Part shown: positions 1 through 64,000 of the stretch, in pieces | Layout of the letters: each line of letters starts with the position of its first letter | How positions within the stretch are numbered: the first letter of the stretch is position 1 | Virus record (IMG/VR): IMGVR_UViG_3300044617_000796 | Coordinates: 1-64,000 of that record | Direction: 5' to 3' (one strand) | Source: a virus | DNA: 64,000 bases | Notes under the pieces: generated by a model | What the model was told of the DNA's origin: nothing | Database searches by the model: none | The model's input: the letters and a program-made list of their open reading frames with translations, nothing else | Position numbers and translations under genes: made by a program

Positions 1-8
1 TCCGATCT
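1..8. other. Probable Illumina adapter remnant (TCCGATCT)
   Basis: The window begins tccgatct, which matches the 3' end of the adapter CTCTTCCGATCT. It supplies two bases of the apparent TAG stop of the first ORF. Confidence 0.7.
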
Positions 9-3000
9 ATCTAATTACTTCATCATCTAACTTAACATAACCGCTTTTTGGGAAATATGGCTTGTCTGTTGTTATCATTGGTATTGATGCCGCATTGGAT
101 GCAATATTTGCATTAAGTTTTCCAACAGCTAATGTTGTTCCATCTTCAGGAGACCATAAGCCCTGAAGAGCATTATTTTTTGTTGAAACTCCAGTTAATT
201 TTACAGTTACTTTATTTGCCTGTAGCTGTACATTGTATGAAGCATCAATGATATTTGTATCATCTGAGAATGTCTTTTGGACACTAGCATGTTGAGCAAT
301 TGTAGATTCAAAAAATCTATAGTAATGCTCGTATCTAGCTTTGCCGTATTCATCAATATATAATCTTCCTAAATCCGCCAAACTTATTGTATCAATCAAT
401 GATTGGATAGTTGTTTCATTACCATAAATAAATGGCATAACAAAAACTGGCTGCATTTGAGTCTCAATGTAATGCTTTTTAACTTCATCAGCAGACAATG
501 ATTTTTTAAATATTGCAAATTCATCAATATAGAAAGATCTGATTGTTGCAGGTGGATTTTCAATAGCAAACTCTGAAATAGTTTCTGGTGTAAATGAAGC
601 GCCCCTGCCCCCGATTGTTAGATCTTTCCCAGTGTAAGCTAATAATGTCCCAGATGTTGTTACTGTATTAGCCAGCGCTCCGTTGATATAGTATTTCAAA
701 CTGTTTGACTTGTAAGTAACAGCGATATGTGTAAAAGATGAACTTGATAATGCTGTATTTGATGACACAGTGGCAGTTCCAGCGCTTGTTTTGAATTTAA
801 AACCATTTGAAGATGATGTATTGAAAAACTCAAAACCAGATGTTGAAGTAGCATTTGACCAATTACTTATGTATTCCCCATTGCTTGAGAATGAGCCATT
901 ATGGAACTTTGCATAAACCTCAAAACTAAACTCGTTAGTATAAGCGCTACTTGATGAGTTGAAAACATCGTAAGATATATGATATGGTACTCTAATATAA
1001 GAGTTACTTGCTAGTAATACGCTTTTATTGCTAGGGTCTGACACCACACCACTTGTTTGACCAGTGAGCACCGAACCGATATATCTGCCATCATTCCTAT
1101 TAGCTACTCTTTCAACAAAATTACCTGCCGTATTTACAGACCAAGAACCGCTGGAAAAATTCAAATATGTAACATCACTCTTGCTACCAACATAATCAAA
1201 ACTAGGCATTGTTACACATTCATGCCCCCATACCCAGTCAATCGTACCGCCAATATCCTTCTTTAAAGCAATGCCGAAATTATTAGTTTTATGAAAGAAC
1301 TCTATTCTTATTTCGTATAATTTTCCAGCTGTTAAATCCATTTCCTCTGTCAAAAATGTTGTAGCAGTGTTATTACCTGGGTCAATCTCATACCACTCAT
1401 TAATTTCAGTTAAGTTCTTATTAAAGAACATCCTAACGCCGCAATTTTTGACATCAAGACACAATCTTTGGACACCGCTGCTTGAGGGGATATAATAACC
1501 ATCAAATACACCATTGTAATAATCAGTTATTGTTGACCCATTAGATGCAGTAAAAGAATCATTTTGATAATTCAAACTCACTGGCTCTGCTTCACCACCA
1601 GGTTGAGTTGAAATAGCATTGGATGTAGAAACAAAAGATGGAGCTACATATGTAATAATATCCAGAGATACTTCCTCAGCAGAAAGAGTTCTGTCGTTAG
1701 CATCAAGTTTAATATCTTTAATTGTATTCTGCTGTTTCTCTGGTAAGGCTACAAACCTAGCCCTGAGGGATGCAGTCGGCACTCTCTGCGTGGTCGCTCT
1801 ATCAACAGTATCCTCATCAAACCCGAAATGTAAAACAGCGTCATCTTTTTTATATGTCTTTGAAGGCTTTGAGAAATAATCAATATCATTTTTTGGAAAA
1901 TTAGTTCTTAAAAGAAGATTGTTAACAGCTTCCGCAATTGTACTCTCCTGCATAAAGTAGCCATTAGTGATCATTTTTTCATTCGTAAACTTATTCCAAT
2001 TGCTCAGAGTAGCATTCACTGTCATGTCGTTAGATGAAGATTGCCATTCATCAACATAAAAAATTCCACACGGGACATATTCGTATGGATCAAATACCAC
2101 AGTTTCGCCAATAGTGTGAGCAAAGGCTTCCGTATCCCCATACCCCCTTTCAACAACAGCGAGAGTATTGTATGAATCTTTATAACACAGAACACGCTCT
2201 TGAGTTGTTGCGCCAGGGTTTATAGTTACAATATAATTATTATTACCACCACCCGATGGCATACCGTCTGTTGAGCCTACTGTGATTGCTGATGAAGATG
2301 ATATGATGTTGGCACTCAGAACTGTATTAATCAGTACCTCTTTTGTTTTCTCTATCTGCCAACCTGTGTAAACATATGCCCGCAAATCTTTTTTCATATA
2401 TTTACCGTATGTTGAGGCGGAACTGAACAAGTTAAAATCTTTACCATTATTGTCAAGTTTTAATGAGCAAGTTGAAGAACCACCGCCTGCAATTGGGAGA
2501 CTTGTTTCGTGTACATCTCTTACTTTAGAAACATTAAAATCAATTACATAATCTGTAACATCTGTCTGGTAAACTGGCGCTACTTCATTCACCCTCGCAC
2601 GATCAAGTGGGTTCTTAGTAGTATAGATAGTTAATACCACTTTGTTAATATTAGCGCTATTTAAATAGTGCGTATTATAATAAGAAGCGTCTGGTATTTC
2701 TGAATCAGTATTAAATACCATTGTGGTTGTATCCTCATAGGCTTGAATGTTATAAGATTTGATTTGACCATTAAATTCTGATGTAATAACTTTAAGTATA
2801 TTTATTGGTCTGCCTGTAAAGTTGTATTGAATAATTACTGGGCTGGTAAACTCATACCCGCTTCTTGTCGCATGGAGTGAGCTTGTGCTTTTGACACCAG
2901 ACACAAAACCATATTCATAATTGTCATCTTTTGACGATGGAAGCGCATGCCATTGACCATTGGCTGTAATTGTTTTGCCAAACTTATCTTTTGCATCACA

Positions 3001-3357
3001 AACAGCCCATGTAAATGACTGGCGTTCTATCCCATTCATTGACTCATTTGGAGTAAAATAATAATCAGACCTATTTCTTTTATTAAATTCCACCTCGCTC
3101 GTAGACAAAGATCGGTATGTCGGCGTTATTCGGTTAGTCCTCAACAACATCCCAGACACTTCTAGATTAATATCGTTAGTTGTTGGCGTTGTAAATGATG
3201 ATGTAGATGTAGCAATTTCTGTATTATTATATTTAGTCACATGCCTGCTGTCTAACCAGTCAATCAGGATTAGAGGCTTAATTGTCTGAGATATGGCAGT
3301 CGTGCTCTGCACAAAAGTGTCAGATATTTGTTTTCCATGTAGACCGTACTGAAGCAT
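7..3357 (-). CDS. Large tail-tip/baseplate hub protein with PA14-like and LamG/ConA-like domains; probably 3'-truncated
   Basis: 1116 aa, downstream of the tape measure gene. PA14-like segment 'FDGYYIPSSSG...LTAGKLYEIRIEFF'; LamG-like segment 'FTHIAVTY...LKYYING...IDEFAIFKKSLS'. Confidence 0.7.
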   Translation of the reverse strand: MLQYGLHGKQISDTFVQSTTAISQTIKPLILIDWLDSRHVTKYNNTEIATSTSSFTTPTTNDINLEVSGMLLRTNRITPTYRSLSTSEVEFNKRNRSDYYFTPNESMNGIERQSFTWAVCDAKDKFGKTITANGQWHALPSSKDDNYEYGFVSGVKSTSSLHATRSGYEFTSPVIIQYNFTGRPINILKVITSEFNGQIKSYNIQAYEDTTTMVFNTDSEIPDASYYNTHYLNSANINKVVLTIYTTKNPLDRARVNEVAPVYQTDVTDYVIDFNVSKVRDVHETSLPIAGGGSSTCSLKLDNNGKDFNLFSSASTYGKYMKKDLRAYVYTGWQIEKTKEVLINTVLSANIISSSSAITVGSTDGMPSGGGNNNYIVTINPGATTQERVLCYKDSYNTLAVVERGYGDTEAFAHTIGETVVFDPYEYVPCGIFYVDEWQSSSNDMTVNATLSNWNKFTNEKMITNGYFMQESTIAEAVNNLLLRTNFPKNDIDYFSKPSKTYKKDDAVLHFGFDEDTVDRATTQRVPTASLRARFVALPEKQQNTIKDIKLDANDRTLSAEEVSLDIITYVAPSFVSTSNAISTQPGGEAEPVSLNYQNDSFTASNGSTITDYYNGVFDGYYIPSSSGVQRLCLDVKNCGVRMFFNKNLTEINEWYEIDPGNNTATTFLTEEMDLTAGKLYEIRIEFFHKTNNFGIALKKDIGGTIDWVWGHECVTMPSFDYVGSKSDVTYLNFSSGSWSVNTAGNFVERVANRNDGRYIGSVLTGQTSGVVSDPSNKSVLLASNSYIRVPYHISYDVFNSSSSAYTNEFSFEVYAKFHNGSFSSNGEYISNWSNATSTSGFEFFNTSSSNGFKFKTSAGTATVSSNTALSSSSFTHIAVTYKSNSLKYYINGALANTVTTSGTLLAYTGKDLTIGGRGASFTPETISEFAIENPPATIRSFYIDEFAIFKKSLSADEVKKHYIETQMQPVFVMPFIYGNETTIQSLIDTISLADLGRLYIDEYGKARYEHYYRFFESTIAQHASVQKTFSDDTNIIDASYNVQLQANKVTVKLTGVSTKNNALQGLWSPEDGTTLAVGKLNANIASNAASIPMITTDKPYFPKSGYVKLDDEVIR

Positions 3358-4416
3358 TTAAACCTCTTCCAAGGTTATAGAGCAGTCCCAGAAATATACA
3401 TCATTAGACAAGTCTCTTCTAATCAATGATTCATTATAATCTTTCACTAATACATTATAACTTGTTTCTGTTGGTGGTGTAACCCCAGACTCATCTAAAT
3501 TAACTATTTTTAATATATGATGGCTTGGGTCGGAAGCTATGGTTTTAATATAATCACGAGCCTCTTTTTGATCCGCTGTGTACTCTAGTGAATTAGGTAG
3601 CCATGACCATGAAAGACTGAATGTTCTTCTACCCGATCTACTTGTAGACTTATAGTACCTTGTCTTTCTATTATTCCAATTTTTATTTTGAGTAAAAATT
3701 GGCTCAAGACCAGAATCAAACTTCCTGTTGTGATTTGTAATTGCTCTACCATCAAGAAGCATAAATGTTCTAATTACGGATGAATCAACAGTTCCATTAA
3801 CAGCAAACTTAATTGCCTCAGCAGTCATGTTCCCTATTTCAACAAGATTAATTCTAATTGTTGCAAGAGATATTTTGCCAGCAACAGTTAATTGCAATGA
3901 TGATGACAATGCAGAAATTGCTTGTGAAATCTTAGTCCCAACGCTAGTTAGTGATGCAGAAGCTGAAACCACTGCGGCTGAGTTTGCAAACTTCATAAAA
4001 GCAGCGGTAATGTCTGCAGATGACGACAATACTGCAGCGGACTCTGCAATTCTCGTAACTGTTTGAGCAACATCTACAGAGGCACTTTGAGAAGATTCCG
4101 AATACGAAAACTTCATCATTGTTACAGCAACAGTTGTGTTGGCAGAAACGGTGACTAGTGCATCTTGTCTTTCTGTAGCTACGGTAGCAGTTACTGATAA
4201 ACCAGAGAGCGCAACATCTGCAAAAATAATTTTATGCGCACTAACGCTAGAATCAGCCTGGGCTGAAAGTACAATATCGCCATGAATTATTCTATAAGAA
4301 TCAACTGTTAAACTTGCAGATGAGCTTAAAGCGACTATTACATCATTGTCGTCTGCTAAGTAGAAATCAATACCACTATTGAGGGGCTCGGAGAAGCTAA
4401 ACCAACTGGCAGACAT
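3358..4416 (-). CDS. Minor tail protein (Ala/Ser-rich repeats plus a C-terminal distal-tail-like domain)
   Basis: Synteny. The C-terminus is paralogous to 4417-4812 (FSLSWSWLP / FSISWKYLP; YNESLIRR / YSETLIRR; both end LxEV). Confidence 0.6.
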   Translation of the reverse strand: MSASWFSFSEPLNSGIDFYLADDNDVIVALSSSASLTVDSYRIIHGDIVLSAQADSSVSAHKIIFADVALSGLSVTATVATERQDALVTVSANTTVAVTMMKFSYSESSQSASVDVAQTVTRIAESAAVLSSSADITAAFMKFANSAAVVSASASLTSVGTKISQAISALSSSLQLTVAGKISLATIRINLVEIGNMTAEAIKFAVNGTVDSSVIRTFMLLDGRAITNHNRKFDSGLEPIFTQNKNWNNRKTRYYKSTSRSGRRTFSLSWSWLPNSLEYTADQKEARDYIKTIASDPSHHILKIVNLDESGVTPPTETSYNVLVKDYNESLIRRDLSNDVYFWDCSITLEEV

Positions 4417-4812
4417 TTAAACCTCCACCAAAGACAACTCAACATCATAATACGAACACTTTGTTGGCATATGTCTTCTTATCAGTGTTTCTGAATACGA
4501 ATCAATAAAGCATTCATATTCTGTATAACCCTCACCTGGGGCTAGTTCTATCCCGACTGTTACGCTTGCTCTTGTGTTGACTAAATTACTTAGATAGCTT
4601 TGTCCAACCCGACCATCTGCAGTTATATTCTGCACACTTGGGAGATACTTCCAGCTTATTGAAAACTTTTGCTTATTCTTAGAATAGTATCTTCTTCTGT
4701 GACCGCTGGCTAGGTCAATATCGTTAGCAGCAATCTCCTCATCAATCTTCAAGGTTCTTCCGTGTTCTGTAATCTCAATACCGTCAATTGTTAGCAACTT
4801 GTATAGATCCAT
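4417..4812 (-). CDS. Distal tail (Dit-like) protein
   Basis: 131 aa, directly after the tape measure gene; predicted beta-rich and ends 'LSLVEV'. Confidence 0.6.
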   Translation of the reverse strand: MDLYKLLTIDGIEITEHGRTLKIDEEIAANDIDLASGHRRRYYSKNKQKFSISWKYLPSVQNITADGRVGQSYLSNLVNTRASVTVGIELAPGEGYTEYECFIDSYSETLIRRHMPTKCSYYDVELSLVEV

Positions 4813-7800
4813 TATTGACCCCTATTCAAACCATTGTATGTTGAAATTACACGATTTTCAAGACCAGCGGCTTTTTGGTTCTTTGGCAAAATCTTGGTGT
4901 TGTAATCTTTCATCATTGAGTTGAACCATTCTGGCTCTCCGATAAAGTTGTCAACATAGATGTTTACATTCTGTGTTGATGTTGTCATTCCGCCAGCCGC
5001 ACTGCCACTGTATGATGCCTGTGGTACTGAGAACCCTGCGCTTGGGACATTAAACTTCATTTGATTCATTGCTTCAAGATGTGCTAAGCCGTATTTCTTT
5101 ACAGCCGCAGAGTTAAGAACATACTCTCCACCATGAAGAATAGAAGGAACTTCCCCGCCTTCTTTAAACTTGAGGTAGCCACCTTTCTTAAACTTAGGCA
5201 TGTATCCGCCGTTATATGCTCTTCTGTTGTAAGGCAAACCGCCTGGAAAGGACATCTCATTCATCTTAAATGTGTCATACACCTTTTGGATTTTTTCCAT
5301 CAATTGCGGATTGTCATACGGCATATCAAAATTCTGCGCAAAAGGATTTCTTGACATTACCCTTGACCAAGCATTCTCTCCCGCCATTGGGTAATAATAT
5401 GAGTTTAGATACTCTGATGGGTTTATGTTTGCCCCTTGCTTCATAGAACCAAACATCGTTGATGAATTAAATTGATCAAAATGACGACCAGTTTTTACTC
5501 CAAGAAGCTTAGCGAACAAGAACGAAATGGCATTATCGGCATAATCTTCTGATCCATGATCACCTCCAGAAATCTTATATTTCTGAATTATCTGTTCAGG
5601 AGATATAGTGCCAAATGTAGACCCCACATCTGCTTGTTCTGTAATCTTAAGAACTTCTATCATATATTTTTCTAATTCATCTGTTGGGTTTATCCCGCTT
5701 CCTTTCTTGATAGGGACAACTTTAAATGTTCCTGCTGGGAAATTCAGCCCTTTGCCTGGTGGGGGTGTAAAAAATGTATCAACTGTATATAAGTTATCCA
5801 ATGCTCCTGGGTTATTTTTCAACATTGGCAGTAATTGTGAAATTATAAAATTACCTTCTTGAACATTTTCACGGAACCCATGACCAGTTACTCGGTGATT
5901 AAGAGCAAAATGCAGGGTGTCTCTGAAATACTCTGCCTTATCTCCTAAATTATATGGACCACCAGGGTATGGACCTTTGAAAGATACCATTGAAGTTGTA
6001 TCAAATGCAGACATTGGTTTTAGAGTAAGGTTTCCAAGTTCATCAATATCAACTGGATAAGGTGTTTCATGTGTTACGAAAAGATCCTTGAGCTTAAAGT
6101 AATCTTTTTTACCTTTTACAATCGTATCAATTATCTCTCCAGTGTTCCCAGACATTTTTACTTTTTGCTCATTTACAGCAATAGAACCAAGTGATTCATA
6201 TTCTTTAAATTTCAACATTGCAAAAAGATCTTTGTTTCTCTTCCAGTTATACAACAAGGCTGAGATAAATGTGTCATCCTTGCTATTTCCCATAACATCT
6301 GTAAAGCCAATTATTGCACGAGCCCACTCATTAGCTATTGCATCACCTTCAACAGTTCCAGGTTTCAAATTGGAAATTTCATAAGGATTTAGCCCTACTG
6401 ATTTTATATTCAAAGATGGGTTTCTTTTAGCAAGACCTTTCAATGGGCTCTTCATTCCGCCAAAGACAACATTTTCTTTTCCAATTTTATGCACATACAG
6501 ACCTAGTTGTTTTAGGTCTAAGCCGCCAGTATCGTAATTATATTTAGGCATTTCACCGAGCACGCCAGTGCCAGCTTTATATGTTTTTATCGGAGTAATT
6601 TTTTTAATAATTTCAAGAGCACCACCTGACCCACCAGTAGTCAACTCTTTAGGAGCAAGCGCCATTCTTTCCCTTAGGGACATAAAAATATCACTTGTTT
6701 CTTTGTAAATATCTTTCCCGCCAGGACCAAATTTATTAATAAAACTAATTGGCTGGTTTGCTTTTGGCAGCAAAAGATCAGATTGTTCTTGCAACCACCA
6801 CTCCATACCTGGTTTTATATTGCGAGCTTTTGCTATATTTTCAAGAACATCTGGAGGCAGTACCCCATCACTATCTTTTAGGAGTCTGCTCGTTGCCCAC
6901 GCAATATCTTTTTGCAAATTATTAAAATCTATTACTTCCCTTGAGGCTGGTATAATTCTTGGGTCAAAAGACTTTGGCATTGGAATATCGCCAGTCTGTT
7001 GGAATATATCATTTGCCAATTGAGCTGGGTCTATCTTACCCATGTTCTCAGCCCACTCTGCCAGTATCTCATCCGTTGGGGCTACATTAGATCTAACACC
7101 AAGCAGATTGTCTATAATAGAATTGTAGTAACCAACTTCGTCTAGGCTTTCCATTGATCTAGGGATTAGACCCTGGGCTTGCAATCTTGCTTTCAATACA
7201 TCTCTTTGGAGCTGAGTTGTTAATTTATTTGTTTGACCGCTTGCAATATTATCTAATTCGTCAAATAGATCAAGAACTTGCTTATCAATTGCACCGTCAG
7301 AACCAGCAAAAGCGGCACTTGCTCTAGGAGCAAAGCCATCTTTAAAGACATCTTCAACAGATACCGCAGGGTTTTTCACTGGGGCTGGTGGAATAGCAGG
7401 TCTTGGTCCCTGCATCTGTATATCAAATACATTTTCAGGTTTTAATATAGATGGGTTAAAAGGTTTTATTCCAGGCTTTTTAAACAAATCAAGTATTGGT
7501 CTGGCAATCTTACCTTCTAGGTAAGTACCAACTCCAGGAAACTTCGCTTTCATTATTGGCGCTACAACTTTCGTCATAACTTTTCCGCCAGCATAATCAA
7601 GCGTTCCTTGCATTAAGGCATTCTTTGCAATATTAAAAGGCTGAAGCCCTTTTATATCATCAAAAATTTGCTCAGTGAATTCTCCAATTGCACCACCAAT
7701 ACCTGCTCCGATAGCACTTCCACCAACAGAGCCGATGCCCAAGGCAGGTAGACCAAGAATTCCACCAATTATTCCTCCAGCAATTGCAAAAGAGTTTCTT

Positions 7801-10800
7801 GGTCTTGCAATTTCTTTTACAATAGGGAGGGCTTTTTGCCACCAACTCTTTTCTTTTGGCTTAATAACAGGTGCTATTGGTCCAACAAAGTTTTTGGCAA
7901 TTCCCGCATTCTTCAAGTCAACATTCCTTTGAGCTTGCGCCTTAGCGACCTGCCCTATTCTATTCGCTTCAGAAAGATGAATAACTTCAGCAGCTTTACT
8001 TGCTGCAGCAGTATTAGCATAAATACCTAAATGGTTTTTGTAACCACCACTAGCATATGCGTTAAAAGCATTAGTGTTAGATAAAATCTTTCCTTGAACA
8101 ACTGTTGGCAATAATACTTCACCCTTGCCAATCCCAAAAGATGCAGAGCGAACAGTAGATATACCACCTTCACCTGCAAGATTGTTCTTAACAAGCGGAA
8201 GTGATCTTAAGTTAATTGTTGGAGAAGCAACAACAGGGATTGATGTTGCATACGGTCCTTGTAGAGTCTGTAATGCTTTCTTGGCAAGGATATCTTTTTG
8301 ATCTTCAACTCCGTACTTCCTTACACTACCGCCTTTTGCAAAACCAGGGGTAGTCATATATCCGCCATTTGCAAAACCAGGGGTTGTCATGTAACCACCA
8401 GATGCAAATCCCTTCAAATCACCACCGTGTCTTAATGCATTGATTTTTTCAAGATTTCCTTTTCCAAACTTTTCTACCGCCTTATGGTTGATAATGTATT
8501 CACCACCATGCAGAAGCGCTGGAATACCTTGTGAAGATGGTGCATCCAGGAATCCACCACGAACAAATTGACGGATATGACCGCCGTTGTAACTTCTAAT
8601 AACCGAACCTGGGAGTGGTCTCATTAATGTTGGAACACCAGGGCTGACAGTTTGATTATTCAAATAGCCTTGTAAGAGCACTCTTTCAAGCCCATTCAAT
8701 CCATAGCTACCGATGTTTGACATCATATATTCAGAGCCTTTATCGTAATCACGCATGATGATCCCAACAACTTTCTGTAGCGATGGAGAGTTAAGTGAAA
8801 AATCACCCCTTCTTCCTGCATCGCTCGGTGCAAACTTCAAAAGGTATTGCTCTAGATTTTTTCTATCTTCTTGTGTGAATGCAGCGCCAGGAACTATATT
8901 GTCACCAATTCCACCCAATGCGCCAGACGCTTCCCCAGCAAGGTCAACTATTTGCTTGACTAATGGCTTAAGATCTTCAAACAGTTTCTTAAAGCTTTCC
9001 AAAATCTTCGGGAATGCAATATCTCTATTCAGCTCTCCTCTTAGTTTTTCAAATGCATCAGTGCCAGCTTTTTGCCAAATTTCAGCAATGTTATTCTTAT
9101 TGCCTTTCTCTGAAAGCGATGAAGTAATCTTTGCAATAGCATCAATTGCTGGTTGCACATATGCGGCGGCAAAGGCAGGGTTAAATGCTGCTTTAAATCC
9201 TTCTTCACTTCCGATAGCCATCATTCTTACAGCACCAAGAAGAGTTGCAGGGTTAGCTACATTAGCATCCAGACCAAATTTCTTAGAAGCTTCCTTAATC
9301 AACTCATCCATGTTTGTGTTAAACATATTGATAGACGGATCACGAACTCCAGCGATAATTCTTGGTAGTTCACCAATATTTGCAGCGAATACTTTGGCTA
9401 GTTCAGCAGAAGAAAGATTTGCTCGCTCTCCAACTCCTGCTAGAGCAGCAGCAAATTCTTCTTGCGTTGCAAAACTCTTGTTCTTTACATCTTCAATAAA
9501 CCGATCAAATGTGTCAAGCACTTCTTGGAACTGCTTCTCCGCAAGATCTTTTTGATTAGCAATTGCTTGCTTAGCCAAATCTCGTTGCTCAGACTGAAGC
9601 TGAGACAATCTGCCAGAGTCAAGTTCTTTAATTTCTTGAGCAGAATTTCTTTGAGCCAGCGCCTCTTCTCTATCAAGTTTTCTAACATCAAAAGCACGAC
9701 CCTCGTAAACCGCTAGTCTTCTCTCTACTAAGTAATTTGCACGATCAGTTTCTCTCTGATCAAGCATTTCTCTACGCTTTGTCTCATATTCTTTTTTAGC
9801 TGTTAATCTCTCTTCTGCTTCAGCGAGAGCGTCAATACCAGCAATCTGATCATCGTATGCTTTTAGTTGTTCATCTTTTTGCTTGGTCAATGCATCAATA
9901 TATTGCTGAATAATATTTTCAAACTTAGCGTCAACATTTGAATAAAAGTAACCCTTAATGGTATCTTTTATTTCTTTCATCTTGTCTTTTATGCCTTTGT
10001 TGACATTTCCACCAAGACTTTCACCTGCCGCTGTAGCTGCGTCAGCAGATTGTTTTGCATTATACTTAAGAGCATCCTGGTAAGCTTTAGGGTTTTTCAA
10101 TCTTTGAGCAAGAGGTATATTAATTCCTTGTCCCATGAGTTCAGCGTATTTCTTAGCAACTTCACTCATTCCCTTTGTAAGGGCGCTATCTAGCCCGCCT
10201 TTTATTGGGTCAATTAATTTACTTAATTTTCCACTAAGACCTGTTGAAAAACCGTCTGAGAATTGTTCGGATGACTGTTCGCCCTTAATCTTAAAGCCAT
10301 TACCTGTTACAAGACTAGCAAATGGATCACCAATGTATTTGAGGTATTCCTTGCCAAACCCAGCAGTCATCAAATCTGCAGCAAGATTCCGAGCCATCCC
10401 TGCGCCAGCTTCCGCTGCCATACTCACTAATGCTATGAACATTTCTCTAAATACAACCACGCCAACTTTCGCAATAGTTACAAGAACTGGAATTAGTCCT
10501 TTAAGAACCATTGCTATAACATCAGTTATTCCTTTTGTAAAATTCAGAAGTTCATATATCAATGAATACAAGAATGCTTTAAGCTTCTTCCCTGCAGCCT
10601 CTTTATCTCCAGAGAATGCGGACTTGATCGCACCTCCAAGAAGAATGAATCTGTTGATCAATCTAGCGAGGAATGGGGCGACTTGGTTAGTCATAAATGC
10701 CTTGCCCGTTGTTTCAGCCCACTTCTTCATAAATCCAGTAGCTTTCTTAATAGCAGTGGCGATACCGTAGAACATTGCGGCATTCTTTTCGCCTTGTGTC

Positions 10801-13800
10801 ATGAATGTTGAGCCAATACTGCTTGCCCCAAGGAAACCGTTTACCATGTCACGGATCGGGGCGAACAGCGCAACAACGGCATCTTTTAGATTTGTAAGAG
10901 ATTGCTTTAGTGCCTCAGTAGTTGCAGTCAACCTTCCTTGAGCACTCTTCCACGCTTGGAAAATTCCAAACATCAAAACAATTATCGGCAGCGCAACTGC
11001 TGCTACTGTGCCAATCATTACGATAGCTCTAACAATTTTGAACATTACATCTGCGGCTTTACTGCCTATGGCGGCTAGGCTGTTGATACCACCAGTAGCC
11101 CCAGACAGACCAGCCATTGCTTTTCTTACAACTCCAGTTTTCTTGCCATCTCTTGATTCAACTAAGGTGTCAATAGCTGCTCGTGCTTTTCCACGCATAC
11201 TGGCTTCCCCAGTTGCTGTTATTGCTTTAAGTAAAGATTGAGCTGGCTTCACTGCCGCTGTGAGACCACCTGTTAGAGCAAAAGCCCATCCCTTAACAAT
11301 CCCAGAAGAGAAAAGTTTCTTGAACCTTGTAAAGTTTGGCAGTAATCTTCCAGCAAGGATTGAGTTGGCACGATCAAAAGATATCGCCATCTCCCCGCCA
11401 AGTTTTTTAATTCTTGACATTCCGATTAATGCACCAGCATCGTCAAACTTTAATCTAAGTTTCTTATCTGCTAATGCCTCTACCAAGCCTGCTGTGCCCG
11501 CTATTTTTGCCGCATCTAGACCTGCTGTTACACTAGGTACACCGATTCCTTTCATACCAAACAATCGGGTTCTTGTTCTTGAAAGACGGGATGCCTCACC
11601 AACTTCACCTGGACCGACTAAGTTACCAGTGAGCTTGTGTGCTTCAGATGCGGCTAGCACACGGCTTAATGATGTTGCGACTTCATCGCCAGCATCCGCC
11701 ATTGTTTCTGCAGCTTCCCCTACTGGAGATAGTAATTCATCAAAATTAGGAATTAAATCTGAGAGGCTTGAGTCAAAAATGTTTGGACCTTGAAACAGGT
11801 TTGGTCCTTTAAATATATGTCCAATTTTCTTAATATCTATAACTTTTCCAGCACCGCCAGTTGCTGATGGCGTTACAGGAGTTGGTATTACTGGTGTTGT
11901 AGGAGTTGGAACTCTCGGAGGTGGTGCTGTTGGTGCTGTAGCACCTGTTGCTCCAGTTGGTGCAATTGTAGATGGCGCTGTTGGAACTGCTTCAGCTGCA
12001 GCAGTTGCAAGTGCAAACTCAGCAACAACATACTTATCTCTTGCAAAAGCCAGTTCTTTTAATTGCTTGTTAAGTTTAGCCAGATTTCTTTCTGGACCTT
12101 TTCTCATCGCTGGTGATGTAAATGTATCAAGGAGTTTCTGTTCCCCAGCAATCATCCCTTGAAGTCTTTCAATTTCTTTTTCAAAGTTTGCAACCGACAA
12201 TTTTTTAATTTTTGCGGAAGCACCAGAAGCTTTAGCATCAATACCTAACTGCCTTGCCAATTCTCGCTGAGCAGATTCCATCATCTTTTCTGCTTGTCTC
12301 TTTGTTGCTGGCAATTCTATTTCAGTGTTTTTTAGACCTTTTAGAGTTTGAGGTGTTGGGGTTACAGTAGACGATGTAGCTGCATTAACAGCCTGAGTAA
12401 CAGCTGGGGTAATAGATGGAGCACGACCTGGGAACAATTCGCCAGGCTTATACACTTTGACAATTGGCTTCATTACTTTATCCGTAGCCGCTCTAATCAT
12501 GGAACTTGACTTTGCACCAGCCATATCTACTTTGCTTGCAATGTCAGCCATCACAGCAGCAGGTGCGGTCAGGAAACCTTCAATATCATTTGCAATACTC
12601 TTAACTGCGTCAGCTGTCTTTTTACCCGCATCTTTCAAAGCTTTCTTTGCCGCTCTTTGTCTACCCAAGCCAGGTCTATTGCTTTCTACAGTTAATCTTC
12701 TTGCAACCTCTGTTACGCCTGCATCATCCGCACCACCAAGACCTTCAAACCCACCCTTCATAGAAGCAACAAATGCGCTCTCTAGCGCAGTGCTAATACC
12801 CTTAGCAGATGTGGTATTAATAGCACCCTTTTTAATTTTCCCAGAAAAGAAGAATTCTCTAATTCCCTTTACTATAGGATTGCCGCTAGCATCAGTGTCA
12901 AGACCTTGACTACCCCTACGCATTCTTTCCAGCAATGCTTTCCAGCTTTGCAGCGACCCAGATTTCATACCCTTACCACCAACACCAGCGCCAGTCTGCG
13001 TAGTGATAGCTCTCTTGATTTCAGTCAAAGTATTACCCATTGCCATTTCAATTTGGTCTTGTGGGAGATTAACAATACTTGTCATAAATGTAGCAAGGTC
13101 TTTACTTACAGATGTTGGTTTCAAATTTTGCAATACTCTCGTAATATGCTTGATATCTGCTTGAGCGGTATTTGCCAAAACACTTCCGAGCTGTGTTTCC
13201 AACTGTTCCGCAAATTGGAAAATAATTTGTTCACCTTGCGTGATAGCAGCGGCGCTTAGGCTTTTAGGTACCTTAAAGGATCCCTTAACACGATCCATTC
13301 CAAAGAATGATTTGATTGAGGTAGGAAGGCTCAAACCCCTTCGTGCGTCAAACATTCTTGCATTTGGCTGTTGGAACCTTGTGTCATTAAAGAAGCGAGA
13401 ACCACTATACCTAAAAGCATCTAATGGAGAGCCATCTGACCCCATAGGTATTTGTTGCTTAACAGCATTCCACATTGGGTTCATAGGGACAGCAGCTTTT
13501 ATTTCTTTTTTGACATCAGCGAAAGCTCTCTTCATACGAGCAACTCTTCTCTCAGAGCGCATAGATAGATCGCTTACTCCATCATTAACCGCTTTATCAA
13601 TATCTTGAATTCCAGCTTTTATATCATCTGGCAATGACAGCATGATGTCATCAATTTGAGTTTGTATACCAGCTGGTGATGCATCCAATACAAGGTTTCT
13701 TCTAGCAAGAAGTCTCTTCTCATGCTTCTGCATAAGATCAAATTCAAAATCAAAGTCATCTTGGATTTCTTTTAATCTTTCAGCACCAGCTTTTTGAACA

Positions 13801-16800
13801 CGGGCTTTACCTCTAGATGAAGGCTGCAGGTCCATTTCTTCAAGAATTACTTTATTTCCTTCATCCAATAAAGTTTGCAATTTCTTCTTTGCTTCTAACA
13901 TTTCTTGTTTTTGTTCTGCGATTAACTCATCAAGACCTAAAACCGAACCTAGCAATTCATTTTTTGTAACAGGAAGAGGTGGATTTGTACTTGCAACTCT
14001 AGCAAGTGATGAAATTTTAGCTTCTCTTAATTTTTGAATTTTAAGCCTGGCTTCGTCAATTCTCTTATTAAGAACATAGTCAGGTTTTATTTTTGCTTCA
14101 GCAGCAGCTCTTTTAGCAGCAGCCGCATCTGCATCTAACGAATCAGAGCCAGACCCAAACGCTTTTCTTGCTGCTTCATCTGCGGCTCTTAGCTGTACTT
14201 GCGCATCATTGCCTGGAACAAGTACTTCGTTTTTAACAAGAGTAACCATCCTTTCGCCAGAAGCGTTAACGCTTTCTACAAAACTATGAGTCTTTGCACG
14301 AACATTTCTGAATGCTCTTCTTAAATCATCACCATAAGAAGATAGAGGTCCAGCCTCATTAGCAATAATATCTACCTCATCAACAATGTTTGGAAGAAGC
14401 TTATCTATATCTTTAAGTGAATTAACAACTGTTGTTGATGATTGTTTTACTACTCCATTAGTAATTGATTCTGCCGCAATAAAGTGGTCTTCTATCGCTC
14501 GCTTAACATCATTAACGAGCACTGGCTTTCCAGCAGTCAAATCAGTGATAGTCCTCCCTGTTGCTCCCATAGGAGTATCCAGCATGTTGTCTAATCTCAA
14601 TTCATTAATAGTAGCCAGCGTCTGATTGAGACCAACATTAACTTGCTCAGCAATACTGTCTGACACAGATGCAATAACTGGTGCGAGATCCGCTCGGACT
14701 GCCTTACCCATACCCCTCAAGCCACGGATTGAAGCCAAATTCTTTAGTCTCTTATCAAGACCTTCTTCTCCAGTAGCTAATGTAAAAATACCTTGTTTAG
14801 TTTTATCAAATATTTTTGTTTTAACCGCATCCAAAGTGCCTTTACTTACAGTAAAAACACCACCTTTAGAAAAAGCATATTCCAGTTGATCTGAAATAGG
14901 CTTGCCAGCCTGCACATACCATTCCCTGATCTGATCAAAAGAAAGTTTTACATTATCCCCAGCTCTTGATAAGAATCTCTGGATAGCAACTGGACCAAGT
15001 GGGTCTCTCCCAAGAGCAATTCTGTTTTGACTTATATTAGACAGCAACTGCGCTGGGTTGAACGGGGCTTGAGGTCTTGCAACCGCAGAAGCTGCTTGCA
15101 TTGCACCAGCGGCTGCATTCGCAGGGGAGAACAAGAGGGAGCCAGATCTCTTCTTAATACTATTAAGAGTTTTTTCTAAATCGTTAAATGATTTAGCAGT
15201 AGATGTTGGGAACAATGTTCCTTTTGGATAAGTCGTAACTGTTGGTGGTCTTAACCTAGCCTTTCTTGCCTCATTTGCGGCAACAGCCGCTACGGTTTCT
15301 TCTGGAGTTAGGTCATCAGCGATTGCACCGCCAGATCCTCTTGGCGCTCTTGGTGTTCTTGTACTTCCAGGACCACCAGATGTTCCTCCAAAAGGAATAT
15401 TGTTCTGAAAATAGTTTGGACCAGCGAAAAGGTTTGGTCCTTGAAATCTATGCATCGCATTTGCAAATTGAGCTACGATATCATCAGATAGATTTGCTGC
15501 ACCTTTAGTGACACCACTTTCAGCACCAGCTGCTACTTGAGCAGCACTTTGAGCCGCACCTTGAGCATTAATGGTTTTTAGATCGTTCATGAACTGATCT
15601 GTTTGAGGAACAAACGGTTGCATCCGTTTCATATTTACAGCCTTATCTGAGCCGTAAATGCCTCCAGCTTGAATAGCTTCTTTAGCAGGAAGCGAAATAC
15701 CGCTAAAATCATAAGCTTCTTTTAGTTCTCTCGCCCCCCTCTTTGATTTGATCAAGAAACCATCAAGGTACTGAACAACTCTTTGTTGACCACGCAACAA
15801 ATTTGGATTCATAATTAAGTCTTGAAGGCTTGCAAACTGGAGTGTGGTCCCAGAAACAATTCTTGATAACTTAACAAATATGCCGACTGCACCGCCGAAT
15901 GCATTCTGTATTGTTGTGAAAATCATTCTTACAGGACCAGACAATGCGACAATGCCTAGTAAGGCGCTTGCTAATTTTGCAACAAATGGATTATTTTGTA
16001 AAAAAGATGCAAGCTTCTCTAGGACTGGAAGAAGACCTTTGAGGAAAACATCAACAACTGGAACGACTGCTCTACCCAGAGCCATCAACGATTCTTTTGC
16101 TCTGCGATATCTTACTTCAGGTGTATCTTGAGACAACTTAAGTTCTGCCTCAAATTGTTTTCCAGCAAGTGATTGAACATCAAAAGCTTGCGCCATTAAT
16201 GCTTTACCAACTTCAGTAGACATACCAGATATAAAGTCAGAGTTTTTGCTGTTAGCGCTCTCAAGAAGTTTTTGTGCTGTTTTTTGACCTCTTTGGATAG
16301 CTTGCGCTTGGGCAGTTAAGACATCACTACTATCTTTTTCAATAGCCGCTCTATGTATATTGCTAAGATCCAAGAATTGATTGATTGCAATTTTTTTAGA
16401 CCCGATAGCGGCTAACTCAACATTGATTGAGTTCTGCAGGATATCTGCCGTTGTTCTTTCAACAGAGCCGTAAGTTTCTAAGCTTGTTTGGAAAGCTGCT
16501 AGCTGAGCGAATGCGGTCTCCATTCTTGGACCTTGACGAACACCGAAAAGTCTTGAGAAGAATTCCAGAGCGCCTTGTTTGCCCTTACCGCCTTCACTTA
16601 CAGACTTTGATAAAGTCCTGTACGCATCAGTCAGCATTTGAATGTTTTCCATTCCAACGCCAGCTGAATATTTAAACCCTGTTCCCATTTCAGCATTTAA
16701 CTGATTAATAATTTGCGTATTCTGTTTGGTCATTGCAACCATTCTTTGCAAAGAAACCTTAACCGAGTTAGCGGATGCACCCACCTGGAATCCAGCGCCA

Positions 16801-17939
16801 ATCATTGGAATAACAAGCGACATGGCTTCAGTCATTGACAAACCAAAGCTTGTTGCGGCAGCTGTAACTTCTGGGAATGCGTCAGCTATGTTTCTTAGGG
16901 ACATAACTGTTTTGTTTTCAATCGTGTTAAACACAGCCAACTGACCTCTTAGCTGGCTAATTATCTCATTCGCAACCTGATCACTGTTGATATCAACCGA
17001 TTTACCAGTCTCTCTTCTGATACGAAGAATTGTTTGGTACATCGTCTGAATAAACTCAGAAGACTGGGATATATCTAGGTTTCCTAGTTTCTCAGTCTCT
17101 GCTGTCATTCTTGTAAGGTCTCCAAGAACAATTCTGCTTGATATGCCCAATTCAGCAAAGTCTCCAGCGAGTGATTGTATAAGCACTCTACTGGTGCCCC
17201 AATCTCTGGTGATCTTATCTAAATCTTTTCCAAGCTCTGCGGTAAATGTTCTTGCCGCCTTCACTTGTCCTTCAAAATCACCACCTGCACCTATCTGATT
17301 AAAGTTGTCAAGAATAAGTTTTGTAGTTCTATTACTTTCGGTAGCAAGTTTAGAATAACTAAAAAATGCTTCTCTTAAGCCAGCGATTAACGGTAATGAA
17401 AAGTTCCTAAAAAAGTTATAAGCAGACTGCTGATTCTTCATCGCATTCTCGCTTGTTCTTCTGGAGTAATCAAGAAGAGCGACTTGCTTCATTGCTTTTT
17501 GCAAATCATTGCTTGACAATTTCATTGCATTCATGTGCTTTACGCTTTGCGACATTGCAGCGTTTGATCTGGTTAGTGCCATTGGGTCAGCAGAGCTTTG
17601 ATTCAACATTCTCTGGGCTGCAGAGTACGCTTCTGCAGATCTAGTTGCTTGGTCCAATACACGCTTCTGTATTTCTACAGCTCTCGTCATTCTCCCCAAT
17701 GGATTCAATGACTGAGTTATTTCTCTTGAATATTGAGAAACTCCACTGGCGCTCAACCCCATTGATTGGTTAAAAGCTTTTGTTACATTAGCATTCTGAA
17801 CAGCTCTTTGTGACAAAGTAGCAAGATGTTGCGAAAGATTAACTATCTGGGCAGATAGTTCAGCCGCCTGTTGTGCAGCATTACCTTCCATATTAACATT
17901 TAAATTGACATCGTTGTTAGAGTTAGAGGTATCAGACAT
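4812..17939 (-). CDS. Tape measure protein, very long (4375 aa)
   Basis: Follows the major tail and chaperone genes. N-terminal helical TMP core, hydrophobic stretches, coiled coil, and C-terminal 'GG...LHGGEYV' motifs. Confidence 0.9.
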   Translation of the reverse strand: MSDTSNSNNDVNLNVNMEGNAAQQAAELSAQIVNLSQHLATLSQRAVQNANVTKAFNQSMGLSASGVSQYSREITQSLNPLGRMTRAVEIQKRVLDQATRSAEAYSAAQRMLNQSSADPMALTRSNAAMSQSVKHMNAMKLSSNDLQKAMKQVALLDYSRRTSENAMKNQQSAYNFFRNFSLPLIAGLREAFFSYSKLATESNRTTKLILDNFNQIGAGGDFEGQVKAARTFTAELGKDLDKITRDWGTSRVLIQSLAGDFAELGISSRIVLGDLTRMTAETEKLGNLDISQSSEFIQTMYQTILRIRRETGKSVDINSDQVANEIISQLRGQLAVFNTIENKTVMSLRNIADAFPEVTAAATSFGLSMTEAMSLVIPMIGAGFQVGASANSVKVSLQRMVAMTKQNTQIINQLNAEMGTGFKYSAGVGMENIQMLTDAYRTLSKSVSEGGKGKQGALEFFSRLFGVRQGPRMETAFAQLAAFQTSLETYGSVERTTADILQNSINVELAAIGSKKIAINQFLDLSNIHRAAIEKDSSDVLTAQAQAIQRGQKTAQKLLESANSKNSDFISGMSTEVGKALMAQAFDVQSLAGKQFEAELKLSQDTPEVRYRRAKESLMALGRAVVPVVDVFLKGLLPVLEKLASFLQNNPFVAKLASALLGIVALSGPVRMIFTTIQNAFGGAVGIFVKLSRIVSGTTLQFASLQDLIMNPNLLRGQQRVVQYLDGFLIKSKRGARELKEAYDFSGISLPAKEAIQAGGIYGSDKAVNMKRMQPFVPQTDQFMNDLKTINAQGAAQSAAQVAAGAESGVTKGAANLSDDIVAQFANAMHRFQGPNLFAGPNYFQNNIPFGGTSGGPGSTRTPRAPRGSGGAIADDLTPEETVAAVAANEARKARLRPPTVTTYPKGTLFPTSTAKSFNDLEKTLNSIKKRSGSLLFSPANAAAGAMQAASAVARPQAPFNPAQLLSNISQNRIALGRDPLGPVAIQRFLSRAGDNVKLSFDQIREWYVQAGKPISDQLEYAFSKGGVFTVSKGTLDAVKTKIFDKTKQGIFTLATGEEGLDKRLKNLASIRGLRGMGKAVRADLAPVIASVSDSIAEQVNVGLNQTLATINELRLDNMLDTPMGATGRTITDLTAGKPVLVNDVKRAIEDHFIAAESITNGVVKQSSTTVVNSLKDIDKLLPNIVDEVDIIANEAGPLSSYGDDLRRAFRNVRAKTHSFVESVNASGERMVTLVKNEVLVPGNDAQVQLRAADEAARKAFGSGSDSLDADAAAAKRAAAEAKIKPDYVLNKRIDEARLKIQKLREAKISSLARVASTNPPLPVTKNELLGSVLGLDELIAEQKQEMLEAKKKLQTLLDEGNKVILEEMDLQPSSRGKARVQKAGAERLKEIQDDFDFEFDLMQKHEKRLLARRNLVLDASPAGIQTQIDDIMLSLPDDIKAGIQDIDKAVNDGVSDLSMRSERRVARMKRAFADVKKEIKAAVPMNPMWNAVKQQIPMGSDGSPLDAFRYSGSRFFNDTRFQQPNARMFDARRGLSLPTSIKSFFGMDRVKGSFKVPKSLSAAAITQGEQIIFQFAEQLETQLGSVLANTAQADIKHITRVLQNLKPTSVSKDLATFMTSIVNLPQDQIEMAMGNTLTEIKRAITTQTGAGVGGKGMKSGSLQSWKALLERMRRGSQGLDTDASGNPIVKGIREFFFSGKIKKGAINTTSAKGISTALESAFVASMKGGFEGLGGADDAGVTEVARRLTVESNRPGLGRQRAAKKALKDAGKKTADAVKSIANDIEGFLTAPAAVMADIASKVDMAGAKSSSMIRAATDKVMKPIVKVYKPGELFPGRAPSITPAVTQAVNAATSSTVTPTPQTLKGLKNTEIELPATKRQAEKMMESAQRELARQLGIDAKASGASAKIKKLSVANFEKEIERLQGMIAGEQKLLDTFTSPAMRKGPERNLAKLNKQLKELAFARDKYVVAEFALATAAAEAVPTAPSTIAPTGATGATAPTAPPPRVPTPTTPVIPTPVTPSATGGAGKVIDIKKIGHIFKGPNLFQGPNIFDSSLSDLIPNFDELLSPVGEAAETMADAGDEVATSLSRVLAASEAHKLTGNLVGPGEVGEASRLSRTRTRLFGMKGIGVPSVTAGLDAAKIAGTAGLVEALADKKLRLKFDDAGALIGMSRIKKLGGEMAISFDRANSILAGRLLPNFTRFKKLFSSGIVKGWAFALTGGLTAAVKPAQSLLKAITATGEASMRGKARAAIDTLVESRDGKKTGVVRKAMAGLSGATGGINSLAAIGSKAADVMFKIVRAIVMIGTVAAVALPIIVLMFGIFQAWKSAQGRLTATTEALKQSLTNLKDAVVALFAPIRDMVNGFLGASSIGSTFMTQGEKNAAMFYGIATAIKKATGFMKKWAETTGKAFMTNQVAPFLARLINRFILLGGAIKSAFSGDKEAAGKKLKAFLYSLIYELLNFTKGITDVIAMVLKGLIPVLVTIAKVGVVVFREMFIALVSMAAEAGAGMARNLAADLMTAGFGKEYLKYIGDPFASLVTGNGFKIKGEQSSEQFSDGFSTGLSGKLSKLIDPIKGGLDSALTKGMSEVAKKYAELMGQGINIPLAQRLKNPKAYQDALKYNAKQSADAATAAGESLGGNVNKGIKDKMKEIKDTIKGYFYSNVDAKFENIIQQYIDALTKQKDEQLKAYDDQIAGIDALAEAEERLTAKKEYETKRREMLDQRETDRANYLVERRLAVYEGRAFDVRKLDREEALAQRNSAQEIKELDSGRLSQLQSEQRDLAKQAIANQKDLAEKQFQEVLDTFDRFIEDVKNKSFATQEEFAAALAGVGERANLSSAELAKVFAANIGELPRIIAGVRDPSINMFNTNMDELIKEASKKFGLDANVANPATLLGAVRMMAIGSEEGFKAAFNPAFAAAYVQPAIDAIAKITSSLSEKGNKNNIAEIWQKAGTDAFEKLRGELNRDIAFPKILESFKKLFEDLKPLVKQIVDLAGEASGALGGIGDNIVPGAAFTQEDRKNLEQYLLKFAPSDAGRRGDFSLNSPSLQKVVGIIMRDYDKGSEYMMSNIGSYGLNGLERVLLQGYLNNQTVSPGVPTLMRPLPGSVIRSYNGGHIRQFVRGGFLDAPSSQGIPALLHGGEYIINHKAVEKFGKGNLEKINALRHGGDLKGFASGGYMTTPGFANGGYMTTPGFAKGGSVRKYGVEDQKDILAKKALQTLQGPYATSIPVVASPTINLRSLPLVKNNLAGEGGISTVRSASFGIGKGEVLLPTVVQGKILSNTNAFNAYASGGYKNHLGIYANTAAASKAAEVIHLSEANRIGQVAKAQAQRNVDLKNAGIAKNFVGPIAPVIKPKEKSWWQKALPIVKEIARPRNSFAIAGGIIGGILGLPALGIGSVGGSAIGAGIGGAIGEFTEQIFDDIKGLQPFNIAKNALMQGTLDYAGGKVMTKVVAPIMKAKFPGVGTYLEGKIARPILDLFKKPGIKPFNPSILKPENVFDIQMQGPRPAIPPAPVKNPAVSVEDVFKDGFAPRASAAFAGSDGAIDKQVLDLFDELDNIASGQTNKLTTQLQRDVLKARLQAQGLIPRSMESLDEVGYYNSIIDNLLGVRSNVAPTDEILAEWAENMGKIDPAQLANDIFQQTGDIPMPKSFDPRIIPASREVIDFNNLQKDIAWATSRLLKDSDGVLPPDVLENIAKARNIKPGMEWWLQEQSDLLLPKANQPISFINKFGPGGKDIYKETSDIFMSLRERMALAPKELTTGGSGGALEIIKKITPIKTYKAGTGVLGEMPKYNYDTGGLDLKQLGLYVHKIGKENVVFGGMKSPLKGLAKRNPSLNIKSVGLNPYEISNLKPGTVEGDAIANEWARAIIGFTDVMGNSKDDTFISALLYNWKRNKDLFAMLKFKEYESLGSIAVNEQKVKMSGNTGEIIDTIVKGKKDYFKLKDLFVTHETPYPVDIDELGNLTLKPMSAFDTTSMVSFKGPYPGGPYNLGDKAEYFRDTLHFALNHRVTGHGFRENVQEGNFIISQLLPMLKNNPGALDNLYTVDTFFTPPPGKGLNFPAGTFKVVPIKKGSGINPTDELEKYMIEVLKITEQADVGSTFGTISPEQIIQKYKISGGDHGSEDYADNAISFLFAKLLGVKTGRHFDQFNSSTMFGSMKQGANINPSEYLNSYYYPMAGENAWSRVMSRNPFAQNFDMPYDNPQLMEKIQKVYDTFKMNEMSFPGGLPYNRRAYNGGYMPKFKKGGYLKFKEGGEVPSILHGGEYVLNSAAVKKYGLAHLEAMNQMKFNVPSAGFSVPQASYSGSAAGGMTTSTQNVNIYVDNFIGEPEWFNSMMKDYNTKILPKNQKAAGLENRVISTYNGLNRGQ

Positions 17940-17986
17940 AATTCAGCCAACAGTAATTATCGCATATTGGGGTAATTAAAGCAAGA

Positions 17987-18343
17987 CTAATCTTGTTTCT
18001 TAACAGTTTCATAACCCATACCAAACTTCATGTCCATAATGTCATGAACCTGCGCTGCTCTTGGTGGAGTTGGATCATACCAATCATCTTCAAAATCAAC
18101 CTCAGCACCTTGCGAGGCGGCAGCAATTTTCATCTGCATGCTTGTTTCATTGTTGCATGCTCTATAAAGCAAAAATAATTCATTTAGGGTTAAATGTTCT
18201 TCTAGCGATCCCAGGCTAACCCATGCTCCTGTTTTTACAAATATTTCAGATTCATATTTGAGCAGGGGAATATCCTCCCACTTCAGATCAGAACCCTCCT
18301 GACCTGAAGTGAGCTGATCCCCCTCTTCGCCTAGAAGGAAGGG
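17987..18343 (-). CDS. Tail assembly chaperone C-terminal extension (gpT-like), probably reached by -1 frameshift
   Basis: The frame of ORF 17987-18172 stays open upstream past 18343 and overlaps the end of the chaperone in the -1 frame (..WEDIPLLKYESEIFVKTGAWVSLGSLEEHLTLNELFLLYRAC..). Confidence 0.65.
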   Translation of the reverse strand, partial: PFLLGEEGDQLTSGQEGSDLKWEDIPLLKYESEIFVKTGAWVSLGSLEEHLTLNELFLLYRACNNETSMQMKIAAASQGAEVDFEDDWYDPTPPRAAQVHDIMDMKFGMGYETVKKQD

Positions 18344-18636
18344 TCTGAACCCATTGCGGCTGACATGAGTTCGCCAAACGAACGCAGGTCAAGCACATCT
18401 TCAAGTTTTTCCTTGTTGTTACCAAGCTCAGGATCAACAGTTGCCAATGCAATACCAGCAGCTTCAACCATGATGTCAATATCAGCATCAGAAAGAGTAT
18501 CTTCTGTCTTCAAATCCTTAACTACCGCCATGAACTTACGCAAGTTACGAATAGTTAGAGGCTTAATTGTTCTTGTCTTACCATCAGCAAAAGTAATTTC
18601 CTTACCTGCCAAAATGTCTTTGTTTTTATCACTCAA
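18331..18636 (-). CDS. Tail assembly chaperone (gpG-like)
   Basis: Lies between the major tail and tape measure genes. Likely TTG start at 18636 after AAGGA. Confidence 0.8.
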   Translation of the reverse strand: MSDKNKDILAGKEITFADGKTRTIKPLTIRNLRKFMAVVKDLKTEDTLSDADIDIMVEAAGIALATVDPELGNNKEKLEDVLDLRSFGELMSAAMGSDPSF

Positions 18637-18745
18637 AATGTTTCCATCCTTATGTCTCGTATATAAAGGGCTTCGCCCCTCGGTTATTAAGTTTATCACA
18701 AAATACCAAGGGGCGACTGCCTTTAGCTGAATTATTTAATTACAA

Positions 18746-19327
18746 TTATGCGGTTTCGTCAATGATTTTGCCGTACTCGTAACCAACATCTGCTACTGTT
18801 GGCAAAATTCTAAAGCCAACTGTGAACATTGTTGCTTCTGCACGCTTCATTGCAATTGTGGATGATTCCATTGAAATTGCACGCTTTGTGTAGAATGAAC
18901 GGGTAAGCAAGTCACCTGCTGTTGAACCAGGTGCTGTACCTGTAACAACGAGTGCCTTCTCGTAAGGGATTACTCCCTGTGCGCCAAACAAGAATGTCTT
19001 TGTATTTGCGCCATCATTGTTTGCCTTAACCGAATCTCCGCCAGTTTCACTGTCGTAGTTCCATGCTGTTGCAAGGTTATTAAGAGTTCCTTCTGCAAGG
19101 GTTGTCTTAACCATTACCTTTACCTTTGACTGAATTACCTTAGCGGCATCGCCAAATTGGTCAATTTCAATATCAACCATGTCTGGTTCCCACGAGATTT
19201 CCAAACCGTTTTGTGTTGCTCCAATGTCAGCAAAGTTATTCATTGCTGCAATGTTTGTTGCGTTAGCATTTGTACCAAGTTTAATGGTTGCCTCGCCAAC
19301 GATAATGTTAGAAACATTAACTGCCAT
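18746..19327 (-). CDS. Major tail (tube) protein
   Basis: 193 aa with 'NIIVGEA...DIGATQNGLEI...IEIDQ...VKTTLAEGTLNNL'; GGAGG RBS; synteny. Confidence 0.85.
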   Translation of the reverse strand: MAVNVSNIIVGEATIKLGTNANATNIAAMNNFADIGATQNGLEISWEPDMVDIEIDQFGDAAKVIQSKVKVMVKTTLAEGTLNNLATAWNYDSETGGDSVKANNDGANTKTFLFGAQGVIPYEKALVVTGTAPGSTAGDLLTRSFYTKRAISMESSTIAMKRAEATMFTVGFRILPTVADVGYEYGKIIDETA

Positions 19328-19338
19328 TTTACTTCCTC

Positions 19339-19536
19339 CTATTTATCCAGGCGAAATATCTTTCTGCCTTTCTTATCACGCCATTTAGCGATCTTTTCTA
19401 TATCTTTGGCATTGACTTCGCCAAGGCGATTGCCAATACCGAGACCTTTATTCCATTCAAATTCGTAAACTGAGTTACGAAGCTTAACGACATAGCTCGG
19501 TGTTTTACCAATATATGTAATAGTACTATACTCCAT
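19339..19536 (-). CDS. Hypothetical protein
   Basis: 65 aa, with a leaderless-type TGgTAAAAT promoter directly upstream. Confidence 0.6.
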   Translation of the reverse strand: MEYSTITYIGKTPSYVVKLRNSVYEFEWNKGLGIGNRLGEVNAKDIEKIAKWRDKKGRKIFRLDK

Positions 19537-19560
19537 ATGTTATTATTTTACCATACCCTT

Positions 19561-19974
19561 CTATACATTGCAGATCTTAAAGTCTAAATTCATTCTGTAC
19601 CAGCCATTTAGCTCTAAAGGAGCCGCTAAACTAGAGCCAGTCTGATAGCTGGAAAGAATACGACTATTGCTACCCGTCACTCCACCCGCCTGAGCTATTG
19701 TACCAGTTTTTCCGAGCAATTCCAGGATTCTCTCCGAAATTTTGAATAATCTATCTACATCCGTATCAAATATTGAATACCTGATATTATCTTTTCTCAT
19801 CCAGTAAGCATCTGGGTTGGGGACTGATGGGCTGTAGAAGTAGACTACAAACGGGGCTGACTCACCATTTGTAGCGGCAATTGGGGCAAAGCTCATTACT
19901 TTACCCGCAATTGACTGTATTTCTGCATCATTTTTTAAATGAGTATTTACATCATAAACACTTAATTTAGCCAA
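19561..19974 (-). CDS. Tail terminator/completion protein
   Basis: Synteny and an 'APFVVY' motif; TTG start after GAGGTG. Confidence 0.65.
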   Translation of the reverse strand: MAKLSVYDVNTHLKNDAEIQSIAGKVMSFAPIAATNGESAPFVVYFYSPSVPNPDAYWMRKDNIRYSIFDTDVDRLFKISERILELLGKTGTIAQAGGVTGSNSRILSSYQTGSSLAAPLELNGWYRMNLDFKICNV

Positions 19975-20317
19975 TTGATTCACCTCGTAAAGAATTGCCA
20001 ATGCTCTCTTTAACAATATCAGAAATTAATGTGTTAACCACTCCGTACATTTCATCTAAATTAAATTTGTATCCATTAACAAATTTCCAATAATTTTTTC
20101 CAGCAAAAGTAATAGTTATTCGCATAGAAGACTCACCTGGAACAAAGTCAATCTCAGACCCTTCAAATAGATTCTCATAACGGTCATTCAATTCCGTTCT
20201 TATAAAATCACCTTTAGACATTGCTACTTCACTGAAAGCAGTTTGAATTTCAATATTAATTTTATCTAATCTGTTAACAAGTTTATCCAAATTATTGGTT
20301 ATTTTTACATTAATCAT
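19967..20317 (-). CDS. Neck/tail completion protein
   Basis: Synteny; overlapping start/stop codons with neighbours. Confidence 0.5.
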   Translation of the reverse strand: MINVKITNNLDKLVNRLDKINIEIQTAFSEVAMSKGDFIRTELNDRYENLFEGSEIDFVPGESSMRITITFAGKNYWKFVNGYKFNLDEMYGVVNTLISDIVKESIGNSLRGESIG

Positions 20318-20706
20318 TCCGACTCCACAACTCTTCTAAGCGTAACAATCGTATGGTGTTTTTTGCCATGAATCCCAAATTTTGGCTGTATTCCAACTAT
20401 TTCATAAATAGAATTATCAACCACAACATTATCCCTATCCTTTATGTTTTGAAATCTATTACCATAAGCAATACTTGCATCTGATTTCCTAGGGACAATT
20501 GCTTCAAATTTTGGCACATTGTCCTGATACGGAGTCAGTCTTCTTTCATCCCCAGAAGAAGAGCTGGTGCTGGGGGCTTGAAATTGAAAAGATATTGTAT
20601 CTACCTTTGTGTACGATGCGTATTTCTGACCAGCATCATTTGTGCTTGTGGTCTTTCCGTATATATCCCCTTTGTGAGTGAATTTGAAATAATTCTGCAC
20701 AGCCAT
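20314..20706 (-). CDS. Head closure (head-tail joining) protein
   Basis: 130 aa with a 'NDAGQ...YEIVGIQP' pattern; synteny. Confidence 0.65.
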   Translation of the reverse strand: MAVQNYFKFTHKGDIYGKTTSTNDAGQKYASYTKVDTISFQFQAPSTSSSSGDERRLTPYQDNVPKFEAIVPRKSDASIAYGNRFQNIKDRDNVVVDNSIYEIVGIQPKFGIHGKKHHTIVTLRRVVESE

Positions 20707-21633
20707 TTAAACCACATAGTCCATGATAAACAATGTGTAATCCATAAGCAATATGTCTGCATCAATGTTCCCTGTTGACTCATAGAAGTTTTGACCTGTC
20801 TGAATTCTAAGCACATCCATGTCTGCAGTGTAAATACCATGCCTACGATAGATTGAGTCATCGTTCATCATATCTTCCAAGAGAAGGTCAGCGGCTTGTT
20901 CTATATTGTTAGGAACAAATCTCCAACCAAAATCCCCTTCAATTCTGTACACGCTCTCTGGGTTGAATTTATTAACAATTAAAAGGACATTTACGCTATC
21001 AAGAATTGATTTTCTAAACTGCACATAGTAAGAGCCGCCGAATGCGTGTTGCTCTTTAATCTTTTCAATATGGTTCATTGTTGCATCTTCATAGTCATGG
21101 AGAACAATTTCATCATTAGTTCCTGGATCTGCAGTGACCTTTCTCAATGTCGCTATTGGGTTTGGAAGATGAATTGATTTTTTTCCAGAACCCATGACTT
21201 CAAGATATTTATTTGGATAATAATCAAAAGACTGACCACAGAAAGTATTAATAATATTTCTTACTTTTTTTTCTAATTTATCAAACTTGTCATACCATTC
21301 ATCTTCAAGAGTCGGGTGATCCTCAAAAAATGTATCAATGTCTATATACGGGGTGTAGACATTAAAGTACTGAGATTGAGTGTACGAAACAGCACTCACT
21401 GTGTAAGTAAAGTCAGCTCGGTATTTCCCCGCAGCATTTAGAATATAGATACCAGACGCTTGTTGACCATAGGTGATGGTATAAACTCCAGTGCTTGATC
21501 TTGTTGCGTTTGTTGGACCAGAAACAAGTGATCCAAACTCATGATACAAACTAACTGACACAACATTAGATGTTGGATCACTCGGAAGCGTTAAAGTTAG
21601 CGTTTTACTTGTTTCAATCTTTACATCATCCAT
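20707..21633 (-). CDS. Head-tail adaptor with an N-terminal Ig-like domain
   Basis: 'IINTFCGQSF...GWRFVPNNIEQAADLL...TGNIDADILL' adaptor pattern. Confidence 0.7.
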   Translation of the reverse strand: MDDVKIETSKTLTLTLPSDPTSNVVSVSLYHEFGSLVSGPTNATRSSTGVYTITYGQQASGIYILNAAGKYRADFTYTVSAVSYTQSQYFNVYTPYIDIDTFFEDHPTLEDEWYDKFDKLEKKVRNIINTFCGQSFDYYPNKYLEVMGSGKKSIHLPNPIATLRKVTADPGTNDEIVLHDYEDATMNHIEKIKEQHAFGGSYYVQFRKSILDSVNVLLIVNKFNPESVYRIEGDFGWRFVPNNIEQAADLLLEDMMNDDSIYRRHGIYTADMDVLRIQTGQNFYESTGNIDADILLMDYTLFIMDYVV

Positions 21634-21666
21634 AGTTCAATTATAACAGAATAAGGGTTTTACACC

Positions 21667-21873
21667 CTAGAATATTGACATTGCTACATCAACAGCTAAA
21701 TCAGAAACATCTACTTTAAGTACACCTTTTATATCAAATGATATAATCGCATTACTTGAGTCTTTAAAAAATAAAATACCATCAGCATAATTAATAGCCA
21801 ATTCGCCATATTCCAAAGATGTCGGAGCGGCACTAGCTGTGCCAGAATTTTTAATTTTTATTACATTAGCCAT
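21667..21873 (-). CDS. Small virion protein consisting of an Mtd-N-like fibre anchor domain only
   Basis: 'APTSLEYGELAINYADG.LFFK', paralogous to the N-terminus of 21887-22951. Confidence 0.6.
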   Translation of the reverse strand: MANVIKIKNSGTASAAPTSLEYGELAINYADGILFFKDSSNAIISFDIKGVLKVDVSDLAVDVAMSIF

Positions 21874-21886
21874 TAGCCCCTCTTAA

Positions 21887-22951
21887 TTAGAATGTACCAC
21901 CATCAATTGTAGCAGTGTTAGCGGCAAGCGCTGCGAGCTGAGCGCTGTAGGCTTGAACATTTGAACCGATTGCAAGACCTAATGCAGTTCTTGCATCAGA
22001 AGCATTTGCAGAGCCAGTACCACCGTAAGCGATACCTACAGCAGTACCTTGCCACACACCTGTACCAATAGTTCCTACGGTTGTAAGACTTGAGGTAACA
22101 ACACTTGAAGCCAAAGTTGTATTTGAAAGTACTGCTGAGCCCCCAATGTAGAATGACTTACCAGTAAGAATATTGAAATGCTCAGAAGATGTCCAAGCAT
22201 CTGTTGCGTCAACCCAGTTAAGTGTCTTATCTGTTGCACCTTTAATCGTAAACCCAGCACCATCTGCTGTTGTGTCCGTTGGTGATTCAACATTGGCAAG
22301 AACAATATTCTTATCTTCAACAACAAGTGTTGCTGTGTTAAGAGTTGTTGTATTACCATTAACAATCAAATCTCCAGAGACTGTAAGATTATTTGAAATA
22401 GTGACATTAGATGGAAGGCTCAGAGTTACTGCACCGACACCAGAGTTTGACACTGCAATTTCATTAGCAGTCCCTGTCAGACCCGTTACAAGGTTTGTTG
22501 CTCTATCACTAACTTGTGAAGCAGTGATTGAAATAGTTGCGTTTGCAGCAGCAGTTAACCTACCGTCAGCCTGTACAGTAAATGTAGCAACAGTTCCTGC
22601 ACCACCATAAGAGGCGGCAGTCACTGCTGTATTTGTAAGTGTAACACCAGAAATTGCAGTGTCAACATAAAGTTTAGTAGCTGCGTGACCGTTTGCAGTT
22701 GGAGTTGCGACAATCGTTGTGCCATTAAATGTCTTGTTGCCAGTAATTGTTTGATCAGTTGTTAAAGCAAGAAAAGCACCAAGACCGCCAATTACTTCAA
22801 CAGTGGTTGCAGATCCACCTGCACCACCAGTTCCTTTACCGTAGTAAAGAATATTATCTACTTCGTTAAATGCTAATTCTGCATTCTCCAAACTTGTAGG
22901 TGCGCCAGCACTGCCAGTCGCCCTTCTTTTAATTCTCAGCGTATTCGCCAT
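21887..22951 (-). CDS. Fibre-like virion protein (Mtd-N-like N-terminus)
   Basis: 'MANTLRIKRR...APTSLENAELAFNEVD', beta-repeat body, ends 'IDGGTF'. Confidence 0.65.
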   Translation of the reverse strand: MANTLRIKRRATGSAGAPTSLENAELAFNEVDNILYYGKGTGGAGGSATTVEVIGGLGAFLALTTDQTITGNKTFNGTTIVATPTANGHAATKLYVDTAISGVTLTNTAVTAASYGGAGTVATFTVQADGRLTAAANATISITASQVSDRATNLVTGLTGTANEIAVSNSGVGAVTLSLPSNVTISNNLTVSGDLIVNGNTTTLNTATLVVEDKNIVLANVESPTDTTADGAGFTIKGATDKTLNWVDATDAWTSSEHFNILTGKSFYIGGSAVLSNTTLASSVVTSSLTTVGTIGTGVWQGTAVGIAYGGTGSANASDARTALGLAIGSNVQAYSAQLAALAANTATIDGGTF

Positions 22952-23250
22952 TAGTAATTTCCTCCATCCATTAATAGATTTGCTGCACTATGAACATGAT
23001 CCGCCCTAGCCGCTAAAGCACTTACACCAACACTCCCAGACCGAGCAACCGCCTCTGGTTCCGCTGTCGCTAGAGATAACGAAGCGAGATTGATTGTCCC
23101 AGAAGATTGCGTCAGCACAGTAGTGTCATTTGTTTGTACAATTACCCCTGTAATATCAGAAGCTACCGTAATATTTGAAATATCTGTGGATACAGACAGG
23201 GATGTAACATCGCCACTAGATACTTGAACGGTTGTGATGTCCCCAGCCAT
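22951..23250 (-). CDS. Small virion/fibre-associated protein
   Basis: 'ARADHVH' and 'DGGNY' motifs; translationally coupled to neighbours. Confidence 0.55.
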   Translation of the reverse strand: MAGDITTVQVSSGDVTSLSVSTDISNITVASDITGVIVQTNDTTVLTQSSGTINLASLSLATAEPEAVARSGSVGVSALAARADHVHSAANLLMDGGNY

Positions 23251-23582
23251 TACCTGCTCACCTCGCCAGTTACCGTTACCGTTCCAGTAATCAGTGTGGT
23301 GATAACGGTGCCATTAGTTTCTTGAAAATCATAAACATATGTCCCTGCAGCAATATTAGCTGTAGCCGCAGCGGTTAAAGACATGACAACGATGCCATTA
23401 GCACCGTTTGTAATTTCAGATGTAAATGTCGCTGCAACCGTGTCAGAGTTTCTTTTCTTTCTAATCTGACCAGTGTAAGTTCTAGATGTAATAGTTACAT
23501 TAGCATTAGCACTATTTTTAATACGAAGCTCATGAGCGTAGGTATCGCCTTGATAAATAGTAATATTTCTAGTTGCAGCCAT
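23250..23582 (-). CDS. Ig-like/BppU-like virion protein
   Basis: 'ITIYQGDTY...GQIR...YVYD...GTVTV..EVSR'. Confidence 0.6.
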   Translation of the reverse strand: MAATRNITIYQGDTYAHELRIKNSANANVTITSRTYTGQIRKKRNSDTVAATFTSEITNGANGIVVMSLTAAATANIAAGTYVYDFQETNGTVITTLITGTVTVTGEVSR

Positions 23583-23614
23583 AATATCTCCTATAAGATA
23601 TTATCAAAGATTGG

Positions 23615-24457
23615 TTATGCCAGCAATATTGACCAAGTTGCTTGGTCTACTTCACCACTTGCAGTGATTCCATTTTTAGTTTGAAAATCCTTAACTAACT
23701 GTGCGGTCTTTGGACCAAAATCACCGTCAATTTTACACACAACACCATGCTTAACTAAAAGAGTTTGAGCTTCTTTTACAAGAGGACCAGCGCTTCCTTG
23801 CTTAACAGTTCTTTTTGTTGCAGCAGCTTGAACATTTGCGGTTGGCGCTGCAGTCTTTGCTTCAGCAGCGGCTTTCTGATCTGCAACGGAACCAAATGGT
23901 CCGCCTGGTCTTGGATTACGAGCAACATAATCCTTAACTGCTTGAGGCGCTGCATCACCACATACATAACGAATGTGCCAAGGCTCTGAAGGAACTACTT
24001 CCCAACTCCACCCAAACTTTTCAACATTAGCAATCAGCCAATTAATTCTTTTCTTGTCACTTGCATTAGCAATGTCAACTGCCAAGCCGAGGTTATGCTG
24101 TGACTTGCCAGGCGTGGCAAGCATCGCCATGCCCTTCTTCAAGTACCAAGTCTTACCTTCAAAAGTTTTTGTGCTCTGACCAGGAATCGGCTCAAGCTGG
24201 TAGCGGGTAAGGAATCCTGCCTTTTGGCTGTCATAACTGCGATATAAATCTCCGCTACTCGTGGGTTTAAGCTCAACACCATCAGCCTTTGCAGCTTCAA
24301 CCATTGCCAGCCATGCATCAGCAGCAAGATAAAACAACTTACCGCCGCCTGGGATATCTCTCAGTAAACTTGGGTGCAACTTGCCTGGCTCAATACCTTT
24401 CAGCGCTACTGGAAGTTTAACTTCAACAATATAATCCCATTCTGTTCTCTTAGCCAT
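23615..24457 (-). CDS. Endolysin: M15 (VanY-like) Zn peptidase plus C-terminal peptidoglycan-binding domain
   Basis: YRS, 'PGKSQHNLGLAVDI' (SxHxxGxAxD), 'EPWH', and PG_binding_1-like 'DGDFGPKT...VKDFQTKNGI...G.VDQATW'. Confidence 0.9.
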   Translation of the reverse strand: MAKRTEWDYIVEVKLPVALKGIEPGKLHPSLLRDIPGGGKLFYLAADAWLAMVEAAKADGVELKPTSSGDLYRSYDSQKAGFLTRYQLEPIPGQSTKTFEGKTWYLKKGMAMLATPGKSQHNLGLAVDIANASDKKRINWLIANVEKFGWSWEVVPSEPWHIRYVCGDAAPQAVKDYVARNPRPGGPFGSVADQKAAAEAKTAAPTANVQAAATKRTVKQGSAGPLVKEAQTLLVKHGVVCKIDGDFGPKTAQLVKDFQTKNGITASGEVDQATWSILLA

Positions 24458-24714
24458 TATTTGGTCTCTCCTTCTGCGGTTTTCTTTCTATCAACTTTAG
24501 AAAATACCGCATTAATTTCATCTAAACTAAGTTTACCATCATCTAGGAATGCTCGTGAGAGTCCTTCCACAACTACGGCAACGCCAGCGATGCCTGCCAT
24601 GAAGCAGGCTTTCCACAAAGGGACATTAGCTATAGCGCCAGCACCGATTACACTTAAACCCGATGCAGCAAATGTAGCCAATATCCTCAAAAGGATATTC
24701 TTAACTTGTGCCAT
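24457..24714 (-). CDS. Putative holin
   Basis: Two hydrophobic helices and a charged C-terminal tail; next to the endolysin. Confidence 0.65.
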   Translation of the reverse strand: MAQVKNILLRILATFAASGLSVIGAGAIANVPLWKACFMAGIAGVAVVVEGLSRAFLDDGKLSLDEINAVFSKVDRKKTAEGETK

Positions 24715-24738
24715 TTTAACCTCTAAATTAATTTGGTA

Positions 24739-24957
24739 TTACTTAGTACGACCAAATGCAGTATCGTTTGGATTCAACCAACGCATAATCACAGGTGCAA
24801 GAGCAGCAACACCTGCTGTAGCAATTGCTTTAGGATCATGATTACCTGTCATATAGACAGCCAATGAAGCTCCGATAAAGGATCTTACCCAAGATGCAAG
24901 CATCTTCTTATTATTCTCATTCAACAAAGTAGACAAAAGACCACCTCCTTGCCCCAA
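24739..24957 (-). CDS. Putative holin
   Basis: 'ASWVRSF...APVIMRWLNPND.AFGR', two hydrophobic segments; start uncertain. Confidence 0.65.
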   Translation of the reverse strand: MGQGGGLLSTLLNENNKKMLASWVRSFIGASLAVYMTGNHDPKAIATAGVAALAPVIMRWLNPNDTAFGRTK

Positions 24958-24990
24958 CGGGCGTTGATATATATTATATCTCAGAGTTTT

Positions 24991-27651
24991 TTATTCGTCA
25001 TTTTTTAGAATTTCATGCACATAATGCACGAGGATAGCAGTTAGTGTTGCAATTCCAGCAATTCTCTGAGTTACCCCAGAAAGCGTAATGTAGACAACAA
25101 GGCTTCCTGCGAGGGTAAATGCCAATCCAGCAGTAATATCCCACATCTTTTTGCTAAAACCAAACCAATTAAACTTTTTCATTTCTTTACCCTCCCTTAT
25201 ATAATACTTGTATATACTATTTTTTGTAAAATCTTCACCATCGTCTTCCCCTGGACCTGCAATCTCTCCAGAGAACCCGCCTTCTGATTCTTCTTCTTTT
25301 CTAGAACGACCTTCTGTTCCCCCAGAACTTCCAGAACCACCAGACCCGCCCGAACCACCAGATCCACCAGATGAACCACCAGTGCTTCCTCCAGTAGATG
25401 CAGAGCCAACAGCTATTGCGGCTACTGCGGCTGTTGCAGCCAAGATTGATTTACGGGTTCCAACATCAATAGAAGAACCTGTAGGGGTGTAGTCATCAAA
25501 CCCATCTCCATAGATGTCAACTTCTTCCTCAAACGATTCCTTAATTTCAGCAGGAGCGTCAGTAAGTGCTGTTGCTAATTCTGTTTTCTGCTCTTCGGTA
25601 AATTGATCTGGCTCAATTGCAGCGAACACTTCCGCAATTTGTTCAATAGGAAGTTCTTCAAAGTTTCCATTTTCAATAACTGCAATCGCAGTATCTGGAT
25701 CAATTGTCTCTTCACTGATTGCGTCAATGACATTTTCTAGTGCGTCAACTGATTCAATGTTTTCAATAACATCCAGAACCTCTTCTGCCGAAAGGCTGTC
25801 TAGGATTTCTGTCAACTGCTCCACAGATACTTCTTCAAAAACCTGATCTAGTTGCTCAACAGAAAGTGTGTCAATTAAATATATGACATCTTCTACAGAA
25901 GCGTTCATAATCTCATCAATGACTTGACCAACCTGCTCTTCCGTTAATACCTCTTCAGTTATAACAACTTCAAACTCTGGAATAAAAGTGTCCACAATTT
26001 CAGGTTCTGAAATTTCGGTATCTATGATTTCAAAGTCTGGCAAGCTGGTGTCCACTTCAACTTCTTCTAAAATTGAGTCTATGGGTTCAAACTCAGGTAC
26101 CGTAATTGCTGGTTCCTCAATTACCGTTTCAATCTCAGGTAGGGGCTCAGAGGGCTCTGGGAGCTCCACTGTTGTATTTATAGGTGGATATACAATGACA
26201 GGGGGCTCTGGTATATTTATAAAAATTGTAGAGGTGGTGGTTGTAGCCGCAATAGGCTCAGATGTTGTTATGTCAATAACTTCTTGAGGACCATACAAAC
26301 AATTCCCAACCCCCTCCCCCACACATGGAGATGTACCTGCTTGAATTTTAAATCGCACAGAGCCATAGCCAGTCTGTGAGGATGTGTTGATTGTGTAAGT
26401 AGTGTTTGCGCCATATGTCCAGACACCCCAGCCGCCAGACTCTACCCCGTTATTCAAATCATAAAAAAGAATGTTGTACATGTATGGCTGTGTATTGCTT
26501 GCATTCGGTGCATCCCAATTTAGAGTTACACTCCCATTTTCATTCGCTGTAGCTGTTAAATTTTGAATTGAATTAAAGTAGGGTACAACACTGGTGGTCG
26601 TGGTGGTAGTTGTAGTAGTGGTTGTATTTGGAACTGTTGTGGTGGTCGTTGTAGTGGTCGTTGTAGTAGTGGTCGTTGTAGTAGTTGCCTCTGTGGTAGT
26701 AGTCGGAGGAAGTGTTGGAGCAGTTTCGTTATTTGGCTCAACCCCGCCAAATGTTTCGCAAGATCCACCCTGAACACATTTCTGCGTTGAGCCTATTTCA
26801 TCATCAACCATCAAAACTGGTGGCAAACCTTGGTCATCTAGGTTAAATGATGTAAAGCCAAGTTTGTATGTTCCTGACACAGAAACTTCATAAGTTGACA
26901 CTTGCCAGCCAGTAGCACCGTAGGAGTTTGTTGAATAGTCTCCTGTGCCTGGATTTGTAAAACCAAGAAGTGCATATGATTGTTCAAAATTATTTACAGT
27001 TATAACTGGAGTTGATGCAACGGTGACAGGGACAAGTGAGGTAATTGAGCCATCATTAAATGGAACATAATCAGTTGCCATGTAGTTCCAAGACATCGTG
27101 TAAACTACCCCCGCAGTTAATTGAACTTCACGAGTAATCCATGCTGCATCGGTTGGATTACCACCGCCAAATCCAGCAGCAGCAGCCTGCTGTGCAAGCA
27201 TGGTTCTAATTGCGGAGTTATTTGCTCCAGAAAGACCAACGGCATTAGTTGCTTGGTCAAATGTTTGCTGACCTCTTGGTTGTAGGGCAACAGCATAAGT
27301 CCCACCCTTTGGAGAAAAAGTCCAGCTACCCGCAGCAACTGCAGAAGCATAATATGGGTTTGGGCTACCATTTGAAAGTGTTGGACTTCCCATCGCCCCA
27401 TTTGCGCCATGAGTAAAAGTTCTTGAACCATTAAAGATTGTTACGCCAGTACCGTTCCCATTAATTGATGCTCCAAGAGTTCCTGTTTGTGATCCTCTTG
27501 ACCAGCCAGTAAAGGTGTTATCTTCAAACCCCGCATCGGGGATAGAGACAGGGTTTGCGCTTGCATATGGGGAAGACACAAATATAGATACAAAAGATAC
27601 AATTAACGCAGGGAGTATCGCCCAAGAGCCTTTACGAAAGTTAATGTTCAC
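24991..27651 (-). CDS. Large secreted, membrane-anchored surface protein
   Basis: Signal peptide ending 'ASA', globular domain, poly-Thr linker, FN3-like domain, acidic helical repeats, Gly/Ser linker, C-terminal TM helices. Confidence 0.75.
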   Translation of the reverse strand: MNINFRKGSWAILPALIVSFVSIFVSSPYASANPVSIPDAGFEDNTFTGWSRGSQTGTLGASINGNGTGVTIFNGSRTFTHGANGAMGSPTLSNGSPNPYYASAVAAGSWTFSPKGGTYAVALQPRGQQTFDQATNAVGLSGANNSAIRTMLAQQAAAAGFGGGNPTDAAWITREVQLTAGVVYTMSWNYMATDYVPFNDGSITSLVPVTVASTPVITVNNFEQSYALLGFTNPGTGDYSTNSYGATGWQVSTYEVSVSGTYKLGFTSFNLDDQGLPPVLMVDDEIGSTQKCVQGGSCETFGGVEPNNETAPTLPPTTTTEATTTTTTTTTTTTTTTTTVPNTTTTTTTTTTTSVVPYFNSIQNLTATANENGSVTLNWDAPNASNTQPYMYNILFYDLNNGVESGGWGVWTYGANTTYTINTSSQTGYGSVRFKIQAGTSPCVGEGVGNCLYGPQEVIDITTSEPIAATTTTSTIFINIPEPPVIVYPPINTTVELPEPSEPLPEIETVIEEPAITVPEFEPIDSILEEVEVDTSLPDFEIIDTEISEPEIVDTFIPEFEVVITEEVLTEEQVGQVIDEIMNASVEDVIYLIDTLSVEQLDQVFEEVSVEQLTEILDSLSAEEVLDVIENIESVDALENVIDAISEETIDPDTAIAVIENGNFEELPIEQIAEVFAAIEPDQFTEEQKTELATALTDAPAEIKESFEEEVDIYGDGFDDYTPTGSSIDVGTRKSILAATAAVAAIAVGSASTGGSTGGSSGGSGGSGGSGGSGSSGGTEGRSRKEEESEGGFSGEIAGPGEDDGEDFTKNSIYKYYIREGKEMKKFNWFGFSKKMWDITAGLAFTLAGSLVVYITLSGVTQRIAGIATLTAILVHYVHEILKNDE

Positions 27652-27688
27652 ATAAAGATTATAAGTTAATCTTAATTATTAAGATAAC

Positions 27689-28213
27689 TTATATTGCTAT
27701 ACACAATGTTTTTGCATATAAATCTTGAACTTTATCAAAAAGATTTGAGCTCTTTATTTTTTCGTAATAAATATCTTTATCAGTTGGTCTTGGGAAATTA
27801 CCTGGATGGTTTGTTTTCATATCCAGATTTATATCATTAATATCTAATTGAGATATCTTATCTAAACCAAATTTATTTGATATATTATCCATGCATATCT
27901 GTGGACTATTTACTAATGAATCAAAACTTAAACAAACAGATGTCTCGGTATTTTCAATAGAAGCCTGTAAGAATCTACAATACCAATCTATTAACCCCTC
28001 TGTGGTAGAAGGTATTTCTGCAGACATTTTCATCCATGACGAAATACATTCCAGTGGATCTCTAATGATAGTTACTACAGAATCTCCATCTCTAAGCGGT
28101 TGTATTCTATGCTGAGTATAATCAACATTATTTATACCGAAAGAATCTCTACAACAGACATAAAGATATGTTGTTCCGCATCTGGGGAAGCCAACAATTT
28201 TTAATCTTGCCAT
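27689..28213 (-). CDS. Sulfotransferase-like P-loop protein
   Basis: 'GFPRCGTTYL' and 'IIRDPLECISS' PAPS-binding-type motifs. Confidence 0.7.
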   Translation of the reverse strand: MARLKIVGFPRCGTTYLYVCCRDSFGINNVDYTQHRIQPLRDGDSVVTIIRDPLECISSWMKMSAEIPSTTEGLIDWYCRFLQASIENTETSVCLSFDSLVNSPQICMDNISNKFGLDKISQLDINDINLDMKTNHPGNFPRPTDKDIYYEKIKSSNLFDKVQDLYAKTLCIAI

Positions 28214-28548
28214 TCTCCAACTTCTTCGTTCCAAACCCAATACCCTTCAGACCCAGGTTTTGCTACAGGTGGTTGCCAATCGTAATTAGAATCTAAAGAC
28301 CACGAATCATATGGTTTTGGCATAATAAAAACATCGGCTTCATGATCGTATGCATAGCCCACTCCTGCATATTGCTTTCTAAAATTATTATTATATGAAG
28401 TTTGTATCCATGTTCCACCTAGAAGGTTATGACAGAACTCAGCACCTTTTGCTTCATTTTCAACACCGTCAATTAATAGTTCACTGTTGTTAACAACAAC
28501 TCCTTGAACAACAATATTGTTTTCATCAATTCTTACAAAATGTGCCAT
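28201..28548 (-). CDS. 'MAHF' family small protein (fibre chaperone-like), copy 3
   Basis: 'WIQTSYNNNFRKQYAGVGY', shared with 30393-30734 and 37425-37706. Confidence 0.7.
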   Translation of the reverse strand: MAHFVRIDENNIVVQGVVVNNSELLIDGVENEAKGAEFCHNLLGGTWIQTSYNNNFRKQYAGVGYAYDHEADVFIMPKPYDSWSLDSNYDWQPPVAKPGSEGYWVWNEEVGEWQD

Positions 28549-29405
28549 TAGAAAGTTATACTCCCTGTTCCTGTGAATGTGTAGACATGAAATCCACTTC
28601 TTGATACTGCGCTATAAGTTGGGGAACCAGTTGTTGCTAATGCAACTGGGAATGTACTTGGGTAAGCGATAATCACAACTCCAGAACCACCATTACCGCC
28701 AGTTCCGTTATAGAAGCTATACGAGCCTCCACCTCCTCCACCACCAGTATTTGGAGTACCACTACCGCCACCAAAAGGACCGCCAATACTGGCATTTCCA
28801 GCACCTCCGCCTCCTCCACCGCCAGCACCGCCAGCGCCGTAAGAACCAGTTCCAGAACCTCCACCGCCTCCTCCACGCTGAACAGATGTTCCTGTTATGG
28901 AAGAAGCACGACCTGCACCACCATTTCCGCTAGAACCAGCAGCATTAGTTCCACCTCCTCCACCACCACGACCACCAGTGTTTGGATCTCCACCAGCGGA
29001 TCCTCCGTAACCCTCAACTGGGGTATAGCCACCAGAGTTTCCTGCACCACCAGCGGTGTTTACACCACCACCTCCACCGCAACCACCAGAGCCATTAACT
29101 ATTGCACCACCGCTTGCGGCAAATGTGTTAAACGATGATGCTTGACCTACTGTTCCACCACCGTTTGTTGTACCAGCACCACCATTACCAACAGTTACAG
29201 TATATTGAACACCAGCTGTTACTGCTAATGCAGCATTTTCACGCTGCCCACCTGCACCACCTGAGCCAGCAAGAAATGGTGATCCATGACCAGCACCACC
29301 ACCTGCTTGAACAAGCACTTGAATAGTAGGTGTTACAGATCTTGACAGAACACGCTGACCGAAATTTTTAACACTTCCACCACCAAATTTAGAATAAAAT
29401 GGCAT
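28548..29405 (-). CDS. Glycine-rich virion protein
   Basis: AGGG...GGAGG...NTGGGGGG...GGSGVVII pattern. Confidence 0.75.
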   Translation of the reverse strand: MPFYSKFGGGSVKNFGQRVLSRSVTPTIQVLVQAGGGAGHGSPFLAGSGGAGGQRENAALAVTAGVQYTVTVGNGGAGTTNGGGTVGQASSFNTFAASGGAIVNGSGGCGGGGGVNTAGGAGNSGGYTPVEGYGGSAGGDPNTGGRGGGGGGTNAAGSSGNGGAGRASSITGTSVQRGGGGGGSGTGSYGAGGAGGGGGGGAGNASIGGPFGGGSGTPNTGGGGGGGSYSFYNGTGGNGGSGVVIIAYPSTFPVALATTGSPTYSAVSRSGFHVYTFTGTGSITF

Positions 29406-29413
29406 ATTAACTC

Positions 29414-30364
29414 CTAAGCGAATTTAGTTTGACTAGCAAGTACGGTGTATGTATTCGCTGCTGTTTTAAGAATACTTAATGCATAGCTATCAATTGAAGA
29501 TGCATTTCCACCTGTCGGTGCTGTTCCGCCCTGCCATTTTGGAGTAATAGTTGCTCCATCAACTTGAACCACATTAGCATAATACGCAGTAGTACCTTGT
29601 TGAGCCATAAACACAACTGTTGCAACATCACCGACAGCAATGCTGTTATTCATTGTTACCGTTGAATTACCACGCACATTTAATGTCCAGTTTGCAGATG
29701 CGTTTGTTGTATAAAAAACAGAAGGGTTTGATAAATAATTAATTGCAACCGTTCCAGTCGCAGCTGTTGCAGAAACAAGCATTGGTTCACTAACACTAGT
29801 TACAGAAAGTTTTGTTGAAACATTTGCATTTGCAGATGTAATACTTGCAAGACCATCAATTGTAGTATTACTTGAACCCAACGCAATTGCCGTTGAACCA
29901 ATAGTAACTGATGCGTTAGCAAGTTTGCTATTTGTAATAGTAGTGTTTGCAATATCTGCATCAACGATTACTCCAGAGCTAATTGCTGTTACTCCGCTAT
30001 CAGAGATAACAACATCACCCGTTTCTGCAACTGAAGTTGGTACGCCTGATGAGTTGTACACAATAATATTTCCAGCCGTACTAGTTGCTAATTTTGATAG
30101 CGCAATAGCAGCAGATGAACTGATATCTGAGTTTACAACAGAGTTGCTTAATGAAAGCTTTCCATATGTAATCGCTGCTGAAGCATTCACATCGGCATTA
30201 ACAATTGTTCCATCAACAATTGATGCACTCGTAACAGAGTTAGATGGAATAACATTTTGTGTTAATGTAATCAAATTCCAACTTGTACCGTTATACAACC
30301 AGGTTTTTCCACCTGATGTAAAGGTGTCATTATTTGCGGGGGAATCTGGAAAGTCAATTGCCAT
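29414..30364 (-). CDS. Fibre-like protein with a 'FPDSP' N-terminal anchor
   Basis: N-terminus shared with 34775-35299; beta repeats; C-terminal 'KWQGGTAPT' domain. Confidence 0.65.
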   Translation of the reverse strand: MAIDFPDSPANNDTFTSGGKTWLYNGTSWNLITLTQNVIPSNSVTSASIVDGTIVNADVNASAAITYGKLSLSNSVVNSDISSSAAIALSKLATSTAGNIIVYNSSGVPTSVAETGDVVISDSGVTAISSGVIVDADIANTTITNSKLANASVTIGSTAIALGSSNTTIDGLASITSANANVSTKLSVTSVSEPMLVSATAATGTVAINYLSNPSVFYTTNASANWTLNVRGNSTVTMNNSIAVGDVATVVFMAQQGTTAYYANVVQVDGATITPKWQGGTAPTGGNASSIDSYALSILKTAANTYTVLASQTKFA

Positions 30365-30392
30365 ATTTTCTATTATATCCTAAATAGATATA

Positions 30393-30734
30393 TTAAACAA
30401 TTGGTTGCCAGGACAATGATTCTTCATCCCAGAAATAATACCCATCTTCTGGCATTGGAGTTGGTGGTTGCCAATCAAAATTGCTATCTAATGCCCATGA
30501 AGTATATGGTTGCGGAGCAATAAATACATCAGCTTCTTCATTATATGTAAAACCAATTCCAGCGTATTGTTTGCGGATATTATTATTATAAGAAGTTCTT
30601 ACACACTTCTGTCCACGGAAATCACCGTAGTATTTTTCCCAATCAGAAATTCCTTCAACAACTTCGTCTTCATTACGACCTGTAATGACTTCGGTTACAA
30701 TATTATTTTCATCTAAAAATGCGTAGTGTGCCAT
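30393..30734 (-). CDS. 'MAHF' family small protein, copy 2
   Basis: 'RTSYNNNIRKQYAGIG'. Confidence 0.7.
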   Translation of the reverse strand: MAHYAFLDENNIVTEVITGRNEDEVVEGISDWEKYYGDFRGQKCVRTSYNNNIRKQYAGIGFTYNEEADVFIAPQPYTSWALDSNFDWQPPTPMPEDGYYFWDEESLSWQPIV

Positions 30735-30757
30735 GTTATAATTTTACCATATTTCAC

Positions 30758-31624
30758 TTAAAAAGTAATTGTTCCTGTTCCTGCTGTAAAAGAATAGACT
30801 CTATATCCCGAACGGCTAACAGTGCTAACAGAATAAGTGAGTCCTGCACCAATTGTAGTAATTGCAGGGTATGAATCGGGATAAGCAATAATTACAATTC
30901 CTGAACCACCTGCGCTTGCCCTCACTTGTGCAATATCTCCATACACTGCACCACCACCACCACCTCCAGTGTTGGCTGCACCTGCACTTGCTTGTGCGCC
31001 ACTTGCTGCCTGACCATTTGCACCACCACCTGAGCCACCAGCACCCCCATTTGCAACACCATAAAAGCCACCGCCACCTCCGCCACCGCCACGGGTAACT
31101 GAAGAACCTGTAATTGATGACGCTAAACCATTACCTCCTGCACCATATGCCCCACTAGTACCAGCGACACCAGCACCTCCACCGCCAGCACCGCCTGTTG
31201 ACCCACCAGTTCCTCCAGCATTTCCTTGACCTGAAGTTGCTGCACCTGCACCACCGCCGTTTGCTGAACCTCCACCGCCTGAACCACCAGTAGCGCCTGC
31301 TCCACCATTCCATGTTCCACCCTTACCACCAGCAGTTGAGGTTATAGAAGAGAAAACAGAATTATTTCCGTTTGTGTTCACTGCTCCACCAGCGCCAATA
31401 GTCACTGTATATGCAGTTCCACCTAATACAGAGAAAGAACTTGATGTTAGATAACCTCCTGCACCACCACCACCGCCAGCATCGTAACCACCACCACCTC
31501 CACCAGCAATTACAAGGTATTCAACAGATGCCGCAAATACCCAATTAGAACCCATAACGGATTCTCTATGGTCTCTTAGATTCCAAATATCGGAAGCGGA
31601 TGTTGTTGAAGGAAATTGTGCCAT
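30758..31624 (-). CDS. Glycine-rich virion protein ('MAQFPS' anchor)
   Basis: Gly-rich body; paralogue of 31624-32544. Confidence 0.75.
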   Translation of the reverse strand: MAQFPSTTSASDIWNLRDHRESVMGSNWVFAASVEYLVIAGGGGGGYDAGGGGGAGGYLTSSSFSVLGGTAYTVTIGAGGAVNTNGNNSVFSSITSTAGGKGGTWNGGAGATGGSGGGGSANGGGAGAATSGQGNAGGTGGSTGGAGGGGAGVAGTSGAYGAGGNGLASSITGSSVTRGGGGGGGGFYGVANGGAGGSGGGANGQAASGAQASAGAANTGGGGGGAVYGDIAQVRASAGGSGIVIIAYPDSYPAITTIGAGLTYSVSTVSRSGYRVYSFTAGTGTITF

Positions 31625-32544
31625 TAGAAAGTTACCAACCCTGTTCCAGCAGTAAAAGTGTAGACTCTGTAGCCAGCACGACTAACAGTGCTTACAGAGT
31701 ATGTGAGACCTGCTCCAATAGTAGTAATTGCTGCATATGTGCTTGGATAAGCGATAATAACAACTCCTGAACCGCCAGCAGCAGCAGCACCAAGACCAAT
31801 AGTTCCACCACCACCGCCTCCAGTATTCACTGTGCCTACTGTACCAGTAGCACCACCACCGCCTGAACCTCCTGAAGCGCTACTAGAACCACCATCACCA
31901 CCACCACCGCCTCCACCACCACGAGTGACTGATGTGCCAGTTATTGAGTTTGCTAAACCGTCACCACCAAGACCACCACGAGCAGAAATACCGTCACCAC
32001 CAAGACCACTAGCACCACCACCACCTCCAGCACCATAAGCAAAAGTCGTAAAGTTTCTACCACCATCCCTGCCTTGAAGTGCTGTACCTGCACCACCAAA
32101 TCTCGCAGTGCCAGTGCCACCAGCACCACCACCACCCGAACCACCGTTTGCACCATTTTGAGAAGGATACGAACCTCCACCTCCACCGCCCGTTGAAGTT
32201 ATTGTGGATAACACAGAGTTAACACCGCTACCGCCGATAGTTGGTGCGTTCGTACCACCATTACCACCTGCACCAATGGTTACTGTAAAACTCACTCCAG
32301 CAAATACAGACAACAAAGACTCTGCTGAGTTATTCGCTCCAGATGTAGCACCGACAACAGAAGTTCTATACCCCCCTGCACCACCACCGCCTCCATTTGA
32401 ACCACCACCACCACCACCTGCAATTACGAGATATTCAATTACTGATGGAGCTGCTAATACCCAATTAGAACCCATCGCAGCAATTCTCTGCTTATATAAA
32501 CTCCATACTCCTGAAGCTGATGATGTTGATGGGAACTGTGCCAT
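31624..32544 (-). CDS. Glycine-rich virion protein ('MAQFPS' anchor)
   Basis: Gly-rich body; N-terminus shared with 33798-34415. Confidence 0.75.
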   Translation of the reverse strand: MAQFPSTSSASGVWSLYKQRIAAMGSNWVLAAPSVIEYLVIAGGGGGGSNGGGGGAGGYRTSVVGATSGANNSAESLLSVFAGVSFTVTIGAGGNGGTNAPTIGGSGVNSVLSTITSTGGGGGGSYPSQNGANGGSGGGGAGGTGTARFGGAGTALQGRDGGRNFTTFAYGAGGGGGASGLGGDGISARGGLGGDGLANSITGTSVTRGGGGGGGGDGGSSSASGGSGGGGATGTVGTVNTGGGGGGTIGLGAAAAGGSGVVIIAYPSTYAAITTIGAGLTYSVSTVSRAGYRVYTFTAGTGLVTF

Positions 32545-32549
32545 AAATA

Positions 32550-32774
32550 TTATCCAAGCATTGCTGCTATTTCTTCCTCTGTTAAACCCAGAGCCGCAAG
32601 TTTTGCAGATCCAGATGCTTTAGCATTTGCTTTTGCGGTTTCAGCAGCATCATTTTCCGCCTGCATTTGAGCCCAGACAGCAGCATCAGCTTCACGCTGT
32701 GCAATTTCTTCTGGTGTAAGATCTACTTCCGTTACCACACCAGTTTCACAATTAACAATTATTTTTTTTGACAT
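32550..32774 (-). CDS. Small fibre-chaperone-like protein
   Basis: 'N..TG....LT.EE...KLAALGLTEEE', paralogous to 37708-37911. Confidence 0.65.
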   Translation of the reverse strand: MSKKIIVNCETGVVTEVDLTPEEIAQREADAAVWAQMQAENDAAETAKANAKASGSAKLAALGLTEEEIAAMLG

Positions 32775-32782
32775 GTTTTCTC

Positions 32783-33289
32783 CTATGTATTAAGAATACC
32801 ATACAGCGATGCTGATGAAAATTCTGCAAAATTTGTTCCGTATGGATCTAGTACAATAGATGTTATTGCAGTATTAGATAGCCATACCCCGACATGCAAT
32901 GCCGTATATGCTGTTGTTCCATTATTTTCAGTGACAGAATCAGTGATTATAGTTTTATAAACAGAGCCAGTGTAGCGAGGTATGTACATCTTACCATTGC
33001 TGAATTGAGATGCTGATGCACTAGATGGGGTAATGCGCATAAGCCAGGGTTGAGATGCAGCAGCACCTGATGCAGCAGAACCATTCCCCTCTGCCAATTT
33101 AAATGAGTAATTTGCAGAGGTTTGATCATTGTTTATAAAAACCTGAAGGGTTGGGTTATCTGTAGTAGCACGACCAGACACTACAAACTCTAAATCGGTA
33201 TATGTTTGTGGTATAGAAGAAAAAGTAATTGTAGACGCTCCTCCAGAACCGACTGTTATTGTTTGGATAAGATTATAAGTAATAGTCAT
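32783..33289 (-). CDS. Beta-sandwich virion protein
   Basis: 'ITFSSIPQTYTDL...TAITSI...SLYGI', paralogous to its neighbours. Confidence 0.65.
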   Translation of the reverse strand: MTITYNLIQTITVGSGGASTITFSSIPQTYTDLEFVVSGRATTDNPTLQVFINNDQTSANYSFKLAEGNGSAASGAAASQPWLMRITPSSASASQFSNGKMYIPRYTGSVYKTIITDSVTENNGTTAYTALHVGVWLSNTAITSIVLDPYGTNFAEFSSASLYGILNT

Positions 33290-33291
33290 AA

Positions 33292-33795
33292 TTATGCAGC
33301 CTTAATACCATATAATGTAAACATTGAACCACTATAAAAATAATTAGCCTGTGTAAAAAGTCTAATAGATGTTATTGCAGATGTATTACGCCAAAGATTA
33401 ATCATAGCATTAGTTTCTTGTGTCCAAACACCATGACGACTTAAAACAGTTTTATATCTTGTTGCATTTGAATATCCTATTACATCAATAACTGTTACTC
33501 CAGTAAGGTCTTGATTTGGTAAATATCCAACGCCAGTAAAGCGCATAAAAGACACAGTGTCTGCTCGTGAACTAGATGCAGAAACGGAACCATCATTGGT
33601 TATGCGAGTGCGAGAATAAAGATTAGTGGTGTCACTATTAAATTGACCCTGGAATTCTGTTGTTGCTGCTGATGCACCACCTTTAAACACAATGCGTAAA
33701 TCTGTATATCCACTACCAAAACTGTTAAAAATAACCTCCTGTGTTGTATTATTAGTTAGCGTTACTGTTTCAATTGAATCATATGTTGCAGCCAT
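33292..33795 (-). CDS. Beta-sandwich virion protein
   Basis: 'YTDLRIV...WRNTSAITSI...TLYGI'. Confidence 0.65.
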   Translation of the reverse strand: MAATYDSIETVTLTNNTTQEVIFNSFGSGYTDLRIVFKGGASAATTEFQGQFNSDTTNLYSRTRITNDGSVSASSSRADTVSFMRFTGVGYLPNQDLTGVTVIDVIGYSNATRYKTVLSRHGVWTQETNAMINLWRNTSAITSIRLFTQANYFYSGSMFTLYGIKAA

Positions 33796-33797
33796 AA

Positions 33798-34415
33798 TTA
33801 TCCTCTAACCCCATAAAGAGCAATTGAAGAATATTCTAGAAATTCTGTAGCATTTACTGATTTGAATGTAATACTTGTTATTGCAGTATTATTAATCCAT
33901 GCGCTTGAAACAAAATCAATGGTACCTCCGCCATTATAATCACATCCACCAATCGCCCTAGTTACTTTATATTTATTTGTATCTGTATAATCCAAAACAT
34001 CCATAATGAAGATGCCAAACATTTGAGATGTCGGTGAGTTACCAAAAAATAAAGGTAGTTGATTACCTACTGCAGGTGCAGTTCCATATCCAAAAGATGA
34101 AGCTGTTGAACCATCTCCTCTTAAACCATGAAGTGTATAATTTGATAATGTTTGATCACTATTAAAATACACATATGCTGAGTCGTATGTTGAAGCCCTA
34201 TCTGACCTCAAGATTCCACGAATATGTAAATGCTTGTATATCTGAGGGATTGAACTAAATGTTATTACACCATTTGAACCACCAGATGGTGCTGTATAGG
34301 AAGCGATAGATTCAAAGCTATTCAGAGTAGTCCAGTTATCGCCTCTCACAGCCCGTCTTTGTTCACGAAGCTGCCAGCGACCAGATGCGCCAGATGGACT
34401 TGGAAATTGCGCCAT
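33798..34415 (-). CDS. Beta-sandwich virion protein ('MAQFPS' anchor)
   Basis: 'ITFSSIPQIYKHL...TAITSI...ALYGV'. Confidence 0.65.
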   Translation of the reverse strand: MAQFPSPSGASGRWQLREQRRAVRGDNWTTLNSFESIASYTAPSGGSNGVITFSSIPQIYKHLHIRGILRSDRASTYDSAYVYFNSDQTLSNYTLHGLRGDGSTASSFGYGTAPAVGNQLPLFFGNSPTSQMFGIFIMDVLDYTDTNKYKVTRAIGGCDYNGGGTIDFVSSAWINNTAITSITFKSVNATEFLEYSSIALYGVRG

Positions 34416-34417
34416 AG

Positions 34418-34771
34418 TTACGAGATTTCCTCGTAACTACACACTGCCTCCAGCTTCAGCGTTGTGCTACCGAAAGCACGAAGGGAGTCACCTTCTTCAA
34501 GATAAATAGCTTTTGTTAATACATCCATTGTTGCACCTGCTGGAACAACGAGTTGGTAAGCAATACGATATGCGGTTGATGAACGATACAAGTCAAGAGT
34601 AAGAGAATAGTTAGATGTTCCATCAACATTGGAGACATAAAGTGAGTTAACTTTAAACACCTTCCCGCTACCGCCGCTATTTGTTACAATTGCTGCTGCG
34701 CTTGCGGTAAGAACAGCAACTGCTGTCTTTCCTGTAATTGTTGTTACACCTACAATATTTGGTGCTGCCAT
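34418..34771 (-). CDS. Small beta-rich virion adaptor protein
   Basis: 'SNVDGT...VPAGAT...IYLEEGDSL', distantly similar to 38568-38906 and 40018-40350. Confidence 0.6.
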   Translation of the reverse strand: MAAPNIVGVTTITGKTAVAVLTASAAAIVTNSGGSGKVFKVNSLYVSNVDGTSNYSLTLDLYRSSTAYRIAYQLVVPAGATMDVLTKAIYLEEGDSLRAFGSTTLKLEAVCSYEEIS

Positions 34772-34774
34772 AAT

Positions 34775-35299
34775 CTATCCTCCAAAAACAATTGACATTG
34801 CAATTGCTTTACCTGTTGATGCAGGTGTAAAACCTAAGTTTGTTGCAGCAACATTGGCTGCTAATTGTGTATTCGTAATTGTTGCATTTGCAATCTGTGT
34901 ATTTGTAATTGTTGCATTTGCAACTTGTGTTGCCGTAATCGTAGCATTTGCTATTTGTGTAGCGGTGATTGTCGCATTTGCAATGTGCGCACTTGTGATA
35001 GCTGTATTTGCAATATGCGCACTTGTAATAGTTGCGTTTGCAATTTTTGCGGATGTAACCGCAGCATTTGCGATCTGTGTATCTGTAATGGTAGTGTTTG
35101 CAATTTGTGTAGCGGTAATCGTAGCATTTGCAATTTTTGCGGCTGTAATTGTTGTATTTGCAATCAAATCATTGGTGATTGAACCATTTGACATCGCTTG
35201 CACAAAAGCTTGCCAGGTATCACCTGTCCATGTCCAGCTTCTTCCGCCAGATGTAAAGACATCATTTGTTGCTGGGGAATCTGGGAAGTTAATTGCCAT
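34775..35299 (-). CDS. Fibre shaft protein with 10-aa repeats
   Basis: 'FPDSP' anchor, about 11 copies of IANxTITxxx, ends 'KAIAMSIVFGG'. Confidence 0.7.
   Translation of the reverse strand: MAINFPDSPATNDVFTSGGRSWTWTGDTWQAFVQAMSNGSITNDLIANTTITAAKIANATITATQIANTTITDTQIANAAVTSAKIANATITSAHIANTAITSAHIANATITATQIANATITATQVANATITNTQIANATITNTQLAANVAATNLGFTPASTGKAIAMSIVFGG
34860..35170 (-). repeat. Degenerate 30-bp coding tandem repeat (IANATITxxx)
   Basis: 'tttgcaat' recurs every 30 nt on the + strand. Confidence 0.85.
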
Positions 35300-35354
35300 T
35301 ATGTCTCCTATTCTACCACTTATGCGGTTTTAAATCTAATATGGGTAATAGCCA

Positions 35355-36293
35355 TTATGGGACCACCAAGCTCCCCGAACCAGTAAATGTGTGAATGATG
35401 TAACCACCAAACGAAGTGACAGTACCGCCAGTAGCAATTTGATAGTTACTTAAATACCTGACAATAACAATACCTGAACCACCACCTCCACTCGCACCAC
35501 CACCAGAACCAGTATTTATTGCACCAGCAGAACCAGATGCACCACCAATACCACTTGCACTACTAGTGTTGCTGTTGCCAGAACCGCCTGCGGCTCTGAA
35601 TGTAGGAGTTCCAGTAATAGAAGATTGAAGTCCACCACCACCAGTTGCAGTAGCATTACCTGATGCGTTTGTTGCAGTTCCACCTACGGCACCTGCACCA
35701 CCACCTCCGCCACCTCCGTCAATTAATGCCGCACTGATACCTGTACCACCTGCGTAACCTTGAGTCGGAGAAACTGCTGCACCACCAGTGCCACCGCTAC
35801 CACCACCAGCTTTACCTGAACCACCACCACCAGAACCGCCAGCGGTTCCGTTGACTGGGTTTCCAGAACCACCAGCACCGCCGCCAGTTGAGGTGATAGA
35901 GCCGAAAACGGAATTTTGACCGCTGGCATTTGCAGCACCACCACCACCTACTGTTACGGTATATGTTCCTGGGCTAAGAACTAAAGATGATTCAGCTGAA
36001 CCTCCACCTCCAGTTGTTTCTCCAGTTACCGAATTACGATAACCACCTGCACCACCACCACCACCAAATGTGGTTCCACCACCACCACCGCCTGCAACAA
36101 CTAGATATTGAACTGTTAGATTTGTTGAATGCAATACTCCAGCAGACCATGCAGAACCCAGCCAAACTCTCATAACATTAGTATCTGTTTCAAAAATAAC
36201 CTGACCCGTATAAGGACTAGCAGGGCGTGTTGTGCTGGTGCAAACAGCGGGTTGAATAATTGATTGTGCTCCAGTAATATTGTTAATAGCCAT
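35355..36293 (-). CDS. Glycine-rich virion protein ('CTSTTRP' anchor)
   Basis: 'VCTSTTRPASPYTGQVIFETDTN' followed by a Gly-rich body. Confidence 0.75.
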   Translation of the reverse strand: MAINNITGAQSIIQPAVCTSTTRPASPYTGQVIFETDTNVMRVWLGSAWSAGVLHSTNLTVQYLVVAGGGGGGTTFGGGGGAGGYRNSVTGETTGGGGSAESSLVLSPGTYTVTVGGGGAANASGQNSVFGSITSTGGGAGGSGNPVNGTAGGSGGGGSGKAGGGSGGTGGAAVSPTQGYAGGTGISAALIDGGGGGGGAGAVGGTATNASGNATATGGGGLQSSITGTPTFRAAGGSGNSNTSSASGIGGASGSAGAINTGSGGGASGGGGSGIVIVRYLSNYQIATGGTVTSFGGYIIHTFTGSGSLVVP

Positions 36294-37267
36294 TATGAGA
36301 TCACCAAGCTCCCCGATGCGGTAAATGTATGAACTGTGTATAGACCTGAAGTTGTTTTAGTTCCACCAGTAATAGTAAGTCCAGTAACAAGAGCTGTTAA
36401 ATAACGAATGATAACAATTCCTGAACCACCTGCACCACCAGAAGGTGTTGCACCACCAAAACCGCCAGCACCACCACCGCCACCACCAGTATTCGCTGTG
36501 CCAGCAGTACCAGCAGCAGCCCCATTTGAACCAGCACCACCACCACCCGAACCACCAGCACCCCCAGTAGAACTGCCTGTGCCACCACCACCGCCTGCTC
36601 TTGTTACTGCAGAACCAGTGATTGATGAGGAAAGACCAGCACCACCTGCACCGCCAATATTATTGGCGCTTGTTGTCCCACCTACTGCACTCGCACCACC
36701 GCCGCCAGCATAACTACCGCTTATACTGTTACCACCAGCAAAACCTTGTGATGTAGTTCTCGCACCGCCAGTTGTACTAATATTGTTTGCACCGCCGCCA
36801 GAGCCACCAGTGCCAGATGCATTTAAACCTGCTCCCCGACCACCACCTTTAGAAACAATACCAAAAATTTCGCTATCCAAACCCACAGTATCTGATGCAC
36901 CACCAGCACCAACCGTAACGGCGTATGTGCCAACATCAAAACTAAGTGCAAAAGGAGATTCTAGCGTTCCACCACCACCAGTTGCTTCTCCAGCAACAGA
37001 TGAGCGATAACCACCCGCTCCACCACCACCGCCGCTGTAAGTAGAACCATCTGTTCTTCCACCGCCTCCACCACCTGCGATTATAAGGTATTCAACATTA
37101 AATGTTGTTCCATGTGTATACCCAGTTGACCATTCAGAACCCAACCAAACTTTCATTCGGTTAGTATCTGTTTCAAAAATAACTTGACCTAAATAAGGAT
37201 TAGAAGGTCGTGCGGTTGATAAACAAACGCCAGCCTGAATACCTTGAGTAGTCGTTGTAATAGCCAT
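36293..37267 (-). CDS. Glycine-rich virion protein ('CTSTTRP' anchor)
   Basis: Probable start at ATG 37267 (TAATG coupling); 'VCLSTARPSNPYLGQVIFETDTN'. Confidence 0.75.
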   Translation of the reverse strand: MAITTTTQGIQAGVCLSTARPSNPYLGQVIFETDTNRMKVWLGSEWSTGYTHGTTFNVEYLIIAGGGGGGRTDGSTYSGGGGGAGGYRSSVAGEATGGGGTLESPFALSFDVGTYAVTVGAGGASDTVGLDSEIFGIVSKGGGRGAGLNASGTGGSGGGANNISTTGGARTTSQGFAGGNSISGSYAGGGGASAVGGTTSANNIGGAGGAGLSSSITGSAVTRAGGGGGTGSSTGGAGGSGGGGAGSNGAAAGTAGTANTGGGGGGAGGFGGATPSGGAGGSGIVIIRYLTALVTGLTITGGTKTTSGLYTVHTFTASGSLVIS

Positions 37268-37425
37268 TAGAGTGTTTGTCCTACTGACCAAGCACTGCCC
37301 AGCCAAACTTTCAATAGATTTGTATCAGTCTCGTAAATCATTTGCCCAACATAAGGTGCTTCAGGGCGTGTAGTGCTAGTGCAAACACCATTTTTTGTTT
37401 GTCCTCGTGCTACCTTGATACCCAT
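37267..37425 (-). CDS. 52-aa stand-alone 'CTSTTRP' anchor module (absent from the ORF track)
   Basis: Manual translation: MGIKVARGQTKNGVCTSTTRPEAPYVGQMIYETDTNLLKVWLGSAWSVGQTL*. TAATG-coupled at both ends. Confidence 0.75.
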   Translation of the reverse strand: MGIKVARGQTKNGVCTSTTRPEAPYVGQMIYETDTNLLKVWLGSAWSVGQTL

Positions 37426-37706
37426 TACGGTTCAACAACCTCATCTTCTGATGTATCTTCTGTTGAGTAAGATGGTGCAATAAATTTATCAAGCTGTGAA
37501 TCATAACGATAACCAACACCCGCATAATATCCACGGAAATTATTATTGTATGATGTTTGTCTCCATTCACCATCTAGACCAATTGAAGCAATAAATGCTT
37601 GACCAACTGGTTCTGATTCTGGGAACTCCAGGTTCCCGCAATCTTCGTTGGAGACAACAATAACTTGTACTACTGTGTCTCCTGTTATTTTTGCAAAATG
37701 TGCCAT
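37425..37706 (-). CDS. 'MAHF' family small protein, copy 1
   Basis: 'WRQTSYNNNFRGYYAGVGY'. Confidence 0.7.
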   Translation of the reverse strand: MAHFAKITGDTVVQVIVVSNEDCGNLEFPESEPVGQAFIASIGLDGEWRQTSYNNNFRGYYAGVGYRYDSQLDKFIAPSYSTEDTSEDEVVEP

Positions 37707-37707
37707 A

Positions 37708-37911
37708 TTATTCTCCTAACAATAGTTGTGCTTCTTCTTCTGTAATACCCAATTTTTCTAACAAAGCCTGTCTTGCGGTTGCTTTAACGGCTTGCGCTTG
37801 GGTGCGTTGCACGACTTTGGCTTGTTGTGCTTGTAGTTCGCTGTCAGTCATTTCTCTTTCAGTTGTTTGACCTGTTGCGTGGTTATAGGTGCTAACGATT
37901 GGATTTGTCAT
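37708..37911 (-). CDS. Small fibre-chaperone-like protein
   Basis: 'N.ATG...REMT...LLEKLGITEEEA'. Confidence 0.65.
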   Translation of the reverse strand: MTNPIVSTYNHATGQTTEREMTDSELQAQQAKVVQRTQAQAVKATARQALLEKLGITEEEAQLLLGE

Positions 37912-37917
37912 AGTTCC

Positions 37918-38568
37918 TCAACTGTTGCTGTAGCCGTAAAGCTTGTAAGTTCCGTCATCAAAGTTTCCTGCGCCGCTTACAAAAATAGAAAAACCATCAA
38001 ACGAAGTTGTTGCGTTAAAATATCCCATGTAAACACCTGCGTTTTCGCTGTAATTGTATGCGCTATGGAAAGTTGTTAGCGCAGTAAGTTGCGGCGAACC
38101 TATCTGTATAACGAAACTGGCGGCGCTGTTTGCGCCAGAAATACCACCAACACCAAAAGCATCATCCGCTGTATTGGCTGCGGGTGATACAGAACTCGTG
38201 TAACCGTTTAAAATTGATGCCCATTTATAGTTTGTAGTTGTGTTTGTTGTGCCGCCAGTACGCATACCCAACTCAAACAAATACGCACCAGCGGTTGTCA
38301 CTGATGCGTTATTTATCATCAGCAAATAATTGCTATAGGTAGAGGTAAAAACGCTGTCCACATTTCTTGTAGCCGTACCCGACAATGTGCCACCAGTAAT
38401 GTACTGCAAACCGTTTTGTGTAACCCAAGCCGAACCGTTATATGCCGCCAAACGAGTCGTATCAGTCTCATAAATAAGTTGACCAGTAAATGGTGAGGAG
38501 GGCTTGGTTGTGCTCGTGCACACACCAGGTCTTTGTGAACCTATACCGATGCCGCTTGAGTAACCCAT
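37918..38568 (-). CDS. Beta-sandwich virion protein ('CTSTTRP' anchor)
   Basis: Anchor plus 'VFTSTYSNY...SFDGF...KLYGY' head. Confidence 0.65.
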   Translation of the reverse strand: MGYSSGIGIGSQRPGVCTSTTKPSSPFTGQLIYETDTTRLAAYNGSAWVTQNGLQYITGGTLSGTATRNVDSVFTSTYSNYLLMINNASVTTAGAYLFELGMRTGGTTNTTTNYKWASILNGYTSSVSPAANTADDAFGVGGISGANSAASFVIQIGSPQLTALTTFHSAYNYSENAGVYMGYFNATTSFDGFSIFVSGAGNFDDGTYKLYGYSNS

Positions 38569-38906
38569 TACGCTGTCTGCTTTTCCCAGCCGACAACAGT
38601 AACTGTTACCTTGGCTGCTGTGTCCGATAGTCCTTGTAGTGTCTCACCTGCGTTCAGTACCAAAGCGGTATCCCAAATCATTACATCATTGGCACCAATA
38701 GGTAGTGCTGAAAGCAAGCGGTTTGCAGCAGTAGCTGCAGAACCAATCGCCAGTGTTACTGTGCGATCAATTGTGTCTGTGTTGGTAATAATTATCTGCT
38801 TGATAACTTCTGCATAGCCAGTCGCTGCTGTACAAATAGTTGTTGTTGTATTGCCTAGTTGAGTTGGTCCACCCAGTCTAGATTCAACTCTGTCTCCTAC
38901 TGCCAT
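38568..38906 (-). CDS. Small beta-rich virion adaptor protein
   Basis: 'IKQIIITNTD...LVLNAGETL'. Confidence 0.6.
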   Translation of the reverse strand: MAVGDRVESRLGGPTQLGNTTTTICTAATGYAEVIKQIIITNTDTIDRTVTLAIGSAATAANRLLSALPIGANDVMIWDTALVLNAGETLQGLSDTAAKVTVTVVGWEKQTA

Positions 38907-38909
38907 ACT

Positions 38910-40025
38910 TTACGCTCCTATATCCATAATAATCAAAGCCGCATTTCTTGTGTCAGTCATAACATCTGAACTGACTGTTGCATTAATCCATGCGCTACCA
39001 TTCCATTGTAGCACTTGACCAGAACTTGCGCTAGTGATTGTTACATCACCAACATCATCAAGGGCATTAATTGTTGGAATTGATGCCCATTCAAGACCTG
39101 TTGTGGTTGATGAATTTGCTTTTAAAAAATAACCATTAGTTCCGACTGCTAGTCTGTCTAAAGTATTGTCAGCGGTGCCTACGAGTAAATCACCTTTTGC
39201 ATTAATAATTGACAAAAGGCTATTTATTGCTAATGCACCAACTTCAACCCAAACTGAGTCGTAGTAAACATAGGTACCGCCATCTGATGAGTCATACCAG
39301 AACTGACCAGGAATTGGGTTAGAAGGAGCAGTATCTCCTACATAGGCAGCTGTACCGCTTGCTCCAATTTCAATCCAATGAGAATCATAATAAACATAAG
39401 TAGCGGCAGTATCTGACTCAAACCAGACTTGACCAGCAACTGGGCTTGTTGGAGCAGTGTCAGATATTGTTGCACCGCCAGCTCCCAGGTCTGTGTAGTT
39501 TGTTCCATCATTTGTGAACTGCCATTTATCTGTGGATTCATCCCAGCGAATAAAGACATTCGTAGAAGTGCCTCGTTCAATCTCAATACCCGAATTTAAT
39601 GTCGGAGAACTAGTCTCGCCAGAATTAAGAAGGATAAAACTATCTTCAACATTAAGATTGGCGGTATTAAGAGTAGTAGTGTTTCCGCTAACAATCAAAT
39701 CACCAGACACTGTTAGATTGGCAAATGTCACATCCGAGTTTGCCAAGGTGAGTGTACCGCTCGCATCTGGGAGGCTGACGGTCCTATCGGCTGTTGGGTC
39801 AACAACGGTTAGGATTGTTTCAAAACCATCAGCCGTACTACCTTCAAAATAAATCACATGGGGTTCTGGAAGATAGATGCCATGAATAACTGGGGTTTGA
39901 CCAGTTGCTGTAATCGTTGGTCCATTAATAATCGGAGTAGTAAGTGTTTTGTTAGAAAGCGTTTGGGTGCTATCTAAATCAACAGAGAGTGTATCGTTAA
40001 TTAAATCTTTATTAAGATTAGGCAT
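38910..40025 (-). CDS. Fibre-like virion protein with repeated 'DTAP.SP..GQ.W.DS...TYVYYDS.W.E.G' modules
   Basis: Internal duplicated module; shares 'LTVSGDLIV.GNTTTLNTA.L.VED' with 21887-22951. Confidence 0.65.
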   Translation of the reverse strand: MPNLNKDLINDTLSVDLDSTQTLSNKTLTTPIINGPTITATGQTPVIHGIYLPEPHVIYFEGSTADGFETILTVVDPTADRTVSLPDASGTLTLANSDVTFANLTVSGDLIVSGNTTTLNTANLNVEDSFILLNSGETSSPTLNSGIEIERGTSTNVFIRWDESTDKWQFTNDGTNYTDLGAGGATISDTAPTSPVAGQVWFESDTAATYVYYDSHWIEIGASGTAAYVGDTAPSNPIPGQFWYDSSDGGTYVYYDSVWVEVGALAINSLLSIINAKGDLLVGTADNTLDRLAVGTNGYFLKANSSTTTGLEWASIPTINALDDVGDVTITSASSGQVLQWNGSAWINATVSSDVMTDTRNAALIIMDIGA

Positions 40026-40350
40026 ATTCTACACCGCTAATTGTAAATGTCACAGCGTTAGCTGTAACTTGATCAACATAGATTTTACTATTAGCAGGTA
40101 TGACTATAGATGTATTATAGTAAACAACATTATTTGCCAACACATTCACATTGCTTATGACCTTGTTATTTGCTGCAGCAGTTGCTGCTCCAACAAGAAT
40201 GTGAATGCTACATACAGCATTAGATGCAGTTGCATTGCAAAGATTAATATTTTTGATAATTGAATAATTACCAACAACATTAGCTGTTGTGTAGGCGTTA
40301 GTAGCCTGCTCGTTTCCAATATAAAAACTTTTTGGTGTTAAGTTAGCCAT
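40018..40350 (-). CDS. Small beta-rich virion adaptor protein
   Basis: 'IIKNINLCN...TISGVEY'. Confidence 0.6.
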   Translation of the reverse strand: MANLTPKSFYIGNEQATNAYTTANVVGNYSIIKNINLCNATASNAVCSIHILVGAATAAANNKVISNVNVLANNVVYYNTSIVIPANSKIYVDQVTANAVTFTISGVEYA

Positions 40351-40692
40351 TTATGCCCCCATCCATACTAAAACTTCATTATCATATGTTGTAGTATTCA
40401 TATCCTGGATAACCGCTGCGTCAAGAACATGGTCAACATAAACTCCAGATGTGTGAGCTATCGCTGTTGTGCCATCATAACCCCTCTGCTCAACAGCAAG
40501 GGTGTTTGATGATCTTGAAGAGATTAAAACTTTTTCTTCGCCAGCAGAACCACGGTTAATAACAATAACAAATGGATTGTTCCCACTAGGGTATGTTGAA
40601 CCATCCAACACAGCAATGCTTGCAGCTGTATTTGAAATGTTGGCAGATAATGTTGTTCTCAATACAGAACCACTAAATTCTCTTCTCAACAT
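40351..40692 (-). CDS. Virion protein
   Basis: 'TTLSANI...EKVL...L.VEQRGYDGT.A.AH' domain, also present inside the 7-3357 protein. Confidence 0.6.
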   Translation of the reverse strand: MLRREFSGSVLRTTLSANISNTAASIAVLDGSTYPSGNNPFVIVINRGSAGEEKVLISSRSSNTLAVEQRGYDGTTAIAHTSGVYVDHVLDAAVIQDMNTTTYDNEVLVWMGA

Positions 40693-40700
40693 AATCCTCC

Positions 40701-41084
40701 TTAATCAATACTTACAGAAAGACTGCCTGTTGCAATTCTTAATGTGTCACCCGCATCTGTGGTTTTGTTAGTTGTTAGACCACCGTACAGCAACATGTTG
40801 CCAGATGTAATTGCGTCAAAAATTCCAATTGCTACTGTCGTAGCAGCTGGCATGCCAGCAAAGTCAATGTTACTATCATTTGTTGTAGCACCAGAAGATG
40901 CAGCGCCAAAAGTAGCCGCTTGACGAGCATACGAACCGCCAGTTACTTCTGTTCCACCACCAGCTTCGCCTGGGGTAACAGTAAAGAGACCTACATAAAC
41001 AGCCGATGGCTTTGTATATGTTGTTGTACCAAGAAAGTGATCAATCAATTTGCTTTCAAGATAGTTTGTTAGATTGCCTGCCAC
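40701..41084 (-). CDS. Conserved phage virion protein
   Basis: 'YVGLFT..P...GTEVTGGSYARQ...FDA.TSGNML' pattern. Confidence 0.65.
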   Translation of the reverse strand: MAGNLTNYLESKLIDHFLGTTTYTKPSAVYVGLFTVTPGEAGGGTEVTGGSYARQAATFGAASSGATTNDSNIDFAGMPAATTVAIGIFDAITSGNMLLYGGLTTNKTTDAGDTLRIATGSLSVSID

Positions 41085-41086
41085 TA

Positions 41087-41467
41087 TTAATCCTCCAGAT
41101 TATTATAATACATTTCCTTTTCTTCGTCATTAGGCAATCTAAAGTTTTCAAGAGATAGAAGCTGTTTGGCTTCCTCTAATGGGACTTCTGCCATTTTTCT
41201 TCTTTGAGAAAAGCGAAATCCAGAACTAGTTGAATAACCAGCTCCGCTTTCAAATAAAACCAGTACAGTTCCATTGCTAGTGATAGTTTCTTGAACTGGT
41301 CTTTCGTGAACAGTTCCTTCTTGCACTACACCATCACCGTCACCGTCAACTGCATCTTCTTTAAATTCAACTGGTTCTGTAACTTTCTTTGCTACAGCTT
41401 TTTTAGCTACAGCTTTCTTCGGTTTATTAATTTTTTCGGATGTTACACTTGTTTCGTTGTTAGTCAT
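41087..41467 (-). CDS. Hypothetical protein (Lys/Ala-rich, 'DGDGDG.VQ.GT..ERP' motif)
   Basis: Leaderless-type start at 41467 after TGgTAGGAT. Confidence 0.6.
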   Translation of the reverse strand: MTNNETSVTSEKINKPKKAVAKKAVAKKVTEPVEFKEDAVDGDGDGVVQEGTVHERPVQETITSNGTVLVLFESGAGYSTSSGFRFSQRRKMAEVPLEEAKQLLSLENFRLPNDEEKEMYYNNLED

Positions 41468-41538
41468 AATATCAATCCTACCACTCATAACCATATAAAT
41501 CAATTGACTTCCTATGGATAATTTTACTTCAGTATAGA

Positions 41539-41568
41539 TAAAAGGCGGGGCTTGAATTAGCCCCGCCC
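41539..41568 (-). terminator. Intrinsic terminator after the major capsid gene
   Basis: GGCGGGGCT-aattca-AGCCCCGCC followed by TTTT on the minus strand. Confidence 0.8.
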
Positions 41569-41591
41569 AATATCTACTTTAATTGTTTAAA

Positions 41592-42638
41592 TTAGAGTGA
41601 ACGCAACTTAACATTCTTACCGATTACATATGAATCAGCATTTTCAATGTTGTTTGCAACTCTCATGTACTGTGTGTACTCAATTGTGTCAGTCTTTGGC
41701 TTGAACTGGCGATACACTGTAATGTCACGGTGGATACCAATTACACGGTTGTTAGGGAATGTGAGTTCCACAAAACCATGCGAGCCTGCTGTGCCTGAGT
41801 AGTCACCAGCTGCAGTTTCTGGCATCAAAGGTACTTCAACAAGAGGAATACCGAATGGTGAAAGACCAGTTGCACCTGGACCACCATTTGCTCTCATTGA
41901 ACCTTGCAAGAACGCCATTTCACCAGCTGTTGACATTGGAGCAGGTGCGCCTGCTGTTGCCTCAGTTGCCGAGTTTGGATTACCCAAGCTATAAATTGAA
42001 TCCTGAACAAGTCCTGGACCTGTGAAGAATCGCAATTCATTGCGGCGCTGCAAGTACTTGCTTGGCAAGGTACGAAGAACTTTGTCAAAGACCGAACGGG
42101 AAATGTTATTTCCTCCGAAGTCTACAACATCTCCGCTTGTTCTTGCAAGCTTATTGAAGCCATCCAAAGCCTTAAGAAGACCGTTGTTTGACGATGTGTT
42201 ACCGTTGATAAACAAGTCATCAAGGTCGTTTGCTGTCTGGCGAGCCATGATCTGTGCGATATGGTCTTCCAGTGAAGCGCCCTCAATGTTGTCTTCCAAC
42301 GATTCTGTTGAAATATTCCAGTCAAGACGAAGCTTTACAGTTGAAAGCGATACCTTGCTGAATGTGACAGCTGCGTTTGTGCCATCATCTGTTGCTTCGG
42401 TTGCCTTTGCAAGCAAACGAGTGCCGACAGACACCTTGTCAATGTCCATCTGTGGAGTACGCATACGAATTACTCGTGCGTTCTTCATCAATACTGATTG
42501 ATCAACAACAAAGTCAAGGAAGCGATTTGCTTGCTCTGGGTAGAGAAGTCCACCACCACCACTGACTGGGCTGCTGTTTGAAACTACCGCAGTAGTTACC
42601 TCATTGGCTTTTGCCAAAATTTCTTCTTGTGTTGCCAT
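41592..42638 (-). CDS. Major capsid protein (HK97 fold)
   Basis: 348 aa with 'GGLLYPEQANRF...ISTESLEDNIEG..LEDHI...DLDDLFINGN'; follows the protease gene. Confidence 0.9.
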   Translation of the reverse strand: MATQEEILAKANEVTTAVVSNSSPVSGGGGLLYPEQANRFLDFVVDQSVLMKNARVIRMRTPQMDIDKVSVGTRLLAKATEATDDGTNAAVTFSKVSLSTVKLRLDWNISTESLEDNIEGASLEDHIAQIMARQTANDLDDLFINGNTSSNNGLLKALDGFNKLARTSGDVVDFGGNNISRSVFDKVLRTLPSKYLQRRNELRFFTGPGLVQDSIYSLGNPNSATEATAGAPAPMSTAGEMAFLQGSMRANGGPGATGLSPFGIPLVEVPLMPETAAGDYSGTAGSHGFVELTFPNNRVIGIHRDITVYRQFKPKTDTIEYTQYMRVANNIENADSYVIGKNVKLRSL

Positions 42639-42658
42639 AGTAGTTTTTCCTCCTTACC

Positions 42659-44482
42659 TTATGACCTATAACCTAGGGAGTTAATTAACTCCTGTGGCAA
42701 ATATGTATTTCTCCAGAATGAAGTAGGTGCAGACTTGGCAAGTGCCTCTTCTGCTACTTCTTCATCATCTTCTGGATCTACGCTCTTTTTTACAGCGCCA
42801 GCTGCGGCAAATGCCTCAACCTTTTCTGTTTGCTCAGCGAGAGCCAACTCTGCTGTTTCCAGCTTTTGTTGAAGCTCAGTACTCTGAACCTCAAAACCCT
42901 TAGCAACTGCTTCAATTTTTTCCTGAACAGAGGCTTCAACTTCTTCCTTGATTGAAGTAGCAAAACTAGCCAGTTTTTCATCAACAACAGCACTCAGAGC
43001 ATCTTTAAGAACATTAATGTCCATTTCTTCCTCCTGTGTGTCTCCACTTACTTCAACGGAAGTTGAAGTTGTTTCTTCTGCGACATCTGGAACAAGCCAT
43101 CCAATAAACTTTTTCAATAGACTAAGCTTATTAATTTCTTGTTCATTCATGTCAGAGATCTTATCATAAGTATCATTTAATTGCAATTCAGAGTCTTGCT
43201 GAATAATAGAATCCATTTTCTCAATCATCTCCTTAATTGTATCAAAAAGCTCACCGTCTTGTAAGGACATTTCGCTTTTTGTTGTCTTTTGAGCAGGGTT
43301 ATTTGGAACACAATTTGGAACCATGTTTCCATCCGCACCCTTCTTTTCACCTTCTTGGTGATAACCTTCCCCGCAGGGACTGTCTTCTTTCTTAATTTTC
43401 TTTTTTGGCTTAAACTTTGGGGAGCCAGATGGAAAAGGAGGAACAGTCGGTGATGCGATACCGTTTCTTGCTGGATACTTAGATTCTGCATTTTCTGTTG
43501 TTACAGACGCATCTTTCTCAACATCTTCACAAGAATTGCAACCACAGTCACAGCCTTGATCCTTCATTAATTCCAAAACGACATCCAACAAATCTTCGTC
43601 AAAATCATTTTCTAAGAAACCTTTTTTCTTTGAGTTCGCATAGCGCTCAAGCAATCTACGACCTTTCGCAGCCAGCTTTGCTGCATCCGATCTGTCCTGA
43701 GGAACAGGCTCACCCCACGCCGCTGCTGAAAGCGCAAGCCGTGTAGGTTCACCATTTGGCTTCTTCATTGGTCCAGATGGGTTTGTAAAAAATCTTGTAA
43801 GGAACGATCCCTTGCGGCGCATTTTTTCTGGAGTATCAGCAGCACCACGGACACCTGGCTTTAAGTTTGCACCTTCTGTTTCTTTGAAGTGCCTTCTTCC
43901 AGCAGCAGTAAGACCACCTTTTGGATCTTTAATAGGTTGCTTTGCTTTCGCCAATTGGCAATCAAGGTCGCAATCAAGAGCGTATTTAAGCAAGCCTTCA
44001 TCATTTACTTTAATAATATCAATAATGGCTAAAGCGTTGGCTGGGTTATCTACAAGACTAAGCTCGCCAAGAACATACTTTTTAATAATATTGACTGGCT
44101 TACCACGAAACATCTTGTCAGCCGATTCTGACTTTTCAATTACTTTGCCGCCAATTGAGAAAGAACGGAGAGTTCCGTCAAGAACTTTCTGCCAGGTATC
44201 TTCAGCCCCCTTGGAGATGTAAGCTTCTACTTTAACAGCATTATAGGATGTTCCATCAGCGCCAGTAATAACAACTGGCTCATATTTGACAGCCTTGCCT
44301 ACTGCAACAGGGGCGTGCATTTCTCTAATGTTGCCGCCCCAGTTTGCAAAAGCTTCCTTGGATGCCTCAAAGTCAACAATATCACCAGCCTTGTCAATAT
44401 TGTCTGCAGTGGCAATGCCGACTACAATCCGTTGTTCCCGCTTAATCATATCAATTGGGAATGAAATATTAAAATCCGACAT
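42659..44482 (-). CDS. Prohead protease/scaffold fusion with inserted small modules
   Basis: HK97-type protease motifs 'D..GDIV', 'IREMH', 'SFSIGG', 'ELSLVDNPAN'; acidic coiled-coil C-terminus. Confidence 0.85.
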   Translation of the reverse strand: MSDFNISFPIDMIKREQRIVVGIATADNIDKAGDIVDFEASKEAFANWGGNIREMHAPVAVGKAVKYEPVVITGADGTSYNAVKVEAYISKGAEDTWQKVLDGTLRSFSIGGKVIEKSESADKMFRGKPVNIIKKYVLGELSLVDNPANALAIIDIIKVNDEGLLKYALDCDLDCQLAKAKQPIKDPKGGLTAAGRRHFKETEGANLKPGVRGAADTPEKMRRKGSFLTRFFTNPSGPMKKPNGEPTRLALSAAAWGEPVPQDRSDAAKLAAKGRRLLERYANSKKKGFLENDFDEDLLDVVLELMKDQGCDCGCNSCEDVEKDASVTTENAESKYPARNGIASPTVPPFPSGSPKFKPKKKIKKEDSPCGEGYHQEGEKKGADGNMVPNCVPNNPAQKTTKSEMSLQDGELFDTIKEMIEKMDSIIQQDSELQLNDTYDKISDMNEQEINKLSLLKKFIGWLVPDVAEETTSTSVEVSGDTQEEEMDINVLKDALSAVVDEKLASFATSIKEEVEASVQEKIEAVAKGFEVQSTELQQKLETAELALAEQTEKVEAFAAAGAVKKSVDPEDDEEVAEEALAKSAPTSFWRNTYLPQELINSLGYRS

Positions 44483-44549
44483 TTAACCCTCGTAATTTAC
44501 AAGCATATATCATATTGACAATTATTGCAAATTATCCTAATCCTTCTGA

Positions 44550-44801
44550 TCAGCCTAACGCAAAAACTGCTACAGCAGAAGAGGCGGTGACTACCTGAAT
44601 GGTTGTATAATCGCCATCAATTTCTATATATTCCGTAGACTCTGCTGGAAGGAGGATTGTATATTGATCATTAAGCTTAATATCAACATCAGTAGCTCCC
44701 TTGTTGTAAACATACAGCTCACTTGTATGTTGTCCAATATTTACAACTCCATCTGCTGTCACTAAATTCTTGTTTGAATATACCAAACTACTTTCACTCA
44801 T
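44550..44801 (-). CDS. Small virion-associated protein
   Basis: AAGGAG RBS; lies between portal and protease genes. Confidence 0.6.
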   Translation of the reverse strand: MSESSLVYSNKNLVTADGVVNIGQHTSELYVYNKGATDVDIKLNDQYTILLPAESTEYIEIDGDYTTIQVVTASSAVAVFALG

Positions 44802-46455
44802 TGTATTCTCCTTGATTAAACTTACTGGTTGAATCATTGTTCACTCCAGAATCTTGATTTTGACCACGCTCTGCTTGGGCTCCATCTGCTCTTGGGTCGC
44901 TTGTTGCCCCATCACCTGTTGGTGACTTAGGCGGTTCTGATGCAGAGTTGTTATCATTTCCAAAAGGAGCACCAGGACCATTTTTGCCTGAATCGTTTTG
45001 TTCTTTCTTAACATTCGTTGGGAATGGAAGAACTTCATCGCCATCATATCTTTCTGGAAGACCGATCTGGCTTCTGACTTCGTTTGGCGTAATAACTTCT
45101 GTCCTAAGATATCTATCGTTAATTCTTGACTGGATGTCTTCGTCAACCAAGTCAATCTTCTTAAGATGAATCTGCATTAGATCAGTAAACTCACCAACAA
45201 TCCTATTTAGTTTTTTTTCAATAATTGCCTGATCTGGTCCAATCACTTGCATCTTAAAACTCTTATCCGCATCTCTTGACACAGCCAGGTTTGCATTGTC
45301 ATAAACTCCAACTTTCGGGGCAGGGACTCTGTTTGCTACAAGAATTTCATCTCTGTTTGATTTACGATATTTATCAAATGATGAATCCTGAATTCCAGCT
45401 TCAAGTTTTTCAAACTTAATGTCAGTATTTGTTCCAAGGCTGGCAGGAAGTGGAATTACCAATGTCCCATGATTACGACCTTTAACTTCATTTCTAAAGT
45501 AGTTAATCAATTCCTGTTTTGACTTATTACTAAGCTTTGCACCCTTAAGAATAATTGCATAACGGGGAATTGCTTTGTTTTCAAAATAATCAATGTTATA
45601 TTCTTTTGCAAATTTATCACCAATGATCGCTGTTGCGGCTGACACTGCGGAAGGAATTCCATAGTATGTATTGTTTGGTGAATAAATTTTAAAGTGGATT
45701 AATTCGTTAGGTTTTGGATCGTTATTAATTGGGTCTGGAGTTTCTTTATCTTGAAACTGTCTAAAAAACACCGCTTGGATTTTATTTGTTTTTGCAATCT
45801 GCACATAACCGTCACGCTTTCTGCGAACACGAACTAGCGTTGCAGGGACATGTCCGATGTAACCAATCTTGCCAGCATTGTTTCTACCAATTTCAAGATA
45901 TCCGTTCCCTACAGTTAAAACATCTTGCCAAACACGAACCATTGTCTCAATCAATGTTTCTTCAATATTTAAACTTTCAAATGTTTCATCAAGATCTTCT
46001 TTTAAATCCTGATACTGCTGGCGAAGTCTTGTAAGTTTTTCTTCACCAGCTTGCGCTTTTTCAATTCTTCTTTTAGCCTTTAGTGTCTCTTGAAACTCGT
46101 AACCAAGACCAACTGTGTTCATAACTCTTGCATTAATAGCTGCATAATGAATTGCGCTTTGATCATACAAGCCAGCCAGCGTGTCTAGATCGTAAGGAGG
46201 GTTTACAATGTCGTAAAGTGAATATCCACTTACAACTTCTGGATCAACATATTTTGACTTGGTACCGTCTTCTCCTTCATGTTTCTTTTGAAGACGCACA
46301 GCTTTGCGCTTCATTTTTGGAGAAAGGCTGTCAATTTTTACTAAATCAAACGGATCAAATGTTTCAACTTTACTTGTGAACCCCATGTATGAAATATCAT
46401 CAATTTCTTGATCAAGAATAATTGTTTCTTCAACCAACTCTGTTTTACTTTCCAT
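44794..46455 (-). CDS. Portal protein (PBSX/HK97-like)
   Basis: 'GNGYLEI.RN', 'YYGIP', 'YFEN.AIP', 'ITPNEVR..IGL'; start at 46455 after AGGAG. Confidence 0.9.
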   Translation of the reverse strand: MESKTELVEETIILDQEIDDISYMGFTSKVETFDPFDLVKIDSLSPKMKRKAVRLQKKHEGEDGTKSKYVDPEVVSGYSLYDIVNPPYDLDTLAGLYDQSAIHYAAINARVMNTVGLGYEFQETLKAKRRIEKAQAGEEKLTRLRQQYQDLKEDLDETFESLNIEETLIETMVRVWQDVLTVGNGYLEIGRNNAGKIGYIGHVPATLVRVRRKRDGYVQIAKTNKIQAVFFRQFQDKETPDPINNDPKPNELIHFKIYSPNNTYYGIPSAVSAATAIIGDKFAKEYNIDYFENKAIPRYAIILKGAKLSNKSKQELINYFRNEVKGRNHGTLVIPLPASLGTNTDIKFEKLEAGIQDSSFDKYRKSNRDEILVANRVPAPKVGVYDNANLAVSRDADKSFKMQVIGPDQAIIEKKLNRIVGEFTDLMQIHLKKIDLVDEDIQSRINDRYLRTEVITPNEVRSQIGLPERYDGDEVLPFPTNVKKEQNDSGKNGPGAPFGNDNNSASEPPKSPTGDGATSDPRADGAQAERGQNQDSGVNNDSTSKFNQGEYNE

Positions 46456-46792
46456 TAGCGCTCCTGTTTGAGAAATGATCGTCATACATATCTTCAAATG
46501 GATCAGCTATCAAACCATCATTCAACCTTTCAACCTGATCATCCTTTTCTGATGCTGAGATTTTTCTTGCACCAGCAACCCACTTAACTAAACCATCAGC
46601 ATCACCGCTCCAGTAGCGACCAGCTTCCAAAACCCTTCTTTCAACATCTAGGTCATACATAAGACCTTCGGCGCACAGCACGCCTCCATCTCCATCTGAA
46701 AGGGCTTCATCTTTTGAAGTAAAGTAAACACACACACCGTGAGGTCTTTCTGGAACCCAGATGTTTTTGCTTTTAATCATATTTGACGACAT
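46445..46792 (-). CDS. Hypothetical protein
   Basis: 115 aa, leaderless TATAAT promoter. Confidence 0.65.
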   Translation of the reverse strand: MSSNMIKSKNIWVPERPHGVCVYFTSKDEALSDGDGGVLCAEGLMYDLDVERRVLEAGRYWSGDADGLVKWVAGARKISASEKDDQVERLNDGLIADPFEDMYDDHFSNRSANGK

Positions 46793-46845
46793 ACGGTAAA
46801 TTATACACCACTTTTATTAAAAAATGATACACAAGTGTTCAGATA

Positions 46846-48774
46846 TCAACGAATTGGGCATGCGCCTGTAGCACAGTCATCTAATTCAATTGATAAATCG
46901 CTTGACATCTGTTGCAATGGTACAGAAAGGTTGAGTTTTGACAATGTTTTGTCATACTCTTCCTTTGTAATCTCCTCGTAAGGGGGCAAAGGGAAGTTAT
47001 GGTCTACATGCAAAAGGAACGATACAGACTTGACACTCTTATCATAATTCTTTGCCAGCCATTCTTGAATAGCTGGGAGTTCCTCTTTGCGGTAATAAAC
47101 TGTCACTGAAACCGCATTATCTGCCCACTCAGCCTGCATCTTCTTAACCCATTCAAGTTGCTCAATAGCAGTCATGTTTGCTGCCAACACTGCACCCTCT
47201 GGTGATTTGCATGGGAACTCAACAACATATCGGCTGTGATCTTCTCTACCATCAAGCCCCATATCCCAAGTAACTTTATAACCACGCTTCCTGCATGCGT
47301 CAACAAGCGGGTCAACCGAACTAAACCGAACCCTGCGAATGTAGTACTGAGCAAAGGCTGGGTGAATTCCAGGAGTAACACCTGGAAGTAAGGACAGCGT
47401 TCCAGATGGCTGGACAGTAGTCAAGCGAACAGACTCAGGGAAGCCTTGTTCACGAGAGTAGTCTTTATCCAGCGCCCGCAAGTATTCATAAGCCGTTTTC
47501 AGCCATCCAATTTGAACCTCTGTGCACTGCAAAATTCCAGTTACAGACTGTCCAAGTCTTGCGTTCTTATGAACAACAGTGTTTGTTTTTTCATATGGGT
47601 ACGAAAGCCTTGTGATCTGCTTTTGCACCATGTACAAAAGTCTTGAGATTTCCATGAGTTGTGCTAGCGATTCAATGTTTGGCAAAAAGATTGTTGCAAG
47701 GTTGCATGACTCACCATCTGCAAGTGCAATCTCTGCGCATGGGTTGAAACCCTCAATAGTTGGGTCTGGCATCTTCTCGCCCAATCTTCCGTGTGTTCTT
47801 GCAAGCTTTCTATTCAACAAACCGTATGGCTCGCCAGTTCCGTCATAACCTTTCCAGAACTCTGCAACAATTTCATCATACGAGTCGGCATAGATAGAGT
47901 TGTTTGAGTTTGCTCTCCATGCAGGAACATTGCCGCTACCCCAATTCTTTGCTCTAATAAACAACATGTCATCAGGGTCTCCAATTGCAATCTGCGCCGA
48001 TCTGCGTGATGAACCAGAGACAACAATTCTTCCAATGATGTTGCAAATATCAAGAACATCAATTGAACGAAGCTTCTTTCCAACTCTCTGATCTAAAACT
48101 TTTGAAATATCTACAATGCCATCTACAAGCGCACCAGAGCCAGAGGCTGTTCCACCAAATGTCTTGAGTGGTGTTCCAAACTCACGAATCAACAAAGTTG
48201 AGTATGTAAAAGATTTACCAGTTACAAAGTAGGACTCAAGAACTTTATGGAGCAATTCCCTCCAGCCCTGTCTTGAGTCTGGAACAATAAAATCTGCGTC
48301 ATTTGTTTTTTCGGCTGTAATGTAATCTACTTTTTTAACCTTTGGCAAATCATGAATCTTTGAACGCTCAACAGAAAAACCAACCCCACCGCCAAGCATC
48401 AAGTAATCAAACAGAAGTTCAAAATCTTCAATCTTCTCAATGTTTGTAAAAAAACAATTATTAAGAGAAGTTCCTGAGAACTTCTTTACAAGAGGCGTAC
48501 CAAGTTGCCAGAGGGCTCTGCCAGAAACTGAGCACCTAAGGTTGAACATGTGATCAAACAAAGCTTCCGCTTCAGATTGCGTAAATGGAACTCCAATTTC
48601 AATAGCGCCATCAATAATTCTCTTGATTGTTTCAACCCAGGTCTCACTTCTGTCGGTTCCTTCAACTTTACGACTATATGTTCTTAAATAAACTACTTCT
48701 CCAAGACCACCAAAACCCCAAGGTGCGGTTCTTGAATTATAGCTATTAATAAAATCTGTTGTAAAAATTGACAT
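46846..48774 (-). CDS. nrdJ: Class II (adenosylcobalamin-dependent) ribonucleoside-triphosphate reductase, monomeric type
   Basis: 'SGRALWQLG', 'LNNC', 'GGGVGFS', 'NPCAEI', 'TTVQPSGT', C-terminal 'CATGACPIR'. Confidence 0.92.
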   Translation of the reverse strand: MSIFTTDFINSYNSRTAPWGFGGLGEVVYLRTYSRKVEGTDRSETWVETIKRIIDGAIEIGVPFTQSEAEALFDHMFNLRCSVSGRALWQLGTPLVKKFSGTSLNNCFFTNIEKIEDFELLFDYLMLGGGVGFSVERSKIHDLPKVKKVDYITAEKTNDADFIVPDSRQGWRELLHKVLESYFVTGKSFTYSTLLIREFGTPLKTFGGTASGSGALVDGIVDISKVLDQRVGKKLRSIDVLDICNIIGRIVVSGSSRRSAQIAIGDPDDMLFIRAKNWGSGNVPAWRANSNNSIYADSYDEIVAEFWKGYDGTGEPYGLLNRKLARTHGRLGEKMPDPTIEGFNPCAEIALADGESCNLATIFLPNIESLAQLMEISRLLYMVQKQITRLSYPYEKTNTVVHKNARLGQSVTGILQCTEVQIGWLKTAYEYLRALDKDYSREQGFPESVRLTTVQPSGTLSLLPGVTPGIHPAFAQYYIRRVRFSSVDPLVDACRKRGYKVTWDMGLDGREDHSRYVVEFPCKSPEGAVLAANMTAIEQLEWVKKMQAEWADNAVSVTVYYRKEELPAIQEWLAKNYDKSVKSVSFLLHVDHNFPLPPYEEITKEEYDKTLSKLNLSVPLQQMSSDLSIELDDCATGACPIR

Positions 48775-48846
48775 GACATACCTCCAAAAGTAAGAACAAC
48801 CATCTTACCCTGCGGGCAGACTCGGTGCAACCAAAAATACTTAGGT

Positions 48847-49860
48847 CTAAGAGAAATTATTTTCGTAGAAAACTATTCTTTCAAGAATTTTATCTGCAAC
48901 GCTTGACCAAGAGTGCTCGTTGTGCAGTGTGCGTGCAGATTGAATTGTATATTTTTTAAACTCATCATATTCAGAAACAACATGAGTCATAAGATCCATC
49001 AATTGTTCCATATCAGGATAAGCCCATAACCCTGTGTCTTCACCGTACTGATGGCTATTCCAATCCGCATTACCCATCTTGCATGAAAGAGGTATTGAAT
49101 ATTTTGCAAAATCACTACATCCAGTTGCATCTGTCACAATTGTTGGCATACCAGTACAAATTGCTTCAAAAGGTATCATACCAAAACCTTCACCACTAGT
49201 TGGGTAAACAAGGCAATGACATTTGTGATAGAGCTTAACTAAATCCTCCGTGCTTAAGTTATCTGGAATACCGTATATTTGAGGATGCTGAATAGCTGGA
49301 ACAAGATTGTTGTCAATATAAACTTCTGCCTGGCAAAAACCATTGTATTTAAGTACAAGCTTAAAGTCATCATTACCTTCATAAAGATCAAGAAATGCAT
49401 CAACAACCATTTGCGCATTTTTTCTTTTTGAATCACCGCCAACATGCAAGAAATTAAATGTCCCTGTGACTTCTCTATCAATTATTTTGAATTCATCAGA
49501 GATGCCGTGCGGAATAACATGAATGTTATGATGCACATTGTTTTGAATATATACATCTTTTACAAAATTAGATGTAGCCCATATCTCATCCATTTGTTGC
49601 ATGTTGTATTTCCAACCAACTGGGATTTTGGTTGACTCCCAAGGAGTATATCCTACCTTGTATAAACTCTGCATTTGATAGTAATGAGGCTGACAGAAGT
49701 TAACATGGAAAGGTATTTCATTCCTATTGTAGAACACAGCTACATCTTTCTCTCTAAGAGCAGCAATAGTGCTAATAGCCGCATTGCTATAGCCTTGACT
49801 ATACCAATGGACACCACTAACATCAATACTACCAGGACTAAACCAGCTGATTTTTTTCAT
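48847..49860 (-). CDS. Glycosyltransferase family 4 (GT-B)
   Basis: 'YTPWES', 'VIPHG', 'RKN', 'PTSGEGFGMIPFEA'. Confidence 0.88.
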   Translation of the reverse strand: MKKISWFSPGSIDVSGVHWYSQGYSNAAISTIAALREKDVAVFYNRNEIPFHVNFCQPHYYQMQSLYKVGYTPWESTKIPVGWKYNMQQMDEIWATSNFVKDVYIQNNVHHNIHVIPHGISDEFKIIDREVTGTFNFLHVGGDSKRKNAQMVVDAFLDLYEGNDDFKLVLKYNGFCQAEVYIDNNLVPAIQHPQIYGIPDNLSTEDLVKLYHKCHCLVYPTSGEGFGMIPFEAICTGMPTIVTDATGCSDFAKYSIPLSCKMGNADWNSHQYGEDTGLWAYPDMEQLMDLMTHVVSEYDEFKKYTIQSARTLHNEHSWSSVADKILERIVFYENNFS

Positions 49861-49866
49861 AAAATA

Positions 49867-50112
49867 CTATGTGCGCTTTCGCTTTTTTTTTGGTTCCTCA
49901 ATTGTTCCATTAAAGTCTAAACAGTTTACACCATTTTTAAAAAAAATTTCTGCGTCTTTTTCAGAAATCTCGCAGGTGACTGGGATGTGTGTGAACATAC
50001 ATCTTGAAGCTGCTACATAGTAATCATTCATTTTTATGATTGAGATGAAATCGGAGTCCATTATGGCAGCACCGCTGCATTCATCAGACTCAACAATCCC
50101 GACAATTCTCAT
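49867..50112 (-). CDS. Hypothetical protein
   Basis: Leaderless TGgTATACT promoter. Confidence 0.65.
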   Translation of the reverse strand: MRIVGIVESDECSGAAIMDSDFISIIKMNDYYVAASRCMFTHIPVTCEISEKDAEIFFKNGVNCLDFNGTIEEPKKKRKRT

Positions 50113-50312
50113 AACTGAAGTATACCACCGTATTCTTTATACTAAGAGTACCAAGTGTACTAGTATACTTAATTGTTTATAAGTATATAAGTATATAGAG
50201 TACCTCGCTCGCTTTGCATGCGAAGCATACCAGTATTTTGCGACTTTTGCATCACTTTTGCAATTTTTTTTTATTCAATCAAATCTGGGAAAAGATGGTG
50301 TATCATATACCT

Positions 50313-50489
50313 ATGAACTTCTTTTACTTTGTAATTTACGCCGCTTATTTGGTACTTAATGCATTAATGTTTAAACTCGCAATTAGCTGGGGTTTTGAAC
50401 ACCAAATTGGTTGGAAGTCTGCTTTGATGTTTTCTTTCTTAGCAAGCAGTTTTGCTCTATTCCATAAAAATCGTGCTAAACCCGAATGA
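50313..50489 (+). CDS. Small membrane protein
   Basis: Two hydrophobic helices; start at 50313 after TATCAT. Confidence 0.55.
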   Translation: MNFFYFVIYAAYLVLNALMFKLAISWGFEHQIGWKSALMFSFLASSFALFHKNRAKPE

Positions 50490-50874
50490 CATTGATTTCT
50501 CATATCTAGAAGGTAAGAGAGTACTTGTTCTCTCAGATACAAGCTATAGACATGAGTATATAGTTAACTTTATTGAGAAGCTTAACAAATCTAAAGTTTA
50601 TATTTATATATCTCCAGCTACAACTTCTAGGTTTATTAAACTGTGGACAAAGACTGCAATTGATAAGAATGCTGAAATTATTTACGATAAACATTATGAA
50701 TATTTTTATACAAATAAAATTGATGATTATGAAATATGCATTATACTTGGTAAAAAGAAATCAAAAGAAACTCCCATATTAACTAGATTAGTTCGTGACA
50801 TGCTTTTGACTTATAAGAATATAACAATTGTTACAGAAAAAGGAATTGATTGCGATGAGAATTATACCGTATGA
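50452..50874 (+). CDS. Hypothetical protein
   Basis: ORF within an overlapping operon; start uncertain. Confidence 0.55.
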   Translation: MLYSIKIVLNPNDIDFSYLEGKRVLVLSDTSYRHEYIVNFIEKLNKSKVYIYISPATTSRFIKLWTKTAIDKNAEIIYDKHYEYFYTNKIDDYEICIILGKKKSKETPILTRLVRDMLLTYKNITIVTEKGIDCDENYTV

Positions 50875-51103
50875 TGGCGAAGAAAATTTAGAAGATATTG
50901 AGAGCCTTTCTATTGTGATTAAAGCTGTTCCATTTGAAGGAAGTTTTGTTCCAGCCTTCTTTATACAAAGTCCAGAAGATAATTATCCAATGACGCTGGA
51001 TGAAGTTAATTCTTTAATGGATGGAGTTGAAATTGCAAGAAACTCTTTAGATCACATTATTGCTTATTTAATAAGACAAGACTTTGATGGAGGAAGTTTG
51101 TAA
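50855..51103 (+). CDS. Hypothetical acidic protein
   Basis: AAGGA RBS before ATG 50855. Confidence 0.6.
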   Translation: MRIIPYDGEENLEDIESLSIVIKAVPFEGSFVPAFFIQSPEDNYPMTLDEVNSLMDGVEIARNSLDHIIAYLIRQDFDGGSL

Positions 51104-51390
51104 TGTTGTTGGGTGGTTTAAAAAAAGACTTTCCTTATCCAGATAAATTGTGCCCGTATTGCAATTGGTTGCTTGTGCCAGTTAATGCAATACATTGGCA
51201 AGAGGATATATATCAATACAAAGCTTTATATTTAGACAAGAATCCCGACTGTCCTGCTTATAATGAAGGTGCAAGACGGGCTTATGCTCGGATATACTAT
51301 ACATCAGAGGATGCCTTCTTTTACTTCAAAGATGTTCAAATGCCAGTACAGCGCTGGACTCAAGAGGAGCTATATTCGTATTACCAATAA
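51103..51390 (+). CDS. Hypothetical protein with CxxC
   Basis: GGAGG RBS, TAATG coupling. Confidence 0.65.
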   Translation: MLLGGLKKDFPYPDKLCPYCNWLLVPVNAIHWQEDIYQYKALYLDKNPDCPAYNEGARRAYARIYYTSEDAFFYFKDVQMPVQRWTQEELYSYYQ

Positions 51391-51409
51391 TATGGTAAAA
51401 TATTAGATT

Positions 51410-52240
51410 ATGTCATCAAATAACAACCCCGAAAATAATCTGTCAGAAGAAGAAATTGAGTATGCAATCAAATCTTTGAAGGAATGGTTCAAGGAAAAAT
51501 GGGTTGATATTTCAAGACCAAAGCCTGGTGGTGGGTTTGAACCATGTGGTCGTGCAGATGCAGCATCTGGTAAATATCCAAAATGTGTACCCGCTTCAAG
51601 AGCAGCAAGAATGACACCAGAGCAAATTGCCTCGGCTGTCAGAAGAAAAAGAACCGCAGAGTCTACTCAGCAAAGACAAGATAAGAAGCCAATAAATGTT
51701 TCAACAGAAAAAGCTGAAACAAGAAACATTCCAACAGACCCAGCCTTATACGCTAGAGTTAAAGCAGCAGCTAAAGCTAAATTTGATGTTTACCCATCGG
51801 CATACGCAAACGCATGGCTTGTCCGTGAATATAAAAAAAGAGGCGGAGGCTATAGAACAGTAAGTAAAGGCTTTGATGTTTATAAAGTTGCAGAAGATCT
51901 AGCGGAAGAAGAGGCAGCTCTTGCTGATGCTCTTGTAACTATTGCCAGAAATTATGGAAAGTTTAACGAAGATGAAACTGGCATCTGGGCTGGCTATGAG
52001 AGCGCTGCAGAAAATGAAGTCAAAAATATTGGTGTTAAGTGCTCTAATTGTGTTCTTTACGAAGGCGATGGGGTTTGTGAAATTATTGCTCAAAAAGTTG
52101 AGGATGAGGGAATGTGTAGATTTGCCATCATTCCAGATGGCGTTGTTAAGCCAGAGGAAGAAGATGACGATATGGAAGATGAAATGGGTAAAAGTGTTGA
52201 ATCTAGCCTCGCTGATGAGGTTATAGAAAATTTACTATGA
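51410..52240 (+). CDS. Multi-module small-domain protein (DUF5872-like modules plus a HiPIP-like Cys module)
   Basis: 'LKEWFKEKWVDI..PCGR..YPKCVP', 'YPSAYANAWLV.EYKKRGGGY', 'CSNC..Y....C...V...GMC'. Confidence 0.65.
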   Translation: MSSNNNPENNLSEEEIEYAIKSLKEWFKEKWVDISRPKPGGGFEPCGRADAASGKYPKCVPASRAARMTPEQIASAVRRKRTAESTQQRQDKKPINVSTEKAETRNIPTDPALYARVKAAAKAKFDVYPSAYANAWLVREYKKRGGGYRTVSKGFDVYKVAEDLAEEEAALADALVTIARNYGKFNEDETGIWAGYESAAENEVKNIGVKCSNCVLYEGDGVCEIIAQKVEDEGMCRFAIIPDGVVKPEEEDDDMEDEMGKSVESSLADEVIENLL

Positions 52241-52277
52241 TATGCTATTAAGCATATCTTAAATACAAGGAGAATAT

Positions 52278-52661
52278 ATGAAAGACAATATGAAGAAAAT
52301 GGTCTCTGACCATACCGCAATGAAATCTTGGCATGAATCAGCAGCAAAGACTGCTGCTGAGCAGATGCAAGACCATGTTAAAGCTGCTGCATGGCACAGC
52401 TCGCAGGTTGATATTATCAAGGGAATGATTCAAGAAGTTCCTCTTGACCCAGAGAAAAAGAGCTCTAGTATCCCAGCCGCTGGCTCAGCATCCACCCCAA
52501 CTTCTGGTGCTGGAAAGACATCACCAACAAAGGAAGTTCCTCTTGACCCAAAAACTGTTAAGAAGGGCGATCTTGTAGAAATGCTTTCGCAACACGAAGA
52601 ACAGTTTGGGAAGTTTGACATGCCAGTAGAAGACATCGCAAGCTTCTTGCTCGCAGAGTAA
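52278..52661 (+). CDS. Hypothetical protein with duplicated 'EVPLDP'
   Basis: AAGGAG RBS. Confidence 0.7.
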   Translation: MKDNMKKMVSDHTAMKSWHESAAKTAAEQMQDHVKAAAWHSSQVDIIKGMIQEVPLDPEKKSSSIPAAGSASTPTSGAGKTSPTKEVPLDPKTVKKGDLVEMLSQHEEQFGKFDMPVEDIASFLLAE

Positions 52662-52670
52662 TGGCTAGAG

Positions 52671-52862
52671 TTGGAAACGATCACTGTTGCGCTAATTGCT
52701 GCTGTAGGAGGAATCCTGGCGGCTCTGGTGCAAAAGAGCAGAGTGGAAAACAAAAACGATCATGGTATAGTCGCTTCTTTACTTCAAGATCTTCATGAAG
52801 ATGTTGCCAAAGTAGAAGATAAACTAGACAATCACATTGATTGGCATTTAAAGAGAAAATAA
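52671..52862 (+). CDS. Small single-TM protein with coiled coil
   Basis: N-terminal TM helix, ends 'KLDNHIDWH'. Confidence 0.65.
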   Translation: METITVALIAAVGGILAALVQKSRVENKNDHGIVASLLQDLHEDVAKVEDKLDNHIDWHLKRK

Positions 52863-52866
52863 ATTT

Positions 52867-52929
52867 TAACGGGCGTTTCTTGACTGTAGTATTCCGAAAG
52901 GTTGCTGTAGGTACAGGGAGCGCCCGTTA
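52867..52929 (+). other. Long G.U-rich RNA hairpin (terminator, processing site or small RNA)
   Basis: TAACGGGCG/CGCCCGTTA outer stem, CC-GAAA-GG apex, followed by T-rich sequence. Confidence 0.65.
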
Positions 52930-53005
52930 TTTATTTTTATAAAAACTGCTTGATTTCCATTTTTATAAATGGTAAGATTTCATTCTTCAATAGAAAGGAT
53001 GCAAA

Positions 53006-53461
53006 ATGTCAGAAGAAATTGTCAACGAGGAAGAAACCAGCTTTACTAGTACAGCCGAGTTCTCTAGGGTATATGATCAATTGATTTCCAAGATTCCAGT
53101 AAATGACCACAGAGTAGCCTCATGTGTTATCTACGGTCACTACAGACAATGGAATGTACAAAAGACATGCAAGTATTACGGAATTTCCATTGAAGAATAT
53201 AATCATTATTCAGAAATATTTAACTTCAAACAAAGGATGGTAAAAGAAATGACTGGTAGAAAATCAAAGCAAGACAACATCGTTAATTTTTTAAAAGTAA
53301 ATGTTGGCAAAGTTGTTACCCCAGTACAAGTAGCTACTGACACACAAATTTCACTTCCAACATTTTACAATTTTTACAACGCAAATCGTTCTTACTTTAA
53401 GAAGGTAAAGCGTGGTCATTTTGAAATTGTAAATCCAGAAATGGAAAGAGCTAACGCTTAA
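53006..53461 (+). CDS. Putative HTH/winged-helix DNA-binding protein
   Basis: 'VTPVQVATDTQISLPTFYNF...FKKVKRGHF'. Confidence 0.55.
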   Translation: MSEEIVNEEETSFTSTAEFSRVYDQLISKIPVNDHRVASCVIYGHYRQWNVQKTCKYYGISIEEYNHYSEIFNFKQRMVKEMTGRKSKQDNIVNFLKVNVGKVVTPVQVATDTQISLPTFYNFYNANRSYFKKVKRGHFEIVNPEMERANA

Positions 53462-53470
53462 TCGGGATAT

Positions 53471-53695
53471 ATGAGCAACCAACAATGGTCATGGTTATTA
53501 GCATCAATGGGCATTGTTGGGATGTTCTTTATCGGTAAGAAAAAATGGGAAGCTTTTTTGTGGATGATCTGCGTAGAATGTTTTTGGACATACTACGCAG
53601 TAATCACAAAGCAATATGGTTTCATATTAGGATCATTTGCATACGGAATTGTTTATTTAAGAAACGCTTTTATATGGAGAAGAAATGACAGATAA
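53471..53695 (+). CDS. Small PnuC-like three-TM membrane protein
   Basis: Trp-rich helices 'WSWLL...GKKKWEAF...W..YA..TKQYGF'. Confidence 0.55.
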   Translation: MSNQQWSWLLASMGIVGMFFIGKKKWEAFLWMICVECFWTYYAVITKQYGFILGSFAYGIVYLRNAFIWRRNDR

Positions 53696-53939
53696 TTTTT
53701 ATGACCCAGAGAAAAACTACAACCCCTGGGCGGTTGAAAGAAGTTTTGAAGATTGGCTTCTTCTTGGAATAAACAACGGTTGGATTTCTAGACCAGTTTG
53801 TTCAACACATGATGGATTACCAAGCACTCGTGACGAAGATGTTGAGTGGGATGAGGGCGGAGACCCATGTGTTTATGCAGTACGCCTTTTTGCTGATGAG
53901 AGTGAAAAGAAAGCTGTGGAAGATAACTGTGGTATATAA
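53685..53939 (+). CDS. Hypothetical protein
   Basis: GGAG RBS; 'PVCSTHDGLP...GGDPC'. Confidence 0.65.
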   Translation: MTDNFYDPEKNYNPWAVERSFEDWLLLGINNGWISRPVCSTHDGLPSTRDEDVEWDEGGDPCVYAVRLFADESEKKAVEDNCGI

Positions 53940-53940
53940 A

Positions 53941-54432
53941 ATGGCAAGACAGCCAGCAAAGGTTGAAGAGATGGATGCTTGGGTTATCCGCTATGTAAAT
54001 AAACTTAAGAACATGATGGGTTTATCCAATTGGACAATTTTAATGCAAGCAAAGCCATCTAGTGCTGATGCTTTAGGAGAGACAGAGGTTATTCACGGTC
54101 AACACCTAGCAAAGATGTATCTACACAAAGACTTCAGAAAAGACTCCCCAGAAGATATTCGTGCAACAATTGTTCATGAGTTACTTCATTGCCACTTGGC
54201 TGTTCTTGAAGAGGCGGTGCATGAAGTTCTTAAGCCAGACTCGGATGATGCAAAAGCAAAAGCTGTGCACAAGATGGTTATCTCCCTTATTGAATATGAG
54301 AACGAAAGAATTATTGACAGTCTTGCAGAATCAATGGGTAAATGGATGCCTGTTCCTGATATGCCCAAGGCAAGGGAGAAAAAGAAAGCAGTAAAGAAAG
54401 TGGTGAAGAAACAGGTAAGAGGCAAAAAGTAA
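53941..54432 (+). CDS. HExxH metallopeptidase-like protein
   Basis: 'TIVHELLHCH'. Confidence 0.6.
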   Translation: MARQPAKVEEMDAWVIRYVNKLKNMMGLSNWTILMQAKPSSADALGETEVIHGQHLAKMYLHKDFRKDSPEDIRATIVHELLHCHLAVLEEAVHEVLKPDSDDAKAKAVHKMVISLIEYENERIIDSLAESMGKWMPVPDMPKAREKKKAVKKVVKKQVRGKK

Positions 54433-55031
54433 TGCAAATTCCAGACAATATGGTTAAGCATATTCAAAAAATATTTGATGGTGAATATGATGTCCCGTAT
54501 GAAAATCCAAATCCAGTAATTTTAGATATCGGTGGTAATGTTGGTGGTTTTTGTTTATGGGCTAATAAAAGATGGAAGAATTCAAAAATTTATTCATACG
54601 AACCAATTAAAAAAAATTTTGAGTATTTAAAAACAAATACAAAAGATCTTGAAAATATTATGGTTATGAATCTTGCAATAGGTTCAAAAACAGAACAAAG
54701 AAGAATGTATTATGGAGCTCACAATGTTGGTGAGTGCAGTTTTCAACATGGCGCTGAACAGATTGAAGAAGGCGAAGATGTTTCTGTTGTAGCAGCAAAC
54801 CTACTCCCAAAAGCAAACATTGTGAAAATTGATACCGAAGGTGCTGAGATTGAGATATTAGAAAATATGGTTATCAAACCAGATGTTTATTTGATTGAAT
54901 ACCACTCAGCATATAACAGAAGAAGAATTGATAATATATTACATGACTACACTTTGGTATCTGCAGATATTGCCCATCCAGATTACGGCATTGTAAAGTA
55001 TTTCTTATCAAGTAAAATAAAATATGAATAA
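54432..55031 (+). CDS. FkbM-family SAM methyltransferase
   Basis: 'ILDIGGNVG', 'YEP', 'KIDTEGAE..IL'. Confidence 0.88.
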   Translation: MQIPDNMVKHIQKIFDGEYDVPYENPNPVILDIGGNVGGFCLWANKRWKNSKIYSYEPIKKNFEYLKTNTKDLENIMVMNLAIGSKTEQRRMYYGAHNVGECSFQHGAEQIEEGEDVSVVAANLLPKANIVKIDTEGAEIEILENMVIKPDVYLIEYHSAYNRRRIDNILHDYTLVSADIAHPDYGIVKYFLSSKIKYE

Positions 55032-55032
55032 C

Positions 55033-55104
55033 GCCCCTTTAGCTCAGCGGTAGAGCACTTCACTTGTAATGAAGCGGTCCTCGGTTCAATTCCGAGAGGG
55101 GGCT
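55033..55104 (+). tRNA. tRNA-Thr (TGT)
   Basis: Cloverleaf: GCCCCTT/AGGGGGC acceptor, CTTCA-CTTGTAA-TGAAG anticodon arm, CTCGG-TTCAATT-CCGAG T arm; CCA not encoded. Confidence 0.93.
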
Positions 55105-55126
55105 CTGATATAAGGAGTAATATAAT

Positions 55127-55762
55127 ATGCCAGAACTAAATGCAAATATTCCACCAATTGAATGCTATGTGCGTGGTAACTTTTTACGCAATCAAGTTGA
55201 TAGCCATGATGTTAAATTTCCATGTGTAATTTTTGGAGTAGCATCAATACCAGATAGAGCGCCAGTGTTTCATTTCTTAATGGAAGATGGTGGTGTTTGG
55301 TGGAGAGCTCCAATAAATGCCTTTTGCTCATCCCTAGATAGCCCTGAAGTTGATCTACATGATTTGGTTATGTGGAACAGTTTTTCTTCCCACATCACAG
55401 TTACAACTTTTGAACACATGCGTGGTATGTCTATGACCTATCTTGACAGGCGTAAAAACAAAGTTGATGGCAAATACATGTTCACACTAGATTGGCACAC
55501 CCCCGATTCAAATATCGTAAACACTGGTTATTCAATTAACCCAGGTCAGCATAAGTGTGGTCATGTAATAAACAGAAAAGATGGCAACTTTGCTATTCAG
55601 CCAAATAACAGGGTTAGACTATGGGATCCTTCTTATACAACAAAGAAAGACGAAAGGTTGATTGAGAGATTGATCAATACAAAAGTCTGGGATGTGGAAG
55701 ATGGCGATAAATGGGTGACATCAGATGATGACCGATACGATTATGACATCATCTCTGAATAA
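55127..55762 (+). CDS. Conserved phage hypothetical protein
   Basis: AAGGAG RBS; 'LNANIP...YMFTLDW...HKCGH...GNFAIQPNNR'. Confidence 0.75.
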   Translation: MPELNANIPPIECYVRGNFLRNQVDSHDVKFPCVIFGVASIPDRAPVFHFLMEDGGVWWRAPINAFCSSLDSPEVDLHDLVMWNSFSSHITVTTFEHMRGMSMTYLDRRKNKVDGKYMFTLDWHTPDSNIVNTGYSINPGQHKCGHVINRKDGNFAIQPNNRVRLWDPSYTTKKDERLIERLINTKVWDVEDGDKWVTSDDDRYDYDIISE

Positions 55763-55865
55763 TTTTGAGGGGGTGAATAATGTCAAAACAAGATAAGATT
55801 ACACATGCAGTGTATTTCACACTTCACGCAATTACAATTGCTATACTGTTGATCAAGTAATACAA

Positions 55866-55941
55866 TGGCGAGTAGCTCAGTTGGCAGAGCAAGGGACTGT
55901 TAATCCCTGGGTCGTAGGTTCAAACCCTACCTCGCCAGCCA
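55866..55941 (+). tRNA. tRNA-Asn (GTT)
   Basis: TGGCGAG/CTCGCCA acceptor, AGGGA-CTGTTAA-TCCCT anticodon arm, GTAGG-TTCAAAC-CCTAC T arm, G discriminator, encoded CCA. Confidence 0.93.
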
Positions 55942-56498
55942 TGAACATTATAGATAATTTTATCCCAGAGATGGAGCAAAATGATTTTGAGCAATATGTT
56001 GCTACATCTCATTTTCCATACAGGCTGTACAATACCCACATTTATTCAGATTCAGAAAATATTGCCTACGAGCACGCCCCGATGCAGTTGTCTCATTTTC
56101 TTTATGAATCTGAATCCGACCAGGCATCCCCACACCTGCCAATCATTACAAAGTTTGTAAAGCAACTTGAGAAGAAATATGGGAAGATTAAATTATTGCG
56201 GGCTAAAGTTAATTTGACTTTCCCATATCCTCCGTATATGAGATATGAACATCAAACCCCCCATATTGACTTGCAATATGATGATGGCAGCCCAGTTGAT
56301 CATAAGGTGCTCCTTTACTACATCAACGACACAGATGGACCGACTTATTTTTTTAATGATAAAAAAGAAATGAGTGACACGGTTTATCCCAAAAAAGGTC
56401 GTGCTGTGATTTTTGATGGCAGCGAAATTCACGCTGCGTCTAATCCTGTTAAGAATCCATTCAGGTTTATACTTAATGTAGACTTCAAGGTTCTATAG
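55941..56498 (+). CDS. 2OG-Fe(II) oxygenase
   Basis: 'PHID...LYYINDTDGPT.FF...PKKGRAVIFDG..IHA...R..LN'. The true start is at 55941, because the ORF-track start lies inside the tRNA. Confidence 0.85.
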   Translation: MNIIDNFIPEMEQNDFEQYVATSHFPYRLYNTHIYSDSENIAYEHAPMQLSHFLYESESDQASPHLPIITKFVKQLEKKYGKIKLLRAKVNLTFPYPPYMRYEHQTPHIDLQYDDGSPVDHKVLLYYINDTDGPTYFFNDKKEMSDTVYPKKGRAVIFDGSEIHAASNPVKNPFRFILNVDFKVL

Positions 56499-56683
56499 TG
56501 GATAAAAACAAAATGCTTAAAATGGATAAAGAAACTTTTAACGAACTCAAGCAGCTGGAGGCGGAACGGGATAGATGGCGGGATATTGCCAACAACCTCC
56601 TCCAGGAATGGTGCGCCAACTATGGAATCAGTCGGGAACGAGCTATTGAGAAATACTTCCCCGAATTTAAGGAATTGGGATGA
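56498..56683 (+). CDS. Hypothetical protein
   Basis: Coupled to the upstream stop; 'ERDRWR.IA' motif. Confidence 0.5.
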   Translation: MDKNKMLKMDKETFNELKQLEAERDRWRDIANNLLQEWCANYGISRERAIEKYFPEFKELG

Positions 56684-56856
56684 TTTGGATTTGGTGGATG
56701 ACTCAGTTGACTTTCATATTCTTATCAGAGATGTTAATCCACATACTTACAGCAATTGTTCTAATTGAGGTGTATCGTAATCGGCGGCTTATCTTACAGT
56801 GGCGCAAAACGGATAAATACTAACTAAAGGATTGTTTACTTGTGGCTATTGCGAGT

Positions 56857-57102
56857 TTATAATTCTATAAAAATGCATTCACCAGGGCACTCTTCGGCGG
56901 CTTCAATAACATCTTCCAACCGATCATCGGGAAAAGATGCTAAACCAGCTGCGCCTTCGGGGTTTCCTCGGAGCTTGGAATAAACCTTCCCGCTCTCTTG
57001 GACATAGGCTAACCCATCCTCCAGCATGGTGAAAACATCGGGTGCTATCTCGGCGCACAGTCCATCTCCAGTACATAGGTCTTGGTCAATCCAAACTCTC
57101 AT
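56857..57102 (-). CDS. Ferredoxin (actinobacterial single-cluster type)
   Basis: 'MRVWIDQDLCTGDGLCAEIAPDVF...AAEECPGECI'. Confidence 0.9.
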   Translation of the reverse strand: MRVWIDQDLCTGDGLCAEIAPDVFTMLEDGLAYVQESGKVYSKLRGNPEGAAGLASFPDDRLEDVIEAAEECPGECIFIEL

Positions 57103-57500
57103 TTGCTCTTGCGCTTTGCAAGTAGGGCATCAAAGTCTTTCACCTTGGTCTCCCCCATGTATCCCCAAGCGTAGCCCTCGTCAATGAGCTGCTCGTTCAA
57201 GGACTTGGCTGCGCCATCAAGGTATACCCAACCTAAAATGCGCCCGTACTTTTCGGTGCTATCGGGAAGCTCTGTTTTTATAATAACTGTTTTGGCTGAA
57301 TCTATCGCACTCTTCACTTTATTTTTAACCTCAAGCCCCAGAGCCTTCTCTCGCAGGTCTTTGGTGCGTGACTCAGGGGTGTCTATTCCAGCCAGTCGGA
57401 CTCGTTGTGCGAAAGAGATATTAAAACCCAGATCAATGTCCACATCAATCGTGTCACCGTCTACTACCTTTGTTACTTTTTTGATATTATATTCGTACAT
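57099..57500 (-). CDS. Thermonuclease (SNase-like)
   Basis: 'VVDGDTID', 'VRLAGIDTPE', 'KYGRILG', 'LN..LI.EGYA'. Confidence 0.9.
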   Translation of the reverse strand: MYEYNIKKVTKVVDGDTIDVDIDLGFNISFAQRVRLAGIDTPESRTKDLREKALGLEVKNKVKSAIDSAKTVIIKTELPDSTEKYGRILGWVYLDGAAKSLNEQLIDEGYAWGYMGETKVKDFDALLAKRKSK

Positions 57501-57531
57501 TTATCAAGTATAGCAGGTATACTATAAGACT

Positions 57532-57705
57532 ATGGCTATCTATCATTACCGCTGCCACAACCAGCACACCTACGAAGAGTCTAGAAAGATGTCTGAAGAA
57601 CCTAGAGTAGTTACATGTCCTGAGTGCGACCTACCTCTGAAACAAATATTCTCCCCGCCAGGAATCAACTTCAAAGGTCATGGCTTCTACCGTAACTCTC
57701 GGTAA
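57532..57705 (+). CDS. FmdB-family zinc-ribbon protein (57 aa, absent from the ORF track)
   Basis: MAIYHYRCHNQHTYE...CPECDLPLKQIFSPPGINFKGHGFY. Confidence 0.8.
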   Translation: MAIYHYRCHNQHTYEESRKMSEEPRVVTCPECDLPLKQIFSPPGINFKGHGFYRNSR

Positions 57706-57759
57706 TACACCCAATCATTATTACTACCCCGCAAATTAGTATCTGTGTATACTGATAAA

Positions 57760-57825
57760 GGCAGCGAAAGCTAACCTTAGGACCGTTATAGGTGCAGATG
57801 CCTCTGGGCTCAACCCCCAGGGGCA
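57760..57825 (+). ncRNA. Candidate small structured RNA
   Basis: TATACT upstream; AGC-GAAA-GCT, ACCT..AGGT and ATGCCTCTGGG/CCCAGGGGCAT stems; no convincing ORF. Confidence 0.35.
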
Positions 57826-57974
57826 TGTGCATGTGTAGCGGTCTTTTTTATTCTCCCCCAAACTTTTATACTCCTATACCCGCCCTGAACCTTCCTATCC
57901 CAAATTTGAGTATACATTTTATGAATGTTACTTTTACTTTTAGACGCACTGGAAAATCCTGTGTTCACTAGGGT

Positions 57975-58026
57975 CAATCGCTGGAGTGCGATTCTGCTTA
58001 AGCAAAGAATTGTACACCAGCGATTG
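57975..58026 (+). repeat. Cassette hairpin H1
   Basis: CAATCGCTGG..ATTCT-GCttaaGC-aa-AGAAT..CCAGCGATTG. Confidence 0.85.
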
Positions 58027-58047
58027 GGAAAGCGGATACAAAGGAAA

Positions 58048-58079
58048 TTGAATACACATTTTCTCTCAAATGCTATTGT
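58048..58079 (+). promoter_or_regulatory. Cassette promoter P1 (box plus extended -10)
   Basis: TTGAATACACATTTT; TGcTATTGT starts 20 nt after the box start. Confidence 0.75.
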
Positions 58080-58120
58080 AATTTGTGTCAAGGCAATCCC
58101 GCCGAGACAGAGAGGACAGT

Positions 58121-58354
58121 ATGATTACTGAACACTGGACACGACAGAATGAGTTGCGTGAGCGTGAGCGCATGGCACTACGCTTGCTCAACCATATCCT
58201 GTCAATGACAATACCCGTTGAGGCTAATGACGATTGGTCTTGCGTCAAGTTCAACCTCAAATTAGAGGGCGGTTCCATTACCGTAATGACAGGCGCACAA
58301 TATCACCCGTCATGCAATATGTACGAGGTCATGGAATACGAGGTACAGCGATGA
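58121..58354 (+). CDS. Cassette 1 ORF a, hypothetical
   Basis: GAGGA RBS, ATG 58121. Confidence 0.7.
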   Translation: MITEHWTRQNELRERERMALRLLNHILSMTIPVEANDDWSCVKFNLKLEGGSITVMTGAQYHPSCNMYEVMEYEVQR

Positions 58355-58443
58355 AGTACCTACCACGCATTGGCTTCGGCATTGTGATTGGTTGCTTGGT
58401 TCTGATGATTGTTCAGACCATCGCCCACGCCTTTACAATGTGA
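58351..58443 (+). CDS. Cassette 1 ORF b, 30-aa single-TM peptide
   Basis: ATGA overlap; MKYLPRIGFGIVIGCLVLMIVQTIAHAFTM ends just before the terminator. Confidence 0.55.
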   Translation: MKYLPRIGFGIVIGCLVLMIVQTIAHAFTM

Positions 58444-58447
58444 GCCC

Positions 58448-58492
58448 GAACCCCGAATGCCTCCCCCCTGAGGCATTCGGGGTTCTTTTTTT
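58448..58492 (+). terminator. Intrinsic terminator T1
   Basis: GAACCCCGAATGCCTC/GAGGCATTCGGGGTTC plus T-run. Confidence 0.88.
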
Positions 58493-58564
58493 GTCCCTGC
58501 ACCCGCCCTATCGCATGTCTGTTCCAATGAACTTTAATACACTCACAACACACATGCGATCGGG

Positions 58565-58603
58565 TGGTGGGCAAGGGCGCTTCAGCATTGCAATTGCACA
58601 CCA
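58565..58603 (+). repeat. Cassette hairpin H2 (degenerate)
   Basis: TGGTG.GCAA..C-GCttcaGC-att-G..TTGC.CACCA. Confidence 0.7.
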
Positions 58604-58631
58604 ACTGTTGAGGATCAGAGCATGAACGAGA

Positions 58632-58663
58632 TTGAATACACATTTTTCCTCACATGGTATGTT
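58632..58663 (+). promoter_or_regulatory. Cassette promoter P2
   Basis: TTGAATACACATTTT...TGgTATGTT. Confidence 0.75.
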
Positions 58664-58708
58664 TATTGTTATCGGAACACACCTAACCCCGATGAAAGGA
58701 CAAAGACC

Positions 58709-59017
58709 ATGAGTGAAAGAATATGTTCATATCATAGTTGGAACTACTTGTATGAAGTGCACCCAAGCGGTAAGTACTTCATTGCATACCAGTTCAGTTA
58801 CGACAATAAAGAGAGACAAGTTATTGCCGTAGTTGACCGCTATGTAACAGATGACAAGTGGGCTGCTATGCGTTGGTGCAGGGCACAGTATGACCTTGAG
58901 GTTGAACCTTGGGACAGAAGTGCTGAAGCCAACGAGATTAGGGAGAGTGCAAGGGTTGCCTTGCATGAACTCCACGAGTTGGAGAAAGAACAGGACAGGT
59001 ATCGTATCTACGGGTGA
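58709..59017 (+). CDS. Cassette 2 ORF, hypothetical
   Basis: GAAAGGA RBS, ATG 58709. Confidence 0.7.
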   Translation: MSERICSYHSWNYLYEVHPSGKYFIAYQFSYDNKERQVIAVVDRYVTDDKWAAMRWCRAQYDLEVEPWDRSAEANEIRESARVALHELHELEKEQDRYRIYG

Positions 59018-59022
59018 TACCA

Positions 59023-59050
59023 TCTCCCCTCGCCTTTGGGCGGGGGGAGA
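59023..59050 (+). terminator. Terminator-like hairpin T2 (no U-tract)
   Basis: TCTCCCCTCGCC-tttg-GGCGGGGGGAGA. Confidence 0.65.
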
Positions 59051-59114
59051 ACCCCGACCTAATTGCGAACGATCATACATGTTTTTTAATACACATTCTC
59101 ACAAGAAAAAATCA

Positions 59115-59155
59115 TTGGTGTGCGGAGCTGCTTCAGCGAAAGATTTGTGCACCAA
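59115..59155 (+). repeat. Cassette hairpin H3
   Basis: TTGGTGTGCGGA.CT-GCttcaGC-gaa-AG.TTTGTGCACCAA (four G.T pairs). Confidence 0.85.
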
Positions 59156-59182
59156 CGAATAGGGCACATGCTCTCAACAGCG

Positions 59183-59214
59183 TTTAATACACATTTTTTA
59201 CAAGATGGTATGTT
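59183..59214 (+). promoter_or_regulatory. Cassette promoter P3
   Basis: TTTAATACACATTTT...TGgTATGTT. Confidence 0.75.
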
Positions 59215-59260
59215 TATTTATGTCAAGGACACTCCCTAACACCTTGACAGGGAGATAGCA

Positions 59261-59452
59261 ATGAAAAAGCGGACAGAAGTTAGTCCAAACCACCCAGTCG
59301 CAAGACTGACACTGGAACAACAATTCATGGTTGTTGCAGGCGCACTCAATCGTGCTACCCAGCAGGGCAACACGAAAGGCATTCAGGGCTTGGCAATGAT
59401 GCTCAAGGGTTACGAGGAAGCAATAGCCAAGAAGAACCAAGAAGCCAAGTAA
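59261..59452 (+). CDS. Cassette 3 ORF, small helical protein
   Basis: GGAGATAGCA-ATG. Confidence 0.72.
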   Translation: MKKRTEVSPNHPVARLTLEQQFMVVAGALNRATQQGNTKGIQGLAMMLKGYEEAIAKKNQEAK

Positions 59453-59469
59453 TACCCTAATCCCCCCAG

Positions 59470-59505
59470 TCCCCTCAAGCCGAAAGGCTTGGGGGGATTT
59501 TTTTT
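59470..59505 (+). terminator. Intrinsic terminator T3
   Basis: TCCCCTCAAGCC-gaaa-GGCTTGGGGGGA-T8. Confidence 0.9.
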
Positions 59506-59576
59506 GCCTAAACACCAGCGTTCTCACATGACCATACCCTTTATCTTTAATACACATTCTCATCACACAAGAACGG

Positions 59577-59615
59577 TGGTGTGCAAAGCTGCTTCAGCAA
59601 AAGATTTGTACGCCA
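59577..59615 (+). repeat. Cassette hairpin H4
   Basis: TGGTGTGCAAA.CT-GCttcaGC-aaa-AG.TTTGTACGCCA. Confidence 0.85.
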
Positions 59616-59643
59616 ACGAATGAGGTACACACTATCAACTCTC

Positions 59644-59675
59644 TTTAATACACATTTTCCATCAGATGGTATGGT
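59644..59675 (+). promoter_or_regulatory. Cassette promoter P4
   Basis: TTTAATACACATTTT...TGgTATGGT. Confidence 0.75.
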
Positions 59676-59719
59676 TATCTTGTTCCTAGCAATCCCGCTA
59701 GGACAGATTGGAGATAGCA

Positions 59720-59941
59720 ATGAAAATTATGGTTACTATCCAAACCCCGACTTGCCCCGAATGCGGGCATTGGGGCGAGATCCAAATGACCCGTGATGAA
59801 TGGGAGTTTGGCAAGACGGCTAGTTGGCAGGGCGAACTCATTCAGAATTGTTTCCCTACCCTTACCCCAGCCCAGCGTGAGCAACTCATGAATGGCTACC
59901 ATTCAGAGTGTTGGGATAAGATGTTTGCGAGTGCAGAATGA
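59720..59941 (+). CDS. Cassette 4 ORF a, putative zinc-binding protein (CxxC...HxxC)
   Basis: GGAGATAGCA-ATG; 'CPECG...IQNCFP.LT..QRE.LMNGYHSECWD'. Confidence 0.75.
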   Translation: MKIMVTIQTPTCPECGHWGEIQMTRDEWEFGKTASWQGELIQNCFPTLTPAQREQLMNGYHSECWDKMFASAE

Positions 59942-60177
59942 GCCCGCAATTACTGGAGACTATCCTCCACGCCGTAGCAGACCTACGGATACCCAAGACT
60001 GACGGGGTAATCATTGAGGCTCTCAAGATACCCCGTGAGATATTCCAGCAAGACGGTGTAGAGTGCCGTAAATACAAGCGGAGTGTTGAGCATCAGATAC
60101 GCACTCACCCCGCTATCAAGCCAGTACTTGTCTGGTGGACAGTACACGGTGACTGCTACTTGACAAGAGCAGACTGA
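59938..60177 (+). CDS. Cassette 4 ORF b, hypothetical
   Basis: ATGA overlap; ends before T4. Confidence 0.62.
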   Translation: MSPQLLETILHAVADLRIPKTDGVIIEALKIPREIFQQDGVECRKYKRSVEHQIRTHPAIKPVLVWWTVHGDCYLTRAD

Positions 60178-60182
60178 AACTT

Positions 60183-60216
60183 CCCCCTCGTGCCTTCGGG
60201 TGCGAGGGGGTTTTTT
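60183..60216 (+). terminator. Intrinsic terminator T4
   Basis: CCCCCTCGTGCC-ttcg-GGTGCGAGGGGG-T6. Confidence 0.9.
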
Positions 60217-60289
60217 CATGTCCAACACCAGTCTTTCCGTATGCCATTGCCCATTGTCTTGAATACACATTCTCATACGAAAAAAAGAA

Positions 60290-60328
60290 TGGTGTACGGA
60301 GCTGCTTCAGCAAAAGCTTTGTGCACCA
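60290..60328 (+). repeat. Cassette hairpin H5
   Basis: TGGTGTACGGAGCT-GCttcaGC-aaa-AGCTTTGTGCACCA. Confidence 0.87.
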
Positions 60329-60356
60329 GCCGAAGGGGTACACACTCTCAACTACA

Positions 60357-60388
60357 TTGAATACACATTTTTCATGATATGTTATGTT
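60357..60388 (+). promoter_or_regulatory. Cassette promoter P5
   Basis: TTGAATACACATTTT...TGtTATGTT. Confidence 0.75.
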
Positions 60389-60435
60389 TATTCATGTCAG
60401 CGATTATCCTAACCCCGCTGGCAAGGAGAAAGCAA

Positions 60436-60693
60436 ATGAAACGAGTACCTAAAGGCTCTGTCAAGGTAATGAAGCGTGGGCGCAGTAAGTTCCATGACCC
60501 GTACCTTGCCAAGTGCGTCAAGGCAGTAAGCAACACTTATGATATTGTTGCAACACAAAGGGCAGTACCGAACACGATAGCCAACAAAAACCGTGTTCGT
60601 TCCCGCATTATGAGCCTTGCAGGAAACAAAAAACTTGGCGTGAATTGGTACGCTGAGGGCAAACTTGTAGTGCCAGTAATCACCAAGAAATAA
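60436..60693 (+). CDS. Cassette 5 ORF, basic protein; probable distant paralogue of cassettes 7/8
   Basis: AAGGAG RBS; 'KRGRSKFHD...RSRI..LA....GVNW..EGKLVV'. Confidence 0.7.
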   Translation: MKRVPKGSVKVMKRGRSKFHDPYLAKCVKAVSNTYDIVATQRAVPNTIANKNRVRSRIMSLAGNKKLGVNWYAEGKLVVPVITKK

Positions 60694-60709
60694 GGTCGCT
60701 TCTCCAGCG

Positions 60710-60743
60710 AACCCCCAAGCCTACGGGCTTGGGGGTTTTTTTT
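60710..60743 (+). terminator. Intrinsic terminator T5
   Basis: AACCCCCAAGCC-tacg-GGCTTGGGGGTT plus T-run. Confidence 0.9.
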
Positions 60744-60813
60744 GTGCCTGAACGCCAGCGCCATAGCAAAGTCATAACCAGTTGGTTGAGCACATGTTCT
60801 CTCTCTTGATATG

Positions 60814-60860
60814 TCGTTGGCGTGCGGATTGGGTTTACCAAACAATTTGAACGACAACGA
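60814..60860 (+). repeat. Cassette hairpin H6 (compensatory apex)
   Basis: TCGTTG.CGT.CGGATTG-GGtttaCC-aaa-CAATTTG.ACG.CAACGA. Confidence 0.82.
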
Positions 60861-60884
60861 AAAGGGTACAGGGTCTCAACGGCA

Positions 60885-60916
60885 TTGAATACACATTTTT
60901 GATGACATGGTATGTT
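60885..60916 (+). promoter_or_regulatory. Cassette promoter P6
   Basis: TTGAATACACATTTT...TGgTATGTT. Confidence 0.75.
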
Positions 60917-60962
60917 TATAGATGTCAAGGACATTCCATACCCCCTTGACAAGGAGATAGCA

Positions 60963-61229
60963 ATGACACACCTACCCGAACACCCAAGAGCACTCACGAT
61001 TGCTCATGAGGATGTTGTCAAAGTTGCCTTGCAACTGAAAGACAACCTCATCACCAGAGGCGAGATGAATGCTCAGATGCTCAGCATTGTGGTTGGCATG
61101 AAAGTTGCCCTGCGCCAAGAGTTCATTGGCGAAGTGCAGGACAAGTTGAGCGACATTGAGCAACTGTTCACAGATGTTCAAGGCTCAATTGAGGAAATGG
61201 ATTACCTCACACTCTTCCAACCAGAGTGA
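60963..61229 (+). CDS. Cassette 6 ORF, acidic helical protein
   Basis: AAGGAGATAGCA-ATG. Confidence 0.72.
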   Translation: MTHLPEHPRALTIAHEDVVKVALQLKDNLITRGEMNAQMLSIVVGMKVALRQEFIGEVQDKLSDIEQLFTDVQGSIEEMDYLTLFQPE

Positions 61230-61244
61230 TTGTTCCTTCCCCCG

Positions 61245-61279
61245 CTCCCCTCGCCTTCGGGCGGGGGGAGTTTTTTTTT
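61245..61279 (+). terminator. Intrinsic terminator T6
   Basis: CTCCCCTCGCC-ttcg-GGCGGGGGGAG plus T-run. Confidence 0.9.
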
Positions 61280-61349
61280 GCCTGAACTCCAACTTTTCCC
61301 ATATGCCATGTCTCTTTGCTTGAGTACACATTCTCACACTGGAAAAAAA

Positions 61350-61392
61350 GCTGGTGGGCGGATCTGCTTTAGCAAAAGATTTGCACTCCAGC
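61350..61392 (+). repeat. Cassette hairpin H7
   Basis: GCTGG...GCGGATCT-GCtttaGC-aaa-AGATTTGC...CCAGC. Confidence 0.85.
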
Positions 61393-61418
61393 CAATGAGG
61401 AAGCGAAACGAAACCAGG

Positions 61419-61450
61419 TTGAATACATATTTTTAGCGTAATGCTATATT
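61419..61450 (+). promoter_or_regulatory. Cassette promoter P7
   Basis: TTGAATACATATTTT...TGcTATATT. Confidence 0.75.
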
Positions 61451-61516
61451 TATCTCATGCCAAAGCGATTAGGCTGAGGCAACACACTGCGGTGTGTATA
61501 ACCAAGGAGATAAGCA

Positions 61517-61828
61517 ATGCCAAAGGTAAACCTAAGCGACCTCAAAGGTCAGTTATCATCTCGTGGGCGAGCCCCGTATGACAACCCTGAACTTGAGGCT
61601 GAAATCAAGAGCCTTGACCCAGCCATTGATGGTGATGCAACCATCTATGAGGGCAGTCAAGGAGACCCATCAAGCGAGGACTACACGAACCACAAAGCAA
61701 TGTGGCGTGGGCGTGCCGAGACAATTGCCGACAAGAACGGCATTGCCATCAGCGTGCAGTGGCTCACCACTGGTCAGATGGTTATCTCGCTTGCCAAGCC
61801 TGCAAAGGGCAAGAGCAAGCGCAAGTAA
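61517..61828 (+). CDS. Cassette 7 ORF, RGR-motif protein (paralogue of cassette 8)
   Basis: AAGGAG RBS; aligns end to end with 62149-62454. Confidence 0.8.
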   Translation: MPKVNLSDLKGQLSSRGRAPYDNPELEAEIKSLDPAIDGDATIYEGSQGDPSSEDYTNHKAMWRGRAETIADKNGIAISVQWLTTGQMVISLAKPAKGKSKRK

Positions 61829-61850
61829 CCGCATCTCCTGCGGTTAGTAT

Positions 61851-61885
61851 AGAACCCCCGTACTTCGGTACGGGGGTTCTTTTTT
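61851..61885 (+). terminator. Intrinsic terminator T7
   Basis: AGAACCCCCGTAC-ttcg-GTACGGGGGTTCT-T5. Confidence 0.9.
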
Positions 61886-61980
61886 GCTGGCGTTCATCCC
61901 GTGCTGAAGCACAATGAACGCCAGCTTTGCGACACATGCCATTCTCTCATTTTTAGTACAGATTCTCAATCCCATTCCCT

Positions 61981-62025
61981 GGCGGGCGTGCGATTGCGCT
62001 TTAGCGATGCAATTGCACACCCGCT
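61981..62025 (+). repeat. Cassette hairpin H8
   Basis: GGCGGG.GTGCGATTGC-GCtttaGC-gat-GCAATTGCAC.CCCGCT. Confidence 0.85.
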
Positions 62026-62050
62026 GTTGGGGTACCAATACGAAACCGAA

Positions 62051-62082
62051 TTGAATACATATTTTCACCATAATGGTATGTT
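62051..62082 (+). promoter_or_regulatory. Cassette promoter P8
   Basis: TTGAATACATATTTT...TGgTATGTT. Confidence 0.75.
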
Positions 62083-62148
62083 TATTTATGTCAAAGGCAA
62101 TACCGCCGAGACACACTCATACCGAGTGTTGAACATGGGAGAATACCT

Positions 62149-62454
62149 ATGGCAAAGATAAACCTCAATGACTTGCAAGGCATGCTGTCCAAGCGTGGGC
62201 GTGAGGCGTTCCACGATGAGACACTACAAGCCGAGATTGTTAGCCTTGACCCAAAGGTTGAGGGTGACGCATTCATTTGGGATGACGCACAGGGTAATCC
62301 AAACGATGAGGATTACACAAACCACAAGGCTAAGTATCGTGGTCGTGTTGAAACCATTGCAGAGCGCAACAATGTCGCTGTGTCCGTTCAATGGACTACA
62401 GACGGGCGTTGCGTAGTCTCACTCGCCAAGCCTGCCAAAGGCAAGCGCAAGTAA
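62149..62454 (+). CDS. Cassette 8 ORF, RGR-motif protein (paralogue of cassette 7)
   Basis: GGGAG RBS; 'EDYTNHKA..RGR.ETIA..N..A.SVQW...G..V.SLAKPAKGK'. Confidence 0.8.
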   Translation: MAKINLNDLQGMLSKRGREAFHDETLQAEIVSLDPKVEGDAFIWDDAQGNPNDEDYTNHKAKYRGRVETIAERNNVAVSVQWTTDGRCVVSLAKPAKGKRK

Positions 62455-62475
62455 CCCTTACCCCGTAAGGCGTGT

Positions 62476-62510
62476 AGAAGCCCCGTACTTCGGTACGGGG
62501 CTTCTTTTTT
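62476..62510 (+). terminator. Intrinsic terminator T8
   Basis: AGAAGCCCCGTAC-ttcg-GTACGGGGCTTCT-T5. Confidence 0.9.
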
Positions 62511-63330
62511 GCTGGTGTTCATCCCGTGCTAAAGCACAATGAACACCAGTTATCAGAAGGCTTATCGTTACCATTTTTAATATACATATTCCTAATCATA
62601 AAGATGGCGGGTGTCCCAAAAAGAAATGCATTTGTTTTTGTACACCCGCAAAATATAATTAATTTATCGCTTAACTTTATTACATATTTCTAATCATAAC
62701 TATAAGATTACATATGGCTTTCAAAATGTATTCCAAAATCTCATAGATAAATACTTATCTAAGGGAGGAAGGTAAAAGTTTACGCACATTTTATTTTTGT
62801 TAATCAAATGGGCTGGGAAAGACTTAGCCTGTCTCTCTACCTATCGCCTCAGATTACATCAGTGTAATCAAACACTTATACTATTCCTAAATCTATGCAT
62901 CAACCCGTCATTATTCTGGGTCATCAATCGGTTATAGTATTACGCCCCTATATAGTCTAAAAGAGGGGGAATATGTTTGTATTATTCTTATAGATACCCA
63001 GTAATAGGGTATTTACATAGGGGAATCTAAATAGATCTCAATATCTGAGCTTTTTTGCCCAATTGTTGACCATTTTGGTAGTATTTCTATTAAAAATATT
63101 ATTAATTAGTGAAAAAAAGACAAAAAAAACACCCAAAAATAAGCTTATTTTAAGCCTATAAATGGGTGTTTTCCTTATGTACTATGTGATATATCAGCTA
63201 TATATTATTGATACATCTATGATATGCCTATGATATGAACTCCTGCTATATAGAATATATCTTATACATATTGGAGCGTGTCTCTCTCATACGCTAATGG
63301 TTTTTGACACTTATTTTCTATCAATTCAAA

Positions 63331-63702
63331 TTAGTTAGAAGTATCTTTATATCTAAATGGAATCACATTATCTGGAAGTTCTGGTTTCCAGTCTGCTGTA
63401 TCATGTCTATGAGGATAGTCTTCACTATCTTCATTCTTTAATCTATTACCATAGGCTGGATGATTGTCTAATATCTCATCAATATCATCAGCCCGCCTTT
63501 TAAAATACTCTTTCATATACCCTAGGGATATGAGAGACATTTCAATTTCAGCTAATCTATTGATATCATCAGTCTCTGGCTTTAGTCTTTCCATAAAGTC
63601 TAGGATATTCTCTACCCCAATCTTTAAAGCAAAGACTTCCATCCAAGAACCCCAATATTCATTTGGTTCATTATCGTCATGGAAATTGTTTTTGTTAGAC
63701 AT
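63331..63702 (-). CDS. Hypothetical acidic protein
   Basis: GGAGAG RBS; overlaps the upstream ORF. Confidence 0.65.
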   Translation of the reverse strand: MSNKNNFHDDNEPNEYWGSWMEVFALKIGVENILDFMERLKPETDDINRLAEIEMSLISLGYMKEYFKRRADDIDEILDNHPAYGNRLKNEDSEDYPHRHDTADWKPELPDNVIPFRYKDTSN

Positions 63703-63901
63703 TACTCTCCATCCTCTCTATTTTAATCTTGAGGTCTAGAAACCTCATTGTTTTTCTATTTATTACTTTATCAAAGAAAACGAGCATCGCTTCATTTTTC
63801 CCATAATCCTTAGATAGATCTTCCATTTTAAACTCTATTTCTTGTATTTCTAAGGCTAGGATGAGCAATTCTTTTTGCATTTCTTCTACCTGGTTAGTCA
63901 T
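63695..63901 (-). CDS. Hypothetical coiled-coil protein
   Basis: 68-aa ORF after AAGGTG. Confidence 0.55.
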   Translation of the reverse strand: MTNQVEEMQKELLILALEIQEIEFKMEDLSKDYGKNEAMLVFFDKVINRKTMRFLDLKIKIERMESNV

Positions 63902-64000
63902 TATTTTTCGTCACCTTCCCGCTTTTTTCCATATATATAAAGAGCTATTCCAATGCCAAAGGTTAGGCTATATACAATAGTCCAACCTACTATTAATGTT

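Follow-up and report, generated by a model that had tools for sequence, protein, structure and literature searches.

The window, i.e., the whole 64,000-nt stretch of DNA analyzed, belongs to the CheckV-complete genome (108,840 nt) of an uncultured siphovirus-like phage from a freshwater lake environment. The nearest capsid relatives of this phage are Streptomyces siphophages, and its giant ORF encodes a 4375-aa tape-measure protein. The genome also encodes RecA, RuvC, and two WhiB-like proteins, the latter pointing to an actinobacterial host, whereas a profile search of the complete genome found no sigma-70 or other sigma factor gene. Between 57.9 and 62.7 kb, the window contains eight head-to-tail units with one or two small ORFs each, all on the plus strand. 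The units share a common order of elements: terminator, optional box A, 43-nt hairpin, 30 nt, box B, a TGn-TAnnnT −10 element, 5′UTR stem-loop, SD, and small ORF(s). The array adjoins a 600-nt AT-rich non-coding stretch.

All features described below are on the plus strand. The putative promoter P0 (57909–57934), in which a box-like word precedes a TGn-TAnnnT −10 at shorter spacing, lies approximately 45 nt 5′ of the first hairpin. Core module 1 (57976–58087; hairpin 57979–58021, box B 58048–58062, extended −10 58071–58079; covariance model (CM) score 84.4 bits) precedes c1a (58121–58354; 77 aa, family 6, an ORFan) and c1b (58351–58443; 30 aa, hydrophobic), which overlaps the c1a stop codon; terminator 1 (58448–58495) combines a 16-bp stem with a T run. 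Unit 2 begins with a degenerate box A (58536–58547; 4/12 mismatches, box B 99 nt downstream), followed by core module 2 (58559–58671; hairpin 58563–58605, box B 58632–58646, extended −10 58655–58663; 90.9 bits) and c2 (58709–59017; 102 aa, family 5, an ORFan). The GC-rich hairpin 3′ of c2 (59024–59049) lacks a T run and is absent from the terminator list, and read-through into unit 3 is likely. Unit 3 comprises an exact box A (59088–59099; box B 98 nt downstream), core module 3 (59110–59222; hairpin 59114–59156, box B 59183–59197, extended −10 59206–59214; 90.9 bits), c3 (59261–59452; 63 aa, family 2), and terminator 3 (59468–59507). In unit 4, an exact box A (59549–59560) and core module 4 (59571–59683; hairpin 59575–59617, box B 59644–59658, extended −10 59667–59675; 91.7 bits) precede two ORFs and terminator 4 (60183–60216): c4a (59720–59941; 73 aa, family 3), Cys-rich and zinc-ribbon-like with a weak DUF7167 match, and c4b (59938–60177; 79 aa, family 15), whose position is taken by an unrelated gene in the relative R.

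The second half of the array follows the same plan. Unit 5 has an exact box A (60262–60273), core module 5 (60284–60396; hairpin 60288–60330, box B 60357–60371, extended −10 60380–60388; 90.9 bits), c5 (60436–60693; 85 aa, family 1 short form), and terminator 5 (60709–60746). The box A of unit 6 (60789–60800) is degenerate, again with 4/12 mismatches; it is followed by core module 6 (60812–60924; hairpin 60816–60858, box B 60885–60899, extended −10 60908–60916; 82.8 bits), c6 (60963–61229; 88 aa, family 4), and terminator 6 (61244–61280). Unit 7 consists of box A (61323–61334), core module 7 (61346–61458; hairpin 61350–61392, box B 61419–61433, extended −10 61442–61450; 86.1 bits), c7 (61517–61828; 103 aa, family 1 long form), a basic protein that has invariant arginines and ends in a Lys-rich tail, and terminator 7 (61851–61885). 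A hairpin of a second type (61886–61925; 20.8 bits) lies directly 3′ of terminator 7 and precedes box A of unit 8 (61955–61966), core module 8 (61978–62090; hairpin 61982–62024, box B 62051–62065, extended −10 62074–62082; 92.6 bits), c8 (62149–62454; 101 aa, family 1 long form, 60% identical to c7), and terminator 8 (62476–62510). Another copy of the second-type hairpin (62511–62550) stands 3′ of terminator 8, and the two elements together are 92% identical to 61847–61924. The array ends with a remnant (62579–62715) that contains boxes at 62579–62590 and 62679–62690 and a long AT-centred hairpin (62606–62649), is followed by no gene, and is kept in relatives.

Consecutive box B elements are separated by 584, 551, 461, 713, 528, 534, and 632 nt. 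In the 108,840-nt genome, the 12-nt box pattern is matched exactly at 11 sites, all on the plus strand and within the array, vs. none for the reversed pattern used as a control. A covariance model built on the 113-nt core, from the hairpin to the −10, matches at only the eight array sites in the 108.8-kb genome, the terminal remnant scoring as a weak ninth module (62603–62715, 33 bits). These data confirm the eight units with a common non-coding frame described in the earlier note. The last hairpin pair is located 30 nt upstream of the box core and TGn 23 nt from the start of box B, each in 8/8 units, and box A precedes box B by 98–99 nt in units 2–8. The array indeed starts with a hairpin lacking a properly spaced box A and ends with a degenerate hairpin and box, giving n+1 hairpins for n cassettes. 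On the other hand, the view that only spacing is conserved among divergent sequences does not hold: the intergenic units are paralogous, with 60–80% identity over approximately 200 nt. In each 5′UTR, a conserved word lies close to the SD, with an inverted repeat upstream. Canonical terminators were found in seven of the eight units, and 19 terminator-like sites were observed in the array region vs. 4.5 expected. Within the genome, the combination of box and −10 is confined to the array, and a scan for consensus sigma-70 (−35/−10) promoters detected none of the eight array promoters.

The core module recurs approximately 230 more times, nearly always at a length of 113 nt, on about 50 contigs from freshwater viruses and metagenomes. 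The register between hairpin and box B is rigid, being fixed in 46 of 48 units. Invariant spacing fails for box A, which is located 88–116 nt from box B in relatives or is missing from some units. Relatives also vary in how far the hairpin lies from the preceding terminator or from box A, and in the −10 the first T, the A, and the final T are kept, while the inner bases vary by lineage. Among 35 hairpin copies, 86% of positions are paired and 8 of 13 pairs have changed on both sides, a pairing score that was reached by none of 500 shuffles; the top mutual-information pairs in 177 distinct units are hairpin pairs. The excess of G·U over A·C (226 vs. 46) and of G·A over A·G (230 vs. 17) assigns the fold to the plus strand, i.e., the non-template strand, approximately 70–110 nt upstream of the predicted start. 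No Rfam family matched the array at the gathering threshold, in agreement with the suggestion that the element lies outside the described families; the best scores (19–27 bits, all below threshold) belong mostly to terminators and terminal hairpins, with one weak miRNA-model match on hairpin 1. The modules fall into at least four types, and nearly every array seen contains a single type, a uniformity that may stem from shared ancestry instead of a type-specific factor.

P0 marks the limit of the conserved backbone that the phage has in common with its relatives; the high-identity HSPs to R, L151, and L154 stop at 57934–57935. Beyond this point, the relatives carry from at least 3 to 15 cassettes, in units spaced by 410–890 nt, and vary in which cassettes they have and in what order. 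Cassette order was mapped in approximately 25 apparently distinct arrays, whose ORFs formed 43 clusters, of which about 30 are credible families. The differences include transposition of c6, which is placed elsewhere in the L151 and L154 arrays, gain and loss of whole cassettes, and replacement of one gene. Identity comparisons between relatives demonstrate that the histories of module, 5′UTR, and ORF are uncoupled: the respective values are 70, 100, and 97% for family 6 in G vs. L201, and 98, 97, and 67% for family 3 in L154 vs. L201. The breakpoints are scattered: some lie close to the site just past the −10 where transcription is predicted to begin, others at the start codon, at the base or apex of the hairpin, or at terminators. 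Hairpins are not tied to one fixed side of the exchanged cassette. Recombination is deduced here from mosaic patterns in metagenome contigs, some of which may be assembly chimeras among such repeats, although several array contigs recur independently in IMG/VR and metagenome records. The proposed cassette shuffling is thus borne out, as relatives do not carry the same genes in the same order.

All cassette proteins are ORFans, and no confident Pfam or PHROG family was obtained for the 34 representatives, which leaves the host-takeover or anti-defence role suggested in the earlier note a conjecture. The ORF families are kept as proteins across relatives. The genes, described in the earlier note as mostly unrelated, include three paralogs, c5, c7, and c8, which form family 1. 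Family 1 (c7/c8) is universal in the arrays and always terminal, and its subtype follows the module type in 36/36 cases.

Taken together, these observations probably describe a lytic freshwater actinophage whose array is its hyperplastic ORFan region, made of autonomous cassettes with promoters controlled by box B and the hairpin and shuffled by general recombination in the absence of a site-specific recombinase. The promoters, transcription starts, and temporal class of the cassettes are predictions from sequence. Each small gene or gene pair would form its own transcription unit, in which host sigma-A RNA polymerase would start at a promoter having only the TGn-TAnnnT −10, and box B (core AATACACATT, centred near −31) would take the place of the usual −35. 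Box B is most likely read by a putative adaptor protein, as in MotA-dependent T4 middle promoters or in WhiB/PafBC-type sigma adaptation. The hairpin, folded in the plus (sense, non-template) strand 30 nt upstream of the box, would constitute the second half of the control site and is most likely bound by a phage-specified factor co-regulating all cassettes. Its acting form may be single-stranded DNA or read-through RNA: the strand bias fits both, and RNA copies should be rare because seven of the eight upstream terminators look efficient. The 5′UTR stem-loop and a strong SD come next, and each unit would be insulated by its intrinsic terminator. Since the same 113-nt module precedes every cassette, it provides portable homology, and the comparison of arrays shows that general recombination deletes, duplicates, and moves cassettes and exchanges them between co-infecting relatives; RecA and RuvC are encoded by the phage itself. 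A bolder version, which we put forward tentatively and consider rather unlikely, is that hairpin and box form a two-part promoter site of a new kind, in which a small phage protein (family 1, c7/c8, being the best candidate) recognizes the apex of a single-stranded hairpin and fixes the promoter geometry used by host RNA polymerase, with at least four mutually exclusive specificity types. If so, cassettes could pass between phages but control modules could not.

The sense-strand fold, with its many G·U and G·A pairs typical of RNA, also suits a hairpin that acts only as RNA, being transcribed by read-through and then causing back-up termination or pausing, or offering a site for RNase III-type processing. 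Such a hairpin would uncouple neighboring cassettes and keep the next promoter free, leaving the cassettes and their homologous shuffling unchanged. Read-through is likely, as the terminator of cassette 2 and its counterparts in R have no T run, and hairpin 1 lies downstream of the conserved promoter-like P0. However, more than 200 copies show exactly the same spacing between the hairpin and the next promoter, while the spacing from the hairpin back to the preceding terminator differs widely, and an RNA 3′-end or processing element would not need this exactness. Given also that no U tract follows the hairpin, that mutual information reveals no larger RNA structure, and that Rfam has no match, we regard an exclusively RNA role as possible but unlikely.

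The earlier note had raised a candidate new system of cassette capture or expression. In an integron-like or IS200/IS605-like version of such a platform, a dedicated recombinase would cut the single-stranded hairpin as its recombination site, inserting and excising cassettes. The strand-specific imperfect fold, the n+1 hairpins, and the variable cassette content and order among relatives agree with such a platform. It nevertheless appears very improbable, as each cassette brings a promoter and a terminator of its own, breakpoints are spread over the −10/start region, start codon, hairpin base, and terminator, and hairpins keep no fixed cassette side. Moreover, the complete genome yielded no matches to Phage_integrase (PF00589), Resolvase, or Y1_Tnp (PF01797), i.e., to tyrosine or serine recombinases or Y1 HUH transposases, whereas control genomes did. 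An IntI-associated array, promoterless attC cassettes, and an IS200/IS605-type element with a phage-encoded transposase were rejected on these grounds. Iterons of a replication origin, or a partition or packaging site with incidental small ORFs, might be suspected from the many direct box repeats in one orientation beside the AT-rich non-coding stretch. We find this extremely unlikely, given that the spacing between each box B and a −10 is constant, that a UTR, SD, and conserved ORF come next, that arrays vary from at least 3 to 15 units 410–890 nt apart, and that the ORF families are conserved as proteins in relatives. What stands of the earlier interpretation is the part supported by these data, namely that the cassettes are autonomous and linked by a structured repeat whose geometry is fixed.

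Judged from sequence, the array is made up of regulatory cassettes whose shuffling is due to homologous recombination and not to integron-like capture, and resembles the promoter-early stem-loop (PeSL) cassettes of hyperplastic regions in T4-type phages (Arbiol et al., 2010, PMC2839356; Comeau et al., 2014, PMC4122927). In the latter, no dedicated recombinase is involved and the repeats supply homology for general recombination (PMC2839356, PMC4122927). The earlier note had named PeSL as an analog, and the array behaves in the same way (PMC2839356, PMC4122927). Both systems have a repeated composite terminator stem-loop and promoter (eight copies in our genome, where each of the seven canonical terminators is followed by a box/−10 promoter) between small non-essential ORFan genes, in a region that is ORFan-rich, since the 34 representatives have no confident family, and variable. 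Close relatives differ by ORF insertions, deletions, replacements, and rearrangements with crossovers inside the repeated element, consistent with general recombination on repeats. A further trait of PeSL-type cassettes is the formation of excised mini-circles through recombination between flanking elements. Homology to T4-type PeSL was rejected, given the Streptomyces-siphophage-like capsid, the 4375-aa tape-measure protein, WhiB, and the lack of sigma-70 consensus promoters: PeSL belong to a T4-type myovirus and the array to a siphovirus-like actinophage, with no sequence relation. The array promoter consists of a −10 and a box at approximately −31 instead of a sigma-70 −35/−10 pair, and the array adds a covarying strand-specific hairpin that is locked 30 nt before the box, as well as an optional second box at a distance of about 98 nt on the 5′ side.

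In T4 middle promoters, a MotA box at −30 accompanies sigma appropriation, and in actinobacteria sigma is adapted by WhiB-like proteins or PafBC. The array shares with these systems a −10-only promoter in which a box near −30, read by an adaptor bound to host sigma, replaces the −35, and the phage has two WhiB-like proteins; however, its box is unrelated to the MotA box or PafBC motif, and its adaptor is putative. To our knowledge, none of these systems has an upstream single-strand hairpin. N4-type hairpin promoters were rejected, because the giant ORF is a tape-measure protein rather than a virion RNA polymerase and the fold lies on the non-template strand approximately 70–110 nt upstream rather than on the template strand at the start. 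Integron attC arrays are likewise rows of small cassettes separated by imperfect strand-specific hairpins, but our array lacks an integrase, a single crossover point, and the attC box pattern, and its cassettes own their promoters and terminators. Among actinophages, SAS and ESAS are repeated intergenic control motifs of Cluster K. A 17-bp palindrome plays the part of repeated intergenic motif in Cluster O (PMC4351075). These short conserved motifs also occur in many intergenic regions of small-gene arms, but they are 13–17 bp words scattered genome-wide and unrelated in sequence to the array, not a 113-nt promoter-hairpin module bounding autonomous cassettes in a single array. New in the present system, also in comparison with PeSL, are the hairpin locked to the promoter and the existence of at least four module types, with one type per array in nearly all arrays seen.

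The viral record, whose first 64 kb make up the window, is 108,840 nt long in IMG/VR, is rated complete by CheckV, and carries eight units arranged head-to-tail between 57.9 and 62.7 kb. Each unit comprises an imperfect 43-nt hairpin, a poorly conserved 30-nt spacer, a box upstream of the -10 element (box B, core AATACACATT), an extended -10 element (TGn-TAnnnT) beginning 23 nt after the box B start, a 5'UTR whose predicted 5' end forms a stem-loop of 7-8 pairs, a strong SD sequence followed by one or two ORFs of 30-103 aa, and one intrinsic terminator. Seven of the terminators are canonical, and the one after cassette 2 has no T run. Units 2-8 also possess a first box upstream of the hairpin (box A), located 98-99 nt upstream of box B. 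A 12-nt box pattern has 11 copies genome-wide, all of them on the plus strand and within the array (0 copies for the reversed control). The eight-unit layout described in the earlier note holds, with three corrections. The intergenic units, previously considered divergent sequences at fixed spacing, are paralogous DNA with 60-80% identity across approximately 200 nt; the ORFs, described as mostly unrelated, include three paralogues (the products of cassettes 5, 7, and 8, i.e., c5, c7, and c8); and the supposedly invariant box A spacing is no rule beyond the window's genome, the distance to box B being 88-116 nt in relatives.

Most genes of the phage are located on the minus strand, and the array closes a plus-strand block (50.4-62.5 kb) that converges on minus-strand genes. 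The GC content of the array is 47-48%, vs. 36-43% in the surrounding genome (57.9-62.6 kb compared with the rest of the window). The sole box preceding the first hairpin belongs to P0, a distant box-like promoter (57909-57934), and the array ends with a hairpin/box remnant (62511-62715) that has no gene after it. The backbone upstream of the array, with the gene of a 57-aa Zn_ribbon_8 protein just 5' of it (57532-57705) and the long hairpin terminator that follows (57780-57850), is 96-98% conserved in relatives as far as P0. Between the array end and the converging minus-strand genes lies an AT-rich, gene-free stretch of approximately 600 nt (62716-63330), a candidate terminus, origin, or terminator zone. 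In the eight cassettes (58085-62148), the 5'UTR stem-loops have loops rich in C that show partial complementarity to the SD sequence of their own leader, and this complementarity could provide translational control. Conservation of the 5'UTR often exceeds that of both the ORF and the module (the 113-nt core from hairpin to -10).

The hairpin fold is supported by covariation. In 35 hairpin copies, 86% of cells are paired and changes on both sides occur in 8 of 13 pairs; the covariation score was reached by none of 500 shuffles, and slid registers fall to 26-43% paired. Among 177 distinct units, the stem pairs are the top mutual-information pairs; one of them occurs as T-A (120 units), G-C (35), or C-G (15), and another as four Watson-Crick types. 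Three of the base pairs, at a spacing of three, do not vary, and the 3' arm is conserved in sequence. Non-canonical cells are strongly one-sided (226 G.U vs. 46 A.C; 230 G.A vs. 17 A.G; 57 vs. 7 in a separate count), and therefore it is the plus strand that folds, either as sense RNA or as non-template DNA. By eye, most terminators are followed by a copy of the 3' arm that lacks its partner and sits approximately 31 nt upstream of box A. A more extensive RNA structure surrounding the hairpin was rejected, as no further covarying pairs were found, and so was a small ORF after the hairpin, whose start codons are not conserved by eye. No Rfam family matches the hairpin. The 5' arm of hairpin 7 (61350-61357, GCTGGTGG) matches the Chi octamer of E. 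coli exactly, and the other arms carry near variants; the identity is probably coincidental, the predicted host being an actinobacterium. Recombination hot spots within modules would fit shuffling.

Among 48 units from six genomes, 46 have the same hairpin-to-box B register, and a single gap column suffices to align all 48. Box A is degenerate in many units of relatives and absent where the terminator abuts the hairpin. Since the box B register is rigid and box A is loose, the functional core consists of the hairpin, 30 nt, the box, and the -10; by this geometry, the hairpin is assigned to the downstream promoter and not to the upstream terminator. Box A was also considered as a second promoter and rejected: it has no consistently spaced TAnnnT, the distance is variable, the box is missing from some units, and no -10 follows it.

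An exact search of IMG/VR with the 15-nt box returned only chance single matches, and the -10 or a hairpin arm had to be added to the pattern. With such patterns, the same arrays turned up both in contigs of IMG/VR and in 63 stretches of metagenome sequence. The 48 units of six genomes served to build a covariance model spanning the 113-nt core, which scored the eight units of the window's genome at 83-93 bits; the only extras there were the terminal remnant, at 33 bits, and, upstream of unit 8, a 21-bit stretch composed of box A and hairpin', a second hairpin type found after terminators 7 and 8. In the fetched contigs, the model detected approximately 230 strong copies, almost all with a length of exactly 113 nt, in arrays of up to 15 units spaced by 410-890 nt. 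No cultured phage record was matched by blastn with the array or by tblastn with c8.

At least four versions of the module were distinguished. Type I (the window's genome and the relative contigs R and L164) has one apex form and a -10 whose start lies 13 nt past the box core; type II (L151, L154, and L156) has a second apex form, whose loop is one base longer, and a 14-nt spacing; type III (L180) has a different, longer box; and type IV was found in L209 and L171. The coupling of apex form with -10 spacing extends over 177 units. The 106-kb metagenome contig L180 carries a more distant array (258-2397), in which a hairpin lies directly 3' of each terminator, the box is identical across units, and a family 1 gene stands at the end. 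Approximately 45 arrays are uniform in type; the exception, L171, in which a single type II unit precedes units of type IV, softens the statement that mixed arrays do not occur. The same cassette families are found under different module types, and cassette bodies 97-100% identical between the window's genome and L151 stand behind modules of different type.

The cassette proteins of all arrays form 43 families, approximately 30 of them credible, and none could be assigned with confidence in Pfam or PHROG. Family 1 always closes the array, in 1-4 copies, and its long form has one subtype per module type (36/36). As a lead, this match fits a type-specific reader of the module, and linkage and descent can also explain it. 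The predicted fold of c8 is confident (pLDDT 86.5); Foldseek found no match to it at E <= 0.001, and the best VIA-align match (Z 4.8) is within noise. The weak matches include several small nucleic-acid-binding domains, which do not count as evidence. A search for a type-determining gene yielded a single case: in the otherwise window-like L151, a type-II-like patch at 50232-50597 encodes a small membrane protein and includes a control region. The divergent control region between the minus- and plus-strand gene blocks (50112-50330) holds many GTATAC palindromes and related words; in L151 it is of the type-II lineage, as far as 50597, with flanks 91-93% identical to the window's genome.

The phage genes recognized include portal, protease, and capsid, the last approximately 54% identical to that of large Streptomyces siphophages, as well as ribonucleotide reductase, a DnaE-type polymerase, primase, several glycosyltransferases, RecA, and RuvC. 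Near the N terminus of a tape-measure-like ORF of 4375 aa (4812-17939, minus strand) lies a minor-tail/tape-measure domain; if this ORF does encode the tape measure, an exceptionally long tail would be expected. An N4-like reading of the phage was dropped on account of the tape-measure assignment. Beyond the window lie two WhiB-like genes (77534-77740 and 103294-103470, both on the minus strand) and, next to the latter, a MerR-like HTH gene (103691-104131); all three are candidate regulators of the array promoters. Among 14 control genomes, the WhiB profile matched only Corynebacterium, which points to an actinobacterial host, and the genomic GC content of approximately 40% suggests that this host probably belongs to one of the low-GC freshwater lineages. 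Phages of 'Ca. Nanopelagicales' have already been isolated (PMC10202952).

The first T, the A, and the last T of the -10 are kept in all lineages and the inner bases differ, as expected for a sigma-A-type -10. No resemblance to a -35 is seen in the hexamer 17-18 nt upstream, and a sigma-70 consensus scan found none of the eight array promoters. Box B is centered near -31 from the predicted start, the position also occupied by the MotA box of T4 middle promoters and by sigma-adaptor elements of actinobacteria; by this analogy, we infer an adaptor-dependent promoter class. The complete genome encodes no sigma-70 family protein, and no RNA polymerase was found among the ORFs of the scanned 50-57 and 63-108 kb regions. 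The host polymerase would use the array promoters via an adaptor, for which WhiB proteins or a cassette protein are candidates, and the hairpin may constitute the factor-binding half of the control site.

Comparison of cassette content and order among relatives, proposed in the earlier note, revealed combinatorial variation. The order of families is 6-5-2-3-1-4-1-1 in the window's genome and 14-6-5-(34)-2-4-3-1... in L151, L201, and L154, so that family 4 (c6) precedes family 3 in these contigs, vs. its position after family 1 in the window's genome. In R, one more cassette stands at the front, and the second gene of cassette 4 is a different one; other arrays have only some families in common, or repeat a pair. 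Between the window's genome and L201, family 6 is 70% identical in the module, 100% in the 5'UTR, and 97% in the ORF; between L154 and L201, family 3 is 98, 97, and 67% identical, respectively. Between the window's genome and R, module and ORF are 96 and 72% identical for family 5, and 72 and 99% for family 2. These values indicate separate histories for module, 5'UTR, and ORF. High-identity patches begin just past the -10, within the UTR, or at the start codon, and stop at terminators, the hairpin base, or the hairpin apex. The same note had suggested a candidate new capture system and a search for a tyrosine recombinase or HUH protein elsewhere in the genome; the complete genome has no tyrosine recombinase, serine recombinase, or Y1 transposase, and with scattered crossovers such a system is not supported. 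Because the crossovers are scattered in conserved words, the phage encodes RecA and RuvC, and a site-specific enzyme is missing, the evidence argues for homologous recombination, and cassettes would recombine by the phage RecA pathway.

Promoter-locked and strand-specific, with type-specific versions, the hairpin represents a putative control element of a kind not described before. If a factor reads it, this would be a new way to address a set of promoters, and orthogonal promoter/regulator pairs for actinobacteria could come from the system. The 113-nt module is searchable and occurs in more than 230 natural copies, and the genes of its cassettes fall into at least 30 families, a catalogue of accessory phage genes for tests of host takeover and counter-defence. 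The array is a shuffling cassette array of freshwater actinophages that resembles the promoter-early stem-loop (PeSL) cassettes of T4-type phages (PMC2839356, PMC4122927), in which repeated promoter-terminator modules express ORFan genes and act as crossover points for shuffling; the promoter-locked hairpin and the type-specific modules are new. This principle is thereby extended to the phages of abundant low-GC freshwater actinobacteria, an unrelated group of ecological importance, where shuffling appears to proceed by the PeSL-type mechanism, i.e., homologous recombination, and not by an integron-like one.

Follow-up and report, generated by a model that had tools for sequence, protein, structure and literature searches.

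An island of small-gene cassettes with upstream hairpins

The window analysed here is a stretch of 64,000 nucleotides (positions 1 to 64,000 of the IMG/VR record IMGVR_UViG_3300044617_000796) from the 108.8-kb genome of an uncultured lake phage, probably of actinobacteria. The genome is that of a siphovirus-like actinophage, with a portal protein 43–47% identical to those of Streptomyces phages and a gene for WhiB. It contains a variable, GC-richer island in which terminator–promoter–small-gene cassettes form an array of 5 kb and every small gene is preceded by a hairpin of ~40 bases. The array genes are ORFans of 63–103 aa. A long imperfect terminator hairpin with a T-run (57780–57849, + strand) closes the upstream + strand genes before the array. 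The same array is present on three related viral contigs and on six small contigs from metagenomes, and each of four lineages has retained nine hairpin copies, in a genome that is otherwise tightly packed.

The nine + strand hairpins of the window measure 39–45 nt, with stems of 16–22 bp and a 4-nt loop. Eight of them had been described in a sequence-only reading, and re-reading the window returned all eight at the same coordinates and with the same architecture: a GC-TTNA-GC apex (swapped to GG/CC in H6), a 3-nt bulge on the 3′ side (2 nt in H1) and a TGGTG...CACCA-like base. H1 (57976–58025; 64.2 bits against our covariance model) has the 2-nt bulge, a TTAA loop and an extended stem (−27.4 kcal/mol, z −8.2). 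H2 (58561–58607; 60.3 bits) has internal G·A mismatches and an ATT bulge (−17.8 kcal/mol), and H3 (59112–59158; 67.3 bits), H4 (59574–59618; 69.1 bits) and H7 (61350–61392; 68.9 bits) fold as well. The cleanest copy is H5 (60290–60328; 60.9 bits), with 14 bp, an AAA bulge, 2 bp and a TTCA loop; H6 (60814–60860; 56.9 bits) carries the flipped closing pair, GG-TTTA-CC, and H8 (61981–62025; 58.0 bits) folds at −29.2 kcal/mol (z −5.6). The ninth copy, H9 (62607–62649), lay outside the original eight; it shares base and position with H1–H8 and differs at the apex, scoring only 14.7 bits, and a compensatory A>T/T>A pair separates it from its orthologue in the relative G001.

All copies share a CTGGTG...CACCAG-like base; at the apex, the loop and the pairs that close it are nearly invariant and the mid-stem varies freely, which is the pattern to be expected of a hairpin that a protein would recognise. 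The covariance model found no further copies in the 108.8-kb genome, a hairpin-pattern search found none in 185,579 prokaryote genomes, and cmscan of positions 56500–64000 against Rfam (E ≤ 1) returned no family at the gathering threshold, with chance-level matches far below it. The hairpin matches no described element.

Promoters and terminators of the array

Each cassette has a Box2 promoter on the + strand, with TGn-TAnnnT placed 20 bp after TTGAAT, and the nine boxes are conserved. Those of cassettes 1 to 8 lie at 58048–58082, 58632–58666, 59183–59217, 59644–59678, 60357–60391, 60885–60919, 61419–61453 and 62051–62085; that of cassette 9 (62676–62710) is diverged, Box2-like and has no ORF behind it. 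An RNA-library contig begins at 62106, behind the Box2 promoter of cassette 8. Box1 is a duplicate of the promoter box that lacks a −10; it lies at 59085–59101 (+ strand) in cassette 3, with further copies at 59546, 60259, 61320, 61952 and 62576, degenerate ones in cassettes 2 and 6, and a Box1–Box2 distance of 98–100 bp. An additional host-type promoter, P0, is predicted at 57906–57934 on the + strand (TTGAGT, a 17-bp spacer and TGt-TACTTT), ~35 nt upstream of H1 and with no terminator between them. P0 is conserved in the relatives G001 and L099, that is, in three lineages with the window, and is termed a prediction because it falls below the threshold of a strict sigma-70 scan.

An intrinsic terminator follows the genes of cassette 1 (58448–58495), and others lie at 59468–59505, 60183–60216, 60709–60743, 61244–61279, 61851–61885 and 62476–62510, all on the + strand. 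These seven strong terminators compare with 4.8 expected. Gene 2 is followed by a GC-rich + strand hairpin that has no T-run (59023–59050), a weak terminator with the same form in relatives. Seven of the eight terminators upstream of hairpins are strong and canonical, with GC-rich stems of 12–16 bp and T-runs.

The hairpin is best explained as the edge of a promoter module

As the sequence-only reading had proposed, the hairpin sits between a terminator and the next promoter at a near-exact distance, and outside every predicted primary transcript. From apex to promoter box we measured 49 nt in the window (48 nt for H1 and 47 nt for H9) and 47–49 nt in 33 of 33 cassettes; the value was 49 nt in 24 of 25 cassettes of three lineages and 47–48 nt in the fourth. 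The distance from terminator to apex varies from ~30 to 150 nt, and the hairpin therefore belongs to the promoter module. It is best explained as forming the upstream end of this module of ~150 bp, which is conserved and consists in order of the hairpin, a GGTACAC...CTCAAC spacer, the promoter box, the extended −10 (TGn-TAnnnT) and a covarying 5′-UTR hairpin. The ~110 bp from hairpin to −10 are as conserved as the promoter itself, and the hairpin arms, spacer and box all contain RTACAC-like motifs.

The array also holds two inverted copies, designated hairpin A. Copy 1 (61886–61925, − strand) adjoins the 3′ end of a terminator and shows the hairpin-B architecture (stem, GC-TTCA-GC apex and 3-nt 3′ bulge) on the − strand only, where it scores 23.2 bits; on the + strand it is not among the covariance-model matches listed up to E 10. 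Copy 2 (62511–62550, − strand) scores 21.3 bits on the − strand versus 16.2 on the +, and differs from copy 1 by a compensatory C–G to T–A change. In each of the four lineages, hairpin A retains the same apex as the other hairpins, read from the opposite strand.

Compensatory changes and strand bias support selection on the + strand fold

Pairing and covariation were assessed in 27 distinct copies, taken from the window as well as from relatives. Compensation does keep the stem paired, as earlier suggested from the window: 87.0% of cells pair, compared with 25.6–39.4% when the partner is slid. Changes on both sides were found in 8 of 18 stem pairs, and the covariation score was 0.302 versus 0.163 in shuffles, with 0 of 500 shuffles reaching 0.302; these cells are not independent events, because the copies comprise paralogues as well as orthologues. 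RNAalifold, applied to the alignment of the whole cassette, predicted this hairpin as the only conserved helix.

The non-Watson–Crick cells were biased towards one strand, with 54 G·T, 35 G·A and 5 A·C. In the G·A mismatches the G is always on the 5′ arm; G·U and G·A are tolerated at fixed positions and A·C is nearly absent. The + strand folded better in nine of nine window copies (z −1.75 to −8.2, versus −0.7 to −4.85 on the − strand), and the gene-sense strand was the better folder in 33 of 34 copies from four lineages. Every array gene is encoded in the sense of the folding strand. Covariation thus supports selection on a single-stranded fold of the + strand, as does the persistence of the bias through four diverged lineages.

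Genes are swapped between conserved regulatory frames

Comparisons of the window with G001, of variant contigs from lake metagenomes and of L089–L095 revealed gain, loss or replacement of genes between cassettes. Homology breaks off at several places: the end of Box2 (58061/58064), a Shine–Dalgarno site (58700), the Box1 start (60257), terminators (58445 and 59471) and the hairpin–Box2 interval. Such scatter is consistent with homologous recombination of the ordinary kind among the repeated cassettes, as seen in the promoter-early stem-loops (PeSLs) of T4-type phages (Arbiol et al. 2010, PMC2839356; Comeau et al. 2014, PMC4122927). Like PeSLs, the array has repeated composites of intrinsic terminator and host-type early promoter between small ORFan genes in a hyperplastic region (PMC2839356, PMC4122927), and relatives differ by cassette-bounded insertion, loss and replacement of genes. 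In PeSLs, however, the stem-loop is the terminator itself; the array, in addition to its terminators, has a separate hairpin whose apex is conserved, whose fold favours one strand and whose position is fixed relative to the promoter, not the terminator. The motifs are unrelated to those of PeSLs and the host lineage is a siphovirus-like actinophage rather than T4-like, so that homology with PeSLs was rejected. Taken as a whole, the array behaves like T4-type PeSL cassettes, its genes being swapped between conserved regulatory frames.

Alternative explanations for the hairpin

Could the hairpin be a recombination site recognised by its structure (attC-, IS200/IS605- or REP-like), the folded + strand serving to capture or move cassettes? 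The strand specificity and asymmetric bulge of the fold would suit such a site, as would the differences in gene cassettes between relatives that retain the intergenic frames, and the phage encodes RecA, RuvC and Cas4-like and SbcD-like nucleases; the + strand would also be the lagging-strand template if forks leave the 50-kb divergence point. Nonetheless, we consider this very unlikely. A scan of ~120 proteins by family found no HUH nuclease or transposase, and a search of the 108.8-kb genome for a tyrosine recombinase or integrase (PF00589) returned nothing at E ≤ 1 (14 of 14 control genomes matched). The prokaryote genomes searched held no copies of the hairpin pattern, the breakpoints do not converge on a single hairpin point, and recombination leaves the fixed promoter distance unexplained. 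Integron attC sites, to which the hairpin had initially been likened, are also imperfect hairpins with extrahelical bases that fold on one strand and lie between gene cassettes of the same orientation, but the array has neither an integrase nor R″/R′ boxes (RYYYAAC/GTTRRRY), no single crossover point, and no promoterless cassettes on a common Pc, each cassette having its own promoter and terminator. On these grounds the attC comparison finds no support. We also regard it as unlikely that the hairpin is a passenger quasi-palindrome without a function of its own, its symmetry renewed by replication template switching and gene conversion among cassettes. All copies descend from a single ancestral module, so that shared features may be inherited, and inverted (hairpin A) and half-deleted copies are present; for quasi-palindromes generally, template switching is established to make paired changes in one step. 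It should, however, erase the wobble pairs, G·A mismatches and bulge, which persist at the same positions in lineages with otherwise diverged stems. The apex is conserved like the −10 region while neighbouring spacers drift, and each of the four lineages retains nine copies although the genome is otherwise tightly packed.

An upstream promoter element acting at the DNA level is possible, although we hold it to be somewhat doubtful. The + strand hairpin might be extruded from negatively supercoiled DNA, with the − strand perhaps held by SSB, or the inverted repeat might be bound by a regulator of phage or host, so as to tune or switch the host-type promoter 50 nt downstream. Such an element would follow the principle of phage N4, in which one strand of duplex DNA forms a hairpin, but would do without the N4 polymerase. 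N4 hairpins are extruded from supercoiled DNA and stabilised by SSB; as in N4, a one-strand hairpin is linked to phage early promoters here, and the phage encodes an SSB, along with a MerR-type HTH protein. The fixed apex–box spacing beside a variable terminator distance, the conservation of the stretch down to the −10 and the shared RTACAC-like motifs all favour this explanation. So does the duplication of hairpin, spacer and box as a unit, Box1 having a hairpin-A remnant at the same ~31-nt arm–box spacing, and the strong upstream terminators argue against the element being transcribed. A literal N4-type promoter, put forward in the sequence-only reading, fails because the protein scans gave no phage RNA polymerase; the virion RNA polymerase is absent, and a 4375-aa protein matches the tape-measure family only. 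N4 stems are 5–7 bp with 3-nt loops, and the N4 hairpin is itself the promoter, at the start site and read by the virion enzyme, whereas the array stem of 16–22 bp, its apex 49 nt before the box, precedes the start of a host-type extended −10 promoter by ~87 nt. Against a DNA-level element more broadly, the imperfect palindrome, with its wobble pairs, mismatches and bulge, makes a poor cruciform, the − strand arm folding 2–10 kcal/mol worse, and a binder of duplex DNA would not need a complementary variable inner stem. No cruciform- or hairpin-binding protein was identified, and box-like promoters elsewhere in the genome, near 71388 and 83791, have no hairpin.

A tentative RNA signal at cassette boundaries

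We tentatively favour an explanation to which we would give somewhat less than an even chance: the hairpin would be an RNA signal in transcripts arriving from upstream, with a factor bound at the apex deciding their fate. Such an RNA hairpin would form each time RNA polymerase transcribes into a cassette from the upstream side, having started at the predicted P0, close before H1 and with an uninterrupted path to it, or having read through the terminator ahead of the cassette. H3 is expected to be reached by read-through, because the T-run of the terminator preceding cassette 3 has been lost, both in the window and in relatives. The enzymes of a DNA-hairpin mechanism were not found in the genome, which also speaks for RNA as the folding strand. 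Several observations count against an RNA signal. Little RNA is expected across most hairpins because seven of eight upstream terminators are strong, and H2–H9 have no promoter directly upstream because Box1 lacks a −10. The exact spacing of 47–49 nt is predicted by a DNA-level promoter element and not required of an RNA signal, and hairpin A presents the same apex on the opposite strand in four lineages.

Two known RNA systems offer partial parallels. The lambda nut (boxA-spacer-boxB) and HK022 put sites likewise have a conserved loop, a covarying stem and flanking short conserved linear motifs, and H1 would resemble them in standing after a predicted promoter and before a series of terminators. 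This placement is confined to H1, behind the predicted P0; H2–H9 instead follow terminators and lie upstream of promoters, and the stem is three times the length of boxB. The array's box includes CACAUU, with which the nutR spacer of lambda begins and which NusA contacts (PMC2724277), but likeness to boxA (CGCUCUUA, the consensus quoted in PMC2724277) reaches only 5–6 of 8 positions, and no candidate for an N-like protein was identified in the phage genome. The RNase III hairpins of the T7 early region are, similarly, imperfect stems of ~20 bp with an asymmetric unpaired 3′ side, located between early genes on the sense strand; in T7, however, the genes are necessarily transcribed as one polycistronic RNA, uninterrupted by terminators or promoters, and RNase III can act without a conserved loop. 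The predicted geometry of the array hairpin appears compatible with an RNase III site, which calls for about two turns of dsRNA containing an internal loop, and a processing site in read-through RNA, as raised in the sequence-only reading, is a possible candidate.

For the favoured RNA signal, we infer that the invariant GC-UUYA-GC apex would be recognised by a protein or by RNA polymerase itself, and that this recognition would settle the fate of incoming transcription before the promoter of the cassette itself is reached. The effect may go either of two opposite ways: stopping or cleavage of the incoming transcript, which would insulate the cassette, or a nut/put-type licence for read-through of the array. 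The hairpin most likely controls transcription across cassette boundaries.

Architecture of the small-gene cassette array

Genes of the phage lie nearly all on the − strand, except for a + strand block at 50.2–62.7 kb. G+C content is 47% in the distal 5 kb of this block (57.7–62.7 kb) and about 36% elsewhere. The array at 57000–62500 stands out as a G+C island (0.46–0.53) in a genome that otherwise ranges from 0.30 to 0.43, and comprises nine cassettes with their parts in constant order: a strong intrinsic terminator (seven found vs 4.8 expected), a conserved spacer, a 13–17-nt motif (Box1), the hairpin, a second conserved spacer (GGTACAC ... CTCAAC), the promoter box (Box2), a short 5′-UTR hairpin whose arms covary between cassettes, and a Shine–Dalgarno site followed by a gene of 63–103 aa with no family match. 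Box2 consists of the Box1 motif plus TGn-TAnnnT 20 bp after its TTGAAT. Pattern scans located the same array in three related viral contigs, G001 (IMGVR_UViG_3300032321_001491; ten cassettes), L099 (IMGVR_UViG_3300042936_001079; eight) and L107 (IMGVR_UViG_3300027804_000186; eight), which together with the window represent four lineages, and on six small metagenome contigs. Comparison between lineages allowed us to assign the −10 hexamer: the window has a TATGTT-like form, L099 has TAAGGT/TAAGTT and L107 has TAnAtT. The hexamer fits TAnnnT always, usually with TG one base upstream.

The 5′-UTR hairpins were seen just before the Shine–Dalgarno site at 58081–58120, 58665–58708, 59216–59260, 59677–59719, 60390–60435 and 60918–60962. 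Their arm pairs (e.g., GTCAAGG/CCTTGAC, TCCTAGC/GCTAGGA and GTCAGCG/CGCTGGC) differ in sequence and keep complementarity, and L099 has another covarying set; these are probably 5′ stabilisers or translation-control hairpins of the cassette mRNAs. The terminator after gene 2, before cassette 3 (59023–59050), has lost its T-run along with the following conserved spacer. As this T-run is absent from the window and every relative, with the same deletion in G001 and in two further sequences (L094 and L095), genes 2 and 3 are probably co-transcribed.

A covarying hairpin that folds on one strand

The sequence-only reading had described eight copies of a hairpin with a conserved apex, a 3′ bulge, compensatory stem changes and a G.T bias on one strand. 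All eight were found at the positions given, on the + strand and with these features, and a ninth copy with a different apex lies at 62607–62649, so that the series H1–H9 spans 57976–62649. Across 27 distinct copies, 87% of stem cells are standard pairs, compared with 26–39% when the 3′ partner is slid by 1–3 columns. Changes on both sides occur in 8 of 18 pairs, and the covariation score was reached by none of 500 shuffles, although these counts are not independent events because the 27 copies are related sequences. The slid-partner control keeps this relatedness, yet gives far lower pairing than the true partners. The inner four to six pairs differ in sequence by subfamily and stay complementary, the apex GC-TTYA-GC and the hairpin base are nearly invariant, and H9 differs from its G001 orthologue by one compensatory pair (A>T / T>A).

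The proposed strand asymmetry held as well. Non-Watson–Crick cells are G.T in 54 cases, G.A in 35 and A.C in 5, with the G of every G.A mismatch on the 5′ arm. The + strand, which is the sense strand of the array genes, is the better fold by 2–10 kcal/mol in all nine window copies, and folds better in 9/9 copies of G001, 7/8 of L099 and 8/8 of L107. The strand bias is kept even in L107, where the stems have a very different sequence and no 3-nt bulge, so it is not an accident of one ancestor. A covariance model found the hairpin nowhere else in the phage genome, and it has no match in Rfam or in the papers accessible to the search.

Several other readings were rejected. A protein-coding reading fails, since one frame is open in several intergenic cassettes and stopped in others, there is no start codon or Shine–Dalgarno site, and the changes are compensatory, not synonymous. 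A − strand terminator would need a T-run after the reverse hairpin, which only three or four copies have, and a plain duplex binding site is ruled out by the covariation. Other candidate sequences were set aside: L093 is unrelated, the prokaryote genome hits L100–L102 fit the hairpin pattern and not the covariance model, and a 20-bp tandem satellite with the exact Box1 13-mer (880–1260 of L096, Ga0081606_1048423) lies in ORF-poor, eukaryote-like DNA and was judged a chance match.

The hairpin is tied to the cassette promoter

The main new result is the linkage of hairpin and promoter. The distance from apex to Box2 is 49 nt in 24 of the 25 cassettes of the window, G001 and L099, the exception being H1 (48 nt, with a 2-nt bulge), and is 47–48 nt in L107. 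The apex follows the end of the terminator T-run at about 30 nt in L107, at 83–92 nt in most others and at up to about 150 nt. In L107, Box1 is missing from most cassettes and the hairpin follows the terminator by 8–10 nt, with the promoter distance unchanged. A per-column profile of 37 distinct cassettes showed about equal conservation of the hairpin base, the apex, the two spacer motifs, Box2 and the −10, and lower conservation of Box1, the terminators and the UTR. The fixed distance and equal conservation indicate that hairpin, spacer and promoter form one unit.

Box1 looks like a decayed tandem duplicate of this unit. It lies about 31 nt after a CACCAGC-type arm, the spacing found within the hairpin–spacer–promoter unit, and in each of the four lineages the final two cassettes retain this arm within a complete hairpin (hairpin A; 61886–61925 and 62511–62550). 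With its apex and bulge inverted, hairpin A gives a better covariance-model match on the − strand. Box1 was rejected as a sigma-A promoter, as no copy has TAnnnT at a usable distance. Box-like motifs without a hairpin were also seen on the + strand amid − strand genes at genome positions 76973 and 83791, and another + strand motif adjoins a − strand tRNA-Arg(tct) gene at 71388–71512 (8388–8512 in L086).

The cassettes that keep the complete hairpin A carry tandem paralogues (61517–61828 and 62149–62454) that share 60% identity and have basic C-terminal tails; no other array gene family occurs in all four lineages. No family match was found for the pair, an atlas search leading to unnamed clusters only. 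Its protein model is of medium confidence (pLDDT 74.5), and fold searches with it were unconvincing, with a best E of 0.16 in Foldseek and a best Z of 6.0 in VIA. The pair was considered as a hairpin binder and set aside; R3H/IF3-C/KhpB-like rows at Z about 4 are within noise.

Genes are exchanged between conserved intergenic frames

Between the window and G001, intergenic frames are 87–96% identical while several of the genes between them are unrelated, and homology begins or breaks off at the end of Box2, the Shine–Dalgarno site, the start of Box1 or the terminators. Contigs from lake metagenomes carry replaced blocks at 58061–58565 and 58693–58973, and they show a joint that returns from the 3′ side of H2 to the cassette 1 Box2; in L091 and L095, the cassette 4 hairpin is joined to the promoter and gene of cassette 5. 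Such scattered edges point to homologous recombination anywhere in the repeated frame, and they lend no support to the earlier suggestion of an attC-like site with site-specific crossover in the hairpin.

Phage context and possible transcription across the hairpin

The window covers the first 64 kb of an IMG/VR virus record of 108,840 bp. It has genes for a portal, a head protease and a tape-measure protein of 4375 aa (4812–17939), the length of which implies a very long tail. The phage has genes for a DNA polymerase III alpha subunit, DnaB and DnaG, and further encodes a terminase, SSB (genome positions 100023–100664), exonucleases, RecA, RuvC, an HNH nuclease and a MerR-type protein. Its portal is 43–47% identical to those of large Streptomyces siphophages, the glycosyltransferase–ribonucleotide reductase–portal order is shared with phage Wakanda, and its DNA is present again in many lake-water metagenomes. 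The WhiB family is a pointer to actinobacterial hosts, and we read the phage as a freshwater actinophage mainly because it encodes a WhiB-family protein (within genome positions 63331–84000; member of alignment A3, E 4e-19). Scans of the phage proteins found no sigma factor, tyrosine recombinase, single-subunit RNA polymerase or HUH nuclease.

Where the + block diverges from the − strand structural genes (50100–50210), short repeats resembling AGTATAC/AAGTATAT are clustered, and this region is a candidate for an origin or for a regulatory role. The last cassette promoter, which has diverged, is followed by a 630-bp AT-rich stretch without ORF (62700–63330), about 92% conserved in G001, with short direct repeats near 63200–63260 and a − strand terminator at ~63112–63171; this stretch may correspond to a non-coding RNA, to an origin or to the physical genome end.

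No sigma-A-type promoter was found ahead of H2–H9. Ahead of H1, a Box-like element with a 17-bp spacer and TGt-TACTTT (P0; 57906–57934) is kept in G001 and L099; its box starts 94 nt upstream of the H1 apex with no terminator between. P0 is a prediction only, as it scores below the strict sigma-70 scan threshold. In a freshwater metatranscriptome (X20), contigs cover genes only (e.g., 59264–59462 and 62106–62453) and none spans an intergenic hairpin; uncovered parts do not count as evidence, and repeats break contigs of this kind. A further library (X18) is probably DNA.

Discussion

With a duplex site out and a symmetric cruciform unlikely, given the wobble pairs, mismatches and bulge, the hairpin would act as a one-strand fold, either in RNA or in + strand DNA. 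We tentatively favour RNA, which needs no special mechanism for single-strandedness. In addition, it is the sense strand that folds, a predicted promoter precedes H1, and RNA hairpins recognised by proteins typically combine a conserved apex with a variable stem. Such a hairpin might stop or cleave incoming transcripts, and each cassette promoter would thereby be insulated; alternatively, it might license them to read through in a nut/put-like manner. CACAUU occurs in the lambda nutR spacer (PMC2724277) and also in the cassette box, and the cassette spacer motif resembles boxA only weakly.

The exact phasing of hairpin and promoter, the strong upstream terminators and hairpin A speak for an element that acts at the DNA level, which we hold possible and slightly less probable than RNA. 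One specific form, decidedly speculative, is a + strand hairpin ~87 nt upstream of the start site that would be extruded by the strong promoter's own supercoiling. The phage SSB or some other factor would keep it open, and the host sigma-A RNA polymerase would use it as an enhancer or switch. Such an element would apply the principle of the one-strand DNA hairpin of phage N4, but to the host polymerase. A passenger without function is unlikely, a recombination site very improbable, and what probability remains goes to something beyond these readings.

Arrays of self-contained cassettes with small genes are where phages keep and exchange host-takeover and counter-defence genes. The array type is already known, resembling the promoter-early stem-loop (PeSL) cassettes of T4-type phages, for which modular shuffling of this kind has been described (PMC2839356, PMC4122927). 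In both, genes are swapped between conserved intergenic frames; PeSLs, however, consist of terminator and promoter only, whereas the lake phage array adds a third, structured part. This part has been kept for a long time, with a protein-like recognition apex, a fold on one strand only and a position that, relative to the promoter, is fixed to within about 2 nt (47–49 nt ahead of the box). It is also short and modular, and natural compensatory variants exist. If it acts as RNA, it would be a new signal for transcription crossing cassette boundaries, for insulation or antitermination; we know of no antitermination signal of this kind in actinophages. If it acts as DNA, a single-strand hairpin would be working on a host-type promoter, which is rare, and the supercoil-extruded form, if true, would mean that actinophages have a mobile promoter module with a DNA hairpin as one of its portable parts.
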